From positions 3,712,001 through 3,776,000 of the forward strand of contig OX638340.1 of assembly GCA_951812955.1 (NCBI GenBank): DNA of 64,000 nucleotides, in the 5' to 3' direction. This stretch comes from an uncultured Gemmatimonadota bacterium. GTDB lineage: Bacteria; JAAXHH01. Position 1 is the stretch's first letter; each line of letters begins with the position of its first letter. Under the pieces are notes generated by a model. That model saw nothing but the letters and a program-made list of their open reading frames with translations, had not been told where the DNA came from and ran no database searches. This document shows positions 1 to 64,000 of the stretch, one piece after another. The position numbers and the translations under genes were made by a program.

Positions 1-568
1 CGCCTGGCACCACGACGGTTCGCCGAAAAGCTGCCACAGGAAATCGAAGAAATGGGGGTAGAGATCGATAAACCACTGGTCTCCCCCGTTTTCGCCGCCG
101 AAACCATACATGCGCGCCCAGCGCGGCTCCCCGATCCCTCCGTCCCGGATCATCGGGATGGCCTGGCGCTGGATTTCAGGCCGTCCCCGCCAGGGGTGGG
201 CCATGATCAGCAGGACGCCTGCCTTGTCGCAGGCCTCCACCATGGTATCTACTTCGGCCGGGGTCCGCGCCAGTGGCTTTTCCGCATACACGTGGACGCC
301 CAGTTCGGCCGCGGCCAGTACCATGGCGAGGTGGTTGCTCATCTCGTGGGTGGCCAGGACGACGATGTCGAGCTTCTCGTTCTCCAGCATCTCCGTGTAC
401 CGGGCGTACCCCTTCTTCGCGCCGGTCCGTTGCAAGGCGGCCAGCCTTCCCTCTTCGACCGGATCGGCGAGTGCGGAGATCTCGGCGCCTTCCACGCCCA
501 CGAATGCCTGGTCCAGAGAATGTCCATAGTCTCCGCAGCCGGTGTGCCCGATTATACCGATTTTCAAC
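1..568 (-). CDS. Gfo/Idh/MocA-family NAD(P)-dependent oxidoreductase (N-terminal part; 3' end beyond window)
   Basis: Minus-strand translation from TTG at 568 reads MKIGIIGHTGCGDYGHSLDQAFVGVEGAEISALADPVEEGRLAALQRTGAKKGYARYTEMLENEKLDIVVLATHEM..., a Rossmann GxGxxG N-terminus typical of Gfo/Idh/MocA. A GGAG RBS lies ~7 nt upstream. No stop codon before position 1. Absent from the ORF track because it is truncated. Confidence 0.6.
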
Positions 569-634
569 GCCGTGCTCCTGTTCTATTCGTCCCGATGTAT
601 ACTTGGGGACCGCGATCATTGGTAGGGACCGCGA

Positions 635-964
635 TCAGACAAAGACCATGCGCTCGGCCTGGATGATGAATACCTGCGCGCCGCCCACCATGGTCGTTAC
701 CGCCTCGCCCAGACCGAGCGCGTCGAGATGGGTGCCGATCTGCGCGACATCGATGGCTTCCTCCCGGGCGTGGCAGTGGTTCTCGATGAGTTCGAGCACG
801 GGAGGTACGCGTTCGTCGTCCACCCCGATCAACAGGGTGACGTTGCCCGCACGCAGGAATCCGCCCGTGCTGCCGATCTCGGTGAACCGGAAATCGTTGT
901 CGATCAGCGCATCGGAAAGATGCCGGATATCTCTCTTGTTGACGATAGCGATGAGGAGTTTCAT
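635..964 (-). CDS. darA: DarA/PstA-like cyclic-di-AMP receptor (PII-like, DUF970)
   Basis: 109 aa, MKLLIAIVNKRDIRHLSDALIDNDFRFTEIGSTGGFLRAGNVTLLIGVDDERV. Closely matches B. subtilis YaaQ/DarA (MKLIVAVV...TGGFLKSGNTTFMIGVED.RV). Confidence 0.75.
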   Translation of the reverse strand: MKLLIAIVNKRDIRHLSDALIDNDFRFTEIGSTGGFLRAGNVTLLIGVDDERVPPVLELIENHCHAREEAIDVAQIGTHLDALGLGEAVTTMVGGAQVFIIQAERMVFV

Positions 965-992
965 GGCGCGCCTCCTGTTCCCTGTGTCTGTG

Positions 993-2339
993 TCACGACG
1001 TAACCGATTCGATCGCTTCTCCGGCTACGTTAATCATCCGTTCCATCTCTTCGGAGGTGACAACCAGCGGGGGAGCGAAATTCACACTGTCCCCCCGGCA
1101 ACGTGTATAGACACCGTTTTCGAGCATCTTCTTCACGATGCGTGCTCCAGTTTTCAACGCTGGATCGTAAGGCTTCCGGGACGCGGGGTCTTCCACCACC
1201 TCCACGGCCGCCATCAGGCCGATGCCGCGGATATCGCCCACGTGCGGCAGCGACCGCAGCGAGCCCAGACCGTCGATGAGTGTTTCGCCCATTTTCCGGC
1301 TTCGATCGATGAGGCCTTCACGCGCTATGAGATCGATGTTCGCCAGACCGACGGCGCAGCAGGTCGGGTGGCCCGAATAGGTGAAAGAATGGTTCCACTT
1401 CCGGTCCTCGGGCGCGTTTTCGATGCAATCGTGTATCTCGTCCGAGACGATGATGCCTCCGAGCGGCACGTACCCGCTGGTCACCCCCTTGGCGAAGGCA
1501 ATGATGTCCGGCTCGACGCCCCAGTGGGAAACACCGAACCAGTGGCCAATGCGGCCGAAGCCTGTGATTACCTCGTCGGCGATCAGGAGCACGTCGTATT
1601 TCGTGCAGATTTCCCGGATCCTGGGCCAGTAATCCTCCGGCGGCACGATGACCCCGGCGGCGCCCTGCACGGGTTCGCCGATGAAGGCGGCCACCGTGTC
1701 GGGACCTTCCCTCAGGATCGCCTCCTCGAGGGCACGCGCGCCCGCCTCGCCGCATCCCACACCGGGTTCCACCGGCCTGTAGTGGTACGGATAGGGCGCG
1801 TCGATATGTACAAACCCCGGAAGGCTGGTCGCGAAATCCGCCCAGTAGGCCTCCAGTCCGGTGGCGTTCATGGCGCCGATGGTCACGCCGTGATAGGCGT
1901 GTGTCCTGGATATGATCCTGGTTTTTTCCGGCCGGCCGGCACGTTGCCAGAAATAGCGGGCCGTCTTGATCGCGCTGTCGTTGGACACCGCCCCGCCGGA
2001 CGTGAAAAAAGTGTAGTTCAGTGATCCCGGCGCCAGTTCCTTCAGTCGGTTCGCGAGGCGGACGGCCGGGATGTTCGTCGCCCCCGCGTAGCAGGAGAAA
2101 AACCCCAGATCAGTCATCTGGTCCGCGGCCGCGGAGGCCAGCTCGCGGCGGCCGTGGCCGACGTTCACGTTCCAGAGGCTCGAGAGCCCGTCGATGTAGC
2201 GGTTGCCCTCGATATCGGTCAGCGTAGACCCCTCGGCGCGTACGCAGACCAGGGGCTCGTCATGATCGACGTGGTGCTGCAGCGGATGGATCAGGTACGC
2301 GTCGTCCCTCAGCAGTTGGTCGCGGTCGCCGTAGGTCAT
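993..2339 (-). CDS. class III (aspartate aminotransferase family) PLP-dependent aminotransferase
   Basis: 448 aa. Motifs TSGGAVSNDSAIK, LIADEVITGFGRIG and FAKGVTSGYVPLGG (PLP lysine region) are typical of omega-transaminase / AT class III. Confidence 0.85.
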   Translation of the reverse strand: MTYGDRDQLLRDDAYLIHPLQHHVDHDEPLVCVRAEGSTLTDIEGNRYIDGLSSLWNVNVGHGRRELASAAADQMTDLGFFSCYAGATNIPAVRLANRLKELAPGSLNYTFFTSGGAVSNDSAIKTARYFWQRAGRPEKTRIISRTHAYHGVTIGAMNATGLEAYWADFATSLPGFVHIDAPYPYHYRPVEPGVGCGEAGARALEEAILREGPDTVAAFIGEPVQGAAGVIVPPEDYWPRIREICTKYDVLLIADEVITGFGRIGHWFGVSHWGVEPDIIAFAKGVTSGYVPLGGIIVSDEIHDCIENAPEDRKWNHSFTYSGHPTCCAVGLANIDLIAREGLIDRSRKMGETLIDGLGSLRSLPHVGDIRGIGLMAAVEVVEDPASRKPYDPALKTGARIVKKMLENGVYTRCRGDSVNFAPPLVVTSEEMERMINVAGEAIESVTS

Positions 2340-2454
2340 CGTGTGGTACTTTCTGTCGTATGTGTGTCGGGAAGGCGGTTAATGGGTAATTGACAGGGTG
2401 CCGAACCCCGTTTATGGTATATTATACGGTGAGCTCAATACACAATCAAGATGA

Positions 2455-3243
2455 ATGGAAGAGGCCTCCATGCCCGGCGAACAACTCCATCCCTGGCACG
2501 ATGGATACGAAGGCGCCGTGTCCCTGACCTTCGACGACGGAATGCGGTCCCAACTAGAAGGGGCCCTGCCGATTCTGGCCGAAAACGGTCTCAGCGCCAC
2601 GTTCTACGTCAACCCCCGGGGTCCCGACTGGCGCGGGCTTCTGGAGCCGTGGAAAGCCGTGGCCGAAGACGGTCACGAAGTGGGCAATCATACGGTCAGC
2701 CATCCCTGCTCCTGCGCGTTCAAGGAGACCCGCGCCGACTGTCTCGAGACAATGACCCTCGACGACATGGAGTGGGAGATCGGCGAAGGCAAGCGGCGGA
2801 TATCCGAAGTCATCCCGGAACAGGTGGACTTTACCTTCTGCTATCCGTGCTACCATGCCCACGTGGGGGAGGGGCCGGATCGCAGGAGTTACGTGCCCGT
2901 CGTCGCCCGCCACCATGTCGCCGGACGCGGCAAGGGGGACTACGCCAATCATCCCCTGACCGCCGATTTGCACCACCTCTATTCCTTCCCGGTGGAGCGC
3001 CGCGCCACGTCGGAAATGATTGGACTGGTCGAGGAGGCCGCGGGTCAGAACCGGTGGGCCGTACTGACGTTTCACGGCATCTCGGAAGGGCACCTTTCCG
3101 TGACGGAGTCCGATTTCACCGGATTGTGCAACTATCTCGGGGAACACCGCGATCGGATCTGGACCGCGCCGGTCGTCGCCGTGGCCCGGTCGATACACGC
3201 ATGGCGGTCGGCCCGTACCACACGCACGAACCACGGTCCGTAA
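2455..3243 (+). CDS. polysaccharide deacetylase (NodB homology domain)
   Basis: Carries the TFDDG and HTVSHP NodB motifs. The start may be the ATG at 2470 (MPGEQL). The antisense ORF 2554..3312 is rejected. Confidence 0.8.
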   Translation: MEEASMPGEQLHPWHDGYEGAVSLTFDDGMRSQLEGALPILAENGLSATFYVNPRGPDWRGLLEPWKAVAEDGHEVGNHTVSHPCSCAFKETRADCLETMTLDDMEWEIGEGKRRISEVIPEQVDFTFCYPCYHAHVGEGPDRRSYVPVVARHHVAGRGKGDYANHPLTADLHHLYSFPVERRATSEMIGLVEEAAGQNRWAVLTFHGISEGHLSVTESDFTGLCNYLGEHRDRIWTAPVVAVARSIHAWRSARTTRTNHGP

Positions 3244-3247
3244 CCAC

Positions 3248-4198
3248 ATGAAACCCCCTTCGGCCGATTCCCGTCCCATGCCGGTTCTCGTGGGTCCTAC
3301 AGGCGCTGGCAAGACCGCCGTGGGTATCGAACTGGCCCGGCGAAACGGCGCCGAGATCGTTTCGGCGGATTCCCGTCAGATCTACCGTTACATGGATATC
3401 GGTACGGCCAAGCCCACGGCGGAAGAACGGGCCAGGGTACGGCACCACCTGGTGGATATCGTGGATCCGGACGTCCGTTTCAGCGCAGGGGAGTATGGCC
3501 GCCGCGCCCGTGAAACGATCCATGAGCTTGCCGTCCGCGGCGTGCCGGTCCTCGTGGTCGGTGGCGCGGGACTGTACATAAAGGCGCTGATCGAAGGGTT
3601 CTTCGAAGCACCGGAGATCCCGCGTGAGTTCAGACGCCGTCTAGCGGAAGGATATCGGAAACGGTCCTCGGCAGCGCTGCATCAGCGGCTTAAGGAAATC
3701 GATCCTGCGTCCGCCGGGCGCATACATGAGAACGACCGGCAACGAATCGAAAGGGCGCTGGAAGTCCACGACGCGACAGGCGCGACCCTGACTTCCTGGT
3801 TCGCAGGGCAGGTTCAGCCGCGATTCCGCAAAACGCGTCTCATCGGGTTGCGGCGGGACCGCGCTGCCCTTTACGCGAGAATCGACGCCCGGGTAGAAAA
3901 AATGATCGAATCAGGCTTCGAAGCGGAGGTCCACGGCTTGATGGACCGGGGATATGGAGTTGGAACCCATGCCCTGGCGACGTACGGTTACGCGGAAATG
4001 CTGAGGTGCATCCTCGGCGAGCTGGATCCGGAAGATGCCGTTTCGACCATACAACAACGGTCGAGGCAGTACGCTAAACGCCAGCTGACCTGGTTCAGAC
4101 AAACCGAGGGTATCGATTGGATTACCGTGGACGACGGAGAAGATCCGGCCGACACCTGCGAGAAGATCATCCGGACGTTCCCGGATCTGCTACTTTAG
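3248..4198 (+). CDS. miaA: tRNA dimethylallyltransferase
   Basis: VLVGPTGAGKTAVGIELA P-loop, then IVSADSRQIYRYMDIGTAKPT, DIVDP and LVVGGAGLY. Canonical MiaA. Confidence 0.9.
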   Translation: MKPPSADSRPMPVLVGPTGAGKTAVGIELARRNGAEIVSADSRQIYRYMDIGTAKPTAEERARVRHHLVDIVDPDVRFSAGEYGRRARETIHELAVRGVPVLVVGGAGLYIKALIEGFFEAPEIPREFRRRLAEGYRKRSSAALHQRLKEIDPASAGRIHENDRQRIERALEVHDATGATLTSWFAGQVQPRFRKTRLIGLRRDRAALYARIDARVEKMIESGFEAEVHGLMDRGYGVGTHALATYGYAEMLRCILGELDPEDAVSTIQQRSRQYAKRQLTWFRQTEGIDWITVDDGEDPADTCEKIIRTFPDLLL

Positions 4199-6010
4199 GA
4201 ACAGCAGTTTCCGGGTCACTTCGGACCGCGTCCCGGCCTCTCCTGTCGTCATACGGCAGAAATAGACCCCGCTGGCTACCCTTCTTCCCTCGTCGTCTGT
4301 CCCATCCCAGGTCGTGATGAACGTGCCCTGCGAATGGACCCCGTCCACGAGCGTGCGGACCTTCCGGCCCCTCACATCGTACAGGGCAAGCCCGACGTCC
4401 CCCGACCGGTCGACTTCGTACCGGACGGTGGCGGGTCCGCCGCTCAGATAAAAGGGATTCGGAAACGTGGTGAGGGATGCGGCGATCGGACGGGAAGCGC
4501 CGGTAAGCCCGGGATCGAAGGTCGCAGAATAGGCGTATTCATATCCGGCGCCTGTGCGTTCGAGCGATGCCACCACGAGCATGACGGTCTCGTACCGCGT
4601 CCAGTCCGGCACCTCGATGGTGACGCTTCCCCTGGTCGCGGGAACCGTCATCACCGAGTCCGCCGCGCCGCTACCCTCCGCGCCGCTACCCGCCACCGAA
4701 ACCCCCCAGGCTCCGGTTATGCCCGTGAATTCGATACGCAGGCCGCCATGCAGGGAGGAATCGGGCACAAAGAGTATGTAGTTCGCGGCGAGGTGTTCCG
4801 GGTAATGACCAGCGGGGATCTGTGGTCCGTCGAACTGTAACCGGTCGGAAGCGCCCGGAAGTACAGGCTCGTGCAGGTCGCTCAGTTCGACCGGGGGATA
4901 GGAGGCGCCTTCCTCGTAGTAGCGTTCCGCGTCGGCCCGCATATCGGTGAAGACGTTCCATGTCGTGAATTCCTGGAAGGCGGATGCCAGGTCGCTGCCG
5001 ACGCTTCGCAGTCCCTCGTCGATGGCTTCCAACGCCCGGCTCGTCTCTGCCCGCTCCCAGATGATACGGATCAGGTCCCTGTCGAACCGCTGCTCCAGGA
5101 ACAGCGGCCAGAGCACACCCGCGTATTCGTGTTCCCCGTTCGAGGCATCCAGCGCAAGCCATGGTTCGGTCAGGAACCCGCTGAACGACGGCAGGTAGGT
5201 AAGGTAATCGTCGACCTCGTCATAGACCTGTTCTTCGATCCACACGGCGCTTTGTTCCAGCCAGAAAGCGGCTTCCCCTGCGTCGTAGCCGAACTGAACG
5301 GCGTGGAAATACTCGTGGGCGATCGTGATCCGCAGCAGATCGAGCGCCTTCTCCACCGACCTGCGGGATTCGACGAAATCGTTATCTACGACGATGTACG
5401 AAGGAAGCGCTGCCCCGGTCGTAATCGCTTCCGGGCGGGTATAACCACTGAACTGGCTTGGGAGATCGACAATATAGACGTCGTATAGCCCGTCTCCGCC
5501 ATCGTCCGAATCCATCTCCTCGTATAGATCGTGGTACTGATAGTCCGTCGGCGGTGGGCGGTAACCCAGTTCTTCCACGATTACGCGGCGGGACTCTTCC
5601 AGGAACATCCCGCACTGCCGGACATATTCGGGAACCGTGCCGGTGTCCGCGTCTTCCAGTTCAGGCCAGCCTGCGCCGGGCCGGTCTTCCGTCGTGGTGA
5701 CGTACCAGATTTTGAAATGTCCGCCGGGGCTGACATGGTATTCAGGCTCGACCGTGTAGGAATGGCCCAGGTCGCCCGTGCGATTCCCTTCGCCGGGCAC
5801 GGTGGGCCGGCCCACTGTAACCTGGTCCGGACGGTGGGGCCTGGCGGCAATCCCGTCCGGCTGAGAATGGGCGAATGGATGGGCGTGCAAAGTTCCGCAC
5901 CGCTGCGTAGGGGGAGCCTGGGCATAAACGGCGCAGTGGGTGACCGTTCCAGCGACAAAGGTCAGGAATAATCGCTTTAAGAACGGAAGGGATGGAAAAC
6001 TACAATCCAT
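4190..6010 (-). CDS. secreted zinc metalloprotease (HEXXH) with T9SS C-terminal sorting domain
   Basis: Signal peptide MDCSFPSLPFLKRLFLTFVAGTVTHCAVYAQA and a HEYFHAVQ zinc-binding motif. The C-terminus FPNPFYLSGGPATVRYEV...GVYFCRMTTGEAGTRSEVTRKLLFLK is a Por/T9SS type A CTD. Confidence 0.8.
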   Translation of the reverse strand: MDCSFPSLPFLKRLFLTFVAGTVTHCAVYAQAPPTQRCGTLHAHPFAHSQPDGIAARPHRPDQVTVGRPTVPGEGNRTGDLGHSYTVEPEYHVSPGGHFKIWYVTTTEDRPGAGWPELEDADTGTVPEYVRQCGMFLEESRRVIVEELGYRPPPTDYQYHDLYEEMDSDDGGDGLYDVYIVDLPSQFSGYTRPEAITTGAALPSYIVVDNDFVESRRSVEKALDLLRITIAHEYFHAVQFGYDAGEAAFWLEQSAVWIEEQVYDEVDDYLTYLPSFSGFLTEPWLALDASNGEHEYAGVLWPLFLEQRFDRDLIRIIWERAETSRALEAIDEGLRSVGSDLASAFQEFTTWNVFTDMRADAERYYEEGASYPPVELSDLHEPVLPGASDRLQFDGPQIPAGHYPEHLAANYILFVPDSSLHGGLRIEFTGITGAWGVSVAGSGAEGSGAADSVMTVPATRGSVTIEVPDWTRYETVMLVVASLERTGAGYEYAYSATFDPGLTGASRPIAASLTTFPNPFYLSGGPATVRYEVDRSGDVGLALYDVRGRKVRTLVDGVHSQGTFITTWDGTDDEGRRVASGVYFCRMTTGEAGTRSEVTRKLLFLK

Positions 6011-6123
6011 GTCGTTCGGCCGGGCTCCATGGACCACCAACCATCAGCCGTTCGGACTGATACACCGAATCGAATGCACTGAGCATAGCGATCATGCGTG
6101 GAGGAATCGTATCGTCCTGGTAA

Positions 6124-6930
6124 TCAGCTTCCTGTTGTCTCTTCGCGCTGGTGTTTAGGCGGAATGGGGAAGCGCTCCGCGTAGTGGGACAGATCCTTGC
6201 CCGAGATCAGGTCTTCCAGGATATCTTCGTTCTTGTCCCAATGCTGATCGTTCGGGTGGACGTCCAGCGCAATGCGCCCCTCAGTGTCGATCAAATAGGT
6301 GACGGGAATCCCGTAGCGTTGGTTGGTCTTGGCCCGAAACTGGCGTTCCCAGTAGCCGCGGAAGTCGAAAAGGGAGGTTGCGCTGTTCATATAATACGCG
6401 ATGACCTTTTCGTTCCGCGCTGCGATCCCGGCCATCTTGTCCGGATCGTTTTTCTCCGATTCGTCGGAAGGACGAACCAGTCTGGCCGCTTGTAGACCTT
6501 GCTTGAACAGATCCAGTCCGGGACCGAAGCCTTCCTCGAACTCACTGGGATCGAGGGGTTTCTCGTCCTTGTAGAATTTGTTTACGCCGACGAACAGAAA
6601 GTCGATTTGACCTTCGTACTTCTTCGCGATGTCCATCAGGGGTTCCGCATCCCTGATGCAGGGCGGGCACCACCAGGCCCAGAAGTTCACGAACAGGGGC
6701 CGGCCCCGGAAGTCCTCCAGGGTCACCTTCGTTCCATCCAGGGCGTACACTTCGAAGTTTGGCGCCATATGGCCGATCTCGGTGCCGATCGCGACGGCCT
6801 CGCTTTCGTTTCCGCCAATCGGTTCGCTTTCGTTTTCACCGGGTGTCCCGCTGCACGCGAATCCGAGTGTTCCGGCAAGCAGGCCCGGCATCAGTAGCGT
6901 CCGTACCGTTTCTTTCCACAAGCGCCGCAT
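6124..6930 (-). CDS. TlpA/ResA-family thiol-disulfide oxidoreductase (thioredoxin-like), probable lipoprotein
   Basis: WCPPC active site (FVNFWAWWCPPCIRDAEPL) and an N-terminal signal/lipobox-like MRRLWKETVRTLLMPGLLAGTLGFAC. Confidence 0.8.
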   Translation of the reverse strand: MRRLWKETVRTLLMPGLLAGTLGFACSGTPGENESEPIGGNESEAVAIGTEIGHMAPNFEVYALDGTKVTLEDFRGRPLFVNFWAWWCPPCIRDAEPLMDIAKKYEGQIDFLFVGVNKFYKDEKPLDPSEFEEGFGPGLDLFKQGLQAARLVRPSDESEKNDPDKMAGIAARNEKVIAYYMNSATSLFDFRGYWERQFRAKTNQRYGIPVTYLIDTEGRIALDVHPNDQHWDKNEDILEDLISGKDLSHYAERFPIPPKHQREETTGS

Positions 6931-7050
6931 ACGTTACCTCGCAATGGGGTTTTTAATCAGAAGGCGGTAAAGCCGGAATGTAGATGAATCACGGTTAACT
7001 TCGGTAAGTTTACCGGAATTGTCAACAACTATTTTGAAGGCTACGGTCGG

Positions 7051-7683
7051 TCACAGGCCGCCAAGTTCAGTTTCGAATGCGCCAACCGCCACGAGTATAT
7101 CCGGCTGGGACAGCACGGCCGAGATCGCCGCGACGCCGTGCGCGCCCGCTTCAAGGCACTGTTTCGTGCGCCCGGGGGTCACGCCGCCCAGGGCAAATAC
7201 GGGGATCGTCACCGCGCGGACCGATTCCGATAGCGCCTGCAGTCCCCGGGGCGGACCATAGGCTGCCTTGGACGACGTATCGTAAACCGGGCCGAAGGTG
7301 ATGAAGTCGGCCCCTTCCGCTTCCGCCGCCCGCGCTGCTTTCAAACTGTGCGTCGAGCGGCCGATCAGCGTACCCGCCGGCAGACGGTCGCGCGCCGTCC
7401 GCGCCAGGCGGACCGGCATACTCCGTTCAGGCAGGTGAATACCCTGTGCCCCGCAGGCCACGGCGACCTCCGGATTGCCATTGATGAACAGTGCGGGCCG
7501 AAGCGTGTCGAGTTCGCGCTGAACCCTCCGGATCAACGCAAGGAGTTCGGGGGTTTCGAGGTCCTTCTCCCTGATCTGGACCGCGCGGACGCCGGCGCGG
7601 CAGGCCTGGCGCAACGCCAGGGCAAGGGGCCGTCCGGCACACCGGGTTCGGTCGCTGATCAGATAGAACCTGAAGTCTACCAT
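7051..7683 (-). CDS. thiE: thiamine-phosphate synthase
   Basis: 210 aa with FYLISD...VQIREKD...GADFITFGPVY...VFALGGV, diagnostic ThiE motifs. Last gene of the thi operon. Confidence 0.9.
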   Translation of the reverse strand: MVDFRFYLISDRTRCAGRPLALALRQACRAGVRAVQIREKDLETPELLALIRRVQRELDTLRPALFINGNPEVAVACGAQGIHLPERSMPVRLARTARDRLPAGTLIGRSTHSLKAARAAEAEGADFITFGPVYDTSSKAAYGPPRGLQALSESVRAVTIPVFALGGVTPGRTKQCLEAGAHGVAAISAVLSQPDILVAVGAFETELGGL

Positions 7684-7688
7684 GCAGC

Positions 7689-8471
7689 CTACTTCGAGGA
7701 CGAATGGATCACGCCGCTTAGTGGACTGGACGCGGACGCATAGGCCTTCATGGGTATCCTGCCCGCTTCGTAGGCAAGGCGTCCGGCTTCAACCGCCTTG
7801 CGCATGGCGACGGCCATTTTCACCGGATCCCGTGCACCGGCCACGCCGGTATTCATCAGTATGCCGTCGCAGCCCAGCTCCATGGCGACGGATGCGTCGG
7901 AAGCGGTGCCGACGCCTGCGTCGACGATAACGGGTACCTGGCTGTTCTCGACGATGATGGCGATGTTGTGCGGGTTGCGTATGCCCAGGCCGGATCCGAT
8001 CGGCGCGGCCAGGGGCATGACCGCGACACAGCCCGCTTCTTCGAGCTTCTTGCAGATGATGGGATCGTCAATCGTATAGGGCATGACGTTGAATCCCCGA
8101 TCCACCAGGATGCGGGCGGCTTCCAGGGTGGCTTCGTTATCCGGGAACAGGGTCTTTTCATCCCCGATGACTTCGAGCTTTACCGTATCCGCGCCCAGTG
8201 CCTCCCGCGCCAGTTCGCAGGTCAGTACGGCGTCCTCGGCCGTATAGCATCCGGCCGTGTTGGGCAGCAGCTCGTACCGGTCCCGGTCGATATAATCGAG
8301 CAGCGACTCTCCCGAGGGATCATTCAGGTCGATTCGGCGAATGGCCACCGTAACCATGTCCGTACCGCTGACTTCGAAAGAATCCCGCATCAGTTCGAAA
8401 TTCGCGTATTTCCCCGTCCCGAGAATCAATCGGGATTTCAACTCCAATTCGCCTATTTTAAGGGCGCCCAT
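7689..8471 (-). CDS. thiG: thiazole synthase
   Basis: [20 protein letters not shown]...VKLEVIGD...[11 protein letters not shown] is canonical ThiG. The ATG at 8471 (AGGAG 9 nt upstream) is preferred over the ATG at 8477. The longer track ORF overlaps thiS. Confidence 0.9.
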
Positions 8472-8583
8472 GTTCATCTGCTCCTTTGCCTGTACAGACC
8501 TGGCCCGCAAGTCGTATTCTGGTTTAGTGCTGCGTGCTGGATCTTCCGCAGCGGCGGTGCTGCGCACGGGATGGTTGCAGCCG

Positions 8584-8784
8584 TTAACCGCCCGCAACCG
8601 CTCGAATCACTTCGACCACGTCATCGTCGGATAGCATTGCCGTCCCGTGATCCTTCCTCGGGACGACCGCTCCGTTCAGGGCCACTGCGGTCCCTTCGGA
8701 AGGCACGCCAAGCTCTTTCAGCAGGTCGGCGATGCTCGTGTCGCGGGGCAGATCCCGGGTTGTCCCGTTAACTGTCATGTTCAT
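8584..8784 (-). CDS. thiS: sulfur carrier protein ThiS
   Basis: 66 aa ending ...VIRAVAGG (C-terminal GG). Its start overlaps the thiO stop. Confidence 0.85.
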
Positions 8785-9922
8785 CGTTCGTCTCTCCGGT
8801 TCGAGCGGCGTAGAACCGATCGGGCAGAAAGGGCCGCATGATAGGGGGAACCCGATCGTGCAGGATTGCCTCGGCGATCAGGTCTCCTGTGAGCGGTGCA
8901 AGCAATATGCCGTTACGGCCGTGCCCGGATGCCGCGTATAGGCCGGGCGTACCCATGGCGCCAAGCACGGGCCATCCGTCCCGCGCCACCGGCCGCAGTC
9001 CCGACCAGGTGGAATCCAGCGGCCAGGATTTCAGACCGGGCGCAAGTTCGAGCGCGCTACGGAACAACTGCATGACTCCACCCAAAGTGACTTCGTCTCG
9101 AAACCCGGCTTCCTCCACGGTAGCGCCGATGATCAGCCGTCCGTCCGAACGGGGAACCAGGTATGCGCCGCCGGTGTATATCGTGTGCTTGAATGGTGTC
9201 GCCGCGCCCGTCCGCAGTGCGAGTATCTGGCCGCGCACCGGCCTAATGGGGATTCGGTGTGCGGCCGGGATGCCTTCCAGGTAGCGGGCCCGGCAGCCCA
9301 TGGCGTTTACTACCGTTGGCGTGTTCCACAGGCCGTCCGTTGTATCGACCCCGGCGACGCGATTTCCGTCCAGTACGATTTTCCGTGCGGTGACGCCTTC
9401 ACGGATTACGCCGCCGTTTAGACGAACGGATTGCGCCAGGGCCGCAACGACGTCCCTGTTTTCTACCTGGTGATCGTCCGGGTAGCGTAGCGCCATGCGG
9501 ATGCGGTTGGAAAGATCCGGCTCGAGTCGCCTCGCCTCCCGGACGGTCAGTTTCTCAACGGATACGCCATTCCGCAGGTGCCGTTCATACCGGGTCTCGA
9601 GCCGTGCCTGTTCACCGCCGCTCAACGCCGGATAGATCATCCCCGTGGCGTTGTAGTCTATCGGGCGGCCGGTCTCTTCCCGGAGGGATTCGACGAAACC
9701 GGCATAGCGCTCCAGTCCGGCCCTGCAAAGGATGAAATAAGGATCGGGCTCATCGAATTCGCAGTGCGGCGCCAGCATGCCCGCGGCGGCCCACGACGCG
9801 CCACGGCCGGTTCGGTGCTGCTCGAGTACCGTGACAGCGCTTCCGGATTGACACAGCTGTCTCGCTATGGCCAGACCGATGATCCCGCCGCCGATGACCA
9901 CTATGTCCGATCGTTGCGCCAC
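8768..9922 (-). CDS. thiO: glycine oxidase (FAD-dependent)
   Basis: DIVVIGGGIIGLAIA FAD-binding motif. First gene after the TPP riboswitch, in thiO-thiS-thiG-thiE order. Confidence 0.85.
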   Translation of the reverse strand: MAQRSDIVVIGGGIIGLAIARQLCQSGSAVTVLEQHRTGRGASWAAAGMLAPHCEFDEPDPYFILCRAGLERYAGFVESLREETGRPIDYNATGMIYPALSGGEQARLETRYERHLRNGVSVEKLTVREARRLEPDLSNRIRMALRYPDDHQVENRDVVAALAQSVRLNGGVIREGVTARKIVLDGNRVAGVDTTDGLWNTPTVVNAMGCRARYLEGIPAAHRIPIRPVRGQILALRTGAATPFKHTIYTGGAYLVPRSDGRLIIGATVEEAGFRDEVTLGGVMQLFRSALELAPGLKSWPLDSTWSGLRPVARDGWPVLGAMGTPGLYAASGHGRNGILLAPLTGDLIAEAILHDRVPPIMRPFLPDRFYAARTGETNDEHDS

Positions 9923-9944
9923 GGAACCTCGCCACTACGTCACC

Positions 9945-9979
9945 GGAAAACAAAAAGCCGTTTCGATCGGAAACGGCTT
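9945..9979 (-). terminator. intrinsic terminator (riboswitch expression platform)
   Basis: Minus strand AAAGCCGUUUCCGAUCGAAACGGCUUUUUGUUUU: an 8-bp GC stem with a 5-nt loop followed by a U-tract, 22 nt before the thiO ATG. Consistent with an OFF-state terminator. Confidence 0.75.
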
Positions 9980-9984
9980 TGTCC

Positions 9985-10070
9985 GGCCGTTTCCCTACGC
10001 TGGTATAACCCAGGTCAGGTTCAAAGGGTCGTGATTCTCAGGCCCGCGAGGAGCCGCCCCTAACGGTAAT
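9985..10070 (-). promoter_or_regulatory. TPP (THI-box) riboswitch aptamer
   Basis: Minus-strand reading GGGGCGGCUCCUCGCGGGCCUGAGAAUCACGACCCUUUGAACCUGACCUGGGUUAUACCAGCGUAGGGAA. Matches the TPP riboswitch core (CUGAGA ... ACCCUUUGAACCUGAUCUGG.UAAU.CCAGCGUAGGGAA). Lies immediately upstream of thiO. Confidence 0.9.
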
Positions 10071-10148
10071 ATGGCAGTTTAAGAAAAGCGGATAGAGGTG
10101 TCAACGAATTCTTCCCGGTATGGATGCCCGGTGAGGTGGCCCGGCGGA

Positions 10149-12338
10149 TCAGACCATGCCGAAATACCGCCGAAACAGCCACTCGCCCGTGAGCAGGCAG
10201 ACCAGTACAGCCAACACGGCGGGATGGTTCCAGAACGAGACGGTGCGCGTCTCCCGAACGGTGACCTCGTCCATGCTGATGTCGTCGGCCAGGCGATCGA
10301 TTTCCGATGGGAGGTAGAATCCCCCGTCCGTCATATCGGCCAATTGGACGAGGAGTTTCCGGTTCATGCGCGTTCTCTCAAACTCGGCGCCGGCCTCGCC
10401 CACGACGAATCCACCGGCGTCCGTCCCGAGCGGGATGCCATTCAGCGCGGCGGTAGCTTCAAACGAATATGCGCCCGCGGGCAAAAACTGAAGGCGTCCC
10501 GCGTATCGACCGAGGCCCTGTCCAGTCGAAGAGAGGTCTAACCGGAACGCGCCTGCTTCGTCCTGCTCGGACCGAACCGTCACCGACAGATCGGCACGTT
10601 CGACCGGCCGGTACTGCTCGTCGTATACCTGACCGTCGAATCGAATCGATTCTCCGTCCACGTACTGCAGTTTATCCGATGCGACACGAATCCTGCGACT
10701 GCTCTCCCGCACGGTGACCCATCTGACGGCATTGTTCCAGAACCTCTCGTACGCCGCGTTGGTTCCGCCGCTACCCCACATCATAAGGTCCCATCGCCAC
10801 AGGCCATGGGCGGCCACGCCGAGCACGCTGCCCTGGCCGTAGCGATGCACGGCGATGACCGGTGCAAGCTCATTTCCGGTTCGCCATGTAGGATGTCTGG
10901 CGAGTACAGTCGCGCCAGGTTTTGCGCGCCCGACCTGGTTCATGCCGGGCAGGGGAGGCAATTCCATCCAGCGCCGTTCCGATTCGGCCGGGTCATCATC
11001 CAGGCGGGTGATCGGATGCGTGCCGCCGTCAGCCGTCAGTACCGGAACAAAAGACGCTTCCGTCATCCCTCTTGCCGCCGCGGCGATCCCGAATGGCATC
11101 AGATTACCGAGGGGCGTTCCGGCGTAACCGCCCATTTCAAAGCTGTTTGGGCCGCCGAACGCAATCAATCCGCCGCCCCTCTCCTCGACAAAGGACACAA
11201 GGTAAGGCGCCCATGGCCGGATGCGGTCATAGTCCACGCTGCCCAGCATTACGAGGTCATAGGAAAACCAATCCATACGTGAAGCGGGCATGGGTTCGGG
11301 ATAGGTCCGGCCGTCGGGCCGGAACAGGATACTCGTTACTTCCAGGTTGGCGTCTTTTTCCAGCGTTCGTCGCAGGAAACCCATGTCGGCGCGCGGGGCT
11401 CCCTCGATATACAGAACGCGTAAACCGGACTTCAACGCCTTGACCGTGAAGTCGCGTCGGTTGTTTCGTGCGGTGATCTCGCCCTCGAGTTCGGGAACTT
11501 CCACCTCGTACCGATGGATGCCCTCGGTCTCGGGAACGATATGGAAAACAACCGTCCGTTCCACTTCCTGACCATCCAGGGCGATTTCCTCACTCCGCAG
11601 GATACGGCCCTCTTCCCGCAAGGTGACGGGTACGCGCATACTGCCGTATCCACGTCCGCGCACGACGACTTCGACCGGGACGTTGCTTCCGGTGTATACC
11701 ACTTCATTGAACGTCAAATGGGAGATGCTGATATCCCGGACGCCTAACGTGTCGCCGATTCCCACCGTAAACAGGGGCAGATCGAGTGCCTCTGCGACCC
11801 GGAGCGGATCGCGTCCGACGGTGAAATTGCCATCGGTAACCAGGATGGCGGCGCCGAAACTGCCGGCGCCGAAACCGCCTTCAAGAGAGGACAGGGCGCC
11901 GCCGATGTCGGTGCCGGCGCCGTCGGTAGACAGGGAATCAATATCGCCCTCGGGCAAGGGCGACAGGTCCTCGGCAAACCGGTAACGATGGACGCGGTGA
12001 CGGGCTTCCAGGGTCTTCAACGCATCACCGGAAAGTACCGAGGAAAGCACTTCGTTTCGCGCTCCCAGGCGGTCCGTCAGTCCCATGCTCGCCGAGGTGT
12101 CGACGAGCACTGCCAGTCCGGGAGATTCGGTCCGTTCCACCAGCATGCGCGAAACGGGTTCGCTGAGAATCGCCAGAAGCACGGCGGCGGCCGCGATCCG
12201 TAGACCGACAAGCCCCCAGGCCGCGGCGGGCGACAAAAGGGTGAAGAGCCGCCGGGAAAGCCCGTAAATAAGGATACAGGCAAGGATGAAAGCGATGAGG
12301 ATCCAGGTGAGGGAATCCGCTTGGAAATCCAGGGGCAT
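10149..12338 (-). CDS. large membrane protein: N-terminal double-TM anchor, von Willebrand A domain, GATase1/ThuA-like domain, C-terminal TM helix (two_anch/BatA-like family)
   Basis: 729 aa with N-terminal TM helices (WILIAFILACILIYGL; AAWGLVGLRIAAAAVLLAIL). VLVDTSASM is a MIDAS-like DxSxS motif. The central block GGGLIAFGGPNSF...TPLGNLMPF resembles class-I glutamine-amidotransferase-like folds. A C-terminal TM reads VLAVLVCLLTGEWLF. Confidence 0.6.
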   Translation of the reverse strand: MPLDFQADSLTWILIAFILACILIYGLSRRLFTLLSPAAAWGLVGLRIAAAAVLLAILSEPVSRMLVERTESPGLAVLVDTSASMGLTDRLGARNEVLSSVLSGDALKTLEARHRVHRYRFAEDLSPLPEGDIDSLSTDGAGTDIGGALSSLEGGFGAGSFGAAILVTDGNFTVGRDPLRVAEALDLPLFTVGIGDTLGVRDISISHLTFNEVVYTGSNVPVEVVVRGRGYGSMRVPVTLREEGRILRSEEIALDGQEVERTVVFHIVPETEGIHRYEVEVPELEGEITARNNRRDFTVKALKSGLRVLYIEGAPRADMGFLRRTLEKDANLEVTSILFRPDGRTYPEPMPASRMDWFSYDLVMLGSVDYDRIRPWAPYLVSFVEERGGGLIAFGGPNSFEMGGYAGTPLGNLMPFGIAAAARGMTEASFVPVLTADGGTHPITRLDDDPAESERRWMELPPLPGMNQVGRAKPGATVLARHPTWRTGNELAPVIAVHRYGQGSVLGVAAHGLWRWDLMMWGSGGTNAAYERFWNNAVRWVTVRESSRRIRVASDKLQYVDGESIRFDGQVYDEQYRPVERADLSVTVRSEQDEAGAFRLDLSSTGQGLGRYAGRLQFLPAGAYSFEATAALNGIPLGTDAGGFVVGEAGAEFERTRMNRKLLVQLADMTDGGFYLPSEIDRLADDISMDEVTVRETRTVSFWNHPAVLAVLVCLLTGEWLFRRYFGMV

Positions 12339-12498
12339 TCAGGGGTTCCGGTTCCGGTCCGGCGTTTGCTATGAAACGGGTAGAATCAGTCGACATCCCC
12401 TTCTTATAGTTTTCTTGTCCACAATTCAAGCATTTAAAACGATAGCATCCACACAGTGGTACCGTGCGCATACGAATGGCAACGCCACCCAAGCGATA

Positions 12499-13878
12499 TT
12501 AGCGGCCAGGTTGCATGTCCTTTCCCAGGGCGCCGTCCAGCGTGGCCTGGGCGATCAGGTAATCGTACTGCGCTCCGGCCAGATCGGATTTCGCCCGCGC
12601 CAGGGCTTCCTGCGCCGTAAAGACATCCAGCAGCGTGCCGGAACCCACCCGGTATCGTTCCTCCGCCAGCCGGAGACTCTCCTCCGCCGCCACGATGTTG
12701 TCGTTGCTGAGCGTGATGACTTCCCGGGCCGTATCCAGGTTGAGCAACGCGCGTCTGATCGTCAGCGACGTGGCCCTGCGGGTTTGTCGCAGCGTCTCCT
12801 CCGCGATCAGCTGCTGCGCCTGCGCCTGCGAAATCTCGGCATAGGTCTGCGTGCCATTCAGGATCGGCATGGTGAGATTCAAATTGAAGGAAAGCCGCCA
12901 GTTCTTGTCATAGGTGCCGTAGACATCCTGGAAGCGAACGCCCGATCGGCTGTAACCTATGTTGCCGGATACCGTTGGCCAGAGTCCACTCCGGGCCAGT
13001 TTGGTCCCGAGCAACGCGGTACGGATGCCGCCCTCATCCCGCTGGATGGCGGGATTGGTCAGGTCGGCCAGCCGAAGCGCGTCCTGTAAGCCCATGGGCG
13101 CCGTCGTGTCGAGCGACCCGCCTTCCAGCGGATCTGCGATCCGGAACACCTCGTTGGAACCGATGCCCATGACATTGGCCAGTTCGGCACGGGCCTGCAT
13201 AACCGCATTCTCCTGGTTATGCAGGTTTATGCGCACGCCGCCAAGTTGGGCCCTGGTCTGCAGTACGTCCACGCGGGCCACGGAACCGATCTCGTACATA
13301 CTCTGGGTCCGTCGCAACTGTTCCTCGTTCAGGCGAACCTGTTCTTCCGTCACTTCTTTGAGACGCAAGGCGCGTAGCAGGTTGTAGTACCGGGTCTTCA
13401 CGTCCACGGTAACCTGGTTTTCGGTATTTACCTGGTCCAGTTTCCCGTTGTCTACCAGTTGCCTGTCACGCCGGATCGTGTTCCAGTTCCTGCCGCCATT
13501 GTACAGGTCCATGCGCAGGAAGACGTTGTTGCTATAGTTCGTCCGGGTGCTGCCCTCCGCTACCTGGAGCTGGACGCCTTCGACAATGATCGGAGTATCG
13601 CCGGAAGTCGTCCGATTCGCGTTTACTAAGTTGGCGTTCAGCTGGGGCATGACACCCGAATAGGAACCGAGGACGGCGGCCTGCCGGACTTCCACCTGTT
13701 TCCGGGCGATCTCGATCTGGGGGTTGTTCTCCAGCGCGATCTGAATGCATCTGTCCAGCGTGTAAAAAGCGCCCTGGTCGGGATCGATTCCGGCGTTCTG
13801 CCCGTGCGCTTTCTCCGCGGGGGACAACAGGCCAGTTACGATCAGGACGGCCCAGCAGATCGTATTCCGCATCATCAT
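12499..13878 (-). CDS. TolC-family outer-membrane efflux protein
   Basis: Signal peptide MMMRNTICWAVLIVTGLL, a repeated coiled-coil/beta structure, and ...LDRCIQIALENNPQIEIARKQVE..., a typical OEP/TolC N-terminus. No cognate pump is adjacent. Confidence 0.8.
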   Translation of the reverse strand: MMMRNTICWAVLIVTGLLSPAEKAHGQNAGIDPDQGAFYTLDRCIQIALENNPQIEIARKQVEVRQAAVLGSYSGVMPQLNANLVNANRTTSGDTPIIVEGVQLQVAEGSTRTNYSNNVFLRMDLYNGGRNWNTIRRDRQLVDNGKLDQVNTENQVTVDVKTRYYNLLRALRLKEVTEEQVRLNEEQLRRTQSMYEIGSVARVDVLQTRAQLGGVRINLHNQENAVMQARAELANVMGIGSNEVFRIADPLEGGSLDTTAPMGLQDALRLADLTNPAIQRDEGGIRTALLGTKLARSGLWPTVSGNIGYSRSGVRFQDVYGTYDKNWRLSFNLNLTMPILNGTQTYAEISQAQAQQLIAEETLRQTRRATSLTIRRALLNLDTAREVITLSNDNIVAAEESLRLAEERYRVGSGTLLDVFTAQEALARAKSDLAGAQYDYLIAQATLDGALGKDMQPGR

Positions 13879-14040
13879 TGTATATCTCCTTGTTTCAATG
13901 GTAACGAAGGACCCTTTCAAGAATTAGACGGATAACCAGCCGAATTCCCGCGCAACAGATTGATTTATCTGTTAGACCCCGGACAGAATGGAAGGTTTCC
14001 GATTAACTGAGAAAGCGGGGAGAGAGAGGACGTCCGTCCG

Positions 14041-15180
14041 TCACCTGCGGCGTCGCCAGAGTATCAACAGGCCGACCGCGAGGACTCCCGCGCCCGCGCC
14101 GATCCACGAAGTATAACCCGTGGGAGAGGGAGATGCGGAGACCGCCGGCTTGATCGTGCAGAGCGAGGTGAGCAGTTCGACGGATTCGCTCACGGCCACG
14201 TCGCCGATCACCGTGAAGAGCTTTCCATCGTAATGCCTGCGCAGAATGGAATAGGGGCCGCGGTCCCACACGCGCACGTCGCCGAGCAGTTCGGGCGTAC
14301 CCTTGGGAGACATGTGAGACGCTTCGGAAGATGCGATCCGCTGGAAGAGCGAGATTCGCGAGAGGCCGTCGCTGTACATGAAATGCACGAGCGGCCGGCC
14401 GTGGTGCTGAATGACGCGGCGCTGCTGGAGGGCGAATCCCGGCGGAACGTAAACCGGGGCGTTCAATCTGAAATCCGCTTCCTGCTGCACTTCGCTGATG
14501 GATCCACAGGCAATGACCTGATTGATTTCGACGGACTTGCCCGTCCATTCCTCCGTAGCGAAGAGGTCCGGCGGGATAGACGGATCTTTTTCGAATTCCG
14601 TCAGGAAGAGTTCCTCGACGAGTACACCGGCCTCGTTGCGTTCTTCAGTCCGCATCACCAGGCCCGTTTCCTCGTCGATCCACGCCTTCATGGTCATTCT
14701 GCCGGGATGGCGGGGCTTGAAAGCCAGGACGGCCACCGGACGGTCGAGAAGCCGGTCGGCGCCGGTAATTTCGAGTTCGTAGTTGGTTTGAAGCAGATCG
14801 AGACTGCTGAACTCCAGGTTCATATCGAGCAGGTTGGAGTTCGACTGTCGGCGGTGCGAATAGAAGAGCGAGTCTCCCGAGGCCTTCCGCCGGTATATGT
14901 CGTCGTCCACGCGGATGATGACCTCACGGATGCGACCATCCGAATCGGGGATGTCGATGCGGTCCCGGTCAGGACGCTGATGGGTTATTCTCTGGACATA
15001 GCGGGTGGTGTCCCCCGCCGCGTTGAACCGCTGCTTCGTCATCGTGGCACGGTAGCTCACGCGGGCCGGAGCTTCCATGATCTTCTGGTAGGTTACATCC
15101 GGATCGACTGCGCGGACGGGAGAAGGGCTCGAAAGGCAGGCCGCGGCAACGAAACAGAGGAATACAGGTCGAAACATCAT
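14041..15180 (-). CDS. periplasmic MucB/RseB-like (LolA-fold) sigma-E regulatory protein with C-terminal TM/Arg tail
   Basis: Signal peptide MMFRPVFLCFVAAACLSSPSPVRA. Its position directly after the ECF sigma and anti-sigma genes (10-nt gaps) supports this call. The protein ends PSPTGYTSWIGAGAGVLAVGLLILWRRRR. Confidence 0.5.
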   Translation of the reverse strand: MMFRPVFLCFVAAACLSSPSPVRAVDPDVTYQKIMEAPARVSYRATMTKQRFNAAGDTTRYVQRITHQRPDRDRIDIPDSDGRIREVIIRVDDDIYRRKASGDSLFYSHRRQSNSNLLDMNLEFSSLDLLQTNYELEITGADRLLDRPVAVLAFKPRHPGRMTMKAWIDEETGLVMRTEERNEAGVLVEELFLTEFEKDPSIPPDLFATEEWTGKSVEINQVIACGSISEVQQEADFRLNAPVYVPPGFALQQRRVIQHHGRPLVHFMYSDGLSRISLFQRIASSEASHMSPKGTPELLGDVRVWDRGPYSILRRHYDGKLFTVIGDVAVSESVELLTSLCTIKPAVSASPSPTGYTSWIGAGAGVLAVGLLILWRRRR

Positions 15181-15190
15181 GGCGTATCGC

Positions 15191-15682
15191 CTATTCCTTG
15201 TAGTTGACCATGACGGAACCCAGGGTACCGCTGGTAAAAACGCTTTGATCCTCGATCAGGGCGTGTTCCTGCAGGATGAAGAACATATCGTCGTTCGAGA
15301 TCGTCTGCTGGACGGCCGGCGTATCGACCGGCCTGATCGACTGCCAGATCAGCCCGCCGGCCACCAGTAAAAGCGTGGCAGCGACTGCGATGTATTGACG
15401 GGGCTGCTTGGTGCGCGACGCATCCCTTTTTTTCATGCCCGGAACCATATGGGCGTGTGTCGTGCGTTCCAGAATCGCAGTCTGGACTTCCGCTGCCACC
15501 ACCGCCGTGGGCTTCTCCAGGCGGCAGCAGCGCAACATGCCGCGGACGGACTGCAATCCGCGCAATTCCCGCGCGCAACCGGGGCAGGACTCGATGTGCC
15601 GCGCGATTTCGGCGACTTCCTCGTTGCCGCACATGCGCTCCAGGTAGAACGTGAGCCGTTTCTTTATCTGGTTGCAGTTCAT
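15191..15682 (-). CDS. anti-sigma factor with zf-HC2 zinc finger and single TM helix
   Basis: C3...H29..C33PGC36 matches the zf-HC2 pattern. A TM helix YIAVAATLLLVAGGLIW follows. Sits 9 nt downstream of the ECF sigma gene. Confidence 0.8.
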   Translation of the reverse strand: MNCNQIKKRLTFYLERMCGNEEVAEIARHIESCPGCARELRGLQSVRGMLRCCRLEKPTAVVAAEVQTAILERTTHAHMVPGMKKRDASRTKQPRQYIAVAATLLLVAGGLIWQSIRPVDTPAVQQTISNDDMFFILQEHALIEDQSVFTSGTLGSVMVNYKE

Positions 15683-15691
15683 GGCTTGGTC

Positions 15692-16363
15692 CTATAGATC
15701 CAGGTATCCGGCGAGTCGCTTGGAAAGCACGCGCTTCAACTTGAGCCGTCCGTGATGCAGCCGGGACATCACCGTCCCTTCGGGACACTGAAGTATCTCC
15801 GCGATCTGCCGGTGGGAGAGACCTTCCAGGTCGAACAGCACGACAACGGTCCGGTGCCGCTCCGACAGGGTATCCAGCGCGGCCATAATGGACCGCTTCA
15901 ACTCAGCGTTCTCCAGCACCTCGTGCGGAGTTTTCTCTGAGGACGGCAGATTGGAAACTAGAAACTGCTTTCCGGTGCCGCCGTTCCGCCCGCCGTAATC
16001 CGAAAAGGAGTACATGCGGCGTCGGGCCTCCCGCTTGCGGTAGTTGATACACTTGTTGATCAAAATGCGGTATAGCCAGGTCGAAAACCTATACTGCGTG
16101 TTGAACCGTTCCAGCGTTCTAAACACTTCGAGAAAGGCGTCCTGAACGAGGTCGCGCGCGTCATCGTGGCTCGCGAGCATCTGGTACGCCACGGAATAGG
16201 CCTTCTCGCTGTATCGCCTCGTCATTTCGTCGAAGGCGGAGCCATCGCCTGATTTGGCCCGTTCCATCAACCTTCGTTCTTCTTCGCGCCGGTCTTCGCT
16301 CGCGCCCTGGACGGCCGGTCTTTTCCGTTCCGCTACCGAATGGATTTTGCTGACGGTGTTCAC
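15692..16363 (-). CDS. RNA polymerase ECF sigma factor (sigma-E/sigma-24 family)
   Basis: Region 2 (DLVQDAFLEVFRTLERF...FSTWLYRILINKCINYRK) and region 4 (LSHRQIAEILQCPEGTVMSRLHHGRLKLK) are both recognisable. Confidence 0.9.
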   Translation of the reverse strand: MNTVSKIHSVAERKRPAVQGASEDRREEERRLMERAKSGDGSAFDEMTRRYSEKAYSVAYQMLASHDDARDLVQDAFLEVFRTLERFNTQYRFSTWLYRILINKCINYRKREARRRMYSFSDYGGRNGGTGKQFLVSNLPSSEKTPHEVLENAELKRSIMAALDTLSERHRTVVVLFDLEGLSHRQIAEILQCPEGTVMSRLHHGRLKLKRVLSKRLAGYLDL

Positions 16364-16491
16364 CCAGTTACACCCCTGGTCCTATCCCATGCGTCTCTGT
16401 GACTGAATCCGTATACATCCTCAATCAGTTTATCTTCACAAAATGGCCGGATTCACGGCTGTTAAATCGTTTTGGATACACGTTACGGATA

Positions 16492-17469
16492 CTATGCAAG
16501 GCTGATTTCATTGGATTTCCGATACATCTCGAGTGCCTTGTCGAGCTGTCTGCTCTTGTCGTAGATCATGCCGAGATACCGGTACGCCTGTTCATTGCGC
16601 GGTTCATGACGGAGCAGGGTTTCGAAGTGCTCGATCGCTTCCGCATGCTTATCCACGTGACAGTATGCCTTGCCCAGTTGGAGATATACCTCCGCCTTCG
16701 ACCGGTCCACGTCCAACGCGCGGGAGAGTATCTTGATCGCTTCGTCGTAGATTCCGATAGTGATGTAAAGTACGCCGAGCTGATAGCAGGCCCGGTAAGA
16801 ATAAGGATCGTATTCCAGGGCGCTATGGAGGTCGGTCCTGGCATCCTCGAATTGTCCCATTTCCGCGTACAGCGCCGCACGGTCGACCAGCGTATCTATA
16901 TGTCCCGAATCGATCGCCAGGGCGCGATTGTAATGCTCACGCGCGGTTTCCTGGGCGCCGAGGCGGCAGTACATCCTGCCCAGACTGCCCATCGCGGCGG
17001 TGTGACCGGGATGCTGTTCGAGAATACGTCTGTACTGCTGGATCGCCAGTTCGGTTTTACCCTTATTCGCGAGGATCTCCGCCCGGTTCATCATCGCGGA
17101 GAGATCGTCGGTTCTGTTTTTTGGCGTTTCTTCGGCGTGTTGTTTCACCGTACCGGCAGATTCCGGCCTGGCAGGCTCTTCGGAAAGGGGCGACTGGCTC
17201 GCCACGGTGTCTTTCAAGGCATCGAAAGGAACGAAATGGGGAATGTTGCGGTCGTTCAGGCGCAATCCCACGTTGGAATTCAGATCTCGCGCCATGCGTG
17301 CTTTCCTGACTTTTACACTGAAGGCGCCGAACCGGTGGAGGTTCACTCGTTCGTCCCGGGAAATCGCCTCGTTTACTTCCGACAGGAACGCGTTGAGCAC
17401 TGCAGACACCCTGCGCCTGGAGACCTGGGTCCTGGATGCCACTTCGTTTACTAGCGATTCTCTGTTCAT
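16492..17469 (-). CDS. HU/IHF-family DNA-binding domain fused to a C-terminal TPR-repeat domain
   Basis: From MNRESLVNEVASRTQVSRRRVSAVLNAFLSEVNEAISRDERVNLHRFGAFSVKVRKARMARD...IPHFVPFDALKD is a clear HU fold. It is followed by ~6 TPR repeats (AIQQYRRILEQHP..., EHYNRALAIDSGH..., AIKILSRALDVD..., AIEHFETLLRHEP...). The start is taken at the M beginning the HU domain. Confidence 0.7.
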   Translation of the reverse strand: MNRESLVNEVASRTQVSRRRVSAVLNAFLSEVNEAISRDERVNLHRFGAFSVKVRKARMARDLNSNVGLRLNDRNIPHFVPFDALKDTVASQSPLSEEPARPESAGTVKQHAEETPKNRTDDLSAMMNRAEILANKGKTELAIQQYRRILEQHPGHTAAMGSLGRMYCRLGAQETAREHYNRALAIDSGHIDTLVDRAALYAEMGQFEDARTDLHSALEYDPYSYRACYQLGVLYITIGIYDEAIKILSRALDVDRSKAEVYLQLGKAYCHVDKHAEAIEHFETLLRHEPRNEQAYRYLGMIYDKSRQLDKALEMYRKSNEISLA

Positions 17470-17707
17470 GGTGCTCCGGCTATGCTGAGGCGAAGCCGCA
17501 ATCGCCGTCGGGGAGCCCGTCCCGGCATGGCGACGACCGCCGTATATCGTGTTCTGCCAGTGACGTTTCAGGAAGGTCAAACGCTCGCACGCCTGGCCGC
17601 GTCATCTGGCTGTTAAGTATTATGGTCGTGATACCGAAAATCGGCCGTATCCTGCCGCATGTCAAGCAGGAATGAATGGACCGTGCGCTTATTGATCCTG
17701 CCCGGGC

Positions 17708-17730
17708 AACAAAAAGCGCACTGGCGCTAC
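17708..17730 (-). terminator. possible intrinsic terminator after PmoA-like gene
   Basis: Minus strand AGCGCCAGUGCGCUUUUUGUU: a 5-bp GC stem with a 4-nt loop and U5, overlapping the TAG stop. A weak stem. Confidence 0.35.
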
Positions 17731-18650
17731 GTCCGGTCACGCCTGTCCGATTCTATCACGTAGGACCTGTACAGTTCATCGATCTCCCCTTCTCCGGGCA
17801 CGTTGTCCAGCACCAGGAATCCGTAACGGAGATGAAGGCTTTCCGTTGGTCGGAGCGTAAAGTCTTCCTCCATAAGCGGCCCTGTGCCCAGCAGGTTGCG
17901 GCGGGTAAACCAGTGCACCGGGTGGCGTAGGTTTCGCGGATGGTCCATGAGCACCACCATGCCACCCTGGGCGCCCGCGGCGCCGACCCACCTGTCCCGT
18001 GTTCTCATGATGGTTTCGTGTCCGCTGCGGCCGCTGCCGCTCGTATGGAACGCGTCCGCGAACGGAGGTCCCATTCGCAGGACCAAACCGCTGTAACGGG
18101 CGGCCCGCGAAGCTCCCATGGTGATTTCCTCCCCGATCGGAGTGATCACCGATTCGATGAGCCACAGACAGCCGCCGGCCCTGGCGGTCTCCAGGAACTC
18201 GAACCGCCGCGACTCCGTGATCAGCGGGCGGTCGTTGCGGTCCAGCCAGGTGAGATTTTCGCCTACCGCGACCCCGGATGCTCCATTTGCAGCCGGTGTG
18301 AATCCATCGTGGCGCTGAACGCCGTGGCTGTCCGGAACAGGAACGTATTCACCTTGTTCCGGCAGGTACCAGGAACCTCCCCAGAAATTGGTGTCGTTGA
18401 CGTGCACCCAGCCGAAATACAACCCCGTGTGCCAGGTGTGGTCGTCGGGACGGTATTCGCTGACCAGGCCGCCGGAAGGGGTGTAAACCGGATGAAAACA
18501 TGGCTTGGGCGATTCGTCCCGCGGCAACCGGTCGGTCGCGACGTTGTACCGGCACAGCAACCGGCGGTCCGCATAGACCTCGAATCCGTCCGCTTCGTTG
18601 ACTTCGAGCCGAAGATGGCTTAGGTTTCTTTTGAATGCGTCTGATCTCAT
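17727..18650 (-). CDS. hypothetical protein, possibly PmoA-family (DUF6807)
   Basis: 307 aa with no signal peptide and W/H-rich motifs (WHTGLYFGWVHVNDTNFWGGSWY). The family assignment comes from memory of PmoA-like proteins that neighbour Gfo/Idh/MocA genes and is not verifiable here. Confidence 0.35.
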   Translation of the reverse strand: MRSDAFKRNLSHLRLEVNEADGFEVYADRRLLCRYNVATDRLPRDESPKPCFHPVYTPSGGLVSEYRPDDHTWHTGLYFGWVHVNDTNFWGGSWYLPEQGEYVPVPDSHGVQRHDGFTPAANGASGVAVGENLTWLDRNDRPLITESRRFEFLETARAGGCLWLIESVITPIGEEITMGASRAARYSGLVLRMGPPFADAFHTSGSGRSGHETIMRTRDRWVGAAGAQGGMVVLMDHPRNLRHPVHWFTRRNLLGTGPLMEEDFTLRPTESLHLRYGFLVLDNVPGEGEIDELYRSYVIESDRRDRT

Positions 18651-18712
18651 AACTGGTGCCTTTACATGGATTATTCGATGCGACGAACCCCGTGCAATCC
18701 CGATCGGTTACT

Positions 18713-20944
18713 ATGAAGCTCAGCGCGGTACTGTTTTCCCTGCTGTTGATTCACGCCCCGGCGCAGGCCGCCACGATAAGCGGATTCGTCACGGATCGTA
18801 CCAGCGGTGAATTCCTGCTCTCCGCGAACGTATTCCTGAGCGGAACGTCGTTGGGCGCCTTGAGCAATGAGAGCGGCTATTATGCAATTACCGGGATACC
18901 CGCGGGATCCTACGTCCTCATCGTGTCATACCTCGGATACGAGACGCACCGGGACTCGCTTAGTCTCGGCGCCGAAGCGTATCTTCGGCTGGACGTGACC
19001 CTCGCGCCGACCGTGCTGATCGGCGAGGAAACCGTAGTCGAGGCGGATCGAAACAGAGACGAGCGCCTGGCTCAACCCGGTTTCGTCGCCCTCCAGGCCG
19101 CGGTACTGCAGGAGCTGCCCGCCATAGGGGAAACCGACTTGTTGCGCAGCCTGCAGCTCCTTCCGGGCATCCAGGCATCGTCGGATATAAGCAGCGGCCT
19201 GTACATCCGGGGCGGCGGTCCCGATCAGACCCAGATACTTCTCGATCAGATCCCCCTCTACAATCCCTCGCACGCATTCGGATTCTTTTCCATTTTCAAT
19301 CCGGAAGCCATCAAGGACATGCGCCTGCACAAGAGCGCTTATCCCGCCAGTTACGGCGGCAACCTCGGTGCGGTGCTCGACGTGACGAACCGCGACGGCA
19401 ACCGCAACGACCTTCGCGGATCGGGCGGAATCAGCCTCATCTCGATGCGCACCATGATCGAAGGCCCCCTTGCACGCGGCTCTTTCATGGTTTCCGGAAG
19501 GCGAACGTACCTGGAACCGATCCTGGCCTATATCCGGCGGCGCGTAGAGGATATCCCAGGATACTATTTCTATGATGTGAATGCGAAAATCAACCAGAAT
19601 CTGTCCTACTCGGACAATCTGGTGCTGAGCGGATACTTCGGCCGGGACGACCTGAACCTCGAAACCAGCGACGACAACCACTTCAACGTCCGCTGGGGCA
19701 ATTCCGCGATAACGGGCAAATGGACGCACCTGTTCTCGCCTACGCTATTCGGCAATTTCATTGTTTCGGGAAGCGACTACGCGAGCCGGCTTTCGGCGAA
19801 TTTCGACGGAACGGAAGTGCTCTTCAGGAACAGCATTCGGGACATCAGCGTCAAGGGCGACCTGGACTATGTCGCCGACGACCAACACGCGCTGAAGGGC
19901 GGTTTCCGCGCTACGGGATACCGGTTCAGATTCAAGCGGAGCTTCAACCAGGATGATCAGCTCGACCTCAGGCTGAGGCCCTACGTAGTCTCGGTATATG
20001 CCCAGGACCAGTGGCAGGCGCTGCCTTCGACCTCGATTCGCCTGGGACTGCGCGGGAACTATTACAGCGAACGCGGCAAGATCGACCTGGAGCCTCGTGT
20101 TTCGCTCAGTCACCGGCTGCCCGGCGGGTTGCGGCTGAAGGCGGGCGGCGGACGGTACCACCAGTACCTGCAACTGATCACCACGGAGGGCTTCAGCGGC
20201 GGCGATTTCTGGGTGCCGCTCGACAGCAGTGTGGAACCCGGTCAGGCGTGGCATTTCGTCATCGGCGCAAGTTGGGACCCGGCGCCGAACTACCGGCTAT
20301 CGCTCGAATCCTACTATCAGCGTTTGGGCAACCTGGTCGTCGTGGACAACACGCGGGCGGCAGGCGCCGATGAAACCCGGTCTGAGGACGTGTTCATCAC
20401 CGGTGGCAGGGGGTACGCCACGGGTGTGGAGCTGTTTGTGGAGCGCATGTCGGGCAGATTGACAGGATGGATCGGCTACACGCTCGGGTGGACGCGCCGC
20501 CAGTTCCCGGAACTGAACCAGGGTGACTGGTTTCCTCCGAAGTACGACCGTCGCCACGATCTCGTGGTTTCGGCCAATTACAGGGCCGGCCGCTGGACAT
20601 TTGGATGCAATGTGATTTTCGCAACCGGGCAGGCCTTCACGCCCGCCTCTGCCCGTTACGAATTGAGGGAATCGGCGCGAACCGGCATACGGGAGGACTA
20701 TTTCCTGCCCACCGGGCGCAATACCGCGCGGTTGCTGCCATACCACCGGGTGGACCTGAGCGTCAAGCAGGATTTTCGCCTGTTCGGCCGAGATCTCCAG
20801 TGGTATCTGCAGGTATTCAACGCCTACAATCATCGCAACGAATGGTTTATTCAGTACAATACGGAAGATGACGGGATCACCACCGCGGATGTGGTGAAGA
20901 TGCTGCCCATCGTACCGACGCTCGGCCTGAACTACGAATTCTGA
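18713..20944 (+). CDS. TonB-dependent outer-membrane receptor (SusC-like, CarboxypepD_reg N-domain + plug + barrel)
   Basis: Signal peptide MKLSAVLFSLLLIHAPAQA, then ATISGFVTDRTSGEFLLSANVF...GYYAITGIPAGSYVLIVSYLGYETH (carboxypeptidase-regulatory-like). Plug motifs are present, and the protein ends with a C-terminal aromatic residue (...LGLNYEF). Confidence 0.9.
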   Translation: MKLSAVLFSLLLIHAPAQAATISGFVTDRTSGEFLLSANVFLSGTSLGALSNESGYYAITGIPAGSYVLIVSYLGYETHRDSLSLGAEAYLRLDVTLAPTVLIGEETVVEADRNRDERLAQPGFVALQAAVLQELPAIGETDLLRSLQLLPGIQASSDISSGLYIRGGGPDQTQILLDQIPLYNPSHAFGFFSIFNPEAIKDMRLHKSAYPASYGGNLGAVLDVTNRDGNRNDLRGSGGISLISMRTMIEGPLARGSFMVSGRRTYLEPILAYIRRRVEDIPGYYFYDVNAKINQNLSYSDNLVLSGYFGRDDLNLETSDDNHFNVRWGNSAITGKWTHLFSPTLFGNFIVSGSDYASRLSANFDGTEVLFRNSIRDISVKGDLDYVADDQHALKGGFRATGYRFRFKRSFNQDDQLDLRLRPYVVSVYAQDQWQALPSTSIRLGLRGNYYSERGKIDLEPRVSLSHRLPGGLRLKAGGGRYHQYLQLITTEGFSGGDFWVPLDSSVEPGQAWHFVIGASWDPAPNYRLSLESYYQRLGNLVVVDNTRAAGADETRSEDVFITGGRGYATGVELFVERMSGRLTGWIGYTLGWTRRQFPELNQGDWFPPKYDRRHDLVVSANYRAGRWTFGCNVIFATGQAFTPASARYELRESARTGIREDYFLPTGRNTARLLPYHRVDLSVKQDFRLFGRDLQWYLQVFNAYNHRNEWFIQYNTEDDGITTADVVKMLPIVPTLGLNYEF

Positions 20945-20946
20945 CC

Positions 20947-21840
20947 ATGCAGACCAAAACCAGGAAACCTCCATACATCCCGGGCGTGCTGGCGGTCGCC
21001 CTGCTTGCCGGTCTCTCCGTCCTTTCGAGTTGTAACGGGGAGCGGGACCCGGCGACGCTCTTCGGTCCGGACGAACGTGTAACCGTTGTCGTAGACGCCG
21101 TGCTGTACGTCGATCGTATCCTGCCGGAGATCATCGTCACCCGGACGCGCGCCGCGAATATCGCTTTTACCGAAGAAGCCGCTGCGGTGAACGATGCCGA
21201 GGTCACCATCATACAGGGACTTGCGGAATACAGGTACGAGCGCGTCGGCCACCTGGGCCGGTATCTTCCGCCGCCGGGATCGCCCAAGGTACGGCCCGGC
21301 ACTGAATACCGTCTTCACGTCCGCGCACTCGGCAAGGAAATCCGGGGCGTCACTAAAACTCCGGGACGCCTGTCCTTCGATGAAGTCGTCATCGTCGACG
21401 AGACTTCCATGGAAGTGCTAGACCGGCTCGAGCCCCGAACCACCCCCCGGAACCAGGTGGTGTACCGGGAGGGACTCATGGAGGTGAGGTTCGATCCCCT
21501 CGACGTGGAGGCATACCAGGTCGTCGTACTGGACAGGGAGGCCGATGACGAGGTCAGCTCGCCGCCGCTCGAAGCGCGGGACGGCCGCCTGGCGCTGCCC
21601 TGGTTCGCCATCGGCTCTTCCGGAGAACACGAAGTCGAAGTGTACGCGCTGGACCGGAACCTGTTCGATTTCCTTCGAAGCGTAGAGGCGTCCGGTCAGA
21701 ACGCCTTCGGGTTCGGCAGCCTCGCGGGCGATACCTTCGAACGCCCGGTTTTCAATCTCGACGGCGGAATCGGCGTTTTCGGCTCGGCTTCCGTGGGACG
21801 CTTCGGTTTCGTCGTCTTGCAGGAAGATCGAAGCGGTTAA
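20947..21840 (+). CDS. DUF4249-family lipoprotein (TonB-receptor partner)
   Basis: Starts 3 nt after the receptor stop. Lipobox LSVLSSC. Size and context match the DUF4249 proteins that follow SusC-like receptors. Confidence 0.6.
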   Translation: MQTKTRKPPYIPGVLAVALLAGLSVLSSCNGERDPATLFGPDERVTVVVDAVLYVDRILPEIIVTRTRAANIAFTEEAAAVNDAEVTIIQGLAEYRYERVGHLGRYLPPPGSPKVRPGTEYRLHVRALGKEIRGVTKTPGRLSFDEVVIVDETSMEVLDRLEPRTTPRNQVVYREGLMEVRFDPLDVEAYQVVVLDREADDEVSSPPLEARDGRLALPWFAIGSSGEHEVEVYALDRNLFDFLRSVEASGQNAFGFGSLAGDTFERPVFNLDGGIGVFGSASVGRFGFVVLQEDRSG

Positions 21841-21874
21841 ACTCACGGTCGGATAAACTTGCCGAACCGTTGTT

Positions 21875-21903
21875 TTGACAACGAACCCGTATGCGTCTAT
21901 CTT
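21875..21903 (+). promoter_or_regulatory. sigma-70-type promoter (TTGACA-N17-TATCTT) for the dinG-like gene
   Basis: TTGACA at 21875-21880, a 17-nt spacer, then TATCTT at 21898-21903, ~55 nt upstream of the ATG at 21958. Confidence 0.5.
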
Positions 21904-21957
21904 CTGGACGCGCAAGTCGACCCAGCACGACCGAATAACCGCAAACCGCGTGGCTAC

Positions 21958-24807
21958 ATGTCCCTTCGCTCTTCCCATTCCTCTCAACCGTACGGCTACC
22001 CGCCCCTTGCACGTTCCTTCTATGCGATCCAACCTGAAACGCAGACCGGGGCGCATACCGGCCCGTTCACCGTCGTGCCCGTTCTGCGGGGCGAGGTCCT
22101 GGAAGCGTGCGCCGGACTCGGCCTGGAAGAGATTCGGGACATGGCCCGCGACCGGGCGGACGGCGCCTATCTCGTGGTCTGCGATCCGAGCACCGAACTC
22201 GCGGAACGGCTCTGGCAGATCGCGGCCGGTCTCGACTCGTTCGTATTGGATGTAAGGCTTCTCGCACGGATTCTGCTACCCGGGCTGAAAGACTACGAGC
22301 CGGCCACGGTGGCGGCATGCTTCGACGCGGCCCAGCCGCGCGGACAGGACGCTGCAGACGCTGGCCGCATGACGGCCTGGAACTGCCTGAAGCTTAGCGG
22401 TCTGCTATCGGACATGGACGCGGATACGTTGGAGACCCTGGTACGCCTGTCGGAGGGCGGGGGAACCGGTTTGGAACGGGTGCTCGCCGAGACCCGAAGC
22501 GCCAGGGCGACGACGGAGCGCACCGAACCGGACGCCGGGGATATCCGGCGTAACCTGCCTTTCGATCCCGGCACGCATTCCATCGGGGAGGGTTCATGCG
22601 ACCCCGGCGAGGAATCCGAAGCGCCCGACCCGCTTGACGTGGACGAGTTGGCCGGCCTGTTCGAAGAGGGCGGTCATTTTGAAAGCCGCATGGAAGGTTT
22701 CGAGCAGCGGCCGCAGCAGGTATCCATGGTCCGCGGGATCGCCAGGGCATTCAACGACGGCGAGGTATTCGTGGTAGAAGCGGGCACGGGCACCGGGAAA
22801 TCGCTCTCCTATCTGACGCCGGCCCTGCTGTGGGCCGTGCGGAATGGCCTGCGCGTAATCGTATCCACCAACACCAGGAATCTGCAGGAGCAACTTTTTT
22901 ACAAGGATCTGCCCTTCCTGCTGGACAACCTGGGGGTGCCCTTCAGCGCCACGCTGCTCAAGGGCCGGTCGAACTATCTGTGTCTGGACCGCTGGCGGCA
23001 GGTGATCCGGCGTCCGGAGGATCATCTCACACCGGAAGAACGGGAGGCCGCGATTCCCCTGGTGGTGTGGGCACGTGGGACGAATACGGGTGACGTCGCC
23101 GAACACGCGGGATTCAACACGGGAGCGAACCGCGGGCTTTGGGAGAAAATCAACGGGGAAGGGAGCGCCTGTCCCCGGTGCGCGGTCAAGGATGCGTGTT
23201 TCGTCAATCGGGCCAGGGCGGCCGCCCTCACCTCCCACGTCGTCATCGTCAATCATGCGCTGCTGTTCTCCGACCTGGAGGCCGACCACGCCGTGCTGTC
23301 CCGCTACACCCATCTCGTTGTCGACGAAGCCCACAATCTCGAACGGGCGGCCGTGCAACACCTGACCCTGGAAATCGGAGGCTGGCGCCTGCGCAACTCG
23401 CTGCGCAGGATATACTCCGCCGATCTCGGCGGAACCGGCGTGCTGGCCGGATTGGAGAGGCTGGCCACCCGGGCCGCCGAGAACCAGGAATGGAAGAGCC
23501 CGCTCGCTGCGGGCGTCCACCTGACCATCGACCGCCTGGCGGAGATGAACAGGAGGATCGAGACATTCTTCCGAGTGGCCGGCGAGGAAGCGCTGGACCG
23601 GTCCGAGGAGGAGGCGGACCGGACCCCCGGCCGATTGCCCGGGAGGACAAAGCTAAGGTACCGGGCCGATGACGGCTATACCCGGGTGCTGAGGTCGTCG
23701 TCGCGGGACCTCATCGCGTGTTGCGCGAGTCTGAATGAAGCCCTCGGACTCCTGCAGGGAACGCTTCAATCCGTTCCCGATTCCTGGTTGGAAGACCGTG
23801 AAGAGAGAATGGATGCGATACAGGCCGCCGCGGATTTCTGTCTGGAAATCGAAGAGCGTGTTTCCATACTCACCGAAGCCGAAGATGAAGCGCGGGTTTA
23901 CTGGGTGGAAGCCACGCGAGGTCAACCCCTGTCCTGCGTCCTTACGGGCGCGCCGCTCAGGGTGGCGGAACGGTTGCACGACGGTCTCTTCGACCGGATG
24001 CGGACCGTCGTGCTCACCTCGGCGACGCTGGCGGTGGGAGACCGGTTCGACTACCAGGTCGAAAGACTGGGACTCGACCGGGTTCCGGATGGGCGGTTGC
24101 GGGTCCAGGGTATCGGTTCGCCCTTCGACTACGAGGACCAGGTGATGATCGGCGTGCCCTCGGTTTTTCCATCTCCCAGATCCGGGGCTTTTCAGGCAGC
24201 GATCAGCAGGCTCATCCTGGATCTGGTCGTTTCCACGAGGCGCAGCACACTGGTCCTTTTCACCTCTTACAGCCAGTTGAACCGCACCTTCCAGGACATC
24301 GAATCGCCCCTCGCGGAACACGGCGTGGTTGTGATGGCGCAAGGGACGTCCGGGCCGCGGACCGTGCTGCTGGATCGTTTCAGAAGGACCGCCGCCGCCG
24401 TATTGCTGGGCACCGACAGCTTCTGGGAAGGGGTCGACGTGCCAGGCAAGTCGCTCGAGGTGGTCGTGATGGTAAAATTGCCTTTCGCCGTGCCGAGCGA
24501 ACCGCTGGTACAGGCCCAGATGGAGAGACTGGAAGAAGCCGGCCGCAACAGCTTTCTGGAGTACCAGGTGCCGGAGGCCGTCATCAAATTCAGGCAGGGC
24601 TTCGGCCGGCTCATCCGGTCGACGAGAGACTACGGCGTCGTAACGATTCTGGACCAGCGTGTGATCAGCACGACTTATGGACACCAGTTTCTCCATGCCC
24701 TTCCCGCGAGGTCGGAGGTTTTTCCCGACGCCGACGCCCTCGTGGAACGCGTGGCTTACTGGTTCAAGGCCCGTGAGAAACGGAAGACCGGCGGGATCCG
24801 GCCATAA
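21958..24807 (+). CDS. dinG: DinG/Rad3-family ATP-dependent DNA helicase with ~260-aa N-terminal extension
   Basis: Walker A VVEAGTGTGKSL, DEAH box HLVVDEAHNLE, a Cys-containing FeS-like region (CPRCAVKDAC) and helicase C-terminal motifs (LLGTDSFWEGVDVPG, QGFGRLIRS). The N-terminal 260 aa lack obvious DnaQ DEDD motifs. Confidence 0.8.
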   Translation: MSLRSSHSSQPYGYPPLARSFYAIQPETQTGAHTGPFTVVPVLRGEVLEACAGLGLEEIRDMARDRADGAYLVVCDPSTELAERLWQIAAGLDSFVLDVRLLARILLPGLKDYEPATVAACFDAAQPRGQDAADAGRMTAWNCLKLSGLLSDMDADTLETLVRLSEGGGTGLERVLAETRSARATTERTEPDAGDIRRNLPFDPGTHSIGEGSCDPGEESEAPDPLDVDELAGLFEEGGHFESRMEGFEQRPQQVSMVRGIARAFNDGEVFVVEAGTGTGKSLSYLTPALLWAVRNGLRVIVSTNTRNLQEQLFYKDLPFLLDNLGVPFSATLLKGRSNYLCLDRWRQVIRRPEDHLTPEEREAAIPLVVWARGTNTGDVAEHAGFNTGANRGLWEKINGEGSACPRCAVKDACFVNRARAAALTSHVVIVNHALLFSDLEADHAVLSRYTHLVVDEAHNLERAAVQHLTLEIGGWRLRNSLRRIYSADLGGTGVLAGLERLATRAAENQEWKSPLAAGVHLTIDRLAEMNRRIETFFRVAGEEALDRSEEEADRTPGRLPGRTKLRYRADDGYTRVLRSSSRDLIACCASLNEALGLLQGTLQSVPDSWLEDREERMDAIQAAADFCLEIEERVSILTEAEDEARVYWVEATRGQPLSCVLTGAPLRVAERLHDGLFDRMRTVVLTSATLAVGDRFDYQVERLGLDRVPDGRLRVQGIGSPFDYEDQVMIGVPSVFPSPRSGAFQAAISRLILDLVVSTRRSTLVLFTSYSQLNRTFQDIESPLAEHGVVVMAQGTSGPRTVLLDRFRRTAAAVLLGTDSFWEGVDVPGKSLEVVVMVKLPFAVPSEPLVQAQMERLEEAGRNSFLEYQVPEAVIKFRQGFGRLIRSTRDYGVVTILDQRVISTTYGHQFLHALPARSEVFPDADALVERVAYWFKAREKRKTGGIRP

Positions 24808-24867
24808 CCGGATCATCGACCGGTGATTCGAGGAAGGCGAAATTTGAATCAGAGGAATGCAGGTCCC

Positions 24868-25734
24868 ATGTCCGTGCTCGGTGCCATTGGCGTGTATGGC
24901 AGGATGATCAAGCTTTCACACAGCGTCTTCGCGCTGCCCTTTGCGCTGGCCGGCGCCGCGCTCGCCGCCAGGAGTCATGGGGTCGAATGGCAACAGCTGG
25001 CGTGGATCGTCGTCGCCATGGTGGCTGCACGGAGCGCGGCCATGGGGTTCAACCGGCTCGCCGACCGCGGGATGGACGCCAGGAATCCCCGCACGAGCAA
25101 CAGGGCGCTGCCGAAGGGATGGATTTCACCTCGCACCGTTGCCGTCATCGTGGGGGTATGCGGCGCGCTTTTCGTCTTTTCGGCCTACCAGCTCAATCCG
25201 CTGTGTCTGAAACTGTCGCCGCTTGCCCTGCTGGTGATTCTGTCCTACTCTTATTTCAAGCGGTTCACCTGGGCAACCCACCTGGTCCTGGGTCTCGCGC
25301 TCGGTATTGCGCCCGTCGGCGCGTGGATCGCCGTGACCGGCACTTTTGACACTGCGCCGCTCTGGCTTTCGGCGGCCGTGTTGACCTGGGTGGCGGGCTT
25401 CGATATAATATACGCTTGCCAGGACTATGATTTCGACGTGTCGCACGGCGTGCACTCGATTCCCCGTCGTATCGGAATCCGTCCGGCACTTCTGGCGGCC
25501 CGCCTGCTTCACGGGGCCACTGCCCTGGCCTTGCTGGCAGTCCACCAGGTTTTCGAGCTGCACGCGCTATATCTGATCGGCACCGCCCTGGCCATAGGGA
25601 TTCTGGTATATGAACACACGCTCGTCAAGTCGGACGATCTTTCGAAAATAGATGTCGCTTTTTTCAATACGAACGGTCTCGTCAGCGTCGTCTATCTCGC
25701 TTTCCTGCTGGGCGATATCCTGTGGCCGATATGA
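24868..25734 (+). CDS. ubiA: UbiA-family aromatic prenyltransferase (4-hydroxybenzoate/MqnP-like)
   Basis: Polytopic membrane protein. NRLADRGMDARNPRT is the UbiA Asp-rich motif region, and a second motif follows (YACQDYDFD). Confidence 0.8.
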   Translation: MSVLGAIGVYGRMIKLSHSVFALPFALAGAALAARSHGVEWQQLAWIVVAMVAARSAAMGFNRLADRGMDARNPRTSNRALPKGWISPRTVAVIVGVCGALFVFSAYQLNPLCLKLSPLALLVILSYSYFKRFTWATHLVLGLALGIAPVGAWIAVTGTFDTAPLWLSAAVLTWVAGFDIIYACQDYDFDVSHGVHSIPRRIGIRPALLAARLLHGATALALLAVHQVFELHALYLIGTALAIGILVYEHTLVKSDDLSKIDVAFFNTNGLVSVVYLAFLLGDILWPI

Positions 25735-26444
25735 GTACCGATGACGAAAAATCCCGGCGCATCCGCAGCATGTTCGATCGCATCGGGCGCAGGTACGACC
25801 TGCTCAATCACCTGCTGAGCGGATACAGCGACATCCTGTGGCGCAGGTCCGCCGTTCGCGCGCTGGACGCTTCCGCGGGGGACCTGCTGCTCGACGTGGG
25901 CATCGGTACGGGTGACCTGGCGCTCGAAGCGCTGAAGGGCAAGCGGCAACCGCGGTTGATCATCGGGGTGGACACAGCACTGCAGATGATGGGGATCGGC
26001 CGGAAGAAGACGGTAGATTCCGCGAGGCAGACCATCAGATTCGTCGGTGGCCGCGCCGAATCACTTCCCCTGCGGTCCGGCGTCTTCGACGGCGCAATGG
26101 TGGCTTTCGGCGTACGGAATTTTACCGACTGCGCCGCGGGTCTGAGGTGCATGTGGCGCGTGTTGAAGCCCGGGGGCAGGCTGGTGGTGCTGGAGCTGTC
26201 CGTACCCCGGAATCCGGTGATTCGCCCCCTGTACCACCTCTACGCCAGGTACGTAATGCCGTGGGTCGGCGGTCTAATCTCGGGAGACGCGGAGGCCTAC
26301 CGGTACCTTCAGGTTTCAGTGGAAGCGTTCCCGGAGCGTGAGCGTTTCCGAACGCTCATGGAAGGGGCGGGATTCGTAGACACGGGCTGGCGTGATCTGT
26401 CACTCGGCGCAGCTACAGTTTACTGGGGGGAGAAGCGCATATGA
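25731..26444 (+). CDS. ubiE: demethylmenaquinone/ubiquinone C-methyltransferase
   Basis: MFDRIGRRYDLLNHLLSGYSDILWRR...LDVGIGTGDL is the UbiE/MenG signature. The ATGA start overlaps the ubiA stop. Confidence 0.85.
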   Translation: MSTDDEKSRRIRSMFDRIGRRYDLLNHLLSGYSDILWRRSAVRALDASAGDLLLDVGIGTGDLALEALKGKRQPRLIIGVDTALQMMGIGRKKTVDSARQTIRFVGGRAESLPLRSGVFDGAMVAFGVRNFTDCAAGLRCMWRVLKPGGRLVVLELSVPRNPVIRPLYHLYARYVMPWVGGLISGDAEAYRYLQVSVEAFPERERFRTLMEGAGFVDTGWRDLSLGAATVYWGEKRI

Positions 26445-27064
26445 AACATGTCATCGTCGCCGTTACGGGTGCAAGCGGCGGACTGTACGCCCTTCGGCTT
26501 CTGCGCGCGTTGCTGGCCGGCGGACATCGGGTCAGCGTCATAATGTCCGGTTTCGGCCGGTACGTGCTCCGAGAAGAGACCGGCCTGGGAGCGGGTGACG
26601 AACTGCAGGACAGGCTGGCGGGGCTCTATGGCGACGCGGTGATGAAAGGCGACCTCACGGAATACAAAATCGGCGACCTGGCGGCTTCGATCGCAAGCGG
26701 GTCCGTACACACCGATGGGATGGTCGTCATACCCTGCTCGATGAAAACGCTGTCCGCCATCACCCATGGCGCTTCTTCGTCACTGATCGAAAGGGCCGCG
26801 GATGTCACGCTGAAAGAGAACCGTCCCCTCGTGCTGGTGCCCAGGGAAACGCCGCTGAACATTATCCACCTTCGCAACCTGCTCGCCGCCGCGGAGGCGG
26901 GGGCCCGTATCGTGCCGGCCATGCCGGCGTTCTACCAGAAGCCTTCCACCTTCGATGACCTGGCCGATTTCATCGCGGGAAGGGTGCTGAACCTGCTTGG
27001 CATGGACCAGCAACTCTTTTCGCCCTGGGACGCACCGTCGGGCGGCAAGGAGCCCGCGGGATGA
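26441..27064 (+). CDS. ubiX: flavin prenyltransferase UbiX (prenyl-FMN synthase)
   Basis: MKHVIVAVTGASGGLYALRLL...GMVVIPCSMKTLSAITHG is canonical UbiX/Pad1. Start overlaps the ubiE stop. Confidence 0.9.
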   Translation: MKHVIVAVTGASGGLYALRLLRALLAGGHRVSVIMSGFGRYVLREETGLGAGDELQDRLAGLYGDAVMKGDLTEYKIGDLAASIASGSVHTDGMVVIPCSMKTLSAITHGASSSLIERAADVTLKENRPLVLVPRETPLNIIHLRNLLAAAEAGARIVPAMPAFYQKPSTFDDLADFIAGRVLNLLGMDQQLFSPWDAPSGGKEPAG

Positions 27065-27720
27065 AAGACCAGGACATCCACCGGATGATCTCCATACTGG
27101 AAGACGAGACCTCCACGTGGACCGAAACCGCATTGACGCTGGTGGCCGAGCAGACCCGGCACGATCCATTCCGCATTCTGATCGGCACCGTGCTCAGTCT
27201 CAGGACGAAGGACGAGACGACCGCGGCGGCCTGTGAGCGCCTGTTCGCGCTGGCCGCGGATCCGGCCGCCATGCTGGTCCTTTCCGAAGACGACGTGGAC
27301 GGGGCCATTTATCCCGTGGGGTTTCATGCCACGAAAGCAAGCAACATCCTGCGGATCTGCCGGATCCTCGTGGATGCGTACCGCGGCGTCGTGCCGGACG
27401 ATATCGACACCCTGGTCAAGCTGCCCGGCGTGGGCAGGAAGACCGCCAATCTCGTGGTCACTATCGGTTTCGGCAAGCCGGGCATCTGCGTCGATACGCA
27501 TGTGCACCGCATCTCCAACCGCTGGGGATACATTTCCACCCGAAATCCGGACCAGTCGGAATTCGCGTTAAGAGAGAAGTTGCCATCGGAATACTGGATT
27601 AGGTATAATGATCTGCTCGTCATGTATGGCCAGAACTTGTGCAAACCCGTTTCGCCCTTCTGCAGCCGTTGCCGCCTGTCCCGGTTCTGCGACCGGGTCG
27701 GCGTGGGAAAACACAGATGA
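27061..27720 (+). CDS. nth: endonuclease III (DNA-(apurinic or apyrimidinic site) lyase)
   Basis: HhH-GPD motif LVKLPGVGRKTANLV and a C-terminal 4Fe-4S cluster C-x6-C-x2-C-x5-C (CKPVSPFCSRCRLSRFC). Start overlaps the ubiX stop. Confidence 0.9.
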   Translation: MKDQDIHRMISILEDETSTWTETALTLVAEQTRHDPFRILIGTVLSLRTKDETTAAACERLFALAADPAAMLVLSEDDVDGAIYPVGFHATKASNILRICRILVDAYRGVVPDDIDTLVKLPGVGRKTANLVVTIGFGKPGICVDTHVHRISNRWGYISTRNPDQSEFALREKLPSEYWIRYNDLLVMYGQNLCKPVSPFCSRCRLSRFCDRVGVGKHR

Positions 27721-27762
27721 CGGCGGAATCCGGGCACCCGGTTCCATGGAGGTATTGAATCA

Positions 27763-28731
27763 ATGGATGGTTTACTGAATACGCCGCGGGGACTCGGCCG
27801 CGCGCCTCATATCATCGCGGCGTTGTCCGTACCGGTTAGCGAAGCGGGCGATATCGACTTCGACGTCTTCGCCCAGGACCTCGAGCGGACGGCGCAATAC
27901 GGCATCGAACCCGCGGTGCTCATGGATACCTACCAGATCAACCATTGCACGCGGGATCAACAGGTCAAGGGGCTTGAGATCACCCGGGAAGTCATGAACG
28001 GTAGAGCGTTTACGGCAGGTGTATATGTCGAGGACGAGATCAGGGGTGACGGAATCGAGGACATCATCCGCGCGTACCGGGAGAAAATCGAGCAGCTTGA
28101 ACAACAATACGGCGCATGCCCGATCGTTTTTCAAACCGAGCGATTGAAGCACGCCGACGCCTCCACCGTCATACGCGTTTACGAGGGTCTCGCCGAAAAC
28201 TCGCGAGGCGGCCTGAAGGCATTCGAACTCAGCCCGGTGTTCGCGCCGAACGGCTGGATGTTTCCGGATGACGCGCTGATCGAAATCCTGGCCGGTGACA
28301 AATGGGCTGGCGCGAAGCATTCCTCCCTCGATCCGTCCAAGGAGTGGGCGCTGCTCCGGAAGATCCATCGAATCGGAAAGAAACTGTACACGGGGAACGA
28401 CTACGATTTCGCGTCCATGATATACTATGGGAGCGACGCGCTACTGGGTATCGCGACTTTCATGCCCGACAAGTTCAGGGAACTTTCGGATGCCTTGCAG
28501 GACGGCGACCTTGCGCGGTACCTCGACCTGGGGAGCAGGATGGAATTCCTGGGACGGGTCGCGTTCCAGCCGCCCGTGCCGGCCTACAAGCACAGCGCGG
28601 CCATGGTGAAGAAGATGCGCGGTTGGTATCCCACGGATGATGTGCTGCCCGGTAATCCCCTGCGGCGGGACGAGGCGCACCGGGAAGGGTTGCGGAAAGC
28701 CCTGGAAATCCTGGAAATTCCCTGCGCCTGA
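27763..28731 (+). CDS. hypothetical protein, possibly DapA/aldolase-like TIM-barrel (DUF993-like)
   Basis: 322 aa with clean codon usage. The weak DapA-like N-terminus (AALSVPVSEAGDIDFDVFAQDLERTAQYGIEPAVLMDTYQ) is only suggestive. Confidence 0.3.
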   Translation: MDGLLNTPRGLGRAPHIIAALSVPVSEAGDIDFDVFAQDLERTAQYGIEPAVLMDTYQINHCTRDQQVKGLEITREVMNGRAFTAGVYVEDEIRGDGIEDIIRAYREKIEQLEQQYGACPIVFQTERLKHADASTVIRVYEGLAENSRGGLKAFELSPVFAPNGWMFPDDALIEILAGDKWAGAKHSSLDPSKEWALLRKIHRIGKKLYTGNDYDFASMIYYGSDALLGIATFMPDKFRELSDALQDGDLARYLDLGSRMEFLGRVAFQPPVPAYKHSAAMVKKMRGWYPTDDVLPGNPLRRDEAHREGLRKALEILEIPCA

Positions 28732-28738
28732 ACGATTG

Positions 28739-30016
28739 CTACCGGCGAGTGTACCGCGCCAGGAGACTCGATATCTCCCGGGTCAGTTCGCTCGTCTTGT
28801 CGTCGCCGCACGAAAGCGTGCTTTCCAGCGCGTCCGCCAGGCCGGCGATCTCATCGCAAAAGGCCTTGTGTTCCTGGGCATGTCTTGCCAGGGCCGCGCG
28901 CAGATCAGCGAGGATTTCCACCGTCTTCGCACCGGGATCGACGGGATCCATCGTGGATGACGCTTGTTCTTCGTCTTCCCCTGCTTCCGCGTCATCCTCG
29001 GTTGCTCGTGCTGCCGTGTCTTCCATATCTTCCCCTGCTTCCGCGTCATCCTCGGTTGCTCGTGCAGATGCGTCTACCTCGTCTACCTGCGCCACTGCGT
29101 CATGCTCGTCTACCCCAGCCACCACGTCTTCCTCCGAAGCCCCGGTCTCATCACCCTCCGGGAATGCTTGCCCCTCGTCGGCGTATCCTATTGCGGATTC
29201 CGGGGCGGACACGGATTCCTGTCCTGGCTCGTCCGTCAAATCGGTCCGGTCGCCGGGTGTACCCTGACCTGCCGGTTCGGCGACGCCGCTGAACGAATAC
29301 GTATCAACGGCCTCCCGTGCATATAAGTCTCCGTCGACTTCCTCTGGCGCTTCATCCGCAATATCACCGTTGGTCACTACTCCGGCGGCCTCCACGGTCT
29401 CTGCAGTTTCCGCCTCGTCCCGCACTTCCTCGGCTTCGATTTCCTCTGGCGCTTCATCCGCAATATCACCGTTGGTCACTACTCCGGCGGCCTCCACGGT
29501 CTCTGCAGTTTCCGCCTCGTCCCGCACTTCCTCGGCTTCGATTTCCTCTGGCGCTTCATCCGCAATATCACCGTTGGTCACTACTCCGGCGGCCTCCACG
29601 GTCTCTGCAGTTTCCGCCTCGTCCCGCGTTACGCTGGCTTCGACTTCCCCAGGCGTTTCATCCGCGATATCAGTTCGTGTTTCCACTTCGGCGGCGTCCG
29701 CGGTCTCTGCAGTTTCCGCCTCGTCCCGGCCGTATACGGTTGCCGTCTCGTCGACAGACTCGGTTAAAGGCTCGGTATGGTCCGGCGCCCGGCCGTATTG
29801 CCGGCGCGGCGTACCGTTGGAATCCGGACGCTCCGGCGCCGGTTCGCCGGTCCGGGAATGCATAAACAGATCGATGGACTCCCTGGACACGAAGTATCTG
29901 CCGTCCTCCAGGTAGTACTCCAGCTTTCCTTCTACGCACATTCGCGTCACCTGGTCGGGCAACTGCTTCATCAAGTCCGCAGTTTCCAGCAAGGTCATCC
30001 ACTGCGTTTCCGCCAT
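28739..30016 (-). CDS. highly acidic tandem-repeat protein with N-terminal excisionase/MerR-type HTH domain
   Basis: The N-terminus MTLLETADLMKQLPDQVTRMCVEGKLEYYLEDGRYFVSRESIDLFM has the HTH_17/Xis pattern. The body is ~60% D/E/A/T, with 34-aa repeats (RDEAETAETVEAAGVVTNGDIADEAPEEIEAEEV) x3+ and 19-aa repeats (ATEDDAEAGEDxEDTAAR) x2. A short helical C-terminal segment closes the protein. Confidence 0.75.
   Translation of the reverse strand: MAETQWMTLLETADLMKQLPDQVTRMCVEGKLEYYLEDGRYFVSRESIDLFMHSRTGEPAPERPDSNGTPRRQYGRAPDHTEPLTESVDETATVYGRDEAETAETADAAEVETRTDIADETPGEVEASVTRDEAETAETVEAAGVVTNGDIADEAPEEIEAEEVRDEAETAETVEAAGVVTNGDIADEAPEEIEAEEVRDEAETAETVEAAGVVTNGDIADEAPEEVDGDLYAREAVDTYSFSGVAEPAGQGTPGDRTDLTDEPGQESVSAPESAIGYADEGQAFPEGDETGASEEDVVAGVDEHDAVAQVDEVDASARATEDDAEAGEDMEDTAARATEDDAEAGEDEEQASSTMDPVDPGAKTVEILADLRAALARHAQEHKAFCDEIAGLADALESTLSCGDDKTSELTREISSLLARYTRR
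29341..29646 (-). repeat. three perfect 102-bp in-frame tandem repeats (degenerate copies extend to ~29325 and ~29740)
   Basis: The unit cctctggcgcttcatccgcaatatcaccgttggtcactactccggcggcctccacggtctctgcagtttccgcctcgtcccgcacttcctcggcttcgattt recurs at 29341, 29443 and 29545. Confidence 0.9.
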
Positions 30017-30096
30017 CTTCTCCTCCTGCGCTTATGATCTACTGCCTGTACGCTGGTGTTCCAGCCGCCTTCCGAGTACAGACCATCCGCTCCGGT

Positions 30097-30378
30097 CTAG
30101 AAAACCTCTCCGGCTACCTGCCTGCCGTCGATTCGCAACTGCAATCTAATGCTCAACAACGCTTTTGCAAATACTTCCACGCGGTAGTCGTCGGTCCCGA
30201 TCCGGAGATTCGTGCTCAAAATGCGCGTTTTTCGAAGCGATACGCGTCGGATGCTCCGGTCCCTGCAGACTCCGTCGATGTAAAGCCGGGCGTCCTGGGT
30301 CCAGGTGCTGAATACCCTGATTTCGTGGCCTTTGAATTCCGCCCTGCACTCGACGCCGTCCGGGTCAGACATGTACAT
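30097..30378 (-). CDS. small hypothetical protein (93 aa) translationally coupled to upstream DUF2851 gene
   Basis: ATG at 30378 is adjacent to the DUF2851 TGA, with AGGAGA 4 nt upstream. The protein MYMSDPDGVECRAEFKGHEIRVFSTWTQDARLYIDGVCRDR... shows real-looking, non-Arg-biased composition. Confidence 0.6.
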   Translation of the reverse strand: MYMSDPDGVECRAEFKGHEIRVFSTWTQDARLYIDGVCRDRSIRRVSLRKTRILSTNLRIGTDDYRVEVFAKALLSIRLQLRIDGRQVAGEVF

Positions 30379-31818
30379 TCATCTCCTGATGAAGTGCGCC
30401 GAACCGTTCATTACGCATTGGCCGCAGGCCTTGTTCCGGCAAGTTTCGCGGTCTATCTGCAGCAGGCCCTGCTGAAGGATGGCCCGGTCGATGGAGGCCT
30501 TCTTCTCGGGCGTATCGCTGAACAGCAGGTTCGACATCGATTGGATCACGCTGTTGCTGGCCTGTCTGCCGTATCCGGTGTACATTTCCCTGACAAGCTG
30601 CATCCGGTCCGATTGGCTGTCCCGGTCGGCGATGGCGTAGATGAACGGAAGGATCACGTCGATCATCATGCCGCGCTGGCGGTCGCGGCCGATCAGGGCG
30701 GTACGGGCCGTTCGTGATGTTTCCCCGAACACGGTATGCTTCAGCCAGTAGTCGCCGGGCTGGGGCCTGGTCATTTCCTCGAATTGCCGCGTGATCTGCC
30801 GCAGCAATGCGACAGGCCCCCGTCTGGCGCCGATGTCCATCGGGCCGGCGATCAGCGTGTCCAGACCATCCCGAAGGCCCGCCGCAATAAAGTAACTCAT
30901 GGCAGCGAGCCGGACCGTGGGGAAGTTAAAAGGTCTCAGCCTAAAAAACAACCAGTCATGTTCCTGCATGGGGCGGGTGGGAATGGACCGGCTGAAGGCT
31001 TCCCATCGCGTTTCGATTTCCCTGACGTAAGGATCGTCCGGAATTTCCCCGCAGTATGAAAGACGCTGCGAGGGCAGCAGTCCGGCCGCGCCGAACAGTA
31101 CAGCCTGCAAATCGACGATTCGATGGCCGCCACCCGTGCCGACCAGGGCGCGAATCGTCGTCAGAGGCAGACGGCGGGCAAGTGCCTGGAAGGAATCGGT
31201 GTTTTTACCGTATCCCGCGGCCCGCATGGCGAATTCATATAGCGCCTGTTCCGCCGAGACCCGATCCATCCTGCTTGAAATGGCTGCCGCCTTCTGCCGA
31301 AACCTGTCGGATCCTTTCCGATCAAGCAATGCGTGTACGCGCTCGACCGACAACTGTTTCATCAGGCGCTGGCAGGGATAGCCGCCGGGAGTCGGTATCT
31401 CCAGCCTCCGCCGGTACTGTTTGCGTATGCGGTCCAGGCCATGCCGAAAGTGCTCGGATAAAACCAGCGTGGGGATGTACTGCCCGTTCTGTTTCCGGAC
31501 GACCGGCAGTTTTTCGTCGTGCCACATGACTACGTGCAGTACCACGTCATTGTAATGAGGGTCGCGGGTATGGCCATGTCGTTGCCAGTCGGCGGGTCTT
31601 ACATGGATTTCCACGTCACCGCGAAGCCGTTTGCCGGGTCCGAAGGACAGGACCGCCCTGAGGAAATCGGGCCCGCTGTCCTGGTTCAGTGTACCGGGAT
31701 GATACAGCCTGAGTGACCTACCGTCGGTAAGCCGGAGCCTTCCGGCCTTTGGCAATCCTTCCTGCCATAGATGCCAGATGAGCGCTTCCGCTATGTCCGA
31801 ATCGGCGATTTGAAGCAT
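30379..31818 (-). CDS. DUF2851-family protein
   Basis: The N-terminus ...IWHLWQEGL...LTDGRSLRLYHPGTLNQDSGPDFLRAVLSFG...GDVEIHVRPADWQRHGHTRDPHYNDVVLHVV fits the remembered DUF2851 signature (HPG..N.D.GPDF...EIH...SDW..HGH..D..Y..V.LHVV). Confidence 0.55.
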   Translation of the reverse strand: MLQIADSDIAEALIWHLWQEGLPKAGRLRLTDGRSLRLYHPGTLNQDSGPDFLRAVLSFGPGKRLRGDVEIHVRPADWQRHGHTRDPHYNDVVLHVVMWHDEKLPVVRKQNGQYIPTLVLSEHFRHGLDRIRKQYRRRLEIPTPGGYPCQRLMKQLSVERVHALLDRKGSDRFRQKAAAISSRMDRVSAEQALYEFAMRAAGYGKNTDSFQALARRLPLTTIRALVGTGGGHRIVDLQAVLFGAAGLLPSQRLSYCGEIPDDPYVREIETRWEAFSRSIPTRPMQEHDWLFFRLRPFNFPTVRLAAMSYFIAAGLRDGLDTLIAGPMDIGARRGPVALLRQITRQFEEMTRPQPGDYWLKHTVFGETSRTARTALIGRDRQRGMMIDVILPFIYAIADRDSQSDRMQLVREMYTGYGRQASNSVIQSMSNLLFSDTPEKKASIDRAILQQGLLQIDRETCRNKACGQCVMNGSAHFIRR

Positions 31819-32029
31819 ATTGGTTAATTGACTGTTCGGTCAGACAGGGTCTATGTTCTTATGGTCGGAAGAAGGTCGTCGATCTCGAATGAGCGGGACG
31901 ATACGCGTCCGTCTTGATGTCGTTTGCCGTCGATCAAATGACGCTGGTTTTTTTTTGTGATTGGATTATAATCCGTAGTAAACCGGGAGGTATGCACGTT
32001 CACATGGATTTCACGGATCCGGTGCCCGC

Positions 32030-32746
32030 GTGACCGCATTCTATTCCATCCTGCAGATCGTCAGCGTACTGGTCTTCACCCTGCTGTTCGGACTGACGGC
32101 CATGTTGCTGTCTCCATTCAACCCCTCGGGCCGGCTGGTCCACTGGTTCGCCCGATGGTGGGCGCGCACCCTGCTATGGGTGGGACGCGTGCCGGTCCGC
32201 CTCGATGGGCTGGACAACATCCCCGGGGGACAGCCGTGCGTGCTCGTCTCCAATCATGCGAGCGCGGCGGACATACCCATCCTGTTCGGCTCCCTCCCCA
32301 TACAGTTCAGGATCATCGCCAAGGACTCCCTGTTCCACATTCCGATTCTGGGCTGGTGCATGCGGCTGGCCGGATACATCAGCATCAACCGTACCAATCC
32401 GAAAAAGGCCTTGCGAAGTCTTCGGAAAGCGGCACGGCAGATCCGGGTGGGATATCCCGCCGTGGTCTTCCCTGAAGGCACGAGATCACGGACCGGCGAA
32501 CTGCAGCCTTTCAAAGCCGGCGCTTTTCTGCTCGCCATAGAATCCGGCGTGCCCGTAGTGCCCGTAGGCATATCAGGCAGCTTCGATATCCTCGTTCGCG
32601 GCAGTATGAGAATCAGGCCGGACGCGCAGGTTGCCGTGCGCATTGGTACGCCCATAGAAACCGACGGCTATACGACAAAGGACCGGCGCGGGTTGGCCGA
32701 GCGGGCTCGGGCTGCCGTTGAAGACTGTCTGCGACGGGACGGGTAA
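32030..32746 (+). CDS. plsC: 1-acyl-sn-glycerol-3-phosphate acyltransferase
   Basis: HxxxxD motif VSNHASAADIP and FPEGTRS, with an N-terminal TM. GTG start. Confidence 0.85.
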   Translation: MTAFYSILQIVSVLVFTLLFGLTAMLLSPFNPSGRLVHWFARWWARTLLWVGRVPVRLDGLDNIPGGQPCVLVSNHASAADIPILFGSLPIQFRIIAKDSLFHIPILGWCMRLAGYISINRTNPKKALRSLRKAARQIRVGYPAVVFPEGTRSRTGELQPFKAGAFLLAIESGVPVVPVGISGSFDILVRGSMRIRPDAQVAVRIGTPIETDGYTTKDRRGLAERARAAVEDCLRRDG

Positions 32747-33454
32747 TTGAGCATGGCACGGCCGGCCGAATCGATTTTCGAAGCGGGAACCGCGGTTCTA
32801 TTCGATCTCGACAACACCCTGATCGACCGCGACAAGGCGCGCGACAAGTTCTTCTCGTACCTGCTGACCAGGTATTTTCCGCATCTGACGCCGGAAGAAG
32901 CCGCCTGGGCGGATCGAATGGAAACAATGCGCGCCCTCGACCGGGGAGGCCGGGGCAGCAAGGCCGCGATCCACGATTGTCTATTCGGTGGACGCCCGGT
33001 CATGTCGCCGTGTGCGTTTACTGAACTCATGCGCGGCAAGCTGGCGTCATTCGCTTCCTGGTCGGATGGCGCCGTGTCTTTGTTGAAGTGCCTTCGTGCC
33101 AGGCGCCACCCCATGGCCCTGGTCACTAATGGGTCGAAATCTCAGAGAGCGAAGATCAACGCCGTAGGTGCGTCGGTGTATTTCGACACAGTGCTCATAT
33201 CGGAAGAAGTGGGGATCAACAAGCCGGATACCGCTATTTTCAGGCAGGCTATGTCCCGGCTGAACGCCGCACCCGAACGGTCCGTTTTTGTAGGAGACAG
33301 CCTGGAGTACGACATGGTCGGCGCCAGGAACGCCGGTATGATGACGGTGTATCTCAACCGGAGCGGAGTATCGGATGTGGACGATTCCCTTTGTGACCTG
33401 GTCGTCTCCGACCTGAGGGAGTTGTCGGACCGGGTGATAAACCTTGATTCCTGA
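32747..33454 (+). CDS. HAD-superfamily hydrolase (subfamily IA)
   Basis: Motif I FDLDNTLID, motif II VTNGS and motif IV GDSLEYD. Start at TTG 32747 or ATG 32753. Confidence 0.8.
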   Translation: MSMARPAESIFEAGTAVLFDLDNTLIDRDKARDKFFSYLLTRYFPHLTPEEAAWADRMETMRALDRGGRGSKAAIHDCLFGGRPVMSPCAFTELMRGKLASFASWSDGAVSLLKCLRARRHPMALVTNGSKSQRAKINAVGASVYFDTVLISEEVGINKPDTAIFRQAMSRLNAAPERSVFVGDSLEYDMVGARNAGMMTVYLNRSGVSDVDDSLCDLVVSDLRELSDRVINLDS

Positions 33455-33575
33455 CCGACAGTCTAAGCGGCGGGAATCCGACTGCCGGCATACTGCAGTA
33501 AAGGCGATCGTGTATTGCCGGGTAACTTGCTGATCGAAGGAGATCAGTCATCATAACCCTTGGAGGATCTGTACC

Positions 33576-34125
33576 ATGAAACGACGTCTCATCATGTGGA
33601 TCCCAGTTCTGTTTATCGCCATATTCGCCCTGGGCTGTTCCGAAAGCGTACCTCCAGCCGAGGAGGCGACTCCTGCCACTGACGCAGCCGTGACGGAGGG
33701 CGCGACTTCGGACACGGCGGACGATCTACTGTCTGCACACATGGCCGCCGAAGCCATGCTGACGGCGCACTTCGTGGCAGCCGCGGTAAAGGCGGGCATG
33801 AGCGCCGAAGAGATAAACGGCGCGTTGGCCCTGGTCGCCGACGGATCCGCCATCGGTGAATTCTGGATCAGCGACGAAAACGGCCAGGTGGTCTTTACTA
33901 AATATGCCCGCAGTGGAATTCGCCTTTCCCACCGATCCGGAGGCCGATACGCAGGCGGCGCCCTTCGCCCGTCTGCTGACCGGCGATCAGGTTGTCGTCG
34001 ACCAGGGATTCATGCCACGCGACCTGGACGGTATGGTCTTCAAGTACGTGGGCGCGGCGGGGGTCGACCAGGCGCGCATAGTTCAGGTAGGAGTGGCCGC
34101 GCCGCAGGATAGCGATGCGCCCTGA
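33576..34125 (+). pseudogene. lipoprotein gene interrupted by a +1 frameshift near 33900 (or sequencing error)
   Basis: Frame A runs MKRRLIMWIPVLFIAIFALGCSES...GEFWISDENGQVVFT, then degenerates into Arg/Gly-rich nonsense. Frame B resumes a protein-like NMPAVEFAFPTDPEADTQAAPFARLLTGDQVVVDQGFMPRDLDGMVFKYVGAAGVDQARIVQ...* ending at 34125. The junction is aaa-t-atg. Confidence 0.5.
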
Positions 34126-34170
34126 GCGTGGCAGCCCGCAGGCGTATTCCACGCCGGCCACGTGGACGGG

Positions 34171-35253
34171 TTACCCGTACTTCGCCCTGAGCCGCTCTGC
34201 GGCGATCACCTCGTTGCGCAGTTTCTCATAGGCTTCTTCCATCGGGATGTCCCAGTAAGAGCCGGGCGCGAAGCCACAGTCCGGGTGGATGGCGATACGT
34301 TCCGGCGCGACGACTTCCAGCACCCGCTCGACCCGTTTCACGATTTCCTCCGGCGTGTCGACGCCCGCCTTCTTCGAATGCAGGCACCCGACGCCGATGT
34401 CCATGCGTTCCGGGAGTTCGTCCAGCAGGGCTATATCGTCGTCCGTGGCCTCGCTGAGCTCGAACATAAGCATGTGGACATTCAGGTCCTTTATGCCGGG
34501 CAGGAGCCCGTTGTAGCCGGACTTCACGCCGGATTCGTCCAGCGGGCGCTTGCCGCAGAGATGGAGAGACAGGTGCACGCCGTCCATGCCCTCGATCACC
34601 CGGTTCAGCGTGTCGACGGCGTAAGCGACCTGTTCGGGGTATCCGGGCATGAATGCGCCGTCCCCGTGGATCGAGTCGTACATGCGGCCGATGGTCGTAT
34701 CGTCGAACTGGATGTAACGCACACCTTCATCGCGCAGCAGCAGCACTTCCTGGCGAATGATCGGGATCAGCGCCTCCACGCACGCTTCCATGGTGGGATA
34801 AGCGTCCTTCGATCGGACCGGATCCCAGTTCACGACGCCGATATGGCTCGGGGTGGGCAGCGCGACCCTGACCTCCCGGTCGGTGCACGCCTTCAGGAAT
34901 CGGGCCTCCCGGGCGAAGAGACCCGGGTTGACCGGTTTGATCCGGCCGGTGACCGTGTACCCCACGTAGGCGCCATGGCGGTAGGAGTCCACGTGGACCT
35001 TCTGAAGCTCGAACCCGGTGACCATGTCGGCGATCACGCCGATGTACGACTTCCGCCGCCATTCCCCGTCTGAGATGACGTCGAGGCCAGCCGCTTCCTG
35101 CACGGCCGCTACGTAGGGGATGGCGCGGTCCATCAAACGTTGCAGCTCCTCGTCGGAACCGCCTTCCGCAAGCAAACGATCCACCATGTCGCGAAAGAAA
35201 CCCGGGCGAGGCATGGAGCCCACGACCATGGCGGGAAAGGGTTTTTCAAACAT
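34171..35253 (-). CDS. cobalamin-independent methionine synthase MetE-like (catalytic-domain-only, UroD/MetE family)
   Basis: ~360 aa with MVVGSMPRP...RKSYIGV...HLCG...DCGF, the pattern of MetE C-terminal-domain-like Zn methyltransferases. GGTG RBS 6 nt before the ATG at 35253. Confidence 0.7.
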   Translation of the reverse strand: MFEKPFPAMVVGSMPRPGFFRDMVDRLLAEGGSDEELQRLMDRAIPYVAAVQEAAGLDVISDGEWRRKSYIGVIADMVTGFELQKVHVDSYRHGAYVGYTVTGRIKPVNPGLFAREARFLKACTDREVRVALPTPSHIGVVNWDPVRSKDAYPTMEACVEALIPIIRQEVLLLRDEGVRYIQFDDTTIGRMYDSIHGDGAFMPGYPEQVAYAVDTLNRVIEGMDGVHLSLHLCGKRPLDESGVKSGYNGLLPGIKDLNVHMLMFELSEATDDDIALLDELPERMDIGVGCLHSKKAGVDTPEEIVKRVERVLEVVAPERIAIHPDCGFAPGSYWDIPMEEAYEKLRNEVIAAERLRAKYG

Positions 35254-35307
35254 GTTGCACACCTCGTTTCCTGGTTGGATACCCGATATGTCCGGTCACG
35301 AAACCGG

Positions 35308-35334
35308 TTGATTCACCCCGGGTGCCAATATAAT
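35308..35334 (+). promoter_or_regulatory. putative sigma-70 promoter TTGATT-N15-TATAAT (second TATAAT at 35345)
   Basis: Lies in the divergent intergenic region upstream of the 644-aa ORF. The 15-nt spacer is suboptimal. Confidence 0.3.
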
Positions 35335-35455
35335 GATGTATCGGTATAATGCGCTTCCGGCATATAGTGAGCAAAGGGTTTACATCCCCGGGCGGTAGCT
35401 GCAATCAATCGAACCAGGCCGGCCGGTTTTCCTCCCGGAACGAACGGAGCCATCG

Positions 35456-37390
35456 ATGAAGAACATCACGGCGAGCGTCCATTACGAAATCACGCCGCCC
35501 TGGGCGGTGCTTGAACGCAAGCTCATCGACACGATGGACGAAGCGATCCATCCCTACATCGAGAAATACACCCGCGCGGACGGTTCGCTGGTCTGGGCGG
35601 ACACGTGGTCCGGAAGCCGGGACGGGATGGATGATTTCTACGAGGCGTTCACCAATTTCGCCCAGTTCTACAGCCTGGGAGGCGGCGACCACCTCCTTGA
35701 GGCGGCTGACGGCCACTGGGACGCGATCACCCGGCAGCTGACCGGTTTCGGGCGTATCTACCGGGAGTACGAACGGGGGTACGACCAGTTTCACCAGAGC
35801 GAGAGTTACATCTACTTCTACCATCTCTGCCTCGCCGACCCCGGCAATCCCAAGCTGCGCGACCGCGCCCGGCGTTTCGCCGGCTTCTATCTGAACGAAT
35901 TCCCCGATGCCCCGAATTACGATCCGGTCCATCGTATCATCCGGGCGCCCCACAACGGCAGCGGGGGCCCCGCCTGGGGGATGAGCGAGGACGACAGCCG
36001 GATGACATACAATCCCGGGCAGGGCAGCATGCTGGTCTACGGCCTGCCGCTGAGCGACGTCCCCGGCATTACGCACGTGGGCGATCTCCAGGACCCCGCG
36101 AAGGCACGGATCATGGGCAGGGCCATGGCGGAGCGGTTCCGCGAGGGCGACGTGGGGAACAACCTGAACGTGAACGGGCTCATCATGAACGCCTACCTGA
36201 TGACCGGGGACGACAAGTACCGGGACTGGCTGCTGGAGTATATCGGGGCCTGGCTGGACCGTGCCAGGGAGAACGGCGGACTGATGCCCGACAACGTGGG
36301 GCTGGATGGGCGCGTCGGCGCCCTGCATAACGGGAAATGGTACGGGGGACTCTACGGCTGGACCTGGCCCCACGGGTTCCACAGCCTGGGGTTCGCCGCC
36401 ATCACCGCGGCCAACAACGCCTACCTGTTATCGGGGGACCCGGGCTATTTCGACCTGCCGAGAGGCATGATCGACCGTGTGCTGGAGGAGGGGATCGACG
36501 GCCATTTCGACGAAATGGCGTCCCAGATGAGCCTCCGGGATCACTACATCGGCGTCGACCGCAATCTAGGTCCAGACCGGCGTACGTTTTTCACACCGTA
36601 CCGGTACGGCGACCAGGGCTGGATGGACTACCAGCCCATGCCCGTGACTTATCCCCTGAACGTGTGGAACGTGACGGAGGCCGACGAGGACCGGGCCCGC
36701 ATGGAGTACCTGCACGAGCGAAGCGGCTTTGACTGGTCCGCCGTGGTGCCCTTCAGGGACAAGGGCGATATGCACCACGACGAACCCTGGCTGCTCTACC
36801 TGCGGGGAGAGAACCCGGACTACCCGGAACGGATGCTGGGCGCTGCGCACGCCCAGGTGTGTCACCGGCTGGCGCAGATCCGCGCCGACGATTCGGACCT
36901 TGAATCCGGCCCCCACATTCACCTGTGGCAGGAGGTTCAGCCCGTGACCACCGAGGCCCTCGTGCAGCTCACCATGGGATGTCCCCAGGTCATCTACTAC
37001 GGCGGCATCCCGAACGCGCGCCTATGCTACTACGACGCCGACCGCGAACGTCCCGGCCTGCCGTCCGACACGGCCGCCCTCGTCGACCGGATCGAACCTT
37101 CCCGCGTGGGCGTGCACCTGGTCAATCTGCATCACACGGAAGCGAGACGGGTCGTCGTGCAGGCCGGCGCACTGGCCGAGCACGCCTTCCGGTGCGTTTC
37201 CTACGATAAAACGGACACGCCCTATCCGGGCGCCACCGGCGCCTATGCCGCGCAGCGGGCCGCGGTGCGTACCGAGTCCGCGCAGATAAGCGGCTCCCGC
37301 CTGCTCGTGGTGCTTCCGCCGGCCACAAGAATCCATCTGGACCTGGAGATGTCGCGGCACGTCAACCGGCCGCGATATGCGCCTGCCTGA
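35456..37390 (+). CDS. large cytoplasmic hypothetical protein (644 aa), family not recognised
   Basis: Long ORF with no signal peptide, high-GC third positions and W/Y/G-rich motifs (GGLYGWTWPHGF). Antisense ORFs are Arg-rich artefacts. Confidence 0.7.
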   Translation: MKNITASVHYEITPPWAVLERKLIDTMDEAIHPYIEKYTRADGSLVWADTWSGSRDGMDDFYEAFTNFAQFYSLGGGDHLLEAADGHWDAITRQLTGFGRIYREYERGYDQFHQSESYIYFYHLCLADPGNPKLRDRARRFAGFYLNEFPDAPNYDPVHRIIRAPHNGSGGPAWGMSEDDSRMTYNPGQGSMLVYGLPLSDVPGITHVGDLQDPAKARIMGRAMAERFREGDVGNNLNVNGLIMNAYLMTGDDKYRDWLLEYIGAWLDRARENGGLMPDNVGLDGRVGALHNGKWYGGLYGWTWPHGFHSLGFAAITAANNAYLLSGDPGYFDLPRGMIDRVLEEGIDGHFDEMASQMSLRDHYIGVDRNLGPDRRTFFTPYRYGDQGWMDYQPMPVTYPLNVWNVTEADEDRARMEYLHERSGFDWSAVVPFRDKGDMHHDEPWLLYLRGENPDYPERMLGAAHAQVCHRLAQIRADDSDLESGPHIHLWQEVQPVTTEALVQLTMGCPQVIYYGGIPNARLCYYDADRERPGLPSDTAALVDRIEPSRVGVHLVNLHHTEARRVVVQAGALAEHAFRCVSYDKTDTPYPGATGAYAAQRAAVRTESAQISGSRLLVVLPPATRIHLDLEMSRHVNRPRYAPA

Positions 37391-37460
37391 CCGGCCGTAC
37401 GGGAAGTCTTGTGTTCGATGGTGGGAATCCTTCAGACGGGGGGCGCCCCCGCGCCTACGG

Positions 37461-38454
37461 TCAACCGGGGAATTCGAACCGCCGGATAAGGTCGAACTCC
37501 GCGGGGTCGAGCGGGGTGCCGTCGGGGCGCATCATGTCGTGCTGCCAGACCGGGGGCGTGGGATCGCCCTTTTTGGATTCCCAGGCCAGGTTGGTCTGCG
37601 TCCTGCCCGCCACGAGTCCCCAGTTGTACCAACCGATCCGGTTTTCCGCGAATACGGGCAGCATTTCCGCAAACGTGTTACCGTGGTGCCGCCGCAGCCA
37701 TTCCGTGCAGATCACGGGTCGATCATACGCGTTGCACCTGGCGAGGCTGGGCCCGATTCTGTCCGCCGCTTCGTAGTAGTGAAACGAGATGATATCGGAC
37801 AACTCGAACAGCAGCGCGGAAAGGTCGTCTTCGAAGGCGTTCCATGTCCACGGCCCCGTGGTAAGCGGTTGCATGGGACCGACGGAACGCGCCCAGGCGA
37901 AGGCGTCCTCGACGAGAGGCTGGCTTCTCAGGTCGTCGTCCGGTTCGTTGTACAGGTCCCACATCAGGACGCGCGGGTCCGATCCGAAGCTGCCGACGAT
38001 GTCCTTTACGTAGCGTTCGAGTTGCGGCCAGGCATCCCGGTCGGCAAGGCGTTCGAACCCAGGACTCGGCACCCACTGGCTGTTGTGTACGCCGGGCACC
38101 GGATCGTCCTGCGGTCCCAGATAGGGGTCGCGGCCCCCGAAGAAGCAGTCGCAGAAGAGAATGACCATGGTGCTGATACCGTGCCGCGACGCGATGGCCA
38201 GGAACCGGTCGAGCCGGTGCTTCAGGCCCTCCGGGTCGTCTTCCCAGACCAGGTACTGCACGAAGATCCGCACGCTGTTGTAACCCGCTCCGGCGGCCCA
38301 TCCCAGCTCCTGGTCGATGGTTGCCGGGTCGAATGTGGGCGCCTGCCACATCTCGGTCATGTTCACGGCCGTGCGCGGGAGGTAGTTGCAGCCACGGATG
38401 ACGCCGGTTTCCCGGTACCATGCGTGGGCTCTTTCGGGGGTCCATGTGTTCATG
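37461..38454 (-). CDS. glycoside hydrolase family 5 (cellulase/mannanase-like), no signal peptide
   Basis: Candidate catalytic acid/base in LYNEPD and candidate nucleophile in ICTEW, with a TIM-barrel GH5 layout. ATG at 38454 preferred; an in-frame TTG at 38489 lies inside the repeat array. Confidence 0.75.
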
Positions 38455-38470
38455 CCATTCCTCTTCGTTT

Positions 38471-38530
38471 CAGCCCGGAATTGTTTCAACCCGGAATCGT
38501 TTCAACCCGGAATCGTTTCAGCCCGGTATA
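38471..38530 (-). repeat. 3.5 tandem direct repeats of 16-17 bp (minus strand GAAACGATTCCGGGTT) between rdgB stop and GH5 start
   Basis: The array reads cagcccggaattgtttc / aacccggaatcgtttc / aacccggaatcgtttc / agcccggtat... Placed 17-77 nt upstream of the GH5 ATG, in an operator-like position. Confidence 0.8.
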
Positions 38531-39114
38531 TCCTTTAAGTCGCCCAGTATTTCCGCGATCCGCCGTAACGCCATGGCCCGGTGACTGATCCGGTTTTTCG
38601 TCCTGGCATCCAGTTCGGCGAACGTGCTTTCATAGCCCGCGGGAACGAACAACGGATCGTAGCCGAATCCGGACTCGCCCCGGGGTTCCCGAAGTATCCG
38701 GCCCTCGCACACCCCGTCCGAGGTCCAGGTCCGTCCATCCGGCGCCACGACCGCCATGACGCACCGGAACCGGGCGGTTCGGTCGCCGTCGGCGACGCCG
38801 GCGAGGGCTTCTAGCAGACGGTGCATGTTGTCCCGGTCGCTGGCTGTCGCACCGGCGTACCGGGCCGAGTGCACGCCGGGCGCCCCGCCCAGGGCGTCCA
38901 CCTCCAGGCCCGAGTCGTCCGCCAGCGCGGTTTTACCCGTGAACCCTGCGACGGCACGCGCCTTGATGAGGGCGTTCTCCTCGAAGGTACGGCCCGATTC
39001 CTCCGGTTCGGGACAGCCGGGGAAAGACGCGGCAGTCGCGACCCGCACACCGGTCAGCAGCGCTTCGATTTCGGAGATCTTGCCCGGGTTGCGTGTGGCC
39101 AGGACGATGGTCAT
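38518..39114 (-). CDS. rdgB: non-canonical purine NTP pyrophosphatase (dITP/XTP)
   Basis: IVLATRNPGKISE...FGYDPLF... is the Ham1/RdgB signature. Confidence 0.9.
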   Translation of the reverse strand: MTIVLATRNPGKISEIEALLTGVRVATAASFPGCPEPEESGRTFEENALIKARAVAGFTGKTALADDSGLEVDALGGAPGVHSARYAGATASDRDNMHRLLEALAGVADGDRTARFRCVMAVVAPDGRTWTSDGVCEGRILREPRGESGFGYDPLFVPAGYESTFAELDARTKNRISHRAMALRRIAEILGDLKDIPG

Positions 39115-39123
39115 GGTCGTGAC

Positions 39124-39855
39124 CTAGCCCCGACCCAGCGCCTGTTTCTGCAGATCGATCAACTGGTTTACACCCTGTTTGCCGAGGTCGAGCATGGCCG
39201 ACAGTTGTTCTGTGGAAAAGGGGTGGTGCTCCGCGGTGCCCTGGATTTCCACCAGGTCGCCTCCGCCCGTCATGACGAGATTCATGTCGACGTCCGCCGT
39301 GGAGTCCTCGTCGTAGCAGAGATCGAGCATGGGGACGCCTCCGACTATGCCCACGCTGATGGCAGCAACCGCGTCCCGGATGGGGTCGCGATCGATCAAT
39401 CCACGCTCGGACAGCCAGGACACCGCGTCACAAAGCGCCACGAAACTGCCAGTGATCGATGCGGTACGGGTTCCTCCATCGGCTTCGATAACGTCGCAAT
39501 CAATGAGGATGGACCGTTCCCCCAGGCTGTTCAGTTCGCAAACAGCACGAAGAGACCGCCCGATAAGCCGTTGGATTTCCTGCGTGCGGCCGGAGACGCC
39601 GCCGCGGCGGCCGTTCCGGGATACGCGCGTGTTCGTGCTTCGCGGCAGCATGCCATATTCCGCGGTGACCCAGCCTTTGCCGCTCCCTTTCAAAAAGGGC
39701 GGTACGCTCTCGTCCACACTCGCTGAACAGAGCACGGACGTGCCGCCCATGACGATCAGAGCGGAGCCCTCCGCGTGCCGGAGGTAATTGCGCCGGATTT
39801 CGACAGGACGCAACCGGTCGGTCTCCCGGCCATCGATCCTTGACACAGGTGCCAC
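39124..39855 (-). CDS. rph: ribonuclease PH
   Basis: [41 protein letters not shown] and further RNase PH motifs. Confidence 0.9.
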
Positions 39856-39912
39856 TGCTACATCCTTTGCTTTCGTGTAGGCGTGCGGACGGTAGAGAGA
39901 ACGGAGATCGCG

Positions 39913-40374
39913 CTACATGCTCTCTTCCTCTTCCGCGATGAGTGCGAGGGCGTCGCGGGGATTTTCCGTTGCGATCAGCCGTTTGCGAAGGTTATCGTGC
40001 CTGAGCAGGCGGGAAATGTGGGCGAGCGCCCGGATATGGGGACCGGACACGTTCAGGGGCGAGACGAGCAGGAAGAAGAGGTAGACAGGCTGCTCGTCGA
40101 GGGACTGGAAATCCACGCCCTCCTTCTTGATCCCGAGCACCCCGACCAGCTTGTCGACGGCCTTGCATTTGCCGTGGGGGATGGCGACCCCCTTGCCGAT
40201 CCCGGTGCTCATGATCTTCTCCCGTTCCAGGACGGCCTGCAGCACCTCCCGATTGTCGCTGATCCTGCCGGACGCAGTCAGCGCCGCGGCCAGTTCCTCG
40301 ATCACTTCCTGCTTCTGCGTGGCCTTAAGGTCTACCAGGATAGCGTTTTCATCCAACAATTCCGTCAAGCTCAT
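39913..40374 (-). CDS. ptsN: PTS EIIA-Ntr nitrogen regulatory protein
   Basis: EIIA(Fru/Ntr) domain with the GKGVAIPHGK active-site His region. The start is taken at MSLTELL. Confidence 0.8.
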   Translation of the reverse strand: MSLTELLDENAILVDLKATQKQEVIEELAAALTASGRISDNREVLQAVLEREKIMSTGIGKGVAIPHGKCKAVDKLVGVLGIKKEGVDFQSLDEQPVYLFFLLVSPLNVSGPHIRALAHISRLLRHDNLRKRLIATENPRDALALIAEEEESM

Positions 40375-40575
40375 GCCATGCTCCTGTTTCCCCCATCCTG
40401 CCTGAAAACGTATTCGCTTCAAAAACCTGTGTGATTCTATGTACCCGCCCTGGAATTGTCAACAACGATTTGGATGGCCTCCCAGTCCGTCCGTCCGGAG
40501 GCAAATGAAAAAGCCGCCTGACCATGTCGTCAGACGGCTTCTTAAATCCTGGCAGTCTTCAGCGATAGTGTCCGA

Positions 40576-41118
40576 TCAACCGCCGGCGCGTTCCGCGAAA
40601 CTGTCTGCTGTCATGTGGGCGGATTCGAGCTGCATTTTAAGATCGTACCATTTCTCGTTCGCCTTAAGGTCATTGAGTTGCATGGTAAGGGAGTCGGCGA
40701 ATGCCGAAGCTTCCTGGGCAAGCGTACGGGCTGCCCTTCCACGGCCCTGCTCGATGCTGCTTGAAATCTCGCCCCAGCGTTCAAGGAAAGCCGGCAGGGC
40801 TTCGTCGATCTCACGCTTCGTCAACTCCTTCTGCACTACGGATTCCTGGCTGGCCGACTCCACGAGCGCCATGGTATTTTCGGCAGCGGTTTTCGCGTCG
40901 CCGTACTCCTCGGCAGCCATGTGTGCCCTGGCCTTTTCGAGCTCGGCGGCGGCCATTTCGTATTCAGCCGGCGCGTACTTGTCGACTTCGGCTTCCATCG
41001 CGTCGGATATGGCCAGTTCCGCTGCGTCCATGGCCTCGGTGGGTGGTCCCGCGCACGCAGCGGCCACGAACAGGCATGCGACGGCGCTCAGACAGGTCAG
41101 AAAGGCCTGCTTGGACAT
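40576..41118 (-). CDS. alpha-helical lipoprotein (DUF4398-like)
   Basis: Signal peptide plus lipobox LSAVACLFVAAAC. YAPAEYEMAAAELEKARAHMAAEEY resembles DUF4398 helical repeats. Confidence 0.5.
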   Translation of the reverse strand: MSKQAFLTCLSAVACLFVAAACAGPPTEAMDAAELAISDAMEAEVDKYAPAEYEMAAAELEKARAHMAAEEYGDAKTAAENTMALVESASQESVVQKELTKREIDEALPAFLERWGEISSSIEQGRGRAARTLAQEASAFADSLTMQLNDLKANEKWYDLKMQLESAHMTADSFAERAGG

Positions 41119-41366
41119 GATTGAACCTCCTGTTGAAACCAGAAATGACGAATGTAAGATCGCTTTATTCGATACCGAATCGACCGGGAAAGACATTATT
41201 TCGACAGCATAACACAAATATAATAGACCGGTTCAAAGGGGTGTCCAGTAAAAAACGTGTCAGGCGCAAAAAACATGACCCGCGGCGGCGGTGCGACCGG
41301 GGCGGAAACGGCGCAAGACCGCCCCGCCGGTCAGGCGTTCGGAGTGGTGATTCCCCTTGACATACC

Positions 41367-41401
41367 GGCCTGTAAACCTTAGTGTGATGGGCTGAGCCGG
41401 G
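41367..41401 (+). promoter_or_regulatory. putative sigma-70 promoter TTGACA-N17-TAGTGT upstream of purC
   Basis: TTGACA at 41367-41372, 17-nt spacer, then a -10-like TAGTGT. Sits ~65 nt before the purC ATG. Confidence 0.4.
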
Positions 41402-41467
41402 AGCGGTATCGACTTTGTGACCGACCGATGCGCAGCCGTCCATTCACCGAAAGGACCATCGCGAAGC

Positions 41468-42427
41468 ATGGTGTCTGAAGACGTCCTCAGGAGGCAGTTG
41501 GAATACGTACTGCACGGTACCAGCTTCGACCTGGGCAGCAAATTCGAGGGCAAGGTCAGGGACAACTACAGTCTGGACGGGAAGCGGATCATCGTGACCA
41601 CCGATCGAATTTCCGCCTTCGACAGGGTGTTGTGCGCCCTGCCCTTCAAGGGGCAGGTCATCAACCAGACCGCGGCCTTCTGGTTCGAGCAGACCCGCCA
41701 GATAATCGAGAACCACCTGATCGACGTGCCGGATCCGAACGTACTCGTGGCCAGGGAGTGCAGGCTGATTCCCGTCGAGATGGTCGTCCGCGGCTACCTG
41801 ACCGGCGTGACTACCACATCTGCATGGTACCACTATTCACATGGAAATCGCAATTTCTGCGGACACGCCCTGCCGGAGGGCATGAAGAAGAACCAGGCCT
41901 TCGACCAACCCATCATAACCCCTTCCACCAAGCCGGTTCAGGGCGGCCATGACGAGTCCATCTCGGGGGAGGAAGTGCTTCGAAGAGGTCTCGTGGAAGA
42001 ACCGGTGTATCGTGAAATGGAGCGAGCGGCCCTGGAACTGTTCGCATTCGGTACGGAAAAGGCCGCCGCCAATAATCTCATCCTGGTGGATACCAAGTAT
42101 GAGTTCGGCCTGTTCGAGGACCGGGTCATGCTGATCGACGAGATCCACACGCCAGACTCTTCCAGGTTCTGGGTAAAGAACACCTATCAGGATCTTTTCG
42201 AACGGGGCGAGGAGCCGGAAAAACTGGACAAGGAATTCGTCCGTGGATGGCTCGCGGACCGCGGTTTTCGTGGTGACGGTCCCATACCCCCTATCCCGGA
42301 CGAGGTCAAAATTGAAGCTGCCCGCCGTTACATTAAGGCCTACGAGATGATAACCGCCAGAACCTTCGAAGCCCGGAACGAGGATGTGTTGCAGCGGATC
42401 ACCCACCGGCTGCGGAACCCGAACTAG
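41468..42427 (+). CDS. purC: phosphoribosylaminoimidazole-succinocarboxamide (SAICAR) synthase
   Basis: GKVRDNY...RISAFD...KGQV...LVDTKYEFG and other diagnostic PurC motifs. Confidence 0.9.
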   Translation: MVSEDVLRRQLEYVLHGTSFDLGSKFEGKVRDNYSLDGKRIIVTTDRISAFDRVLCALPFKGQVINQTAAFWFEQTRQIIENHLIDVPDPNVLVARECRLIPVEMVVRGYLTGVTTTSAWYHYSHGNRNFCGHALPEGMKKNQAFDQPIITPSTKPVQGGHDESISGEEVLRRGLVEEPVYREMERAALELFAFGTEKAAANNLILVDTKYEFGLFEDRVMLIDEIHTPDSSRFWVKNTYQDLFERGEEPEKLDKEFVRGWLADRGFRGDGPIPPIPDEVKIEAARRYIKAYEMITARTFEARNEDVLQRITHRLRNPN

Positions 42428-42498
42428 CAGACCACAGGACACGCTCGGAATGGATGCCATCGTCCGGGATCACCCACCGGCTGCGAAACCCGAAATAG
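42396..42498 (+). repeat. 32-bp imperfect direct repeat pair (2 mismatches) flanking the purC stop / mfd start region
   Basis: ggatcacccaccggctgcggaacccgaactag at 42396-42427 (purC 3' end, including the TAG) and ggatcacccaccggctgcgaaacccgaaatag at 42467-42498. Confidence 0.85.
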
Positions 42499-42512
42499 CT
42501 GACCCCTCTCGT

Positions 42513-45500
42513 ATGCGCCTGTCAAACCTTCTTGAAATCTCTGAAAAGTCCCCTGTCGTACAGCGTTACCTGGCGTTGGCCGCCGATACCGCCTGCTCCG
42601 CGAGGGTATCTGGGCTGGCAGGTTCTTCGCGTTCCCTTCTACTCGCGCACGCGCATAGAAAACGGAACGGCGCGACGCTGGTCATCGTGGAGGACACGGC
42701 CTCCGCCGAGGAGATGTTCGAGGATGTCTCCAGTCTTCTGGATCCCGGGGACGTGGCGCTGTTCCCCCCCTGGGAGGTGCTGCCCTACGACCAGGTCTCT
42801 CCGCCGGGCGACTTGTCGGGCCGGCGTCTCGGCGCGCTGCACGAACTGATGAAGAACAGGCCGCTGTTCGTCGTCGCCACGGTCAGGGCCGTCATGCAGC
42901 GCACCATGCCGCCGGCCGTGCTTGCCGGCTCCATCCTTCACGTCGCCGCGGGCGCTACAGTCTCGTTGAGCGATCTTACAGCGCGGTGCAACCGGCTCGG
43001 CTACGAGCGAACGGACATGGTCCAGGCGCCTGGCCACTTCAGCGTGCGGGGCGGTATCGTGGATGTTTTCCCCCACGGGATGGAACAACCGTGCAGAATC
43101 GAGTTCTTCGGTGACGTAGTGGAATCGATTCGGCTGTTTGACATCTACACGCAGCGGTCGTCTCGGAACATCCAGGAACTGACGGTGCTCCCGAACAGGG
43201 AATTGATCGACGAGCCTGAAACGCGTGCCGATGTGGTCAGGCGGGTCAGGCAGGCGGCCGAATCGTTTTCGACCGACGCGTCCGAACTGGTCTCTCACAT
43301 CGAGGACGGAGGTCTGTTCGAAGGCAGCGAACGCTACCTTCCCTATTTCCATCCCTCCGCCGCCACCATCATGAATTACCTGCCGGATCACACGCTGATC
43401 GTCCGGTGCGAACCCGATGAATTGGAGCGCGAAGCGGAATCATTCGCGGAGGAATATGAAAACACCCACCTTCGTCGAACGGAGGCGGGTGATCTGGTTC
43501 CCGAGCCGGAAGAAGCGATTCTGGGCTGGCATGACATAGAGGAGGACTCGGCCTACTATGGCACGATGGACATGGTGCGCGGCGCGCGTGCGTCCAGGGG
43601 CTGGCTCGCCATCGGTACCGAGGCATCGGGCGTGTACCACGGGGCGATGGACGTCCTGAAGTCCCGGCTGGAGGAATGGAGCGCGGACAACGCCCGGATC
43701 GTGGTGGTATGCGACAACGAAGGACAGGCGGAAAGACTGCGGGAGATCCTGGGTCCGGACTCCCCGGTGATCGAAATGGCCGTCGGACCGATGCACGCCG
43801 GGTTTGTTCTTCCCGACTTGCCCCTCGTGGTGTTGACCGACGCGGAGATCTTCAACCGTTACCGCAGACGCCGTCGCAAGGTCTTCAAGGAAGGCGTGGT
43901 GATCGAGGATTTCACCAGCCTCAAAGAAGGGGACTACGTCGTCCATATAGACCACGGCATCGGCCGGTACGTAGGGTTGAAGCGAATCTCCGTGGACGAC
44001 CGGGAACGGGACTGCCTGACCCTGATCTACGCCGCAGACGACCGGGTTTTCATCCCCATCGAGCAGTTGCACCGGGTTCAGAAGTATATCGGTTCCGATG
44101 GCGAGGTGCCTGCGTTGTCGAAACTGGGCGGGCGAGCCTGGGAACAGGCCAAGTCGCGCACCCGAAAGGCGGTCAAGGATATCGCCGAAGATCTGGTCAA
44201 GCTCTACGCGGCCCGGCAGGCCAGCCCGGGACACGCCTTCTCGGCCGACACTCCCTGGCAGACGGAAATGGAAGACTCCTTCATCTACGAGGATACACCC
44301 GACCAGGAGTCGGCGACATCGGACGTAAAGTCGGACATGGAGAAATCGGTGCCCATGGACCGATTGATCTGCGGGGACGTGGGGTACGGGAAGACGGAAG
44401 TGGCGATACGCGCCGCATTCAAGGCGGTGCTGGACGGTAAACAGGTCGCCGTGCTGGCCCCGACCACCATCCTGGCCCAGCAGCACCTGACCACCTTCTC
44501 CGAGCGGCTCGCGGACTACCCGGTGAACATTCGCATGCTGAGCCGCTTCGTTACGCCGCAGGAACAGAAAACCGTTGTGTCCGGGCTCAGGAACGGCGAC
44601 GTGGATGTCGTCATCGGCACGCACCGCCTCATTTCCGCCGACATAGAATTTCATGACATGGGCCTGCTTGTCGTCGACGAAGAACAGCGGTTCGGCGTGG
44701 CCCACAAGGAGCGGCTCAAGCAATTGAAGACCTCCGTGGACGTCATGACCATGACCGCCACGCCCATACCGCGGACGTTGCACATGTCGTTGGTTTCCGC
44801 CCGCGACATGTCGCTCATCACCACCCCGCCGAGGGACCGGCTGCCGGTGCACACCGAGGTGGTGCGTTTCAACGAAGATGTGATCTGCGAGGCGATCATG
44901 CGGGAGGTGGACCGGGGCGGACAGGTCTTTTTCGTTCACAACCGGGTACAATCCATCGAGGCGGTCGCGGAATTCCTGCGTCGCCTCCTGCCCCAGGTAT
45001 CTTTCGTCGTGGGCCACGGGCAGATGCAGGAGCGGGAATTGGAGCAGGTGATGATCGACTTTCTGGATCAAAAGTATGATTGCCTCGTGTCCACGATGAT
45101 CATCGAATCCGGTCTGGATATTCCCAATGTAAACACCATCCTGGTCAATCGCGCGGACCGGTTCGGACTTGCCCAGTTGTACCAGCTCCGGGGCCGCGTG
45201 GGGAGGTCAAATCACCGGGCCTACGCGTACCTGATGATCCCCGCCGCCGGAACGGTCACGCCCGACGCCCGCAAGCGGCTGGCCGTGATCTCCGAGTACA
45301 CCGCGCTCGGATCGGGATTCCATATCGCCATGAGGGACCTCGAGATCCGTGGCGCGGGCAACCTGCTGGGCACGGAGCAACACGGGTTCATATCCTCCAT
45401 CGGGTTCGATCTCTACTGCCGTCTGTTGAAAGAGGCGATGGAGGACCTTAAGGGCGAGACGCGCGAAGAGACCCACGAGGCCGAAATCGAACTGCAGGTG

Positions 45501-45914
45501 AGTGCCTTCATTCCCGATGACTATATCGCCGATCGAAAGCTCAAGGTCGGCTTTTACCAGCGGCTTTCACGGGTGGAAGAGGAAGGGGACGTCGTCTCGT
45601 TGCGGGAGGAGATGCAGGACCGGTTCGGCCGGCTTCCCGACCCGGTTCGCGTCCTTTTCGACCTGGTATCCATTCGGCAGATTGCGGTCCGGATCGGCCT
45701 GAAGCAGCTCAGCGTACGCGGTAATGAAATGGCCCTGACCTACAGGAACGGCCTCTACCCTTCGAGGGAAAGGATCGCGAACGTGACGGACGATCCCGCG
45801 CTGGACATCGAGTTTCCCCACGGTGACGGGTTCCGAATCAGGGCGGGACTGATCGGAAAATCGGAAGCTGAACGGGTCGAAACAGCTAAAAACCTGTTGC
45901 TTAAACTGCTGTGA
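42513..45914 (+). CDS. mfd: transcription-repair coupling factor
   Basis: N-terminal UvrB-interaction-like region, an RNAP-interacting domain, DEAD-box helicase motifs (LICGDVGYGKTEVA, DEEQRFGV) and a TRCF C-terminal domain. An alternative ATG at 42450 falls within a duplicated 32-bp segment. Confidence 0.9.
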   Translation: MRLSNLLEISEKSPVVQRYLALAADTACSARVSGLAGSSRSLLLAHAHRKRNGATLVIVEDTASAEEMFEDVSSLLDPGDVALFPPWEVLPYDQVSPPGDLSGRRLGALHELMKNRPLFVVATVRAVMQRTMPPAVLAGSILHVAAGATVSLSDLTARCNRLGYERTDMVQAPGHFSVRGGIVDVFPHGMEQPCRIEFFGDVVESIRLFDIYTQRSSRNIQELTVLPNRELIDEPETRADVVRRVRQAAESFSTDASELVSHIEDGGLFEGSERYLPYFHPSAATIMNYLPDHTLIVRCEPDELEREAESFAEEYENTHLRRTEAGDLVPEPEEAILGWHDIEEDSAYYGTMDMVRGARASRGWLAIGTEASGVYHGAMDVLKSRLEEWSADNARIVVVCDNEGQAERLREILGPDSPVIEMAVGPMHAGFVLPDLPLVVLTDAEIFNRYRRRRRKVFKEGVVIEDFTSLKEGDYVVHIDHGIGRYVGLKRISVDDRERDCLTLIYAADDRVFIPIEQLHRVQKYIGSDGEVPALSKLGGRAWEQAKSRTRKAVKDIAEDLVKLYAARQASPGHAFSADTPWQTEMEDSFIYEDTPDQESATSDVKSDMEKSVPMDRLICGDVGYGKTEVAIRAAFKAVLDGKQVAVLAPTTILAQQHLTTFSERLADYPVNIRMLSRFVTPQEQKTVVSGLRNGDVDVVIGTHRLISADIEFHDMGLLVVDEEQRFGVAHKERLKQLKTSVDVMTMTATPIPRTLHMSLVSARDMSLITTPPRDRLPVHTEVVRFNEDVICEAIMREVDRGGQVFFVHNRVQSIEAVAEFLRRLLPQVSFVVGHGQMQERELEQVMIDFLDQKYDCLVSTMIIESGLDIPNVNTILVNRADRFGLAQLYQLRGRVGRSNHRAYAYLMIPAAGTVTPDARKRLAVISEYTALGSGFHIAMRDLEIRGAGNLLGTEQHGFISSIGFDLYCRLLKEAMEDLKGETREETHEAEIELQVSAFIPDDYIADRKLKVGFYQRLSRVEEEGDVVSLREEMQDRFGRLPDPVRVLFDLVSIRQIAVRIGLKQLSVRGNEMALTYRNGLYPSRERIANVTDDPALDIEFPHGDGFRIRAGLIGKSEAERVETAKNLLLKLL

Positions 45915-45977
45915 ATTGTTAATGATACCTTCTCGGATACTGAAATCGGATCCGCCCGCTATAGAGGGAAGATCAGC

Positions 45978-46844
45978 ATGAAACCCGCGCTTTTTTGCGC
46001 CGTTCTTTTGAATGCGGCTCTTCTCTTCACGCAGTGCCAGTTCCTTACGATCGCCGAAGACCCCGACACGGTTGTCGCGCGGGTGAACCAGTCCACGCTG
46101 ACGGTCGATCAACTGGAAGCCGAACTGGATGACGCGGAGCTGCCTGCCGCCACCCTGCAAATGAGGAGGGACTGGGTATCTGTCTGGATCCGGACCGAAC
46201 TGCTTTACCAGGAAGCCCTGCGGCGAGATTTCGACGGCGACGGGAAGACGCTCCGGGAACTGGACCGGATGCGCAGAGATCACCTGGCCAACGTCGTGCT
46301 GGAACACGTCATCACGGATTCGTCGATGGTGGTTACCGATGAAGAGGTGGCGGGTTATTTCGAGGCCAACCGGAAGGAGTTCGTTTACCACGAACCGGAA
46401 CTCAGGCTCTCGGTTATCGTTCTACCTGACGAGGCCACGGCCCGACAGGTCCGCGGCCAGTTGTCGCGCCGCAGCGGTACCTTCGAGGAACTGGCGCGAA
46501 CGCGATCCATACATCCCTCCTCGGCCGATGGGGGAGACCTGGGATTCTTGAAAAGGGCGGATATCACCGACATTTCCGTGCAGGAAATCGTGTTTTCCCT
46601 CAGCGTAGGCCAGGTTTCACGGCCGGTCCTTTCCGAGTCCGGCTCGTTCATCTTCAGGGTCGCGGAGCGTCGCGCGGCGGGCACCGTGCCGCCGTTGGAT
46701 GAAGTCCGTGGTGAGATCGTCAACAGGATGCTGCAAGACCGGCGACGCGAACTGGTCAGACGGTTCGTGGATGCGCTGAGGCAATCTTCCGACGTGGAAA
46801 TCTTCAACGGGAACCTGATGCGGTCGGAACCCGACGAGCAATAG
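45978..46844 (+). CDS. parvulin-type peptidyl-prolyl cis-trans isomerase (SurA/PrsA-like)
   Basis: Signal peptide and a PPIC rotamase domain (...HPSSADGGDLGFLKRADITD...). Confidence 0.75.
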   Translation: MKPALFCAVLLNAALLFTQCQFLTIAEDPDTVVARVNQSTLTVDQLEAELDDAELPAATLQMRRDWVSVWIRTELLYQEALRRDFDGDGKTLRELDRMRRDHLANVVLEHVITDSSMVVTDEEVAGYFEANRKEFVYHEPELRLSVIVLPDEATARQVRGQLSRRSGTFEELARTRSIHPSSADGGDLGFLKRADITDISVQEIVFSLSVGQVSRPVLSESGSFIFRVAERRAAGTVPPLDEVRGEIVNRMLQDRRRELVRRFVDALRQSSDVEIFNGNLMRSEPDEQ

Positions 46845-46861
46845 ACAGGAAACGGAGGAAC

Positions 46862-48178
46862 ATGAACGTGCGCTCGATTACCCGCCATTTTCCACTGGTT
46901 CTGGTCCTGGCCGTGGTCGTGGGAGGACGTCCGGTTCTCGGCCAGCAGCTGGTTGACTATGTCGTGGCCGTCGTGGACAATGAGATCATTCTCTATTCCG
47001 ATGTGATTGAAGCGGTAAAGATGTATAGAATGCAACAGCTGGAGCAGGAACCCGAAGACCTCCCGGGCCATTTGCTGGACAACATGATCGATACGCGTGT
47101 CGTGCTCGCCTATGCCCGCCGGGACAGTGTCAGGGTACCCGCCGAACAGATAAACGGCGCGGTCCGCCAGATCATCGACCAGTACACGGAACAACTCGGT
47201 TCCAATGAAGCCCTGGAACAACTGGTGACGAATTCCGGAATGACCATGCGGGACTGGAACCGGCTACTCAGGCGGCAGAAGGAGGAGGAACTTCTGCAGC
47301 GGAAGCTCGAGGAAGAACGTTTCGGCGAAGTCCGGGTGACCGGCCTGGAGGTCGCACGCTACTATGAGACCCATTACGACAGTATTCCGTCGAATCCCGT
47401 CATAATGGACTTGAGCCACATCATGATCTCCTCACTTCCGGACCCGGAAGTCGTAGCCTCATTGAATGCAAGGACCGAGGAGATCCGGCGCCGCATAGCG
47501 GACGGGGAGGACTTCGGCGAAATGGCACGGCGGTATTCGGAAGATCTGAACAGCGCCACGAATGGCGGAGACCTGGGGTTCTTCGCACGCGGCACGTTCA
47601 TGGCCGAATTCGAAGAAGCGGCTTTCGCCCTTGAACCGGGCGAAATCAGCCCCCCGGTGCGGACGGACGTGGGTCTGCATATCATCAAGCTGGAAGAAAG
47701 GAATGAAGACCAGATCCGCGTGCGTCACATTCTGGTCCAGATCCCGAAGACTGATGAAGACGATCATCGTGCGCTGGAGACGATTTCCATACTGCGTCAG
47801 CGGATTCTCGACGGCGATGAGACCTTTTCCGAGGCCGCCACCAAGTACTCCGAAGACCTCGCCTCCGCTTCAGAAGGAGGCCGTATCGGTGAGTTCATGC
47901 GCGATCAGTTGCTGCCTCAATACCAGGCCGCACTGGATACCATATCCGTCAACGAGTTGACCGAACCGATCAGGGTGGTGGACCAGGATAACATCTCCTA
48001 CCACATCATGATGCTGAACGACAGAACCGGCGGCGACAAGCTTACCCTGGACGAACATTTCCAGCAAATCACATATCTTGCCAAACAGGCCAAGTGGAAT
48101 CGGGAAAGGGAACGCTGGCTCGGGGACCTCAGGCACGAGTTGTATATCGACGAACGTGGTCTGGAGGCCCTGCCCTGA
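46862..48178 (+). CDS. surA: periplasmic chaperone SurA-like with two parvulin domains
   Basis: Signal peptide, an N-terminal SurA chaperone domain and two rotamase domains (HIMISS..., RHILVQI... with GGDLGFF / GGRIGEF). Confidence 0.8.
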   Translation: MNVRSITRHFPLVLVLAVVVGGRPVLGQQLVDYVVAVVDNEIILYSDVIEAVKMYRMQQLEQEPEDLPGHLLDNMIDTRVVLAYARRDSVRVPAEQINGAVRQIIDQYTEQLGSNEALEQLVTNSGMTMRDWNRLLRRQKEEELLQRKLEEERFGEVRVTGLEVARYYETHYDSIPSNPVIMDLSHIMISSLPDPEVVASLNARTEEIRRRIADGEDFGEMARRYSEDLNSATNGGDLGFFARGTFMAEFEEAAFALEPGEISPPVRTDVGLHIIKLEERNEDQIRVRHILVQIPKTDEDDHRALETISILRQRILDGDETFSEAATKYSEDLASASEGGRIGEFMRDQLLPQYQAALDTISVNELTEPIRVVDQDNISYHIMMLNDRTGGDKLTLDEHFQQITYLAKQAKWNRERERWLGDLRHELYIDERGLEALP

Positions 48179-48211
48179 GCAGTGATCCCCGGCGCTCGCA
48201 TACCTGATGAT

Positions 48212-48523
48212 ATGAGAATAGATCAGTTTCTGAAACGGTCCCGCATCATCAAACAACGGGATGCCGCCAAGAAGGCCTGCGACCGGGGCATGATTACCAT
48301 CTCCGGAAGATCCGCGAAACCCGGCCACCAGGTCGCGGCGAAGGACATCGTCGTCGTGGAGTGGCCCGACAGACGGCTGGAGTTCGAAGTGTTGGACGTC
48401 CCGGACGGGAACGTGTCGAAAGAAAAAGCACTGTCCCTGTACCACGTGCTCAGCGATGAACAATCCAGCGATGAACGACCCAGCGATGAACAATCCAGCG
48501 ATGAACGTCCCAGCGATGAATGA
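48212..48523 (+). CDS. S4-domain RNA-binding protein (Hsp15/RqcP-YabO-like) with C-terminal SDEQSSDERP repeats
   Basis: MRIDQFLKRSRIIKQRDAAKKACDRGMITISG is S4-like. The C-terminus carries a 30-nt tandem duplication. Confidence 0.7.
   Translation: MRIDQFLKRSRIIKQRDAAKKACDRGMITISGRSAKPGHQVAAKDIVVVEWPDRRLEFEVLDVPDGNVSKEKALSLYHVLSDEQSSDERPSDEQSSDERPSDE
48451..48520 (+). repeat. 30-nt x2.3 in-frame tandem duplication at 3' end of S4 gene
   Basis: agcgatgaacaatccagcgatgaacgaccc repeated, encoding SDEQSSDERP. Confidence 0.85.
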
Positions 48524-48583
48524 CCTGGCGATCATTCTGCAGGGATCGAAGCACGGTGAACGCGCGCCGGGGCCCAGAGTCCG

Positions 48584-49366
48584 GTGAGCAAGCGCCCCAG
48601 GAAGACCCTCCCGGCTGATTTCGAGCTTCCCTACAGCCAGTTGGCCCAGGTATACGATCACGTGATGCGCCACGTGGACTATATCCGGTGGGCCGACTAT
48701 ATCCAGTCGGTATTTACACGGTTCGAGGCGACGCCGAAGGACGTACTCGAACTGGCCTGCGGGACCGGGGCCATGGCGTGTATCCTCGATGACCGAGGAT
48801 ACCGGATGACGGGCATAGACCGGTCGGAGAGCATGATCGCCGTCGCGAAGCAGAAATCCGTTGATGCGAGCCGGGCCATCCGCTTCCAGGTAGGCGACAT
48901 GGTCCGCATGCCAGTACCGGGATCCTTCGATGCGGTGCTATGCCTGTACGATAGCCTCAACTACGTCGTGGACGAGGCGGACATCGCCGCGATGCTGAAT
49001 GGGTTGCGCCGTGTTTTGAACGCAGGCGGCCTGTTCGTATTCGACGTATGTACGGAGATCAATTCGCGCAGGTACTTCCATAACCAGGTCGACCAGGAAA
49101 GCAAAGGGGATTTCTCCTACGTCCGGCGTTGCGAGTACGTCCCCGAGACGCGCATACAGGTCAACGAATTCCAGTTTACTTTCAACCGCGAAGGAAAGCG
49201 GTATTCCACCCGGGAACGCCACGAGCAACGGATATATCCAGTAGCCCGGCTCGAGGAAATCTGCCAGGAGTCGGGTTACCACGTACTCGGCGCTTTCGAC
49301 GGTTTCAGTTTCGAAGAAGCGTCGGAGAAATCCAACAGGGTCCATTACGTGGTCCGTCCCGTCTAA
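48584..49366 (+). CDS. class I SAM-dependent methyltransferase
   Basis: Motif I LELACGTGAM and a post-I acidic residue (GIDRSE). Confidence 0.8.
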   Translation: MSKRPRKTLPADFELPYSQLAQVYDHVMRHVDYIRWADYIQSVFTRFEATPKDVLELACGTGAMACILDDRGYRMTGIDRSESMIAVAKQKSVDASRAIRFQVGDMVRMPVPGSFDAVLCLYDSLNYVVDEADIAAMLNGLRRVLNAGGLFVFDVCTEINSRRYFHNQVDQESKGDFSYVRRCEYVPETRIQVNEFQFTFNREGKRYSTRERHEQRIYPVARLEEICQESGYHVLGAFDGFSFEEASEKSNRVHYVVRPV

Positions 49367-49380
49367 CCGAACCTTCCCAT

Positions 49381-50619
49381 ATGGCATTCGATCGCGTTGT
49401 AGGCCACGACAGACAGCGGCAGCGGCTCATGAATGCCGTAGCGCAGGACCGCCTGGCCCACGGGTACCTGTTCTGCGGACCGCCGGGCGTTGGCGCCGAA
49501 GCATTGGCCATTGAACTCGCGTGCGCGGTCAACTGCGAAAGCGGACCCGGGGAACCTTGCGGGCAGTGCCGGCACTGCCGGCGGATTCGCGCGCTTCAGC
49601 ATCCCGATTTACACCTGCTGGTGCCTTCTTCATCCGCCCCGCCGCCGGACCGTCCATCCGGCCGTGGCGAGGGTTCGTCCAGCCGCGGCGACGCCCGGCA
49701 GGAACGGAGGATGGGCCTGGCCTTCCAGCTGGCGGACGACCCCTACGCCGCTCTGCCGTTCGGTTCGAACGACATCCTTTCCGTGGACGACGTCCGGTCG
49801 CTTCGTAAAGATGCGTCCGCCAAGCCCTTCGAAGGACGGAGGAAGGTCGCGGTTATCGTGGCCGCGGACCGGATGAACACCGCCGCTTCGAACGCGCTGC
49901 TCAAGACGCTGGAAGAGCCGCCGGGAAGCCTGATGCTCATACTGACCGCATCCCGCTCCCAGCGGCTGCCGCCGACCATCGTGTCACGCTGCCAACCCGT
50001 TTTTCTGGCGCGCCTGCGGGAAGCCGATGTAAAGGCGGCGCTTATCGAGCGGTATGACATTGATCCCGAGGAGGCCGGAGATCTCGCCCGCAGGTCTGAA
50101 GGCCGCCTTTCCGAGGCACTTACGGCGAGATCCGAGCGGGGGGCGGGGCTCAGGGAGGAAGCCTTCATCCTGCTTGAATGCATTTACGACGCAACACCGC
50201 TGCGATTGTTCGAACAGGTGGAATCGCTGGCCGCCTCGCACCGGGACGAACCGGTCATGGACAAGATCCTGGATCATCTGTTGGCGTTGTACCGCGATCT
50301 GTTTATCCTCGACACCACAGGCGGTTCCTCCACGCTCTCGTACACCGAACGCGTCGACGCCCTGCGTGCGCTGGCTTCCGGGATGGACCTCGAAGATATC
50401 GAGAACGGCATAGCCGCCATCGAAGAAGCCAGGCGGGACATCGCGCGGAACGCCCACGTGCAGCTGGCCCTCCTCGTACTTGTCCTCAGACTCAGACTGA
50501 AACGAGGATCTGAAGCCTCGCGCCAGTCGCCTTCGCATCAGACGCCTTCGCGCCAGTCGCCTTCGCGCCGGACGCCTTCCGATGAAACACCGCCCCATGC
50601 CTTGCCCGCCGCGGATTGA
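49381..50619 (+). CDS. holB: DNA polymerase III subunit delta'
   Basis: AHGYLFCGPPGVG, a zinc module C-x2-C...CRHC and the SRC motif (TIVSRCQ). The long upstream track ORF is an artefact overlapping the methyltransferase. Confidence 0.85.
   Translation: MAFDRVVGHDRQRQRLMNAVAQDRLAHGYLFCGPPGVGAEALAIELACAVNCESGPGEPCGQCRHCRRIRALQHPDLHLLVPSSSAPPPDRPSGRGEGSSSRGDARQERRMGLAFQLADDPYAALPFGSNDILSVDDVRSLRKDASAKPFEGRRKVAVIVAADRMNTAASNALLKTLEEPPGSLMLILTASRSQRLPPTIVSRCQPVFLARLREADVKAALIERYDIDPEEAGDLARRSEGRLSEALTARSERGAGLREEAFILLECIYDATPLRLFEQVESLAASHRDEPVMDKILDHLLALYRDLFILDTTGGSSTLSYTERVDALRALASGMDLEDIENGIAAIEEARRDIARNAHVQLALLVLVLRLRLKRGSEASRQSPSHQTPSRQSPSRRTPSDETPPHALPAAD
50521..50580 (+). repeat. 30-nt x2 in-frame tandem duplication at 3' end of holB
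   Basis: cgccagtcgccttcgcatcagacgccttcg / cgccagtcgccttcgcgccggacgccttcc, encoding RQSPSHQTPS / RQSPSRRTPS. Confidence 0.85.
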
Positions 50620-50623
50620 TCCG

Positions 50624-50652
50624 TTGACAAACCGCCCTCAACACGCTATCCT
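50624..50652 (+). promoter_or_regulatory. sigma-70-type promoter TTGACA-N17-TATCCT for metG
   Basis: TTGACA at 50624-50629, 17-nt spacer, then TATCCT at 50647-50652, ~55 nt upstream of the TTG start at 50710. Confidence 0.5.
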
Positions 50653-50709
50653 GATGCTGGAATCAACAGGGTTCGTCCGGCATAGAACGACCACGCCTGT
50701 GAGGGAGTC

Positions 50710-52776
50710 TTGGCAGAGAAAATACTCGTAACCGACGCGTTACCCTACGCGAACGGCAAATTGCACATCGGCCACATCGCCGGCGTCCATCTGCCCGGCA
50801 ATATCTACGTGCGCTACCAGCGTTTGAAAGGCCGGGATGTGGTACACGTCAGCGGATCGGACGATCACGGCGTGGCCATCACCCTGGCCGCCGAGAAGGA
50901 AGGCACAACCCCCAAGGAACTCGTCGACAGGTACTATCCCGTCATCAAGGGCGCCCTCGAAGACTTCGGCATCATCTACGACAATTTCTCGCAGACTTCG
51001 CGGCCGATCCACCATGAAACGGCCCAGGCCTACTTCCGCCGCCTGGAGGAGAAGGGCTGTTTTGAAGTCAGGGAAGTTAACCAGATCTACTGTCCGGCCA
51101 ACGACCGCTTTTTGCCCGACCGCTATGTGGAAGGCACGTGCCCCCACTGCGGATCCGACCGCGCGCGAGGAGATCAGTGCGAGGCCTGCGGCACCATTCT
51201 GGACGCCACACAGCTGATAGACCCTCGCAGCGAGTTCTGCAACGGGCCGCTCGAGGTGCGTCCGGTGATCCACTGGTATTTCAAACTTGCCCGCATGTCG
51301 TCCCGTCTGCAGGAATGGATCGGCACGAAGAAGCACTGGAAGCCCAACGTGCGCAATTACTGCCAGGGCTGGTTCAACGAGGGATTGTCCGACCGCCCCA
51401 TCTCCCGCGACCTGAACTGGGGTGTGGCGCTGCCGACGGAGGAAGCGGTGGGCAAGGTCATGTACGTCTGGTTCGAAAACACGCTGGGCTACGTGTCGTC
51501 CACCCGGGAATGGGCGGTTGACCAGGGCGATCCCGACAGGTGGAAGGACTACTGGCTGAATCCGGACTGCAAACTCGTCAATTTCCTCGGCAAGGACAAC
51601 ATCGTCTTTCACGCGATCCTTTGGCCGGCCATGATCATGGAACACGGTGATTTCGTCCTGCCCTCGGAGATACCGGCCAACGAGTTCCTCAACATCGAGG
51701 GCCAGAAACTGTCCACGAGCCGGAACTGGGCAGTCTGGCTCGACGAGTACCTGGCGGACTTCCCGCCAGATCCCATGCGGTACTGCCTGGCGTCTATTTC
51801 GCCAGAGACGAAGGACGCCGATTTCACCTGGAAGGACTTCCAGGCGCGCAACAACAACGAACTGGCCGATATTTTCGGGAATTTCGTGAACCGCACACTG
51901 ACTTTCATCAAACGGTATTTCGACGGCGTGATCCCGGAGCCGGGAACCTTTTCGCCGGAGGACCGGGAGATGCTGTCGACCGTTTCCGGTGCTCCTACCC
52001 GGATAGGCGAGTGCTTCGAAACCTTCCAGGTAAGGCGGGCCGTCCGTGAACTGATCGCCCTCGGAAACCATTCCAACCGGTACTTCAACGATCAGGCGCC
52101 ATGGAATACCCGAAAGACCGACCGCGCCCGTTGCGCCGCCACGCTCCACGTGTGCGTGCAGGCGGTCAGGGTCCTCGCCCTGGTCATGTCGCCTATTCTG
52201 CCGTTCAGCGCCGAAAGACTGTGGAAGATGACGGGTCTGGAAGGCCGCGTCGATGAGCAGAATTGGGACGAAATCGATATAGATGGATCGCTTTCCGGCA
52301 GGACGATTGGCAAGGTCGAAATCCTGTTCCGCAAGATCGAGGACGATGAGATCGACGCGCAGATCGCGAAACTGGGCAAATCCGTCGCCCGGGGTGACGG
52401 GAAAACGGATTCCGGGGAGGCGTTGGAGTCCGCCGGAACGGACAATAACGAACTCATATCATTCGACGCGTTCCGCCAGATCGATTTGCGCATCGCGGAC
52501 GTCGTGGCGGCCGAGCCGGTTCCCGGTACGGACCGCCTGCTCAGGCTGCAACTGCGCATCGGAGAGGACGAGAGGCAGATCGTGGCCGGCATCGCTCCGA
52601 AATATACGCCGGAGGCGATGGTCGGGCGACAGATTGTAGTGGTGGCGAACCTGGAGCCCGCGAATATCCGGGGCGTGGAATCCAGGGGTATGCTGCTCGC
52701 GGCCGCAGACGACGACGGCGCGCCCATACTCCTCGGTCCGGATGTCAGAGTTCAGTCCGGTTCGTCGGTTAACTGA
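50710..52776 (+). CDS. metG: methionine--tRNA ligase with C-terminal tRNA-binding (Trbp111/EMAP) domain
   Basis: HIGH motif (NGKLHIGH), a zinc knuckle (CPHCG...CEACG), KMSKS (KLSTS) and C-terminal ...DLRIADVVAAEPV... Confidence 0.95.
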   Translation: MAEKILVTDALPYANGKLHIGHIAGVHLPGNIYVRYQRLKGRDVVHVSGSDDHGVAITLAAEKEGTTPKELVDRYYPVIKGALEDFGIIYDNFSQTSRPIHHETAQAYFRRLEEKGCFEVREVNQIYCPANDRFLPDRYVEGTCPHCGSDRARGDQCEACGTILDATQLIDPRSEFCNGPLEVRPVIHWYFKLARMSSRLQEWIGTKKHWKPNVRNYCQGWFNEGLSDRPISRDLNWGVALPTEEAVGKVMYVWFENTLGYVSSTREWAVDQGDPDRWKDYWLNPDCKLVNFLGKDNIVFHAILWPAMIMEHGDFVLPSEIPANEFLNIEGQKLSTSRNWAVWLDEYLADFPPDPMRYCLASISPETKDADFTWKDFQARNNNELADIFGNFVNRTLTFIKRYFDGVIPEPGTFSPEDREMLSTVSGAPTRIGECFETFQVRRAVRELIALGNHSNRYFNDQAPWNTRKTDRARCAATLHVCVQAVRVLALVMSPILPFSAERLWKMTGLEGRVDEQNWDEIDIDGSLSGRTIGKVEILFRKIEDDEIDAQIAKLGKSVARGDGKTDSGEALESAGTDNNELISFDAFRQIDLRIADVVAAEPVPGTDRLLRLQLRIGEDERQIVAGIAPKYTPEAMVGRQIVVVANLEPANIRGVESRGMLLAAADDDGAPILLGPDVRVQSGSSVN

Positions 52777-52848
52777 GACCCGGCACGCCGGTCCCGGCCG
52801 GCCGCGCGGAACGGATATCACACGGTAAACCCGCAACCAGACACTGCC

Positions 52849-53613
52849 TTGCTGTTCGATACCCATACCCATCTCACGGCTGAAGCATTCGATCATGACC
52901 GCGATGACGTGATCCAACGTGCGCTCGACGCGGGCGTGGATGGCATGATCGCCGTAGGGTACGACTTAGGCAGCAGCAGGGCCGCCGTGGCCCTCGCCGA
53001 GCGATGCGACTCCGTGTACGCCGCCGCGGGCATCCATCCCTGCCACGTCCACGAAGCAAGCGAAGCGGACTTCGGGGAAATCGAGAAACTGCTGGAACAT
53101 CCTTCCGTCGTCGGCGTGGGCGAAACCGGCATCGACCTGTATCACGACCGATCCACGGGCCCACGGCAGCGGGCGTCGTTCATAAGGCACATGGAATGGG
53201 GCCGGAGCACCGGCCTGCCGGTTATTGTGCACGACCGGGACGCCCATGCCGAAGTCATGGGCGTGTTGGACGAGTTCTCCGGTGATGAAACGACAGCGAT
53301 CCTGCACTGCTTCACCGGGGACGCCGCCATGGCCGAAAAGGCCGTTTCCATGGGATGTTTCCTGGGGTTCGGCGGCATCGCCACGTTCAAGAATTCGGCG
53401 GCCCGCGAGGTGGTCTCCGGGTTGCCGAAGGATTGCATCCTGATCGAAACGGACGCGCCTTACCTTGCGCCCGTGCCCCACCGTGGACGCCGGAACGAAC
53501 CGTCCTACCTAGTAAAAACGGCCGAAGCGGTTGCCTGTCACCGCGCCGTGACTATGGATGAACTGGCGCGGACCACAACCCAGAACGCGAAAAAGGTGTT
53601 TCGAATCCATTGA
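52849..53613 (+). CDS. tatD: TatD-family metal-dependent hydrolase/DNase
   Basis: MLFDTHTHL...GETGIDLYH...LPVIVHDRDAH...ETDAPYL. Confidence 0.9.
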   Translation: MLFDTHTHLTAEAFDHDRDDVIQRALDAGVDGMIAVGYDLGSSRAAVALAERCDSVYAAAGIHPCHVHEASEADFGEIEKLLEHPSVVGVGETGIDLYHDRSTGPRQRASFIRHMEWGRSTGLPVIVHDRDAHAEVMGVLDEFSGDETTAILHCFTGDAAMAEKAVSMGCFLGFGGIATFKNSAAREVVSGLPKDCILIETDAPYLAPVPHRGRRNEPSYLVKTAEAVACHRAVTMDELARTTTQNAKKVFRIH

Positions 53614-54482
53614 GTACGGTACTCGATCCTCCCGAAGACCTGCTGGCCGGCCTGCGCAAATCGAATTTCCGCCCATCGCGGTCGAGGGGCCAGCACTTCC
53701 TGAACGATTCGTCCATCGCCCGCCGCATCGTCGAGGCGGCGGGGGTCACGCGACACACGCCCGTCCTTGAAATAGGACCGGGGACCGGCGCGTTGACGCG
53801 GCACCTCGTCAACCGGGCCCGCGGAGTAACGGCCGTGGAAATCGATGCCGAACTTGCACGAGCCCTTCAGACGGCCTATGGAGGCTACGACCACCTGACC
53901 ATCATGAACCGGGACGTGCTCGATCTGGATCTGTCCGAACTGATGAATGCATACGGCGACCCCGGGTTCGTGCTCGTGGCCAACCTGCCCTACGGAATCA
54001 CGGGACCCGTCCTTGAACGGCTGATCGACCATCGAGACAAGATCAGGCGCGCGGTCCTCATGGTTCAGCACGAAGTGGGTGGTCGACTTGCGGCGCATCC
54101 GGGTACGAAAGCCTATGGCGCGGTAACCGCCATCATGGCATACCATTACGGTGTGGAATCGCTGTTCCGCGTGGGCGGCGATCGATTCGTTCCCCGTCCG
54201 GCCGTGGATTCGGTCGTCCTCCGGTTGACGCCCCATGAACGCCCTCCCGTCTCGGTCAGGGACGCCGGCTTGTTGATTGTCGTGATCAAGGCGGCCTTTC
54301 AACATCGACGCAAGATGCTGCACCACGCAATGAATCGATTGGCTCCCGGTTCCGCCGGCTATCTTTCAGATCATACCGGGATCAACCTGAAACGACGCGG
54401 GGAAACCCTGGACCTGAACGAGTTCGCGGCGCTCTCCAATGCGCTCTGTGAATACAGGGACAACCGCGAAGACGAAACCTGA
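53610..54482 (+). CDS. rsmA: 16S rRNA (adenine1518/1519-N6)-dimethyltransferase
   Basis: GQHFL...VLEIGPGTGALT...NLPYGIT. The TTG start overlaps the tatD stop. Confidence 0.9.
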   Translation: MSTVLDPPEDLLAGLRKSNFRPSRSRGQHFLNDSSIARRIVEAAGVTRHTPVLEIGPGTGALTRHLVNRARGVTAVEIDAELARALQTAYGGYDHLTIMNRDVLDLDLSELMNAYGDPGFVLVANLPYGITGPVLERLIDHRDKIRRAVLMVQHEVGGRLAAHPGTKAYGAVTAIMAYHYGVESLFRVGGDRFVPRPAVDSVVLRLTPHERPPVSVRDAGLLIVVIKAAFQHRRKMLHHAMNRLAPGSAGYLSDHTGINLKRRGETLDLNEFAALSNALCEYRDNREDET

Positions 54483-54492
54483 CGGATTCACC

Positions 54493-55719
54493 ATGCGCTT
54501 TCGCTATTCACGTAATGCCAGAACGCGGTTGATGGACAGGAAGAAACAACGGCGGGCCTACCTCCTCTACGCCGTGCTGGGGACAGCCGTATTCGTCCTG
54601 CTTGCCCTCGCCATGTGGATCGCGCTGTACGAAAATCAAGCAAGGTCGGTCGTGAACTGGTTGCTGGACCGGCCCATCGCGATTGCCTCGTCCGAATACG
54701 AACGCACGGCCGCCTGGAAATCCGGCCAGCAGGCGTACCAGACTTTGGATACGGCCCTCTACGGTGCATTTTTAAACCTGCAGGTCACACCGGGCAGGAC
54801 ACGGGAAACGAAACCGCGCGCTCCGTTGGGCGACAGCCGTTGGACGCCCGTAGAGCGCCGAATCACCGTTTCGGGCGCGTATTCGCTTACGGAGTGCAAT
54901 CTCGAGATCGCCAGTGCGGTCACGCGGGTGGGCGGAACGGTTATCCGCGCGGAGGAACGGTCTAGGTCCGGGGAATTGTCGCTTGAGATCGGCCACGGCG
55001 GCATGGTTACGCATCGACTGCACGTCACCCGCGACCCGAACCTCCAGCGAAGAACGGGCCGTCTGGCGGTCGTAATCGCCTATTCGGATGGCAATCAACG
55101 GGGAGTGGTCGAGAAATTGTCGGAGTTCACCCGTCCCATCACCTTCGCCCTGCTGCCCTGGGCGAATGGAGTGGACGATATCGCTGCCGAGATCACGGGC
55201 GGCGATCACGAGGTGATTGCTCTGCTACCCATTCAACCGAAGTCGTTCACCCGGAATATACCGCGGCGGAGATCCGTGTTGTCAGCTCATTCGGAATCGG
55301 CCAATCGACGCATCGTGAAAGACGCCCTCGCATCCATTCCCAGGGCCCGGGGCGCGCTGCGGCACCCTGTCGGCCGCGTGGAAATGGATGCCGAGGTGCT
55401 GGCCCCCGTGATGGACGAACTGGGCGAGCGGGACTTGTATTTACTGGACAACCCGGGTAACACGGATACCTCGGGAGCGCCGGATGATTGGGACGGCCGC
55501 GGCCGGCTTCGGATCTGGGGCGTACTCGATTCCGTCTACAACCCCGTGGTCATTTCAATGAACCTTGACCGCGCGTCACTCTCCGCACTGGACAACACGC
55601 GCGCCGTTGTAATCGCCGATGCCAGGCCCCATGCCCTGGAGGTGCTGGAAAATAGGATGGCGCATCTTGAACTCAGAGGTATAGAGTTCGTAACGGTTTC
55701 CGACCTCGTTGACAACTGA
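54493..55719 (+). CDS. membrane-anchored divergent polysaccharide deacetylase (YibQ-like)
   Basis: N-terminal TM (AYLLYAVLGTAVFVLLALAMWIAL) and a periplasmic domain with the RLAVVIAYSDGN...LLP pattern of PF04748-like proteins. Confidence 0.55.
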   Translation: MRFRYSRNARTRLMDRKKQRRAYLLYAVLGTAVFVLLALAMWIALYENQARSVVNWLLDRPIAIASSEYERTAAWKSGQQAYQTLDTALYGAFLNLQVTPGRTRETKPRAPLGDSRWTPVERRITVSGAYSLTECNLEIASAVTRVGGTVIRAEERSRSGELSLEIGHGGMVTHRLHVTRDPNLQRRTGRLAVVIAYSDGNQRGVVEKLSEFTRPITFALLPWANGVDDIAAEITGGDHEVIALLPIQPKSFTRNIPRRRSVLSAHSESANRRIVKDALASIPRARGALRHPVGRVEMDAEVLAPVMDELGERDLYLLDNPGNTDTSGAPDDWDGRGRLRIWGVLDSVYNPVVISMNLDRASLSALDNTRAVVIADARPHALEVLENRMAHLELRGIEFVTVSDLVDN

Positions 55720-55734
55720 CACCGGAGCTTCCCC

Positions 55735-56493
55735 ATGGTAAAACTGAGTATATGCATAGACCAGGTCGCCGCCTTGCGGAACATCGCGAACCGGGGAGAA
55801 CCCGACCCCATGACCGCGGTCATGATGTCCCAGGTGAGTGGGGCGGACGCTGTAACGATCTCGTGGACGTCCGATGCATCGCTCTACCAGCGGGGGGAGT
55901 ACGACATCGTCAGGCAACTCGTGCACACGCACCTGAACGTGATCGCGCCGCCGGACCTGGAACTCCTGCAGAGTATCTTGACGATTTCTCCCGATATGGT
56001 TACCCTTGTTCCCGAGGGTTACGGGCATGCCGGTCTGAACAACGACTGGTTCGACTCGTCCTGGCCTGAAGCCGATACCCTGGAACGGCCGACGGAACGC
56101 ATGACAAAGGCCCTGCAGGATAACGGGATCCTGACGAATGTACTGATCAGGCCCACCGCGACACACGTCCGGCAATGCGCCGAAATCAAGGCGGACTACG
56201 TACATATCGACGCAAGCGGTTACGTTCAGGCTGCCGATCCCGAAGAGCGGAGCCGCAATTACCAGGAAATGGCCGGCGTGGCCAAGACCGCGGCGCGGTT
56301 GAATATGGGCGTTTCCGTAGGACGCGGCATTGAATATCGGACGGCGGGGGAATTGGCGGGCATCGCGGAGGTGGAGGAAATGGTGGTGGGCTATGCCGTT
56401 GCCGTGCGGGCAATGACCGTGGGATACGAGCGGGCAGTCCGCGACCTGGTCGACATTATCCGCCATGCGCCAGGGTCCCAGGGGGACTGGTAG
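55735..56493 (+). CDS. pdxJ: pyridoxine 5'-phosphate synthase
   Basis: LSICIDQVAALRN...VHTHLNVIAP...HAGLNNDW... Confidence 0.9.
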   Translation: MVKLSICIDQVAALRNIANRGEPDPMTAVMMSQVSGADAVTISWTSDASLYQRGEYDIVRQLVHTHLNVIAPPDLELLQSILTISPDMVTLVPEGYGHAGLNNDWFDSSWPEADTLERPTERMTKALQDNGILTNVLIRPTATHVRQCAEIKADYVHIDASGYVQAADPEERSRNYQEMAGVAKTAARLNMGVSVGRGIEYRTAGELAGIAEVEEMVVGYAVAVRAMTVGYERAVRDLVDIIRHAPGSQGDW

Positions 56494-56541
56494 ACATTCC
56501 GACAGCGTTACACTAACCGCGGTACCGAAAGGAACAGCACT

Positions 56542-58191
56542 ATCCACAAACGTATCTCATTCCTGGTATTACTTGCCGTTACCCTGATCGGCACAGTCCT
56601 TGTCTCCCCTACCATCAGGCTGTGGTTTTCTTCTCCCGAATCCATCGAAAGGCTTACGCCCGATGAAAGGAAAACGCTCTACGGCCAGTCCACGGTACCC
56701 GGTATCGACCTGGCGGGCGGATATAGGCTGACCGCCGGTCTGGATGTATCCCGTTTCACGGAAAGAGGCAGGATGAGGGCGGTGGAAAGCCTGGTCGAAA
56801 ACTGGCGCTTGCGCCTCAATGCATTCGGGATTTCCGAACCGGTCATCACCGCGCGGGGAAACGACGCTTTCGATATCGTCGTTCCCGTCAGTGTGGATAC
56901 CGGGCTCGCAGCCAGAATGATTCAGGAATCCGGGGCGATCACGCTGCATCTGTTCAAAGATGGCGCGGAAGTGCAGGCCTTGAGGCAGCGTGTAGACGAT
57001 GCCGTTCGTGAACGGGACCGGGACGCAACATCCGGGACTGACGCGCAGGAGCCGGCCGGAACAGGTGGATCGGCATCGGACGGACCCGGTGGGCTCAGCG
57101 CGTTGCTTGCGCGTATTACGGTGGAGGACGGAATCGGAGACATCGCGGTCAGGGAGGACAACCTGGATGCCGTAAAGGCCATGCTGGCCGATTCCACGGT
57201 ACTGGCCAGCATACGGGCCTTCAACCTGGCAAATCCTCCCGCCGGCGCCTTCGCGTGGGCATCAGAACCGGTGGAACGCGGCGGCAGCGTGTACCATCCG
57301 CTCTATTTCATCAACCAGGACGTGGATCTTAACGCCCAGCCCGTCGCTTCGGCCGTAGTCAGCGACGCTTCGGTAACGGCGGACCGGGGCGCTTACGCGG
57401 TACGCCTTTTCCTGCAGGACGAGGGCAGGGAGAGTCTGGCCAACCTCTCCAGTGCCAACGCGGGAAACCGCCTGGCCATCAAGATGAATGGACAGGTGTA
57501 CGTGACGCTGAGTATTCAGGGCAGAATACCCGACGGACGGATAGAGGTTCCCGGCGGCGATACCCTTGAAAAGGCACGCGCCCTGGCGGCCATCCTGGAA
57601 TCCGAAGCGCCTCCCGTGGCCGTCGCGCTCCTGGATCAGGCGGGAGTGGATATGCCCTCACCGTACGGAGACGGGATCGTGGACAGCGCATTCGGCGCCG
57701 CCGTGATTGGCATTGGATTGCTCGGCGCCTTGTTCGTGATCCGGTACCGGGCAGCCGGCTTGCTATTCATTGCGGGGATCCCGTACTTTCTGATCATGAC
57801 CGGAGCGATGCTGAGGCTGTGGAACATCGCCGGAATCGCGCCGTACTTCACGCTCGCCGGCGTGGTTGGATTACTCGCCGCGTTGCTTGTTTTCACCAGC
57901 GTGCATATCTGGATATTCGAGTACCTTCGGGCGGAAATCGGAACGGAGACTAAGGTCCGCCAGGACGTCATGACTACGCTCGAGAAGATCACGCCTGTCC
58001 TGGTCTGGACCCATGTCATGCTGCTGCTCGTCTCCGTGTGCCTGGTCGTGGTAGGCACCGACAGTGTCGTCAATTTCGGTCTCGTGTTGTTTTCCGGTGC
58101 GGCCGGCAGCCTGCTGACCTCGATCCTCTGGACGAACATGCTTCTGTCCTCCCTGGTGGCGGACTGGCAGATCAGAAAGTTGAGTATATGA
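56542..58191 (+). CDS. secD: protein-export membrane protein SecD (no canonical start codon; ATC at 56542 proposed)
   Basis: The frame is open from the pdxJ TAG (56491). It reads ...IHKRISFLVLLAVTLIGTVLV (N-terminal TM), PGIDLAGG, a periplasmic domain, and the C-terminal TM bundle with IFEYLRAEI...NFGLVLFSG, the SecD/F signature. No ATG/GTG/TTG in frame before the TM helix. An AAGGA RBS sits 8 nt before ATC 56542. Confidence 0.65.
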   Translation: MHKRISFLVLLAVTLIGTVLVSPTIRLWFSSPESIERLTPDERKTLYGQSTVPGIDLAGGYRLTAGLDVSRFTERGRMRAVESLVENWRLRLNAFGISEPVITARGNDAFDIVVPVSVDTGLAARMIQESGAITLHLFKDGAEVQALRQRVDDAVRERDRDATSGTDAQEPAGTGGSASDGPGGLSALLARITVEDGIGDIAVREDNLDAVKAMLADSTVLASIRAFNLANPPAGAFAWASEPVERGGSVYHPLYFINQDVDLNAQPVASAVVSDASVTADRGAYAVRLFLQDEGRESLANLSSANAGNRLAIKMNGQVYVTLSIQGRIPDGRIEVPGGDTLEKARALAAILESEAPPVAVALLDQAGVDMPSPYGDGIVDSAFGAAVIGIGLLGALFVIRYRAAGLLFIAGIPYFLIMTGAMLRLWNIAGIAPYFTLAGVVGLLAALLVFTSVHIWIFEYLRAEIGTETKVRQDVMTTLEKITPVLVWTHVMLLLVSVCLVVVGTDSVVNFGLVLFSGAAGSLLTSILWTNMLLSSLVADWQIRKLSI

Positions 58192-59039
58192 TGGAAAAGG
58201 GCCTCACCGCATTGTACGAAAAACTGATCGACCGCCCCGGGGTTGCCTACGCATTCGTCGTCATACTGGCCGTGTTGGGAATCGCAGCAACGGCTATGAA
58301 GAGGGAACACGCGGTCGACGAGGGCGTGGTGGCCTTGCTGCTGTCCGGCGACCTGCTCTACGGCCTGTTCGTGACCATGCTGATCGTGCTGGTCATCGTG
58401 GGCACCCGGATAGACGACCGGCCGGGTAAGAGCATCGCGGTGTCCCTGGGCGTATTGGCGGCGGGAAGCATCGTGCGTTTACTGCTCCCGTTTGCCCGAT
58501 CGATCGACTGGTTGGGAGAATGGAACGGGGTCATGCTAGGCATCATGATTATCACCCTTTACCTGGCGTTTCGCATAGGCGCCCGATTCGCCGTGACGGC
58601 GATGGGTTGCGCGCTATACGTCATGTTCGTCACGGCGGGAATCACCTTTGGACTGTTGGATAGAATTACGGTTTCGGGCATACTGGCGCTGATGGCCGTC
58701 GGAACGCTGGCGGTGGTGATGACCTTCCTGGGCTACAGTCAGGTCAGAAACCAGATAGAAACCGCGCGGCGTGACCCGGCCGGCCATTCCGTGCGTACCG
58801 GCATGTCGCGGGCCCTGCCCTTTCTGATCATGGCCGGCCTGGCCGTCCTGGTGGTCGCCGCTCCGCTGGCCATCGCCGCCGACGGTCCCCCGCGTGATTT
58901 CGGCCTCCTGCTGATGATCGGTGGTCCGGTAGGCGCCTGTGCGGCCCTGATGTCGGCGGTGCCTCTCGTATCCATGATGCAGAACGTACGGTTCGAGGTC
59001 GGGACGCCCCCCCGGCGCGGTGGACGCCGTCAGCGATAA
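58188..59039 (+). CDS. secF: SecF-like membrane protein (atypical: essentially no periplasmic P1 domain)
   Basis: The ATGA overlap with the secD stop indicates translational coupling. A C-terminal region resembling the SecF core is present (VRNQIETARRD...DFGLLLMIGGPVG). The hydrophilic loop after TM1 is only ~15 aa. Confidence 0.45.
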   Translation: MMEKGLTALYEKLIDRPGVAYAFVVILAVLGIAATAMKREHAVDEGVVALLLSGDLLYGLFVTMLIVLVIVGTRIDDRPGKSIAVSLGVLAAGSIVRLLLPFARSIDWLGEWNGVMLGIMIITLYLAFRIGARFAVTAMGCALYVMFVTAGITFGLLDRITVSGILALMAVGTLAVVMTFLGYSQVRNQIETARRDPAGHSVRTGMSRALPFLIMAGLAVLVVAAPLAIAADGPPRDFGLLLMIGGPVGACAALMSAVPLVSMMQNVRFEVGTPPRRGGRRQR

Positions 59040-59050
59040 GCGCCTGCCCA

Positions 59051-59190
59051 GCAGTGGTAAGTGCCCGCCGGCAACGGTGAGTGTCCTCCGGTAGCGGTAA
59101 GCGCCCGCCGGTAGCGGTAAGCGCCCGCCGGTAGCGGTAAGCGCCCGCCGGTAGTGGCAGTCTCCTGCCGGCAACGGTAAGTGCCCACCG
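59051..59190 (+). repeat. seven tandem copies of a 20-bp unit (consensus gtagcggtaagcgcccgccg) in secF-sulfatase intergenic region
   Basis: Units start at 59051, 59071, 59091, 59111, 59131, 59151 and 59171. The three central copies are identical and each unit ends ccg(g). Confidence 0.9.
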
Positions 59191-59221
59191 CGGAACCATG
59201 GCGCAGGCAGCCTGGAGTACC

Positions 59222-60733
59222 ATGGCCGATCAACCCAACATCCTCCTGATCCTGTCCGACCAGATGGTTGCCGCGCTGACCGGAACCTATGGACATCCCG
59301 TCGTCCGGACCCCTAACCTGGACAGACTGGCGGCAACCGGCGTGCGCTACGATGCCGCCTACACCGCCTTTCCGCTCTGCGCGCCCGGCAGGGCCTGCCT
59401 GATGACGGGAAGGCATGCTTCGGAAATCGGCGCCTGGGACAACGGCGCACTGCTGTCTGCGGACGAACCTACCTTTGCCCACTACCTGGCTCGTGCGGGT
59501 TACGATACCGTGCTGTCGGGCAAGATGCATTTTATCGGCCCGGACCAACTGCACGGATTCAGAAAGCGGCTGACCACCGACATATATTCCTCCGATTTCG
59601 ATTGGGTAAAGCCGGAATGGATCCGCCTGAAAGAAACCAGAGGGACGGACTTCGAGCAGGTCATGAGCAACCGACCGGCCTATAACGCGGCGGGGTACAC
59701 GGGCGACGGTGTGCGGATCGACGCCTGGCACGACGCTTTGAGTTACGACGAGGAAACCCATTTCCGCGCTATTGAATACCTGCGGGCCAGGAACTCCGGC
59801 GGGGAGGACGGCCCCTTTCTGCTCTGCGCGTCCTATCACCATCCGCACGAACCGTTCTGGCCGCCCGATGCCTACTGGAAACAGTATGAAGGGGCGGACA
59901 TCGACCTGCCCGTCTTTCCTGCCGACCTGGATGATCACCATTCCATGATGGACCTGAACCTCAACGCCTATCACGGTACCGGGTGTTACGATCTGCGGAA
60001 CGAAGAGGGCCTCTACCGGCTTCGCCGCGCCTATTACGCCCTGGTGAGCTACATGGACGACAAGGTCGGTGGCCTGCTGGACGCGCTCGACGAAACCGGA
60101 CTGGCTGAAAATACGGTGGTAGTCTTCGCCAGCGATCATGGCGACATGCTGTGCGAGCGGGGCATGGTTCAGAAACGCTGTTTCTACGAATGGTCCTGCC
60201 GGGTGCCCCTCATCGTTCGCTTTCCGGATGGATGGAGGGCGGGTACGACCTTTCCCGATCCCGTGTCGCTGATCGATCTTCTGCCTACGTTCTGCGATCT
60301 CGCGGGCGTTGAGGACCGGCTTCCCCACGACGGCCAAAGTCTCGTGTCAGCGGCCGCGGACGACGGGGACCGCGTGGTGTTCGCCCAGGCGCACGAGGCC
60401 GTGGGCATGCCCTGCATCATGGCGAGGCAGGGTCGGTACAAGTACCATTACATACACGGTTTCGCCCCTCGGCTTTTTGATCTGGACAACGATCCGGACG
60501 AATGGCATAATCTCTCGGGCGAGCACGCCGAGGACGAACACCGCCAGGTGGAAGCGCGTCTGCTCGGCCGGATCCTCGACCGGTTCGACCCGGATGCCAT
60601 TGCGGAGGAAAACCTGGACAGCCTTTACCGGCGGCGCCTGATCCGGGATACCATGTCGCGGTACGGACACACGTGGAGTCATGAGCCCGGTTTAGACCAC
60701 CGGAAGGGCGCCATGAAACAGTATTTGAGCTAG
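59222..60733 (+). CDS. sulfatase (choline-sulfatase/arylsulfatase family)
   Basis: PNILLILSDQ and the sulfatase signature C-A-P-G-R (LCAPGRACLMTGR; FGly-forming Cys), followed by GKMHF. No signal peptide, as for BetC-like enzymes. An ATG at 59198 is an alternative start. Confidence 0.85.
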   Translation: MADQPNILLILSDQMVAALTGTYGHPVVRTPNLDRLAATGVRYDAAYTAFPLCAPGRACLMTGRHASEIGAWDNGALLSADEPTFAHYLARAGYDTVLSGKMHFIGPDQLHGFRKRLTTDIYSSDFDWVKPEWIRLKETRGTDFEQVMSNRPAYNAAGYTGDGVRIDAWHDALSYDEETHFRAIEYLRARNSGGEDGPFLLCASYHHPHEPFWPPDAYWKQYEGADIDLPVFPADLDDHHSMMDLNLNAYHGTGCYDLRNEEGLYRLRRAYYALVSYMDDKVGGLLDALDETGLAENTVVVFASDHGDMLCERGMVQKRCFYEWSCRVPLIVRFPDGWRAGTTFPDPVSLIDLLPTFCDLAGVEDRLPHDGQSLVSAAADDGDRVVFAQAHEAVGMPCIMARQGRYKYHYIHGFAPRLFDLDNDPDEWHNLSGEHAEDEHRQVEARLLGRILDRFDPDAIAEENLDSLYRRRLIRDTMSRYGHTWSHEPGLDHRKGAMKQYLS

Positions 60734-60816
60734 AAGGGCGGGTCGAAGCGGTCCGACTTCTCGATTCGCGGATACGAATTCCTGCCTGAGAAGGCTCGCA
60801 GGCATCCAACTGGGGG

Positions 60817-61776
60817 TTGTTCATGTTGCGCGCAGGATTCATCGGCGCCGGGGGCCGTTCCCAGAGCGCCCACTACCCGGCGGTCGAGCGGTTGCCGGAC
60901 GTCGAAATGACCGCCGTGTGCGAACTGGACGAGACGCGCCTGGCGCAGGTTACCGAACGCTACGACTTTCCGCACGTGTACACGGACCATCGCGCCATGC
61001 TCTCGGAAGTGGAACTGGACGTGATCTACTGCGTCATGCATGAAAAATGGCTGCTCCAGCCCGCCCTCGACTGCCTTCGCGCGGGCAAGCATATTTTCAT
61101 GGAAAAACCTCCCGGCGCGAACAGCGGGGAGACGAGGCAGTTGATGGACGCCGCCGTGGAACACGACGTGTACGCCATGGTGGGATATCAACGACGTTTT
61201 ACCACGGTCGTCCGTGAAGCCATGCGGCGCATACGGGAAAGAGGTCCGGTCTCCCATGCCGTGACCACCTTCAACAAGAAACTGCTTTACGACAAGCAAC
61301 CGTACTCGACGACCCTGTGGGACGACGTGACCCATGTGGTGGACCTGCTGCGGTACATGGTGGGCAGCGAACCCGTCGAAGTGACCCGTTACCGGGACAA
61401 GTTTGAATCGGTCGCCTGGAATCACTACACGGCGCTGGTCCGTTTCGCCAGCGGCGCCACGGGCGTGGTATTCGGAAACCGCGCCTCCGGCGGCCGGGTG
61501 CTGAGCGCCGAACTGCACGGCGTGGGCATCGGCTGCTACATGAAGCTGCCCGAGGAAATCGACATCCGCGAGGACGATCGCCAGACTGTCCTGCAGGGCT
61601 GGGAGATCAACGGCGATGACGCGGAAGATTCGCCCCGTTACGAGGGAGCGCTCGCCATGCACGAGCACTTCGTGGATTCCGTGCGCAACCAGACCATCCC
61701 CGTCAGCGATCTTCGTGACGTCATACATACCATCCGTCTCGTGGACTGGATCGAATCGGGGTATCGTCCCGACTAG
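60817..61776 (+). CDS. Gfo/Idh/MocA-family oxidoreductase
   Basis: AGFIGAGGRSQSAHYPA Rossmann motif followed by EKP; alpha/beta C-terminal domain. Confidence 0.8.
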   Translation: MFMLRAGFIGAGGRSQSAHYPAVERLPDVEMTAVCELDETRLAQVTERYDFPHVYTDHRAMLSEVELDVIYCVMHEKWLLQPALDCLRAGKHIFMEKPPGANSGETRQLMDAAVEHDVYAMVGYQRRFTTVVREAMRRIRERGPVSHAVTTFNKKLLYDKQPYSTTLWDDVTHVVDLLRYMVGSEPVEVTRYRDKFESVAWNHYTALVRFASGATGVVFGNRASGGRVLSAELHGVGIGCYMKLPEEIDIREDDRQTVLQGWEINGDDAEDSPRYEGALAMHEHFVDSVRNQTIPVSDLRDVIHTIRLVDWIESGYRPD

Positions 61777-61822
61777 GGCGGCGTAGAATAGCGCGGCTAT
61801 CCAGTCCAATCAATGCCGACGC

Positions 61823-61890
61823 AAATGGCCTCAGCAGCGCACTGGCAATGGCCGCGGCAGCGCACCGAAAATGGCCGCGGCGCCCGGTCA
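61823..61890 (+). repeat. ~2.7 imperfect tandem repeats of 23 bp (aaatggccNNNgcagcgcac) upstream of HsdR_N gene
   Basis: Period-23 copies at 61823, 61846 and 61869. They overlap the upstream ATG of the track ORF. Confidence 0.7.
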
Positions 61891-61906
61891 CCAGACCCTT
61901 CGCATC

Positions 61907-62365
61907 ATGCAACGGCTCAATTTTCCGGATTACGCATTTGAAATCGAATCGGACGACGCGGGCCGCAGCGTCATTTTCGACGGGGTCCGGCGCAGGTTCG
62001 TTCGCCTGACACCCGAAGAATGGGTCAGGCAGCACCTGGTGCGCTACCTGGTCGAGGACCGGGGCTTCCCGGCAGGCTGGGCGGCCGTGGAAAAAGGCTT
62101 CCAGTACGCCGGCACAGCCGTTCGCGCCGACGTGATCATGCACGATCGGGACGGCCGGCCGGTCCTGATGGGAGAATGCAAGGCGCCTGAGGTTCGCATG
62201 ACCGAAGCCGTCTTCGAGCAACTGGCCCGGTACAATTCGGTCATCAACGCCCGGTACCTGGTGGCCACCAACGGCAAGACGCACTTCTGTTGCGAACACG
62301 AGGCCGGCGGCGGATACCGCTATCTTACGGAACTGCCCCGCTTCGAGAGTGCTAGAGGAGTCTGA
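61907..62365 (+). CDS. standalone HsdR_N (type I restriction enzyme R-subunit N-terminal, PD-(D/E)xK-like) domain protein
   Basis: ~150 aa with ...RADVIMHDRDGRPVLMGECKAPE..., a D...E-C-K nuclease-like core. Size and pattern match HsdR_N-only proteins. Confidence 0.55.
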   Translation: MQRLNFPDYAFEIESDDAGRSVIFDGVRRRFVRLTPEEWVRQHLVRYLVEDRGFPAGWAAVEKGFQYAGTAVRADVIMHDRDGRPVLMGECKAPEVRMTEAVFEQLARYNSVINARYLVATNGKTHFCCEHEAGGGYRYLTELPRFESARGV

Positions 62366-62367
62366 TC

Positions 62368-63171
62368 GTGGCGGAAGGACTGATACTCGCGGCCCGAGGA
62401 TCGTTGGAACAGCGGGTCGAAGCCCTGGAACAGGAGGGTTATGTCTTCTTCCCCGGTGTACTCTCCGGAGAAGAGGTCGCCGAACTGCGATGCGCCATCG
62501 ACCGGCTTGAAGCCCGTCCCGAAGAATACGACCGGCATACAAACCCCGAGACCCACGGGTTTCTGAACAAGTCCATCAACAATGTATTCAATCGCGACTC
62601 CGTATTCCTGTCCTTCCTGGACCGTCCGGACGTCATAGACGTGGTCGAAGCCGCCCATGGACCGGACTGTCACGTCATCGGCATGACGGCGTGGATGACG
62701 GGCCCCGGCCGGCCGGACCAGGGCATCCACGTGGACTGGCAGCCGCTGGAACTGCCCGAAGACGTCATGGACGATCCGCGAGTCGAGGTGCCCGTTTACA
62801 TCTCCACGGTTCACTATTACCTGGACGATCTCTACGAGGCCCTGGGACCCACCCAGTTCATTCCAGGCAGCCATCGGGCCGGCCGCGTACCCGCCACCGG
62901 GGAATCCGCCTGGCGCGGAGTCGAACCCCGCAGCATCATCTGCTCGGCCGGAGACGCCGTCCTGTTTCGCTGCGAGGTCTGGCACCGCGGGACGGCTAAC
63001 ACGAGCGACCGGGTGCGCTACCTGCTCCAGGTCCACTACGCACAGCGCATGATCACGCAGAAGTTCCCGCCCTACCTGAACCGGTTCCGGTTCGACCCGG
63101 TCATCCTGTCCCGCGCCACGGACCGCCAGCGCCGGCTGTTGGGCGAGCACGTGCAGGGCAATTACGACTGA
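62368..63171 (+). CDS. phytanoyl-CoA dioxygenase (PhyH) family Fe(II)/2-oxoglutarate oxygenase
   Basis: HxD (GIHVDW), a distal His (VWHRGTAN), and length and hydropathy of the PhyH family. GTG start 2 nt after the HsdR_N stop. Confidence 0.7.
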   Translation: MAEGLILAARGSLEQRVEALEQEGYVFFPGVLSGEEVAELRCAIDRLEARPEEYDRHTNPETHGFLNKSINNVFNRDSVFLSFLDRPDVIDVVEAAHGPDCHVIGMTAWMTGPGRPDQGIHVDWQPLELPEDVMDDPRVEVPVYISTVHYYLDDLYEALGPTQFIPGSHRAGRVPATGESAWRGVEPRSIICSAGDAVLFRCEVWHRGTANTSDRVRYLLQVHYAQRMITQKFPPYLNRFRFDPVILSRATDRQRRLLGEHVQGNYD

Positions 63172-63200
63172 TCCACGACATTCATTCAGGAGGAACCCAG

Positions 63201-64000
63201 ATGAAATTCATCAGATTCAGCGTCGTTTTCCTGTTCACAGCCGTTTTCGTTCTCCAGGCCGCCGCACAGACGCGAGAGCAGGGACCTTGGTGGCCCCATC
63301 CCATCTGGGGCAAGGACGACCAGTCGGGCGGCTCCAACTGGATAACGCCCGAAAAAGTGCTGAAGGCCCTGACCCTGGTCAAGACGGGCCAGATCTACGA
63401 AATCGGCCAGGTGTACAGCGCGGACATGCCTCTCTTCGGCGACCGGACCTATTCCATGGTAATGCCGGGGTCTCCCACGGGCGAACCCATGGGCGATAAC
63501 AACCTGGTCTATTACGACGAGTTCCTGGTGGCCGAAATCGGCCAGGTCGGCACGCAGTTCGACGGACCGGGCCACATCGGCGAGCGGATCACGATGGCGG
63601 ACGGAACGGAAAAGGACGTTTTCTACAACGGATTCACCAATGAGGAGATCAAGGGACCCTACGGACTCGCAAAGCTGGGCATCGAGCACATCGGACCCTT
63701 CATCACCCGGGGCATCCTGGTCGACGTGGCCGCGTTCAAGGGCGTTGAATCCCTCGACCACGGTTACGAGGTCACGGTGGCGGACGTCGAAGACGCGCTG
63801 CAGCGCCAGGGCATTGCGATGGAAAGTCTGGAGCCGGGAGACGCCTATTTCTTCCGTTACGGCTGGGCGCGGCACTGGAACGACCACGACAAGTACAACA
63901 CCGATCCCCCGGGCATCGGCATGGAAGTCGCCCGGTGGGTGGTCGAGAAGCAGGCTTCGATGATCGGTTCGGACCAGTGGACGACCGAGGTGGTGCCCAA
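63201..64000 (+). CDS. secreted cyclase-family protein (kynurenine formamidase-like, PF04199), 3' end beyond window
   Basis: Signal peptide MKFIRFSVVFLFTAVFVLQAAAQ, then ...DGPGHIGE... and ...HIGPFITRGILVDVA..., typical putative-cyclase motifs. Confidence 0.65.
   Translation, partial: MKFIRFSVVFLFTAVFVLQAAAQTREQGPWWPHPIWGKDDQSGGSNWITPEKVLKALTLVKTGQIYEIGQVYSADMPLFGDRTYSMVMPGSPTGEPMGDNNLVYYDEFLVAEIGQVGTQFDGPGHIGERITMADGTEKDVFYNGFTNEEIKGPYGLAKLGIEHIGPFITRGILVDVAAFKGVESLDHGYEVTVADVEDALQRQGIAMESLEPGDAYFFRYGWARHWNDHDKYNTDPPGIGMEVARWVVEKQASMIGSDQWTTEVVP

Follow-up and report, generated by a model that had tools for sequence, protein, structure and literature searches.

The locus and its setting

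The stretch of DNA analysed here (the window) comprises 64,000 nt of contig OX638340.1 (assembly GCA_951812955.1), positions 3,712,001-3,776,000 of the forward strand. Between positions 10149 and 17469 it carries six same-strand genes, all on the minus strand, which an initial annotation had read as one possible envelope-stress or outer-membrane assembly system. By coordinate, these genes and the adjoining riboswitch are:

9975-10071, minus strand: TPP riboswitch (69.9 bits)
10149-12338, minus strand: VWA membrane protein, 729 aa, with a VWA domain, a beta-sandwich, a GATase1-like domain and a second beta-sandwich, and with two N-terminal and one C-terminal TM helices
12499-13878, minus strand: outer-membrane channel of the TolC family, 459 aa; signal peptidase I signal, lipoprotein Cys absent
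14041-15180, minus strand: RseB/MucB-like periplasmic protein with a signal peptide, a C-terminal TM helix and an RRR/RRRR tail
15191-15682, minus strand: ZAS (zinc-binding) anti-sigma factor, 163 aa, crossing the membrane once and ending in a short tail in the periplasm
15692-16363, minus strand: ECF (group 4) sigma factor, 223 aa, with a GTG start (ATG in most orthologues)
16492-17469, minus strand: cytoplasmic protein with an HU/IHF-like DNA-binding domain (Bac_DNA_binding) fused to TPR repeats (HU-TPR)

The start of tolC was placed at 13878, the first ATG with an AGGAG Shine-Dalgarno sequence, the mechanical ORF extending to 13920; likewise, the HU-TPR ORF extends to 17580 and its HU domain begins at the Met at 17469. 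Gene positions, riboswitch and intergenic distances (9 and 10 nt inside the triad of sigma factor, anti-sigma factor and RseB-like protein, 162 nt between the RseB-like gene and tolC, 160 nt between tolC and the VWA gene) agree with the initial annotation. Its presumed host group, Rhodothermota/Bacteroidota, has to be replaced, the closest genomes being MAGs from sponges, corals and seawater labelled Gemmatimonadetes or Latescibacterota. The six genes are contiguous and on the same strand in about 20 genomes of this clade. Their order is kept only where unrelated flanking genes are also kept, and the synteny reaches equally to a thiamine operon, a DUF6807 gene and a TonB receptor gene; because these unrelated genes are just as syntenic, gene order alone says little within the clade.

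Sigma factor, anti-sigma factor and RseB-like partner

Profile searches bear out the family assignments proposed for all three proteins of the triad. The sigma factor has regions 2 and 4 only (Sigma70_r2 65 bits, r4_2 62 bits, TIGR02937 119 bits against a cutoff of 43), its best named models being PRK12518 and SigW, and attained no equivalog cutoff in the NCBIfam search. The anti-sigma factor matches zf-HC2 (PF13490, 32 bits, cutoff 22) and contains H29-x3-C33-x2-C36; its C3, H29, C33 and C36, together with the periplasmic E139-H140, are invariant in nine lineages at 18-48% identity, and the motif of its periplasmic tail is D-M-x-F-x-L-Q-E-H. Neither RseA_N nor RseA_C was matched by this protein in the Pfam search. 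An unrelated locus, L088, does match both RseA models. In the RseB-like protein the N-domain of MucB_RseB is clear (57.9 bits against a cutoff of 22.3) and the C-domain marginal (30.0 against 30.1); homologues carry both domains, and the protein is not an equivalog of Escherichia coli RseB (NF006990, 35 bits against a cutoff of 368). The C-terminal anchor that had been singled out as unusual is real, the TM helix and RRR tail being kept down to 44% identity. A C-terminal hydrophobic tail was flagged in 19 of the best 149 RseB-like representatives (two of them clade members, one doubtful), and no sorting-signal model scored above its cutoff for the window protein.

The TolC-like channel and the upstream motifs

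The TolC assignment also holds: both OEP repeats (PF02321, 222 bits) are present behind the N-terminal signal sequence MMMRNTICWAVLIVTGLLSPAEKAHG (read from the sequence), and TIGR01844 scores 185.6 bits, under its cutoff of 225. The channel is closest to the type-I/TolC subfamily and not to CzcC or CusC (NF007347, just 22 bits). It had been described as lacking a neighbouring pump or adaptor, and neither is found in the annotated flanks; tblastn with membrane-fusion protein (MFP) and RND queries was empty across the window, whose 64 kb contain no MFP, RND or ABC gene.

Conserved elements in the intergenic regions of the block are:

16411-16438, minus strand: P_ecf, TGAAGA-N16-GTATAC, putative autoregulatory promoter of the ECF operon
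13972-14000, minus strand: P_tolC, GGAAAC-N17-GTCTAA, ECF-type promoter motif upstream of tolC
13954-13973, minus strand: palindrome AACAGAT-N6-ATCTGTT, overlapping the expected tolC transcript start
13924-13929, minus strand: second conserved GTCTAA box, with GGGAAT 14 nt before it
12339-12498, minus strand: tolC-VWA intergenic region, apparent remnant of a divergent Fe-ADH/VWA regulatory region

All promoter assignments rest on consensus and conservation. Housekeeping promoters of the genome look canonical, as with TTGACA-17-TAAACT before the TPP riboswitch, so both P_ecf and P_tolC appear to be of non-sigma70 types. The P_ecf motif occurs once in the 64-kb window against 0.03 sites expected. 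Across the clade almost all triad loci have it before the ECF gene, the sequence of the spacer varying (the case of L081 is ambiguous), and it also precedes orthologous ECF genes whose products are 37-47% identical (L089, L090, L092 and L086/L093), as would be expected if the sigma factor were autoregulated.

The initial annotation had called for a search for ECF-type promoters before both tolC and the VWA gene, and one was found before tolC only. P_tolC is likewise a single site in the window, against 0.04-0.15 expected, and its -35 and -10 elements are kept, with variable spacers, in all triad-bearing loci (about 25), including lineages at 46-56% identity, so that its conservation reaches down to 46% RseB identity. 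At L019, the only relative without the triad, the motif is absent upstream of tolC, which there has an in-frame stop and still adjoins the HU-TPR gene; this co-absence of triad and motif is based on one MAG. P_tolC differs from P_ecf at the -35 (GGAAAC against TGAAGA) and the -10 (GTCTAA against GTATAC), has a spacer of 17 nt where that of P_ecf is 16 nt, and could be read by an ECF sigma factor other than that of the triad. The palindrome, with near-invariant arms and a varying loop in the clade at 72% identity or above, was not found in the lineages at 46-56% identity; it is predicted to fold as a 5' hairpin and is a candidate operator or RNA hairpin. The second GTCTAA box is kept in all triad-bearing lineages at a spacing that misfits P_tolC, and together with the palindrome it may indicate additional or different regulation of tolC.

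Distant triads are tied to RND efflux

Beyond the clade, nine distant orthologous triads were compared (L085, L087 and L089-L095), and the window sigma factor is 37-47% identical to the ECFs of distant efflux-linked triads. Directly after the RseB gene lies a gene for an RND-type MFP in all nine; at L089, L092, L094 and L095 the pair either shares 8-17 nt or is 4 nt apart, and an RND pump gene follows the MFP gene at L091, L092 and L094, where the contig reaches that far. A TGAAAT-N18-GTCTAA motif, with a -10 identical to that of P_tolC, occupies the intergenic region between the RseB and MFP genes at L085, L086 and L093, and GTCTAA before the MFP gene recurs in a lineage whose RseB is about 22% identical. 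The link of the triad at these loci is with MFP and RND genes and does not extend to an OEP gene, and homologues of HU-TPR and of the VWA protein are absent near all of them. Since an MFP gene follows RseB in nine of nine distant triads, the ECF family of the triad appears to be a dedicated regulator of tripartite efflux. The window clade would then probably be a variant, with an outer-membrane factor gene beside the triad, of a widespread and apparently so far undescribed cluster of sigma/anti-sigma/RseB switch plus efflux pump.

The explanation that we favour, with some though by no means full confidence, is a functional unit of four genes (ECF sigma factor, ZAS anti-sigma factor, RseB-like protein and tolC), the HU-TPR and VWA genes being separately transcribed neighbours retained through clade-wide synteny. 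Of the two effectors of the sigma factor suggested by the initial annotation, tolC probably is one, given its conserved ECF-type promoter and the efflux genes after distant triads; the VWA protein is not supported. Alternatively, the triad might regulate itself or genes elsewhere, tolC being a housekeeping channel under another sigma factor or regulator and its adjacency accidental. Such an arrangement would accommodate the unlikeness of P_tolC and P_ecf in both elements, the L019 locus, where tolC stays beside HU-TPR without the triad, and the palindrome and second GTCTAA box, which suggest other regulators; an orphan TolC, moreover, typically serves several pumps. We nonetheless consider it unlikely, if deserving of serious weight: efflux genes at all nine distant triads make a chance juxtaposition with an efflux component improbable, the GTCTAA -10 recurs before an MFP gene even where RseB is only about 22% identical, and the motif is missing where the triad is missing.

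HU-TPR and the VWA protein as neighbours

The domain architecture ascribed to the 729-aa protein was largely recovered. Its MIDAS residues (D80-x-S82-x-S84, T143 and D169) are present, conserved and set on a Rossmann-like fold, confirming a VWA domain with a DxSxS motif; the GATase1/ThuA-like block has a class I glutamine amidotransferase-like fold, and the two N-terminal TM helices and the C-terminal one are seen in the model. Homologues carry PF00092, PF07090 and PF01835. The suggested TIGR02226 (two_anch) or BatA relationship fell away, neither Pfam nor NCBIfam giving any match at all to the 729-aa protein even at E<=10. By the positive-inside rule (an RR loop at residues 28-31 and a C-terminal FRRY) the protein is predicted to sit in the inner membrane with its VWA domain in the periplasm. 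For HU-TPR, the proposed fusion is upheld by Bac_DNA_binding (71 bits), HU-HIG (43 bits) and TPR families.

A single system of all six genes, with TolC and the VWA protein as effectors and HU-TPR as a co-regulator, we regard as quite improbable, and the neighbourhood analysis has already largely refuted it. Contiguity on one strand in about 20 clade genomes speaks for it, as does the closeness of tolC and the VWA gene at several loci (17 nt apart in seven, 4 nt in L083, an 8-nt overlap in L018), where co-transcription would therefore be possible; the large VWA domain, if periplasmic as its predicted topology has it, could physically contact TolC. Against this, an opposite-strand Fe-ADH gene stands between tolC and the VWA gene in deep branches (L010-12, L019, L078-80), and at L021 it lies just upstream of a VWA gene that has no tolC, a placement that most simply indicates an ancestral separation of the two followed by deletions. 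The 160-nt gap of the window has its homologue in the region between the Fe-ADH and VWA genes of L010-12, with which it shares, in conserved form, TGCTTGAA..TATAAG and the box TGTC(A/G)ACTG; it thus retains the VWA gene's own upstream region and contains no ECF-type motif. The neighbourhood comparison suggested for the sigma factor with tolC and the VWA gene came out divided: tolC stays beside the triad in the clade and efflux genes follow distant triads, but among 53 distant VWA homologues not one lies within 10 kb of a gene for an ECF sigma factor, an anti-sigma factor or RseB, 3 of the 53 have any TolC-family gene nearby, and 27 have a MoxR ATPase. HU-TPR, too, separates from the sigma factor: in relatives at 46-56% identity it belongs to its own PorV-like/HU-TPR/490-aa gene group, the 490-aa gene standing between it and the ECF gene, and near distant triads it is absent. 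Synteny with the VWA gene, finally, is no stronger for tolC than for the unrelated thiamine operon.

Comparison with known systems

The four-gene unit resembles several described modules in part. With sigmaE-RseA-RseB(-RseC) and AlgU-MucA-MucB (ECF02, Proteobacteria) it shares a tight operon of ECF sigma factor, single-pass anti-sigma factor and RseB/MucB-family protein, as well as a target promoter of the GGAAC..GTCTAA type, and envelope-stress induction of efflux has a precedent in AlgU-dependent MexCD-OprJ. It differs in that the anti-sigma factor is a ZAS protein and not RseA, RseC is missing, a C-terminal helix anchors the RseB-like protein in the membrane, and efflux genes, not lepA or translation genes, make up the conserved downstream context. 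The likeness to sigmaW-RsiW of Bacillus subtilis lies in the sigma factor itself (SigW models are among the best matches, at 136 bits, below cutoff), in a membrane ZAS anti-sigma factor presumably removed by regulated proteolysis, in promoter motifs resembling the sigmaW consensus TGAAAC-N16-CGTATA, and in a regulon directed at detoxification and membrane-active compounds; RsiW, however, has no RseB partner, whereas here the host is diderm and the adjacent target an outer-membrane channel. As for the 729-aa protein alone, its closest relatives are Bat/MoxR-VWA membrane proteins (BatA/BatB; the DUF1355 GATase1-like family), yet the window has no MoxR (by tblastn), DUF58 or other Bat gene.

In Cupriavidus metallidurans, CnrYXH-cnrCBA and NccYXH (ECF291) place an ECF sigma factor, an anti-sigma factor and a periplasmic sensor beside a tripartite RND efflux system that they control (PMC7826278), and the same three functions are encoded beside efflux gene(s) here. 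CnrY and the metal-binding helical sensor CnrX are nevertheless unrelated to ZAS and RseB, Pfam giving zf-HC2 and MucB_RseB for the window proteins, and Cnr has a full pump operon where the window has only the outer-membrane factor adjacent. A CnrYXH-like heavy-metal sensor over Czc-type (HME-RND) efflux, with TolC as a CzcC-like exit duct, would draw on the CzcB/CusB-type sub-domain models matched by the MFPs of distant loci, a small ORF between the ECF and RseB genes of L086 with a weak Metal_resist match (E 0.005), the Zip and DtxR-family genes flanking L090 and L092, and known ECF-controlled metal efflux (ECF291/CnrH, and ECF281 with its zinc-finger anti-sigma factor; PMC7826278). It is highly improbable: the same MFPs also match generic RND and YknX models, the window encodes no CnrX, CnrY or metal-binding protein, and its TolC fits the type-I/TolC subfamily better than NF007347 (CzcC/CusC). 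RseB/LolA-like domains, furthermore, are known to bind lipids, not metals.

A proposed switch for efflux

By analogy with sigmaE/RseA/RseB and sigmaW/RsiW, the anti-sigma factor of the four-gene unit would at rest keep the sigma factor at the membrane, while the RseB-like protein would sit on its periplasmic tail and shield it from proteolysis. RseB would be freed by an envelope signal, for which the likeliest candidates are amphipathic or lipophilic compounds and lipid intermediates held in the LolA-like domain; the anti-sigma factor would then be degraded and the sigma factor liberated to transcribe its own operon from the conserved TGAAGA-N16-GTATAC motif and tolC from GGAAAC-N17-GTCTAA. 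Efflux pumps whose genes lie elsewhere in the genome would in this way be supplied with more of the outer-membrane exit duct.

More tentatively, and as a possibility only, the triads may represent a phylogenetically wide, apparently undescribed ECF group hard-wired to tripartite RND efflux, in which lipophilic pump substrates or displaced lipids would have their periplasmic receptor in the LolA-like RseB domain. Traits proposed for the group are an invariant ..L(Q/E)EH in the periplasmic part of the ZAS protein, an RseB/LolA-like partner often tethered to the membrane, and two promoter types, TGAAGn-N16-GTAyAy and GTCTAA. Should such a group exist, it would constitute a substrate-sensing route to efflux induction, distinct both from cytoplasmic sensing of the TetR/MarR type and from CnrYXH.

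Gene content of the block

All six minus-strand genes described in the initial annotation were found, at the positions below, and Pfam and NCBIfam matches agree with its domain reading.

10149-12338, minus: VWA protein, a 729-aa membrane protein
12499-13878, minus: TolC-like protein (tolC); start placed at 13878, the first ATG with an AGGAG ribosome-binding site
14041-15180, minus: RseB-like protein
15191-15682, minus: anti-sigma factor
15692-16363, minus: ECF sigma factor
16492-17469, minus: HU-TPR protein

The TolC-like protein contains two repeats of the outer-membrane efflux protein family (OEP), the RseB-like protein matches the MucB_RseB N-domain, with its C-domain 0.1 bit below cutoff, and the anti-sigma factor carries a zf-HC2 (ZAS) domain with H-x3-C-x2-C. 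Sigma70 regions 2 and 4 define the ECF sigma factor, and HU-TPR joins an HU/IHF domain to TPR repeats. Under the positive-inside rule, the large domain of the VWA protein would be periplasmic. Since the MYXO-CTERM, LPXTG and GC_trans_RRR sorting models all scored below cutoff on the C-terminal tail of the RseB-like protein, and no conserved motif precedes its C-terminal helix, the tail is treated here as a putative plain membrane anchor.

The TPP riboswitch beside the block was confirmed at 9975-10071 (minus strand). It is preceded by a canonical sigma70 promoter, TTGACA-17-TAAACT (promoter-to-thi span 7051-10104, minus), and has a terminator-like hairpin at 9954-9980, ahead of thiO, (thiS), thiG and thiE. 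ThiO, ThiG and ThiE are encoded after it, followed by an AhpC/redoxin-like gene at 6124-6930, and this promoter-riboswitch-thi-AhpC arrangement keeps its synteny with the VWA gene in relatives down to 49% identity. The nearest genomes are sponge, coral and seawater MAGs that carry the labels Gemmatimonadetes or Latescibacterota, not the Rhodothermota or Bacteroidota originally supposed. A 616-aa protein with DUF6055 and a FlgD_ig/T9SS-like C-terminal domain (4190-6040, minus) and a CarboxypepD_reg-Plug TonB-dependent receptor with a DUF4249 partner (18656-21840, plus) are FCB-group-style surface and secretion features in this Gemmatimonadota-labelled lineage.

Conservation of the block among relatives

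Seventy-seven genome loci centred on VWA homologues were collected with a reduced VWA alignment (A2), the 18-sequence alignment (A1) being too divergent for a locus scan, and were searched by tblastn and phmmer with the six block proteins and four flanking proteins. Among loci with sufficient flanking sequence, the whole block is present in all 20 whose VWA identity is 72% or higher, and the same 20 also keep ThiO downstream and DUF6807, the TonB-dependent receptor and DUF4249 upstream; as these unrelated flanking genes are kept equally, conservation of the block at this distance is ordinary synteny. At about 50% identity the block breaks up: one locus (L018) keeps ThiO, VWA, TolC, RseB, anti-sigma and ECF sigma with HU-TPR displaced, a second (L019) keeps DUF6807, HU-TPR, TolC, VWA and ThiO without the triad of ECF sigma, anti-sigma and RseB-like genes, and a third (L021) keeps VWA and ThiO with a polytopic membrane protein in the tolC position. 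None of the 53 loci with VWA identity of 37% or less contains an ECF, anti-sigma or RseB gene, and only three contain any TolC-family gene. A MoxR AAA_3 ATPase lies within 10 kb in 27 of these 53, the usual arrangement being SurA-like PPIase, MoxR, subtilase, VWA homologue.

On these searches a conserved six-gene system was rejected, and most of the block is put down to phylogenetic synteny. As a member of the MoxR/Bat-associated family, the VWA/GATase1-like membrane protein is an orphan, the window itself encoding no MoxR. What survives of the earlier proposal that all six genes form one module is tolC as a likely effector, whereas VWA and HU-TPR fall outside it. In two Chlorobiota-like loci, a TolC-family gene and a probable membrane-fusion protein (MFP) lie about 0.8 kb downstream of a distant VWA homologue (L070, 5861-7270; L073, 8833-10242); this adjacency, seen in 2-3 of the 53 loci, was judged chance proximity to an ordinary efflux operon.

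The tolC-VWA junction

Spacing between tolC and the VWA gene varies among relatives: some have 160-215 nt, seven have 17 nt and L083 has 4 nt, and in L018 the genes overlap by 8 nt. The short and overlapping junctions were first read as an ancestral tolC-VWA operon. That reading was abandoned when L010-12, L019 and L078-80 were found to carry an orthologous, oppositely oriented iron-containing alcohol dehydrogenase gene (Fe-ADH, 63-68% identity) between tolC and VWA, and L021 to carry it upstream of the VWA gene. Fe-ADH is thus present at one position in four separate branches and shows a presence/absence polymorphism across the clade. A second ground was the 160-nt gap of the window (12339-12498), whose homologue in L010-12 is the Fe-ADH/VWA intergenic region; the two share a conserved TGCTTGAA..TATAAG element and a TGTC(A/G)ACTG box, and the window retains only this intergenic remnant. 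The simplest history would place tolC and VWA ancestrally in different transcription units, with several later losses of Fe-ADH, and the VWA gene would therefore have its own upstream region. Expanded GGCCAGC/CCGGNC-rich repeats stand directly upstream of the VWA start in L014, L016 and L020.

HU-TPR and its neighbours in relatives

A word search with the RseB-like protein found only the clade of the window. In contexts at 46-56% identity, Wzz, Wzy, Wzx and glycosyltransferase genes on the opposite strand are followed by PorV-like, HU-TPR, a 490-aa acidic protein, ECF sigma, anti-sigma, RseB and OEP, and then by Fe-ADH (in some), VWA, ThiO, ThiS, ThiG, ThiE and AhpC. Here (L078-L084 and L018), ahead of the ECF gene, HU-TPR is the middle member of three closely packed genes, between a 343-aa PorV-like beta-barrel candidate and the 490-aa, highly acidic protein, which has no Pfam match. 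The group is divergent from the adjoining polysaccharide genes and separated from the ECF gene by about 100 nt with a promoter-like motif. The lineage of the window has apparently lost both partners. HU-TPR, initially counted as a member, is thus placed outside the module by its separate gene group, and by its absence near the nine distant triads described below.

Promoter motifs and the tolC leader

Phylogenetic footprinting identified the RseB-tolC intergenic region as the best-conserved non-coding stretch of the block. It contains three elements.

14000-13972, minus: P_tolC, CGGAAACCTTCC-N-GGTCTAAC, with -35 GGAAAC, a 17-nt spacer and -10 GTCTAA
13973-13954, minus: palindrome AACAGAT-N6-ATCTGTT, near-invariant and specific to the clade at 72% identity or above
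13929-13924, minus: second GTCTAA box with GGGAAT 14 nt ahead, conserved in all triad lineages

P_tolC has a single match in the 64-kb window, where 0.04-0.15 would be expected, and is present upstream of tolC in every triad-bearing locus. In L018, L078-80, L081, L083 and L084 its hexamers persist and the spacer sequence varies, which would be the signature of a promoter. The motif is missing from the HU-TPR/tolC intergenic region of L019, the only genome without the triad. The tolC gene of L019 (7330-8709) has an in-frame TGA stop after residue 253, and may be a pseudogene or a MAG assembly error. The search for ECF promoter motifs recommended at the outset gave an ECF-type motif upstream of tolC and none upstream of the VWA gene in the window, and the VWA gene, with its own upstream region, is no longer considered an effector of the ECF sigma.

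A different motif, P_ecf, precedes the ECF gene as TGAAGA-N16-GTATAC in the window and TGAAG(A/G)-N16/17-GTATA(C/T) in the clade. It is a single site in the window against 0.03 expected, and is found in nearly every triad locus (L081 is ambiguous); L008 has an 11-nt insertion in the region, yet GTATAG stands at the correct 16-nt spacing. Because P_ecf and P_tolC differ at both hexamers, it is possible that a second sigma factor reads P_tolC.

Neither the palindrome nor the second GTCTAA box fits the geometry of the first promoter; an operator, a 5' hairpin or a second promoter are possible roles for them. A reading of the box as a further ECF promoter was set aside because its 14-nt spacing from the GGAAT-like element does not fit; folded as RNA, the tolC 5' leader gave a z-score of -1.9, which is not compelling.

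Distant triads precede efflux genes

An exhaustive profile search with the RseB alignment showed a sharp drop past the clade, followed by thousands of distant RseB-like proteins. A C-terminal hydrophobic tail with basic residues was flagged in 19 of the top 149 (two from the clade of the window, one doubtful), suggesting that the anchor is a recurrent minority trait. A metagenome scan with the distant RseB alignment yielded four short but informative loci. Contexts were collected for nine distant relatives whose RseB identity is about 22-27%: L085 and L087, which are metagenome loci, and L089-L095. All nine are taken as orthologous triads, because the ECF sigmas of the four checked (L089, L091, L092, L093) are 37-47% identical to that of the window, and the five anti-sigma factors aligned (L089-L093) share C3, H29, C33 and C36. 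The same five have an invariant periplasmic E-H within D(M/I/L)-x-phi-phi-L-(Q/E)-E-H.

In all nine, the gene directly after RseB encodes an RND-type MFP. In L089, L092, L094 and L095 RseB and MFP are either 4 nt apart or overlapping by 8-17 nt, and are therefore read as one operon there. Where the contig extends further and is annotated (L091, L092, L094), RND pumps (ACR_tran) come next. No HU-TPR or VWA homologue lies near any of the nine. P_ecf-type motifs recur upstream of the ECF genes of L089 (TGAAGA-N16-GTATAT), L090 (TGAAGC-N16-GTACAT), L092 (TGAAGC-N16-GTACAC), and L086 and L093 (TGAAGG-N16-GTATAT), which is the pattern that an autoregulated ECF sigma would show. The RseB-MFP spacer of L085, L086 and L093 contains TGAAAT-N18-GTCTAA, its -10 identical to that of P_tolC in the window. 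Two further genes may be additional conserved components of these clusters: one for a 770-aa DUF5916/CBM9-like protein after MFP (L091, 8791-11103; L093, 9121-11433), between MFP and the RND pump where visible (L091), and one for a 113-aa DUF2007 protein between MFP and pump (L092, 8565-8906; L094, 3568-3909).

A proposed four-gene model and its significance

From the observed gene anatomy, conserved motifs and recurrent efflux context we derive a model, which we consider reasonably probable, of four genes: ECF sigma, ZAS anti-sigma, RseB-like protein and, under an ECF-type promoter, tolC as the efflux component. In most lineages this component appears to be an MFP and RND pump in the same operon as the triad; in the clade of the window it would be an orphan TolC-like outer-membrane factor with its own putative promoter, and the 64-kb window holds no MFP or RND gene. 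If the module follows the pattern of sigmaE/RseA/RseB and sigmaW/RsiW, RseB would shield the periplasmic tail of the anti-sigma factor until displaced by a signal, presumably lipophilic or from the envelope, whereupon regulated proteolysis would free the sigma factor to induce its own operon and, as the supposed reader of P_tolC, tolC.

Efflux pumps are usually described as under the control of cytoplasmic repressors or two-component systems, and for control of efflux by an ECF sigma the main known case is the metal system CnrYXH. The module would work much like sigmaE/RseA/RseB, but it has a ZAS-type anti-sigma factor in place of RseA, a tethered RseB and no RseC; its types of sigma and anti-sigma factor, and the shape of its promoters, recall sigmaW/RsiW. 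CnrYXH-cnrCBA (ECF291) offers a parallel as an ECF module wired to tripartite efflux, although its sensor proteins are unrelated to those found here (PMC7826278). No description of an ECF/ZAS/RseB-MFP-RND cluster was found in the searchable literature, though it may already be a numbered ECF group.

A conserved operon of this kind, with ECF/ZAS/RseB joined to RND pump genes across many uncultured lineages, would mean that efflux can also be induced by a route that senses the periplasm and is gated by proteolysis. The window holds a variant in which the triad precedes an orphan TolC. RseB-like (LolA-fold) proteins would gain a role beyond the sigmaE paradigm. Two putative promoter motifs and a conserved anti-sigma peptide also come out of the analysis and lend themselves to testing in a heterologous host, an advantage given that these sponge and marine symbionts are uncultured.

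Follow-up and report, generated by a model that had tools for sequence, protein, structure and literature searches.

An HU/IHF DNA-binding domain fused to six TPRs is encoded next to an ECF sigma factor module and may act as a DNA-anchored adaptor

The window (the whole 64-kb stretch of DNA that was analyzed) contains, at positions 16492-17469 of the minus strand, a coding sequence for a protein, here called HU-TPR, in which an HU/IHF DNA-binding domain is followed by an acidic linker and six TPRs. HU/IHF proteins are nearly always free-standing nucleoid proteins of ∼90 aa. The coding sequence was defined from its ORF and translation, from Pfam matches to both HU and TPR, and from 30+ full-length orthologues. 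It begins with an ATG at 17469, with GGAG located 8 nt 5' of this codon, and ends with a stop codon at 16492-16494, giving a product of 325 aa. A TTG start at 17580, which would yield a protein of 362 aa, was considered and rejected because the orthologues are mostly 320-326 aa long and because the -10 element of a conserved promoter lies only ∼5 nt 5' of the ATG in four related loci.

Also on the minus strand are genes for an ECF sigma factor of 223 aa (15692-16363; Pfam Sigma70_r2 plus r4_2, NCBIfam sigma70-ECF at 119 bits versus 43), an anti-sigma factor of 163 aa with an N-terminal zf-HC2 (ZAS) domain (15191-15682; Pfam zf-HC2 at E=1.3e-7, NCBIfam anti-sigma below cutoff), a MucB/RseB-like protein of 379 aa (14041-15180; Pfam MucB_RseB, 57.9 bits for the N-terminal and 30.0 bits for the C-terminal part), and a TolC-family outer-membrane channel (OEP; 12499-13920), whose start is uncertain and which matches NCBIfam TolC at E=1.5e-54, below the curated cutoff, with PF02321 present in orthologous loci. 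The anti-sigma factor is ZAS-type and is not an RseA_N homologue. The combination of Sigma70_r2/r4_2, zf-HC2, and MucB_RseB domains with a conserved upstream ECF element identifies an RpoE/RseA/RseB-type module.

The original prediction had read HU-TPR as one fused protein, a reading that would fail if the ORF were two separate genes or if the HU domain were a decayed relic. Pfam, the AF2 model, and the presence of the same single ORF across dozens of independent assemblies all agree with a single fused protein. That HU and TPR genes were joined artefactually, through faulty sequencing or assembly or through a frameshift, had no supporting point and is effectively refuted by the uninterrupted ORF, which recurs in >30 assemblies that are independent and stem from different studies, closed chromosomes of 3.7-3.9 Mb among them, and by a linker that stays in-frame though it is variable.

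The HU/IHF fold predicted at the N terminus was confirmed. Residues 1-90 (17200-17469) form the DNA-binding domain; PF00216 (Bac_DNA_binding) matches residues 1-89 to positions 1-89 of its 90-position profile (E=7.9e-20, 71.3 bits versus a cutoff of 22.4), and phmmer aligns the HU part gaplessly with the solved HU proteins of Thermus, Anabaena, and Thermotoga (E∼3e-10). F47, G48, F50, P77, and F79 are invariant in HU-TPR alignments of 21 and 14 sequences, and F47, F50, and F79 correspond to the hydrophobic core and dimer-interface aromatics of established HU structures. R55, R58, R61, R74, and K86 are also invariant in the family alignments (A1 and A2), as are A60, P81, and F82, with R58 replaced by His in one locus found later (L093). 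This pattern of invariance argues against a decayed HU domain. HU-TPR misses the cutoff of every NCBIfam HU/IHF equivalog, the best being IHF-beta (51 bits versus 115), and scores 39.9 bits against HU-alpha (cutoff 162); as judged by these profiles, it is not a named HU-alpha/beta or IHF-alpha/beta orthologue. The nearest standalone HUs are of the FCB type, share 33-36% identity with it, and have the canonical ARVARNPKTG tip, the form read in standalone Latescibacteria HUs.

The beta-arm, as delimited from the two family alignments, comprises residues 52-76 (VKVRKARMARDLNSNVGLRLNDRNI; 17242-17316). Its net charge is +5 here and +2 to +5 across the family, more positive than that of E. coli HU-alpha, and the HU domain as a whole is basic (pI 11.3 in the window, 9.5-11.3 over all members). 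In the AF2 monomer, arm residues 46-82 have pLDDT <50, as expected of an isolated protomer. The one feature of the predicted arm that did not hold is the R-x-G-R-N-P-like motif. The window sequence reads R58-M-A-R61-D-L63-N-S-N, with Leu at position 63 where Pro is canonical, and the tip motif is R-D-L-N-(S/T)-N family-wide, so that the intercalating-proline motif R-N-P-x-T-G is absent. Of the 14 sequences aligned in A2, 13 have Leu at position 63 and the other (L025) has Phe, as does a locus found later (L092). The family-wide loss of Pro63 and the NPxTG tip would fit an HU domain that no longer binds DNA and has become a protein- or RNA-binding clasp within a protein-level scaffold, as proposed for HU-CCDC81 and HU-HIG, and non-DNA roles have been proposed for derived HU clades (PMC5499826). 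We consider this very unlikely, given that R55, R58, R61, and K86 are kept, that the arm charge exceeds that of E. coli HU-alpha, unlike in HU-CCDC81, and that residue 63 is always a large hydrophobic (Leu/Phe) compatible with a DNA wedge.

Following the HU domain, AF2 gives pLDDT <50 over a disordered acidic linker at residues 91-118 (17116-17199). Its length of ∼28-30 aa in the window is about half the ∼60 aa originally estimated; across the family the linker is poorly conserved and ranges from 30 to 77 aa. The remainder of the protein, residues 119-325 (16495-17115), consists of six canonical TPRs that form a superhelix, as assigned from Pfam, AF2, and Foldseek, in agreement with the predicted number. 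TPR_1 and TPR_2 score 109 and 107 bits (Pfam, E∼1e-32) over residues ∼123-320, and AF2 models 12 helices over residues 119-324 with pLDDT 88-98 and a 34-residue periodicity. The C terminus carries a near-invariant motif, LGxIYDK...KALEMY(R/Q)xSN, and H271, D304, K305, Y316, and N320 are invariant in the family. The best Foldseek matches of the TPRs in the PDB are consensus TPR and OGT (each at E∼1e-11), MamA, and PilF; these are generic TPR matches, and none in this search indicates a function. A Pfam BTAD match (39.7 bits, residues 118-185), confined to the TPR-like part, was set aside as a generic TPR-clan cross-match, since in a distant orthologue it falls below cutoff and shifts to another repeat.

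Intact HU-TPR orthologues were found in 23 species-level genomes plus further metagenome contigs. The family is apparently confined to Latescibacterota, an uncultured phylum. Some of the hosts are sponge symbionts. Sequence comparison across 36-99% identity indicates that both domains are under purifying selection. A canonical 92-aa HU is present besides HU-TPR in at least one genome, as shown by the standalone HU P0318, which shares assembly GCA_016209865.1 with HU-TPR P0035; HU-TPR is thus a specialised paralogue. No second, canonical HU gene was found in the 64-kb window. A phmmer search of the whole library with the full protein was dominated by giant multi-TPR proteins, the true relatives being P0001, P0227, P0036, P0231, and the fragment P0033, so this search cannot rule out HU+TPR architectures outside the family. 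An HU-only profile search, whose matches were all short proteins or truncated fragments, identified the nearest standalone HUs but was of no use for detecting other fusions.

HU-TPR lies directly 5' of the ECF sigma/ZAS anti-sigma/RseB-like/TolC-like module in 31 of the 32 loci with enough flank, that is, in all GTDB species genomes (23/23) and in every further metagenome locus with enough flank except L089. The adjacency spans clades that are only 36-40% identical and whose outer flanks differ, and the sigma factor retains 73-80% identity even versus distant clades. The upstream flank of the core carries DUF6807 together with a TonB receptor gene in one clade but Wzz/Wzy in a second; the downstream flank has ThiOSG at some loci and YceG/RuvX at others. 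Through this turnover, the core PorV-like/HU-TPR/pX/sigma/anti-sigma/RseB/OEP persists. The PorV-family gene shares an operon with HU-TPR in clades other than that of the window, and pX, an acidic protein without a Pfam or NCBIfam match, is translationally coupled in the loci of other clades; no homologue of either was found in the 64-kb window. At L089, the sigma/anti-sigma/RseB trio is missing from the site and HU-TPR adjoins the TolC-like gene, yet this HU-TPR retains 47 of 49 family-invariant residues, which indicates that an adjacent sigma gene is not required. In addition, the OEP gene, a 729-aa gene, and ThiO/S/G located 3' of HU-TPR are syntenic across clades, so the adjacency may partly reflect inherited gene order and not selection.

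A candidate sigma-A-type promoter for HU-TPR is located at 17637-17665, ∼165-195 nt 5' of the ATG, with TTGACA at 17665-17660, a 17-nt spacer, and GATTTT at 17642-17637. All close loci share the conserved block cTTGCTTGACA-N17-GATTTTCGG, and distant clades have a CTTGAC-N18-(T/G)AT(A/T)TT element 5' of the PorV-like/HU-TPR operon. A generic sigma-70 scan missed this promoter because of its weak -10 element. A hairpin scan placed a terminator-like hairpin with a T-run at 17715-17728, after the upstream DUF6807 gene. As read from these promoter elements, HU-TPR is transcribed from its own constitutive-looking sigma-A-type promoter and not from an ECF promoter.

The sigma operon has an ECF-type promoter at 16411-16438 (TGAAGA-N15-TGTATAC). 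This element is conserved in every locus, distant clades included (TGAAGGTTTT...TGTATA), as TGAAG-N15-16-TGTATAC, and the pattern has one match in the 64-kb window versus 0.00 expected. We take it to resemble the SigW-type promoter TGAAAC-N16-CGTATA, and we infer that the sigma operon is probably autoregulated through this promoter. Neither an ECF-type promoter 5' of HU-TPR nor a further regulon member could be found convincingly in the window. No conserved candidate operator was found 5' of the ECF -35 element, and in one locus (L026) the pX stop codon is only 6 nt from it. The interval from HU-TPR to the sigma promoter contains no conserved base pairs according to RNAalifold, and the single hairpin present in the window is not conserved; in the absence of a conserved terminator there, read-through from HU-TPR into the sigma operon is possible.

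These data bear in two directions on the regulatory link between HU-TPR and the ECF operon that the original prediction drew from their proximity. The link is strengthened by adjacency in 31 of 32 loci and weakened by the missing trio at L089 and by the sigma-A-type promoter of HU-TPR. The latter two observations would be expected if HU-TPR were a general nucleoid-associated protein whose TPRs self-associate, as those of MamA do, or link HU dimers to one another and thereby organise or compact the DNA, the ECF adjacency then being inherited synteny. The consensus -35 of its constitutive-type promoter, the presence of self-assembling MamA among the top TPR matches in both NCBIfam and Foldseek, and the synteny of unrelated downstream genes point the same way. 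This explanation is nevertheless rather unlikely in our view, because a canonical HU is also present (shown in at least one genome), the family is narrow, the linkage to the sigma and OEP genes outlasts flank turnover and gene insertions, and the NCBIfam match to MamA, at 90.6 bits, falls well short of the 200 bits required for that family.

HU-TPR could also be a one-component, signal-responsive regulator whose TPRs sense a peptide or protein ligand, as in RRNPP regulators (PlcR, NprR, Rap) or TPR-containing activators, and control HU-mediated DNA binding at a regulon of its own, such as the PorV-like or TolC-like genes, acting in parallel to the ECF sigma factor and not through it. The invariant, non-consensus residues H271, D304, and K305 are suggestive of a ligand groove, their placement at helix-A positions 12-13 of TPR5-6 having been derived from canonical TPR geometry, and HU-TPR both adjoins the OEP gene in L089 and shares an operon with the PorV-family gene elsewhere. 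HU/IHF domains, however, usually have low or structural specificity and not operator-type recognition. Neither a gene for a signalling peptide nor a conserved operator turned up at the HU-TPR loci, and homology to RRNPP regulators is limited to generic TPR matches. An N-terminal DNA-binding domain followed by C-terminal TPRs does mirror the layout of RRNPP and SARP proteins (SARP: PMC11301090), but we regard this regulator role, including its independence from the sigma factor, as unlikely.

We tentatively favor, at somewhat less than even confidence, the proposal that HU-TPR is a lineage-specific HU paralogue that has become a DNA-anchored adaptor or architectural cofactor tuning the neighboring ECF system. 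Like other HUs, HU-TPR would dimerise through its HU body, and the two beta-arms of the dimer would clamp and bend DNA with Leu63 in place of Pro as the wedge. A dimer clamped in this way would present two TPR domains as a docking site for a partner protein at the DNA. This partner would most likely come from the neighboring pathway and could be RNA polymerase that carries the ECF sigma factor and acts at ECF promoters, the complex of sigma and anti-sigma factor, or pX in other clades. HU-TPR may then tune ECF output as an architectural cofactor in a manner comparable to CarD-CarG or to the DNA-binding-plus-BTAD design of SARPs. The conserved position at the head of the cluster suggests, from gene order, a DNA-anchored adaptor for an envelope-stress pathway. 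A bolder proposal, which we hold to be rather doubtful, is that HU-TPR founds a novel class of proteins accessory to sigma factors, in which an HU/IHF clamp is combined with a TPR platform; the platform would recruit or position the ECF-sigma RNA polymerase or would tether the membrane sigma/anti-sigma complex and pX to the chromosome.

If the adaptor proposal is correct, the conserved joining of an HU domain with a canonical TPR scaffold would mean that a DNA-bending module is used in nature to position a protein-recruitment platform. To our knowledge, architectural cofactors dedicated to ECF pathways are known mainly from myxobacterial CarD-CarG, and HU-TPR, with its near-obligate place leading an RpoE/RseB-like module, provides a case in which such a cofactor could be tested. 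The family-wide change of Pro63 to Leu or Phe provides a natural variant for studying DNA kinking by the HU arm. Were HU-TPR to represent a new accessory class, it would add a phylum-specific layer of control to an otherwise classical RpoE-like envelope-stress pathway, and its Pro-to-Leu arm tip would imply a distinct mode of DNA bending. The impact is limited by the restriction of the family to an uncultured phylum, in which it is known here from sequences and models.

HU-TPR resembles canonical HU/IHF proteins (E. coli HU-alpha/beta and IHF-alpha/beta, Anabaena HU 1P51, Thermotoga HU 1B8Z) in its collinear, gapless ∼90-aa domain, sharing with them F47-G48-x-F50, P77, F79, R55, R58, R61, K86, and a basic arm. 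It differs from them in its C-terminal linker and six TPRs and in the change of the tip from NPKTG to DLNTN (Pro63 to Leu/Phe). In a survey of HU fusions, HU-HIG proteins, a Bacteroidetes expansion, carry wHTH, Ig, or Gly-rich partners, and HU-CCDC81 proteins, whose positive charge is drastically reduced, carry a coiled coil or a TM segment plus peptidoglycan-binding SPOR/LysM (PMC5499826, Burroughs et al. 2017). HU-TPR is like these proteins in having HU at the N terminus of a longer polypeptide; unlike them, it has a TPR partner, lacks a TM segment or second HU, keeps its arm charge, and occurs in Latescibacterota and not in Bacteroidetes or eukaryotes. PF18291 (HU-HIG) scores 37.6 bits on HU-TPR, weaker than PF00216 at 71.3, and on domain composition HU-TPR falls outside the HU-HIG clade, as its C-terminal partner is TPR and not wHTH, Ig, or Gly-rich. 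The main text of the fusion survey contains no occurrence of a TPR partner (PMC5499826), the ECF reclassification paper makes no mention of an HU-TPR protein (PMC7826278), and no relevant publication on proteins combining HU with TPR emerged from full-text literature searches.

RRNPP regulators combine HTH with TPR and sense peptides. SARPs recruit RNA polymerase through an OmpR-type DNA-binding domain and a BTAD domain, whose helical repeats contact RNA polymerase/sigma (PMC11301090). HU-TPR shares with both an N-terminal DNA-binding domain followed by TPR-like helical repeats but differs in that its DNA-binding module is HU and not wHTH/HTH. In Myxococcus, CarD-CarG combines an architectural minor-groove DNA binder with a protein-interaction module and is needed at ECF promoters (PMC6061681, PMC4374960). 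The analogy with HU-TPR is functional only and involves no homology; CarD has HMGA-type AT-hooks and a CarD_CdnL_TRCF RNA polymerase-binding domain, neither of which is matched in HU-TPR by Pfam. In ECF42, a C-terminal TPR extension is essential for sigma activity (PMC8999054). TPRs are thus coupled to an ECF sigma factor in ECF42 (PMC8999054, PMC7826278) and, by our proposal, in the HU-TPR system, where they are carried instead by a separate HU-bearing protein and where the sigma factor, unlike ECF42, has a classical membrane zf-HC2 anti-sigma factor and an RseB-like partner.

The HU-TPR gene is on the minus strand, exactly at the originally predicted positions (16492–17469), with an ATG at 17469, a stop codon at 16492–16494, and a GGAG located 8 nt 5' of the ATG. 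A longer ORF of 362 aa that starts at a TTG (17580) and is used by one database entry was rejected, as most orthologs contain 320–326 aa; it is also countered by a conserved −10 element only ∼5 nt before the ATG in four related genomes. When the 325-aa product was scanned with Pfam, both predicted domains were detected. Residues 1–89 matched positions 1–89 of the 90 in PF00216 (E = 7.9e-20; 71 bits, compared with a cutoff of 22 bits) and aligned without gaps to the solved HU structures of Thermus, Anabaena, and Thermotoga, and a strong TPR signal was present at residues ∼123–320 (TPR_1, E = 3.5e-32; TPR_2, E = 1.1e-31). In an AlphaFold2 model that used a 21-sequence family alignment as input, residues 119–324 formed 12 helices with a 34-residue periodicity (block pLDDT 88–98), which indicates six TPRs, as had been proposed, in a canonical TPR superhelix. 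Residues 91–118 were disordered in this model, and the linker is ∼28–30 aa, shorter than the ∼60 aa of the original prediction; its length in other family members is 30–77 aa. All members have a basic HU domain (pI 9.5–11.3, arm net charge +2 to +5), followed by an acidic linker and an acidic TPR domain (TPR pI 4.9–6.3).

A search of 5.8 billion proteins identified ∼35 clusters that share this architecture at 34–99% identity, and outside these clusters returned TPR-only proteins alone. When GTDB was scanned with one genome per species, 23 species-level genomes contained a full-length HU-TPR gene, and several of these are closed chromosomes of 3.7–3.9 Mb. Scanning metagenomes for the HU domain provided eight further full-length copies. 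This conservation of the full-length ORF excludes a mis-assembly or frameshift, including the split gene that the original prediction had named as a possible refutation, and the chance that HU-TPR is an artefact is negligible. HU-TPR genes thus form a genuine family that is under selection. In public records the protein is named merely "tetratricopeptide repeat protein" (fragments are "HU family DNA-binding protein, partial"), and its sources are labeled Candidatus Latescibacterota or, for several sponge-derived MAGs (APA_bin_41, SB0665_bin_8, and IRC1_bin_16), "Gemmatimonadetes bacterium." Sponge-MAG versions (P0001, L005, and L087) are 95–99% identical to the window protein, and shared synteny suggests that all carriers belong to one phylum.

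In the first family alignments, HU-domain residues F47, G48, F50, V52, R55, R58, A60, R61, R74, P77, F79, P81, F82, and K86 were invariant; in L093, the most divergent of the later loci, 7 of the 49 invariant columns were changed, including R58 to His. The tip of the arm is R58-M-A-R61-D62-L63-N-S-N66, not the RNP-like sequence that had been reported. The family arm is RKAR(M/V)ARDLN(S/T)N, and that of the nearest standalone HU proteins (92–99 aa, 33–36% identical to HU-TPR, several from Latescibacteria MAGs) is RKARVARNPKTGQEIRIPPR. This comparison shows that the scaffold, including A60, is common to both, with the standalone tip NPKTG replaced by DLNTN in the HU-TPR family. Pro63, the canonical intercalating residue of the HU arm tip, is Leu in 13 of 14 diverse HU-TPR sequences and Phe in L025, as it is in the later locus L092, and the remodeled tip is hydrophobic.

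Based on its profile match, collinearity, and key residues, HU-TPR belongs to the HU/IHF superfamily, and its scores below all NCBIfam HU/IHF equivalog cutoffs, together with the missing tip proline, indicate a divergent paralog rather than an HU/IHF ortholog. A standalone HU (P0318) and an HU-TPR (P0035) are encoded in the same assembly (GCA_016209865.1), showing that HU-TPR is an extra paralog and not the sole HU of the cell; no second HU gene was found in the 64-kb window. A role as a general nucleoid organizer, in which the TPRs mediate bridging, is unlikely. It is highly improbable that the HU domain is a clasp that does not bind DNA. Decay of this domain had been raised as a concern, yet its core and DNA-contact residues are retained, and the arm keeps its arginines and positive charge, in contrast to HU-CCDC81 of Burroughs et al. 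(PMC5499826).

The minus strand of the window contains, in order, genes for a DUF6807 protein, HU-TPR, ECF σ (15692–16363), a zf-HC2 anti-σ (15191–15682), a MucB/RseB-like protein (14041–15180), and a TolC-family outer-membrane channel (OEP, 12499–13920). The gap between HU-TPR and the ECF σ gene is 128 nt, in agreement with the predicted location just 5' of the σ operon. The DUF6807 gene (17727–18650, minus strand; Pfam E = 2.7e-55) has a terminator-like hairpin 3' of it, and orthologs of the divergently transcribed plus-strand ORF (18656–20944) contain CarboxypepD_reg and Plug domains, which are typical of TonB-dependent receptors; this flank is limited to the window's clade. A TPP riboswitch (9975–10071, minus strand; Rfam RF00059, 69.9 bits, compared with a gathering score of 54.3) is probably 5' of thiO, thiS, and thiG, which in orthologous loci come after the OEP gene and the 729-aa gene. 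The RseB-like C terminus (14041–14110, minus strand) contains a hydrophobic stretch and then four arginines (...WIGAGAGVLAVGLLILWRRRR) and looks like a membrane anchor, a predicted feature that would be unusual compared with the soluble periplasmic RseB/MucB of proteobacteria.

The order from HU-TPR through σ, anti-σ, and RseB-like to OEP is found in all 23 GTDB genomes, and HU-TPR is linked to the σ module in 31 of the 32 loci that have enough flanking sequence. The exception, L089 (contig MDTE01008031.1, 516 kb; L089:4879–8442), has DUF6807, HU-TPR, and OEP genes, with the σ, anti-σ, and RseB-like genes absent there, and its HU-TPR keeps 47 of the 49 family-invariant residues. L089 is from a low-GC relative. 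In divergent clades (L025, L026 = L004, L082 = L094, L083, L084, L086, L091, and L093; HU-TPR 36–43% identical), the upstream flank consists of divergent Wzz/Wzy polysaccharide genes instead of the DUF6807 and TonB receptor genes found elsewhere, and the downstream flank of a 729-aa gene with ThiO/S/G in some and YceG/RuvX in others. The retained core is a PorV/PorQ-family outer-membrane protein, HU-TPR, an acidic protein that we call pX, σ, anti-σ, RseB-like, and OEP. Synteny across clades also extends to some unrelated downstream genes, and the linkage may therefore be due in part to phylogenetic inertia. RseB-like homologs retrieved down to 45% identity all came from the HU-TPR-containing cluster, and among them there was no outgroup with the σ module and without HU-TPR. 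Between-clade identity is 69–80% for σ (window 15692–16363 against L025, L026, L082–L086, and L093), compared with 36–43% for HU-TPR, 32–49% for anti-σ, 40–56% for RseB-like, and 48–58% for OEP, values which suggest that the ECF σ is under unusually strong constraint.

In the divergent clades, the PorV-like gene (NCBIfam PorV_fam, 115 bits, compared with a cutoff of 90; L025:4964–5995, L083:2141–3172, L084:1968–3098, and L086:697–1839) is the first gene of the σA-driven operon containing HU-TPR. One operon thus joins genes for an outer-membrane β-barrel and a cytoplasmic DNA-binding protein. pX (408–492 aa; L025:7071–8327, L082:4242–5714, L083:4233–5711, L084:4250–5701, and L086:2944–4170), which has no Pfam or NCBIfam match, is encoded between HU-TPR and σ. 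The start of pX is adjacent to the stop of HU-TPR or overlaps with it, suggesting translational coupling, and pX is a candidate TPR partner. The window's clade lacks both pX and the PorV-like gene.

Between HU-TPR and σ, every locus contains the element TGAAG(A/G)-N15–16-TGTATAC (16438–16411, minus strand; TGAAGGTTTT...TGTATA in distant clades), and the 64-kb window has a single match to the strict pattern, compared with 0.00 expected. It resembles SigW/ECF-type promoters (TGAAAC-N16-CGTATA) and, as judged by sequence, is consistent with the auto-regulated promoter that is usual for ECF σ factors. The conserved element upstream of HU-TPR (17665–17637, minus strand), cTTGCTTGACA-N17-GATTTTCGG, is unlike the ECF-type element and by its sequence is σA-type; in low-GC relatives it is TTGACA-N17-TAATAT or TATTTT. 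In distant clades, the σA-type promoter is 5' of the PorV-like gene and so would drive PorV-like, HU-TPR, and pX. No ECF-type promoter was found 5' of HU-TPR, which, with the σA-type promoter, indicates that HU-TPR is made independently of the ECF σ. Read-through from HU-TPR into the σ operon is possible, as there is no conserved terminator structure between HU-TPR and the σ promoter. The HU-TPR mRNA leader (17470–17636, minus strand) is ∼165 nt, as in most relatives, differs among them by indels of tens of nt, and contains nothing at Rfam gathering thresholds. In L008, L015, L018, and L023 (around 5962–6003), the −10 is only ∼5 nt before the ATG, pointing to near-leaderless mRNAs there and to the ∼165-nt leader as an insertion.

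Many TPR consensus positions were invariant in the first family alignments, as were the non-consensus residues Q145, H156, Y241, H271, E283, D304, K305, M315, and N320, and the C-terminal motif LGx(I/L)YDK...KALEMY(R/Q)xSN is fully or almost invariant. H271, D304, and K305 occupy helix-A positions 12–13 of TPR5–6, which in canonical TPRs face the concave ligand groove, and TPR geometry would place these three residues in that groove. It is doubtful that HU-TPR is a one-component regulator that senses a ligand and controls a separate regulon of outer-membrane genes, a reading less probable than the nucleoid organizer. We tentatively prefer a DNA-anchored adaptor or cofactor. Such a protein would dimerize as HU does, would clamp and bend DNA with Leu63 as the wedge, and could use its two TPR platforms to dock a partner on the DNA.

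HU-TPR is not a member of HU-HIG or HU-CCDC81. The main survey of HU/IHF fusions names coiled-coil, EF-hand, dynein, TM plus SPOR/LysM, wHTH, Ig, and Gly-rich partners, and its main text makes no mention of TPRs (PMC5499826); the passages on ECF reclassification that we consulted describe no HU-TPR-like neighbor (PMC7826278). The architecture is novel and the family narrow, and a functional link to the ECF module is plausible. The TPR partner would most plausibly come from the adjacent ECF pathway, a reasonable proposal given three precedents. CarD-CarG combines a minor-groove architectural binder with a protein-interaction module and localizes to ECF-σ promoters, where it is required (PMC6061681 and PMC4374960). 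ECF42 σ activity needs TPR extensions, with protein interaction as the proposed mode (PMC8999054), and SARPs join a DNA-binding domain to a TPR-like BTAD that touches the β-flap, σ region 4, and the α-CTD (PMC11301090).

Follow-up and report, generated by a model that had tools for sequence, protein, structure and literature searches.

PopZ combines a conserved helical oligomerisation domain with a disordered region that is unconserved in sequence, carries a net charge of -0.28 per residue and varies in its features by clade, and the spacer logic of this linker has been shown experimentally (PMC9512792). The delta subunit of RNA polymerase (RNAP) joins a folded N-terminal domain to a disordered acidic C-terminal region (-47) and displaces nucleic acids from RNAP (PMC7749165). 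Ocr and ArdA, which are borne by phages and mobile elements, are compact folded dimers with carboxylates at DNA phosphate positions (PMC3439906). We compare these systems with a locus in the window (the whole 64,000-nt stretch of DNA that was analysed) that encodes a DUF2851 protein, a 93-aa protein (orf93) and an extremely acidic protein with a helix-turn-helix (HTH) N-terminus. The best explanation we can offer, which we hold at somewhat less than an even chance, is a two-gene pair in which orf93 accompanies an HTH protein with conserved binding ends and a flexible charged linker, DUF2851 being separate. The features are as follows.

30379..31818, minus strand: DUF2851 gene, 479 aa, pI ~10, with a Pfam match; a neighbour in this clade, outside the conserved pair
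30382..30387, minus strand: Shine-Dalgarno AGGAGA for orf93, read from the sequence; the last two DUF2851 codons
30097..30378, minus strand: orf93, 93 aa (91 aa from the probable true start, 30372), a small all-beta protein
30017..30096, minus strand: 80-nt intergenic spacer, orf93 to HTH gene; AGGAGGAG at 30020..30027
29849..30016, minus strand: N-terminal HTH_17-type winged helix, aa 1-56; HTH_17 end to end, sub-threshold in the window copy
29783..29818, minus strand: short basic motif NGTPRRQYGRAP, aa 67-78, conserved, within the linker
28928..29848, minus strand: linker (aa 57-363), disordered and highly charged, with a net -0.28 per residue
29334..29728, minus strand: 102-nt (34-aa) tandem repeat, 3.9 copies, TRF score 637
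28987..29108, minus strand: 54-nt (18-aa) imperfect tandem repeat, 2.3 copies, 76% matches in TRF, units ASARATEDDAEAGEDMED and TAARATEDDAEAGEDEEQ
28739..28927, minus strand: two-helix C-terminal domain, aa 364-425 plus stop codon, conserved

Gene layout and expression signals

An ORF listing bore out the three minus-strand ORFs that the sequence-only reading had placed here (30379..31818, 479 aa; 30097..30378, 93 aa; 28739..30016, 425 aa). All three are under purifying selection, and they are genuine co-directional chromosomal genes. They lie in a neighbourhood of housekeeping genes (Ubi genes, Nth, PlsC) that is syntenic across 25 species; 21 high-GC genomes are collinear for >12 kb, and thus synteny among these is uninformative on function. 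The host is an uncultured bacterium, labelled Gemmatimonadota or Latescibacterota.

The DUF2851 stop codon had been described as abutting the ATG of orf93, with AGGAGA as the ribosome-binding site, and both can be read in the sequence: TGA occupies 30381..30379 and an ATG follows immediately. As the start of a 93-aa protein this ATG is less secure. It lies only 3 nt from AGGAGA (first ATG, 30378), whereas a second ATG (30372) lies at the normal spacing of 9 nt, and orf93 orthologues are mostly 91 aa long and start where the second ATG falls. The probable true start is 30372.

The gap of eighty nt reported before the 425-aa ORF measured 80 nt, and this spacer spans 54-102 nt across ~30 loci. 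Its sole conserved element at these loci is GGAGGAG, 4-6 nt 5' of the ATG; neither a T-tract terminator nor a conserved promoter was found in it across the ~30 loci, and inspection for a conserved palindrome or operator likewise turned up none. Since a Shine-Dalgarno is conserved in the spacer and a terminator or promoter is not, co-transcription of the third gene is plausible, and the three ORFs are probably co-transcribed.

DUF2851 and the conserved pair

The ORF at 30379..31818 matches Pfam DUF2851 (PF11013) with an E of 4e-72 and 243.6 bits against a cut-off of 25, over profile positions 1-366 of 375, so that its earlier assignment to this family is secure. It had further been proposed that the products of all three genes work as one functional unit, the core of the acidic HTH protein acting as an Ocr/ArdA-type DNA mimic or as a chaperone/cation-binding tail, a reading that we now consider very unlikely. 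The three genes are adjacent in 21 high-GC genomes, with the DUF2851 stop and orf93 start 0-6 nt apart or overlapping, and keep their order at L007, L008 and L031, where DUF2851 identity is 48-53%; these observations favour a unit, and a tight DUF2851-orf93 coupling is plausible. However, DUF2851 is a widespread family that has unrelated neighbours at 30-46% identity. It occurs with neither orf93 nor an HTH partner at L009 (46% identity) and L035-L037 (~30%), where the partners' absence was checked also by unfiltered (--max) profile search, so relatives without an acidic or HTH partner exist, which is what the sequence-only reading had itself named as a refutation. At L001 and L034, orf93 and the HTH gene lie between PlsC and DUF993 without DUF2851, at a site that is otherwise collinear. 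These neighbourhood data already largely refute the three-gene unit. DUF2851 stands apart as a widespread protein of enzyme-like character; it lies upstream by chance in part of the clade, and a false lead is removed by placing it outside the orf93-HTH unit.

DUF2851 shows weak fold hints of a DNA enzyme and gains a first testable hypothesis, namely that it may be a nucleic-acid-processing enzyme. Under this hypothesis, it would combine a nuclease-like, metal-dependent domain with a helical domain resembling HhH-GPD and a site of four Cys. Foldseek gave no significant match for DUF2851 (best E 0.047), which applies equally to the PD-(D/E)XK nucleases that were compared with its N-terminal domain. 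The catalytic Lys/Asp of the HhH-GPD DNA glycosylases (EndoIII, AGOG, AlkA, MutY) were not identified in DUF2851, hhalign against the neighbouring Nth family returned a probability of 0.5%, and a DUF2851 profile search against PDB sequences found no glycosylase and no nuclease.

The evolutionarily stable unit appears, from gene order, to be two genes, orf93 and the HTH-linker-helix protein. At every HTH-protein locus having upstream sequence (the window, L001, L002, L004, L006-L008, L010-L031, L034, L038, L039, L041 and L042), orf93 lies immediately upstream, with the single exception of one lineage in which, at three loci, a single gene (g186) stands between them. Their adjacency suggests that the two proteins may interact physically. 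The orf93 fold is confidently predicted to be a FAIM-like eight-stranded beta-sandwich; Pfam FAIM1 did not match orf93. Relatives of the orf93 domain are found as C-terminal modules on a Ser/Thr kinase, a TIR protein, membrane proteins and three HTH-like proteins, and thus a role as a binding module fits. Two relatives (L032, L033) have no HTH protein nearby.

Conserved ends and a variable charged linker

The HTH protein is built from an HTH_17-type winged helix of ~55 aa, an RRxYG motif, a disordered linker and a two-helix C-terminal domain of ~60 aa. The excisionase-type HTH named in the sequence-only reading stands at the family level, where HTH_17 (PF12728) is matched by 20/20 N-terminal domains at E <1 (best E 6e-07), but not for the window copy taken singly, which covers profile positions 1-50 of 51 at E 0.007-0.014 and 16.1-17.1 bits, below the Pfam cut-off of 27. 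Additionally, Rv2175c_wHTH is matched by 9/20 family members and the PHROG excisionase family phrog_66 matches the HTH protein weakly; PDB sequences searched with an N-terminal profile yielded no significant match. The winged helix carries a net charge of ~-5, which is atypical of DNA binders, and therefore DNA binding is an assumption taken from the family name.

Following the winged helix, RR[QKR]YG[RK] is present in most family members at positions 71-122, with variants in L034 (QRRYGE) and L008 (LRKYGE) that lose the last basic residue (YGE). The C-terminal domain has 9 invariant and 9 nearly invariant columns among 18 diverse members, including ELTREISSLLARY, and its dN/dS is 0.09-0.21, compared with 0.09-0.65 for the N-terminal domain. 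Pfam produced only chance-level matches, to unrelated families, for the last 73 residues of the protein at E up to 10, and a profile search against PDB sequences returned nothing. Its heptad-like hydrophobic spacing suggests that it may self-associate.

The extreme acidity noted earlier, with a pI put near 3.5, is real: acidic residues (47 D, 73 E) far outnumber basic ones (5 K, 23 R) in the 425-aa protein, whose net charge is ~-91 and whose pI is 3.60 (EMBOSS pK values), the Biopython value of 4.05 being the lower limit of that program's pI search and no real pI. Its core (aa 96-345) has a pI of 3.18 and is 80% D/E/A/T/V/G, and, of the 51 window ORFs, this protein alone has a pI <4.5. An analysis of disorder and charge, which the sequence-only reading had called for, placed the middle of the protein on the disordered side of the charge-hydropathy boundary, and mean linker hydropathy is under the Uversky boundary in all family members. 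Family members have linkers of 123-325 aa that are little conserved in sequence and rich in indels, with a fraction of charged residues of 0.27-0.43 and a net charge per residue of -0.31 to -0.01 (median -0.24). Low-GC lineages have only -0.10 to -0.13 per residue, and the L008 lineage has a neutral (-0.01), Pro/Lys/Glu-rich linker with unchanged terminal domains. Extreme negative charge therefore appears to be a matter of tuning within one clade and no family invariant.

Perfect 34-aa and 19-aa repeats had been thought to make up a core of ~330 aa. We found that repeats form roughly half of the linker. The 34-aa units begin at aa 97, 131, 165 and 199, and only two of the 3.9 copies in the assembled sequence are identical (102/102 nt), the rest matching at 92/102 and 79/102; the shorter repeat has a period of 18 aa (54 nt) and 2.3 copies at 76% identity. 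Copy number of the 34-aa repeat ranges from 0 to 4 among the closest relatives, and the tandem repeats appear to be recent, strain-variable linker expansions. Long spurious ORFs lie opposite the repeat region on the other strand.

It is barely credible that the acidic repeat ORF, or its number of repeats, is an assembly artefact, or that the gene is decaying or unexpressed, given a reading frame kept in >75 orthologues despite the indel-rich linker, a dN/dS of 0.09-0.4 in the terminal domains, a conserved strong Shine-Dalgarno and the presence of the gene in complete single-chromosome MAGs as well. Suspicion of an artefact would draw on the two 100% identical 102-nt units, as short-read assemblers collapse or expand such sequence, on the gene at L016 (a MAG), where a break within the linker leaves two ORFs, and on the spurious opposite-strand ORFs.

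The same linker data weaken the suggestion of Ocr/ArdA-style mimicry. Although the extreme acidity of the protein is in keeping with a mimic, the acidic region is disordered, length-variable and not always acidic, and its variability together with its neutrality in one lineage argues against structured DNA mimicry of this kind. No Ocr/ArdA family matched the whole acidic protein in Pfam at E up to 0.1, PADLOC and PHROGs gave no match for the acidic region, and tblastn against phage and plasmid collections found nothing. The syntenic housekeeping neighbourhood also speaks against a mimic.

We favour the modular, two-gene reading because the terminal domains are nearly invariant and the linker is variable yet highly charged and of low hydropathy. 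Specific binding would then be done by the conserved ends: the winged helix would bind DNA or another protein, self-association would fall to the amphipathic C-terminal helices, and orf93 would be contacted by the basic motif or the C-terminal domain. The linker may be a flexible, self-repelling spacer, on which selection would keep disorder and high charge density and not sequence. As a counter-point to a pure spacer model, charge is strongly negative in most members, and its sign may matter more.

Two other readings give the linker charge a more direct part. In one, which we regard as unlikely, the winged helix would dock on a nucleic-acid-binding machine (RNAP, a nucleoid protein or DUF2851), the acidic linker would compete with DNA or RNA in its cleft and the basic motif would modulate the conformation of the tail. 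The delta tail contains a short basic tract, to which RRxYG would be analogous. The linker holds most of the net charge, strong acidity is kept in most members, a net-negative winged helix suits protein docking better than DNA binding, the weak fold hints make DUF2851 a conceivable target and the delta subunit provides a precedent (PMC7749165). Such competition sits poorly with the neutral L008 linker on the same terminal domains and with the low charge of the low-GC lineages, and in delta no conserved C-terminal helical domain follows the tail. There was also no match to an RNAP-subunit family or to HARE-HTH, the latter absent from N-terminal Pfam scans at E up to 10 and from 20 family members.

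The other, which we consider rather improbable, is an autoinhibited DNA binder, whose acidic linker would fold back on the winged helix and the RRxYG arm and so raise specificity or put binding under the control of a signal or of orf93. HMGB1 with its acidic tail and sigma-70 with its region 1.1 offer an analogy. The order of modules, an HTH-type domain, then a conserved Arg-rich motif, then a polyanionic tract, is compatible with fold-back, and orf93, always adjacent, could be the releasing factor. Yet the winged helix is itself net negative, which leaves only the short basic motif as a target; the motif of L008 and L034 is without its final basic residue, L008 also has a neutral linker, and a linker of 120-325 aa far exceeds what fold-back needs.

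Comparison with known systems

The likeness to Ocr/ArdA is that Asp and Glu outnumber Lys and Arg to an extreme degree. However, carboxylates are positionally conserved in those proteins whereas the acidic region here has no positional conservation, and those proteins are encoded by phages or mobile elements whereas the gene here is chromosomal. The N-terminal 50 residues align with HTH_17 end to end, as in the HTH_17/excisionase-MerR type represented by Xis, AlpA, TorI and Rv2175c. Unlike Xis/AlpA-type proteins, the domain is net negative and stands in a chromosomal context that is neither phage- nor integrase-linked. In the same polypeptide it is followed by a linker of 120-325 aa and then by a novel C-terminal domain. 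FAIM (Fas apoptosis inhibitory molecule) shares 13% sequence identity with orf93, has two domains where orf93 has one, and is eukaryotic; a transfer of its function to orf93 is unjustified. With the RNAP delta subunit (RpoE) of Firmicutes, the HTH protein shares a polyanionic, intrinsically disordered tract that comes after a folded N-terminal domain, but this tract is terminal in delta and internal here, with a conserved helical domain after it, and acidity is lost in one lineage here (L008).

By analogy with PopZ, the pair could be a chromosome- or partner-tethered, self-assembling hub peculiar to this uncultured clade, with a linker retuned by gain and loss of repeats, a repeat-expandable polyanion that would set assembly spacing or material properties. 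In a variant, the linker would be a tethered disordered nucleic-acid mimic gating a DNA enzyme such as DUF2851. We regard this more specific proposal as distinctly doubtful. Should the pair act as the two-gene reading proposes, bacteria would have evolved the design known from PopZ a second time, independently, and would here have joined it to an HTH domain and a FAIM-like partner; the strain-to-strain repeat number would be a natural tuning knob. Practical impact is limited, as the carriers are all uncultured MAGs and all statements on function are inference. Several of the carrier MAGs are apparently from sponges or corals.

PopZ families gave no match in Pfam at E up to 10, and no sequence relationship to PopZ was found. 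The N-terminus is a short helix in PopZ and a winged helix of ~55 aa here; PopZ has three C-terminal helices, whereas two are predicted here; linker proline is 0.23-0.29 in PopZ and 0.04-0.14 here; linker length is narrowly conserved in PopZ and spans 123-325 aa here; and one lineage here (L008) has a neutral linker. What the two have in common is an overall plan that runs from a binding element at the N-terminus through an acidic disordered linker to a highly conserved helical domain at the C-terminus, and a linker that shifts in its features from clade to clade and keeps its composition and not its sequence, at -0.28 per residue in PopZ and a median of -0.24 here.

A two-gene unit beside DUF2851

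We find that two of three adjacent minus-strand genes, orf93 (encoding a small beta-sandwich, FAIM-like protein) and the gene of an acidic protein with a helix-turn-helix (HTH) N-terminus, form a stable unit, and that the DUF2851 gene upstream is a looser neighbour of this pair. Loci (L numbers) were fetched via each of the three proteins in turn. In every HTH-encoding locus with upstream sequence, orf93 lies directly upstream or one gene away, and this linkage marks the pair as the stable unit; DUF2851 occurs with or without these partners.

Genes and repeats of the region
30379..31818, minus strand: DUF2851 gene, 479 aa (PF11013, 243.6 bits, E 4e-72)
30097..30378, minus strand: orf93, 93 aa (ORF call)
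28739..30016, minus strand: acidic HTH protein, 425 aa (ORF call)
29334..29728, minus strand: 102-nt (34-aa) tandem repeat, 3.9 copies (Tandem Repeats Finder)
28987..29108, minus strand: 54-nt (18-aa) tandem repeat, 2.3 copies, imperfect (Tandem Repeats Finder)

Gene order at the fetched loci
21 high-GC genomes: PlsC (-), DUF2851-orf93-HTH, DUF993 (-), Nth; >12 kb collinear
L001, L034 (GC 0.40-0.44): orf93-HTH between PlsC and DUF993, without DUF2851
L007, L008, L031: DUF2851-orf93, an extra 186-aa gene, HTH
L009 (DUF2851 46% identity), L035-L037 (~30%): DUF2851 among unrelated TrkH/TrkA, OMP decarboxylase and TP-methylase genes
L032, L033: orf93 adjoining an apparent enolase-superfamily gene; neither partner within 8 kb

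The sequence-only reading had proposed a three-gene functional unit with an acidic core that might mimic DNA or act as a chaperone or cation-binding tail. This grouping is contradicted by L009 and L035-L037, neighbourhoods of the kind that the reading itself had named as refuting it and where even hmmsearch --max gave no match to orf93, the HTH or the C-terminal domain of the HTH protein, and by L001 and L034, where the pair stands without DUF2851. Additionally, PADLOC and PHROGs returned no defence or phage family, except for a weak excisionase-type match to the HTH, and the phage and plasmid collections contained no tblastn match. The core is as acidic and probably as disordered as that reading supposed, and an Ocr/ArdA-type three-gene unit is nonetheless very improbable. 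Synteny among the 21 high-GC genomes was dropped as functional evidence because the entire 12-kb region is collinear.

The extra 186-aa gene (L008 7921..8481, L007 7931..8491, L031 6397..6957) is confined to one lineage, has a pI of ~4.5 and no family match, and seems split into two ORFs in L031. At L032 (8215..9417) and L033 (7999..9201), a 400-aa gene follows orf93 with slight overlap, with rho nearby; its product resembles enzymes of the enolase superfamily (mandelate racemase-like).

An exhaustive profile search placed orf93 among 131 representative clusters, mostly stand-alone proteins of ~90 aa. In some, an orf93-like domain forms the C-terminal part of a membrane Ser/Thr kinase, a TIR protein, membrane proteins or one of three proteins with an HTH-like segment. 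Such fusions (P0248, P0354, P0361, P0240, P0242 and P0271) would suit a small binding or sensor module; in P0361, a TM2 and zinc-ribbon protein, the domain is N-terminal. The HTH-like segment of those three fusion clusters (RSWxELGxLMGxTRQAAQQRF) was sub-threshold at E ~0.12 and was not used as Rosetta-stone support for the pair. The next-nearest orf93 relative, P0233, lies on an uninformative 1-kb contig. FAIM has a reported anti-aggregation activity, which for orf93 we take as no more than a lead.

In the DUF2851 protein, D51, E70, H72, H81, H83, H95, C149, C465 and C468 are invariant and C460 nearly so. Its AF2 model is confident (pLDDT 88.2), and neither Foldseek with this model nor a profile search of PDB sequences found a significant or relevant PDB match. 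Comparison with the neighbouring EndoIII-like family by hhalign reached 0.5% probability and aligned the Cys-rich tail alone. In the literature searched, DUF2851 has one passing mention, and PF11013 yielded Plasmodium gene names only.

Junctions and gene reality

The three ORFs, the TGA/ATG junction, the AGGAGA motif and the 80-nt gap can all be read from the sequence, as first described. The DUF2851 stop directly abuts the ATG of orf93, and AGGAGA forms the final two DUF2851 codons. Most orf93 orthologues start at the second ATG (30372; 91 aa), for which Shine-Dalgarno spacing is normal (9 nt). The third ORF is preceded by an 80-nt spacer with AGGAGGAG; across loci this spacer measures 54-102 nt and conserves only a GGAGGAG Shine-Dalgarno motif. 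A promoter and terminator scan gave no signal beyond shuffled expectation.

Short GC-rich hairpins without a T-tract (for example GACCGGGAGTCCGGTC) occur just 3' of the orf93 stop in L006, L025, L027 and L028 and around 30080..30096 of the window, and could be RNA-stability or attenuation elements. A DUF993-family gene (27763..28731, plus strand) converges on the acidic gene, and the 7 nt between their ends are too few for each to have an intrinsic terminator of its own; this tight spacing recurs in orthologous loci. The sole Rfam match in the window is a TPP riboswitch (RF00059, 9975..10071, minus strand, 69.9 bits, E 1e-11); a 384-aa ORF (8768..9922, minus strand) follows directly downstream.

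Homologues number at least 75 for the acidic protein and 37 for orf93, and all those with a named source are labelled Gemmatimonadetes or Gemmatimonadota. Against 11 orthologous loci, dN/dS is 0.06-0.23 for orf93, 0.09-0.21 for the C-terminal domain of the HTH protein and 0.09-0.65 for its N-terminal domain, the maximum of 0.65 belonging to two nearly identical sequences that differ by few substitutions. The alignment preserves the frame of the acidic gene through many linker indels. That this gene is decaying or an assembly artefact is hardly credible; the one assembly feature in doubt is its exact repeat copy number, because two units are 100% identical in DNA.

In the L016 MAG, the HTH gene is broken inside the linker into two ORFs (8389..8985, 198 aa; 8997..9635, 212 aa), either by an assembly-error frameshift in a repeat-rich region or as a pseudogene. 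Two long ORFs antisense to the repeat region (182 and 181 aa; 29317..29915, plus strand) have repetitive translations (for example PPRSLQFPPRPALPRLRFPLALHPQYHRWSLLRR) and are repeat by-products, not genes. P0028, a 273-aa orthologue of the acidic HTH protein, carries the NCBI name 'type II toxin-antitoxin system VapC family toxin', probably a mis-annotation given that its own sequence lends the name no support.

Anatomy of the HTH protein

Family alignments divide the protein into four parts: a nearly invariant N-terminal domain of ~55 aa, a short basic motif (NGTPRRQYGRAP; RR[QKR]YG[RK] in most members, at positions 71-122), a little-conserved linker of 123-325 aa, and a C-terminal segment of ~60 aa with two predicted amphipathic helices and the motif ELTREISSLLARY. 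HTH_17 matches 20 of 20 diverse family N-termini (best E 6e-07) and Rv2175c_wHTH matches 9. Thus, the Xis/MerR-like assignment of the sequence-only reading is good at family level; the window copy itself aligns end to end at a sub-threshold 16-17 bits. The net charge of this domain is ~-5, and DNA binding is therefore not to be presumed. A mechanism in which the protein inhibits its own binding to DNA appears rather improbable.

Asp and Glu number 120 against 28 Lys and Arg, giving a net charge of ~-91 and a pI of 3.60, close to the 3.5 first predicted (core 3.18, with D/E/A/T/V/G at 80%). A value of 4.05 was discarded as the floor of the Biopython pI search, and values were recomputed. Proteome-wide acidic bias is ruled out, as this protein alone among 51 window ORFs has a pI below 4.5 (median 6.7). 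The repeats had been described as perfect, with 34-aa and 19-aa periods: the 34-aa period is real, only two of its units are identical, and the second period is 18 aa and imperfect. Among the closest relatives (flanking proteins 96-99% identical), the 34-aa unit varies from 0 to 4 copies, and other short acidic repeats expand instead. The perfect repeats are thus recent expansions, differing from strain to strain, of a disordered linker that evolves fast.

As had been anticipated, the linker is predicted to be disordered: every member combines low hydropathy with high charge and falls on the disordered side of the Uversky boundary. In the high-GC clade the median net charge per residue is -0.24; low-GC lineages have values of -0.10 to -0.13, and L008 one of -0.01. 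The L008 linker abounds in Pro, Lys, Glu and Ser and contains PEPEVK repeats, and the terminal domains of this protein are clearly orthologous.

A charged linker between putative binding ends

The C-terminal domain and orf93 are covered by no described family. NCBIfam gave zero matches for all three proteins, the C-terminal domain has no match in Pfam or PDB, and profile searches of both terminal domains against PDB sequences returned chance-level matches only. We found no description of an HTH_17 domain joined to a variable polyanionic linker and a novel helical domain and paired with a FAIM-like protein. Carriers are exclusively uncultured MAGs labelled Gemmatimonadota or Latescibacterota, several presumably from sponges or corals, as we take the isolate prefixes APA_bin, IRC1_bin and Plut to indicate.

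The analysis shows that the genes are real, how their domains are arranged and linked, how the linker varies and which folds are predicted; whatever is said of binding or function is inference. The best-supported reading, held tentatively, is a lineage-specific adaptor or regulator. Its winged helix would engage either DNA or a partner, its C-terminal helices would self-associate, and the basic motif or C-terminal domain may contact orf93, with the linker serving as a flexible, highly charged, self-repelling spacer between these conserved binding ends. The main rival, a tethered polyanion, resembles the RNAP delta subunit, in which a folded N-terminal domain bears a disordered acidic tail (net -47) displacing nucleic acids (PMC7749165). 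The net-negative winged helix speaks for such a polyanion and the neutral linker of L008 against; we consider this rival unlikely.

The adaptor reading has a counterpart in PopZ, whose disordered region carries -0.28 net charges per residue, lacks sequence conservation, is retuned between clades and adjoins a conserved helical oligomerisation domain, a design shown experimentally (PMC9512792). The design proposed here likewise sets a conserved helical end beside a variable charged linker, and the architecture of the HTH protein is a variant of this known principle.
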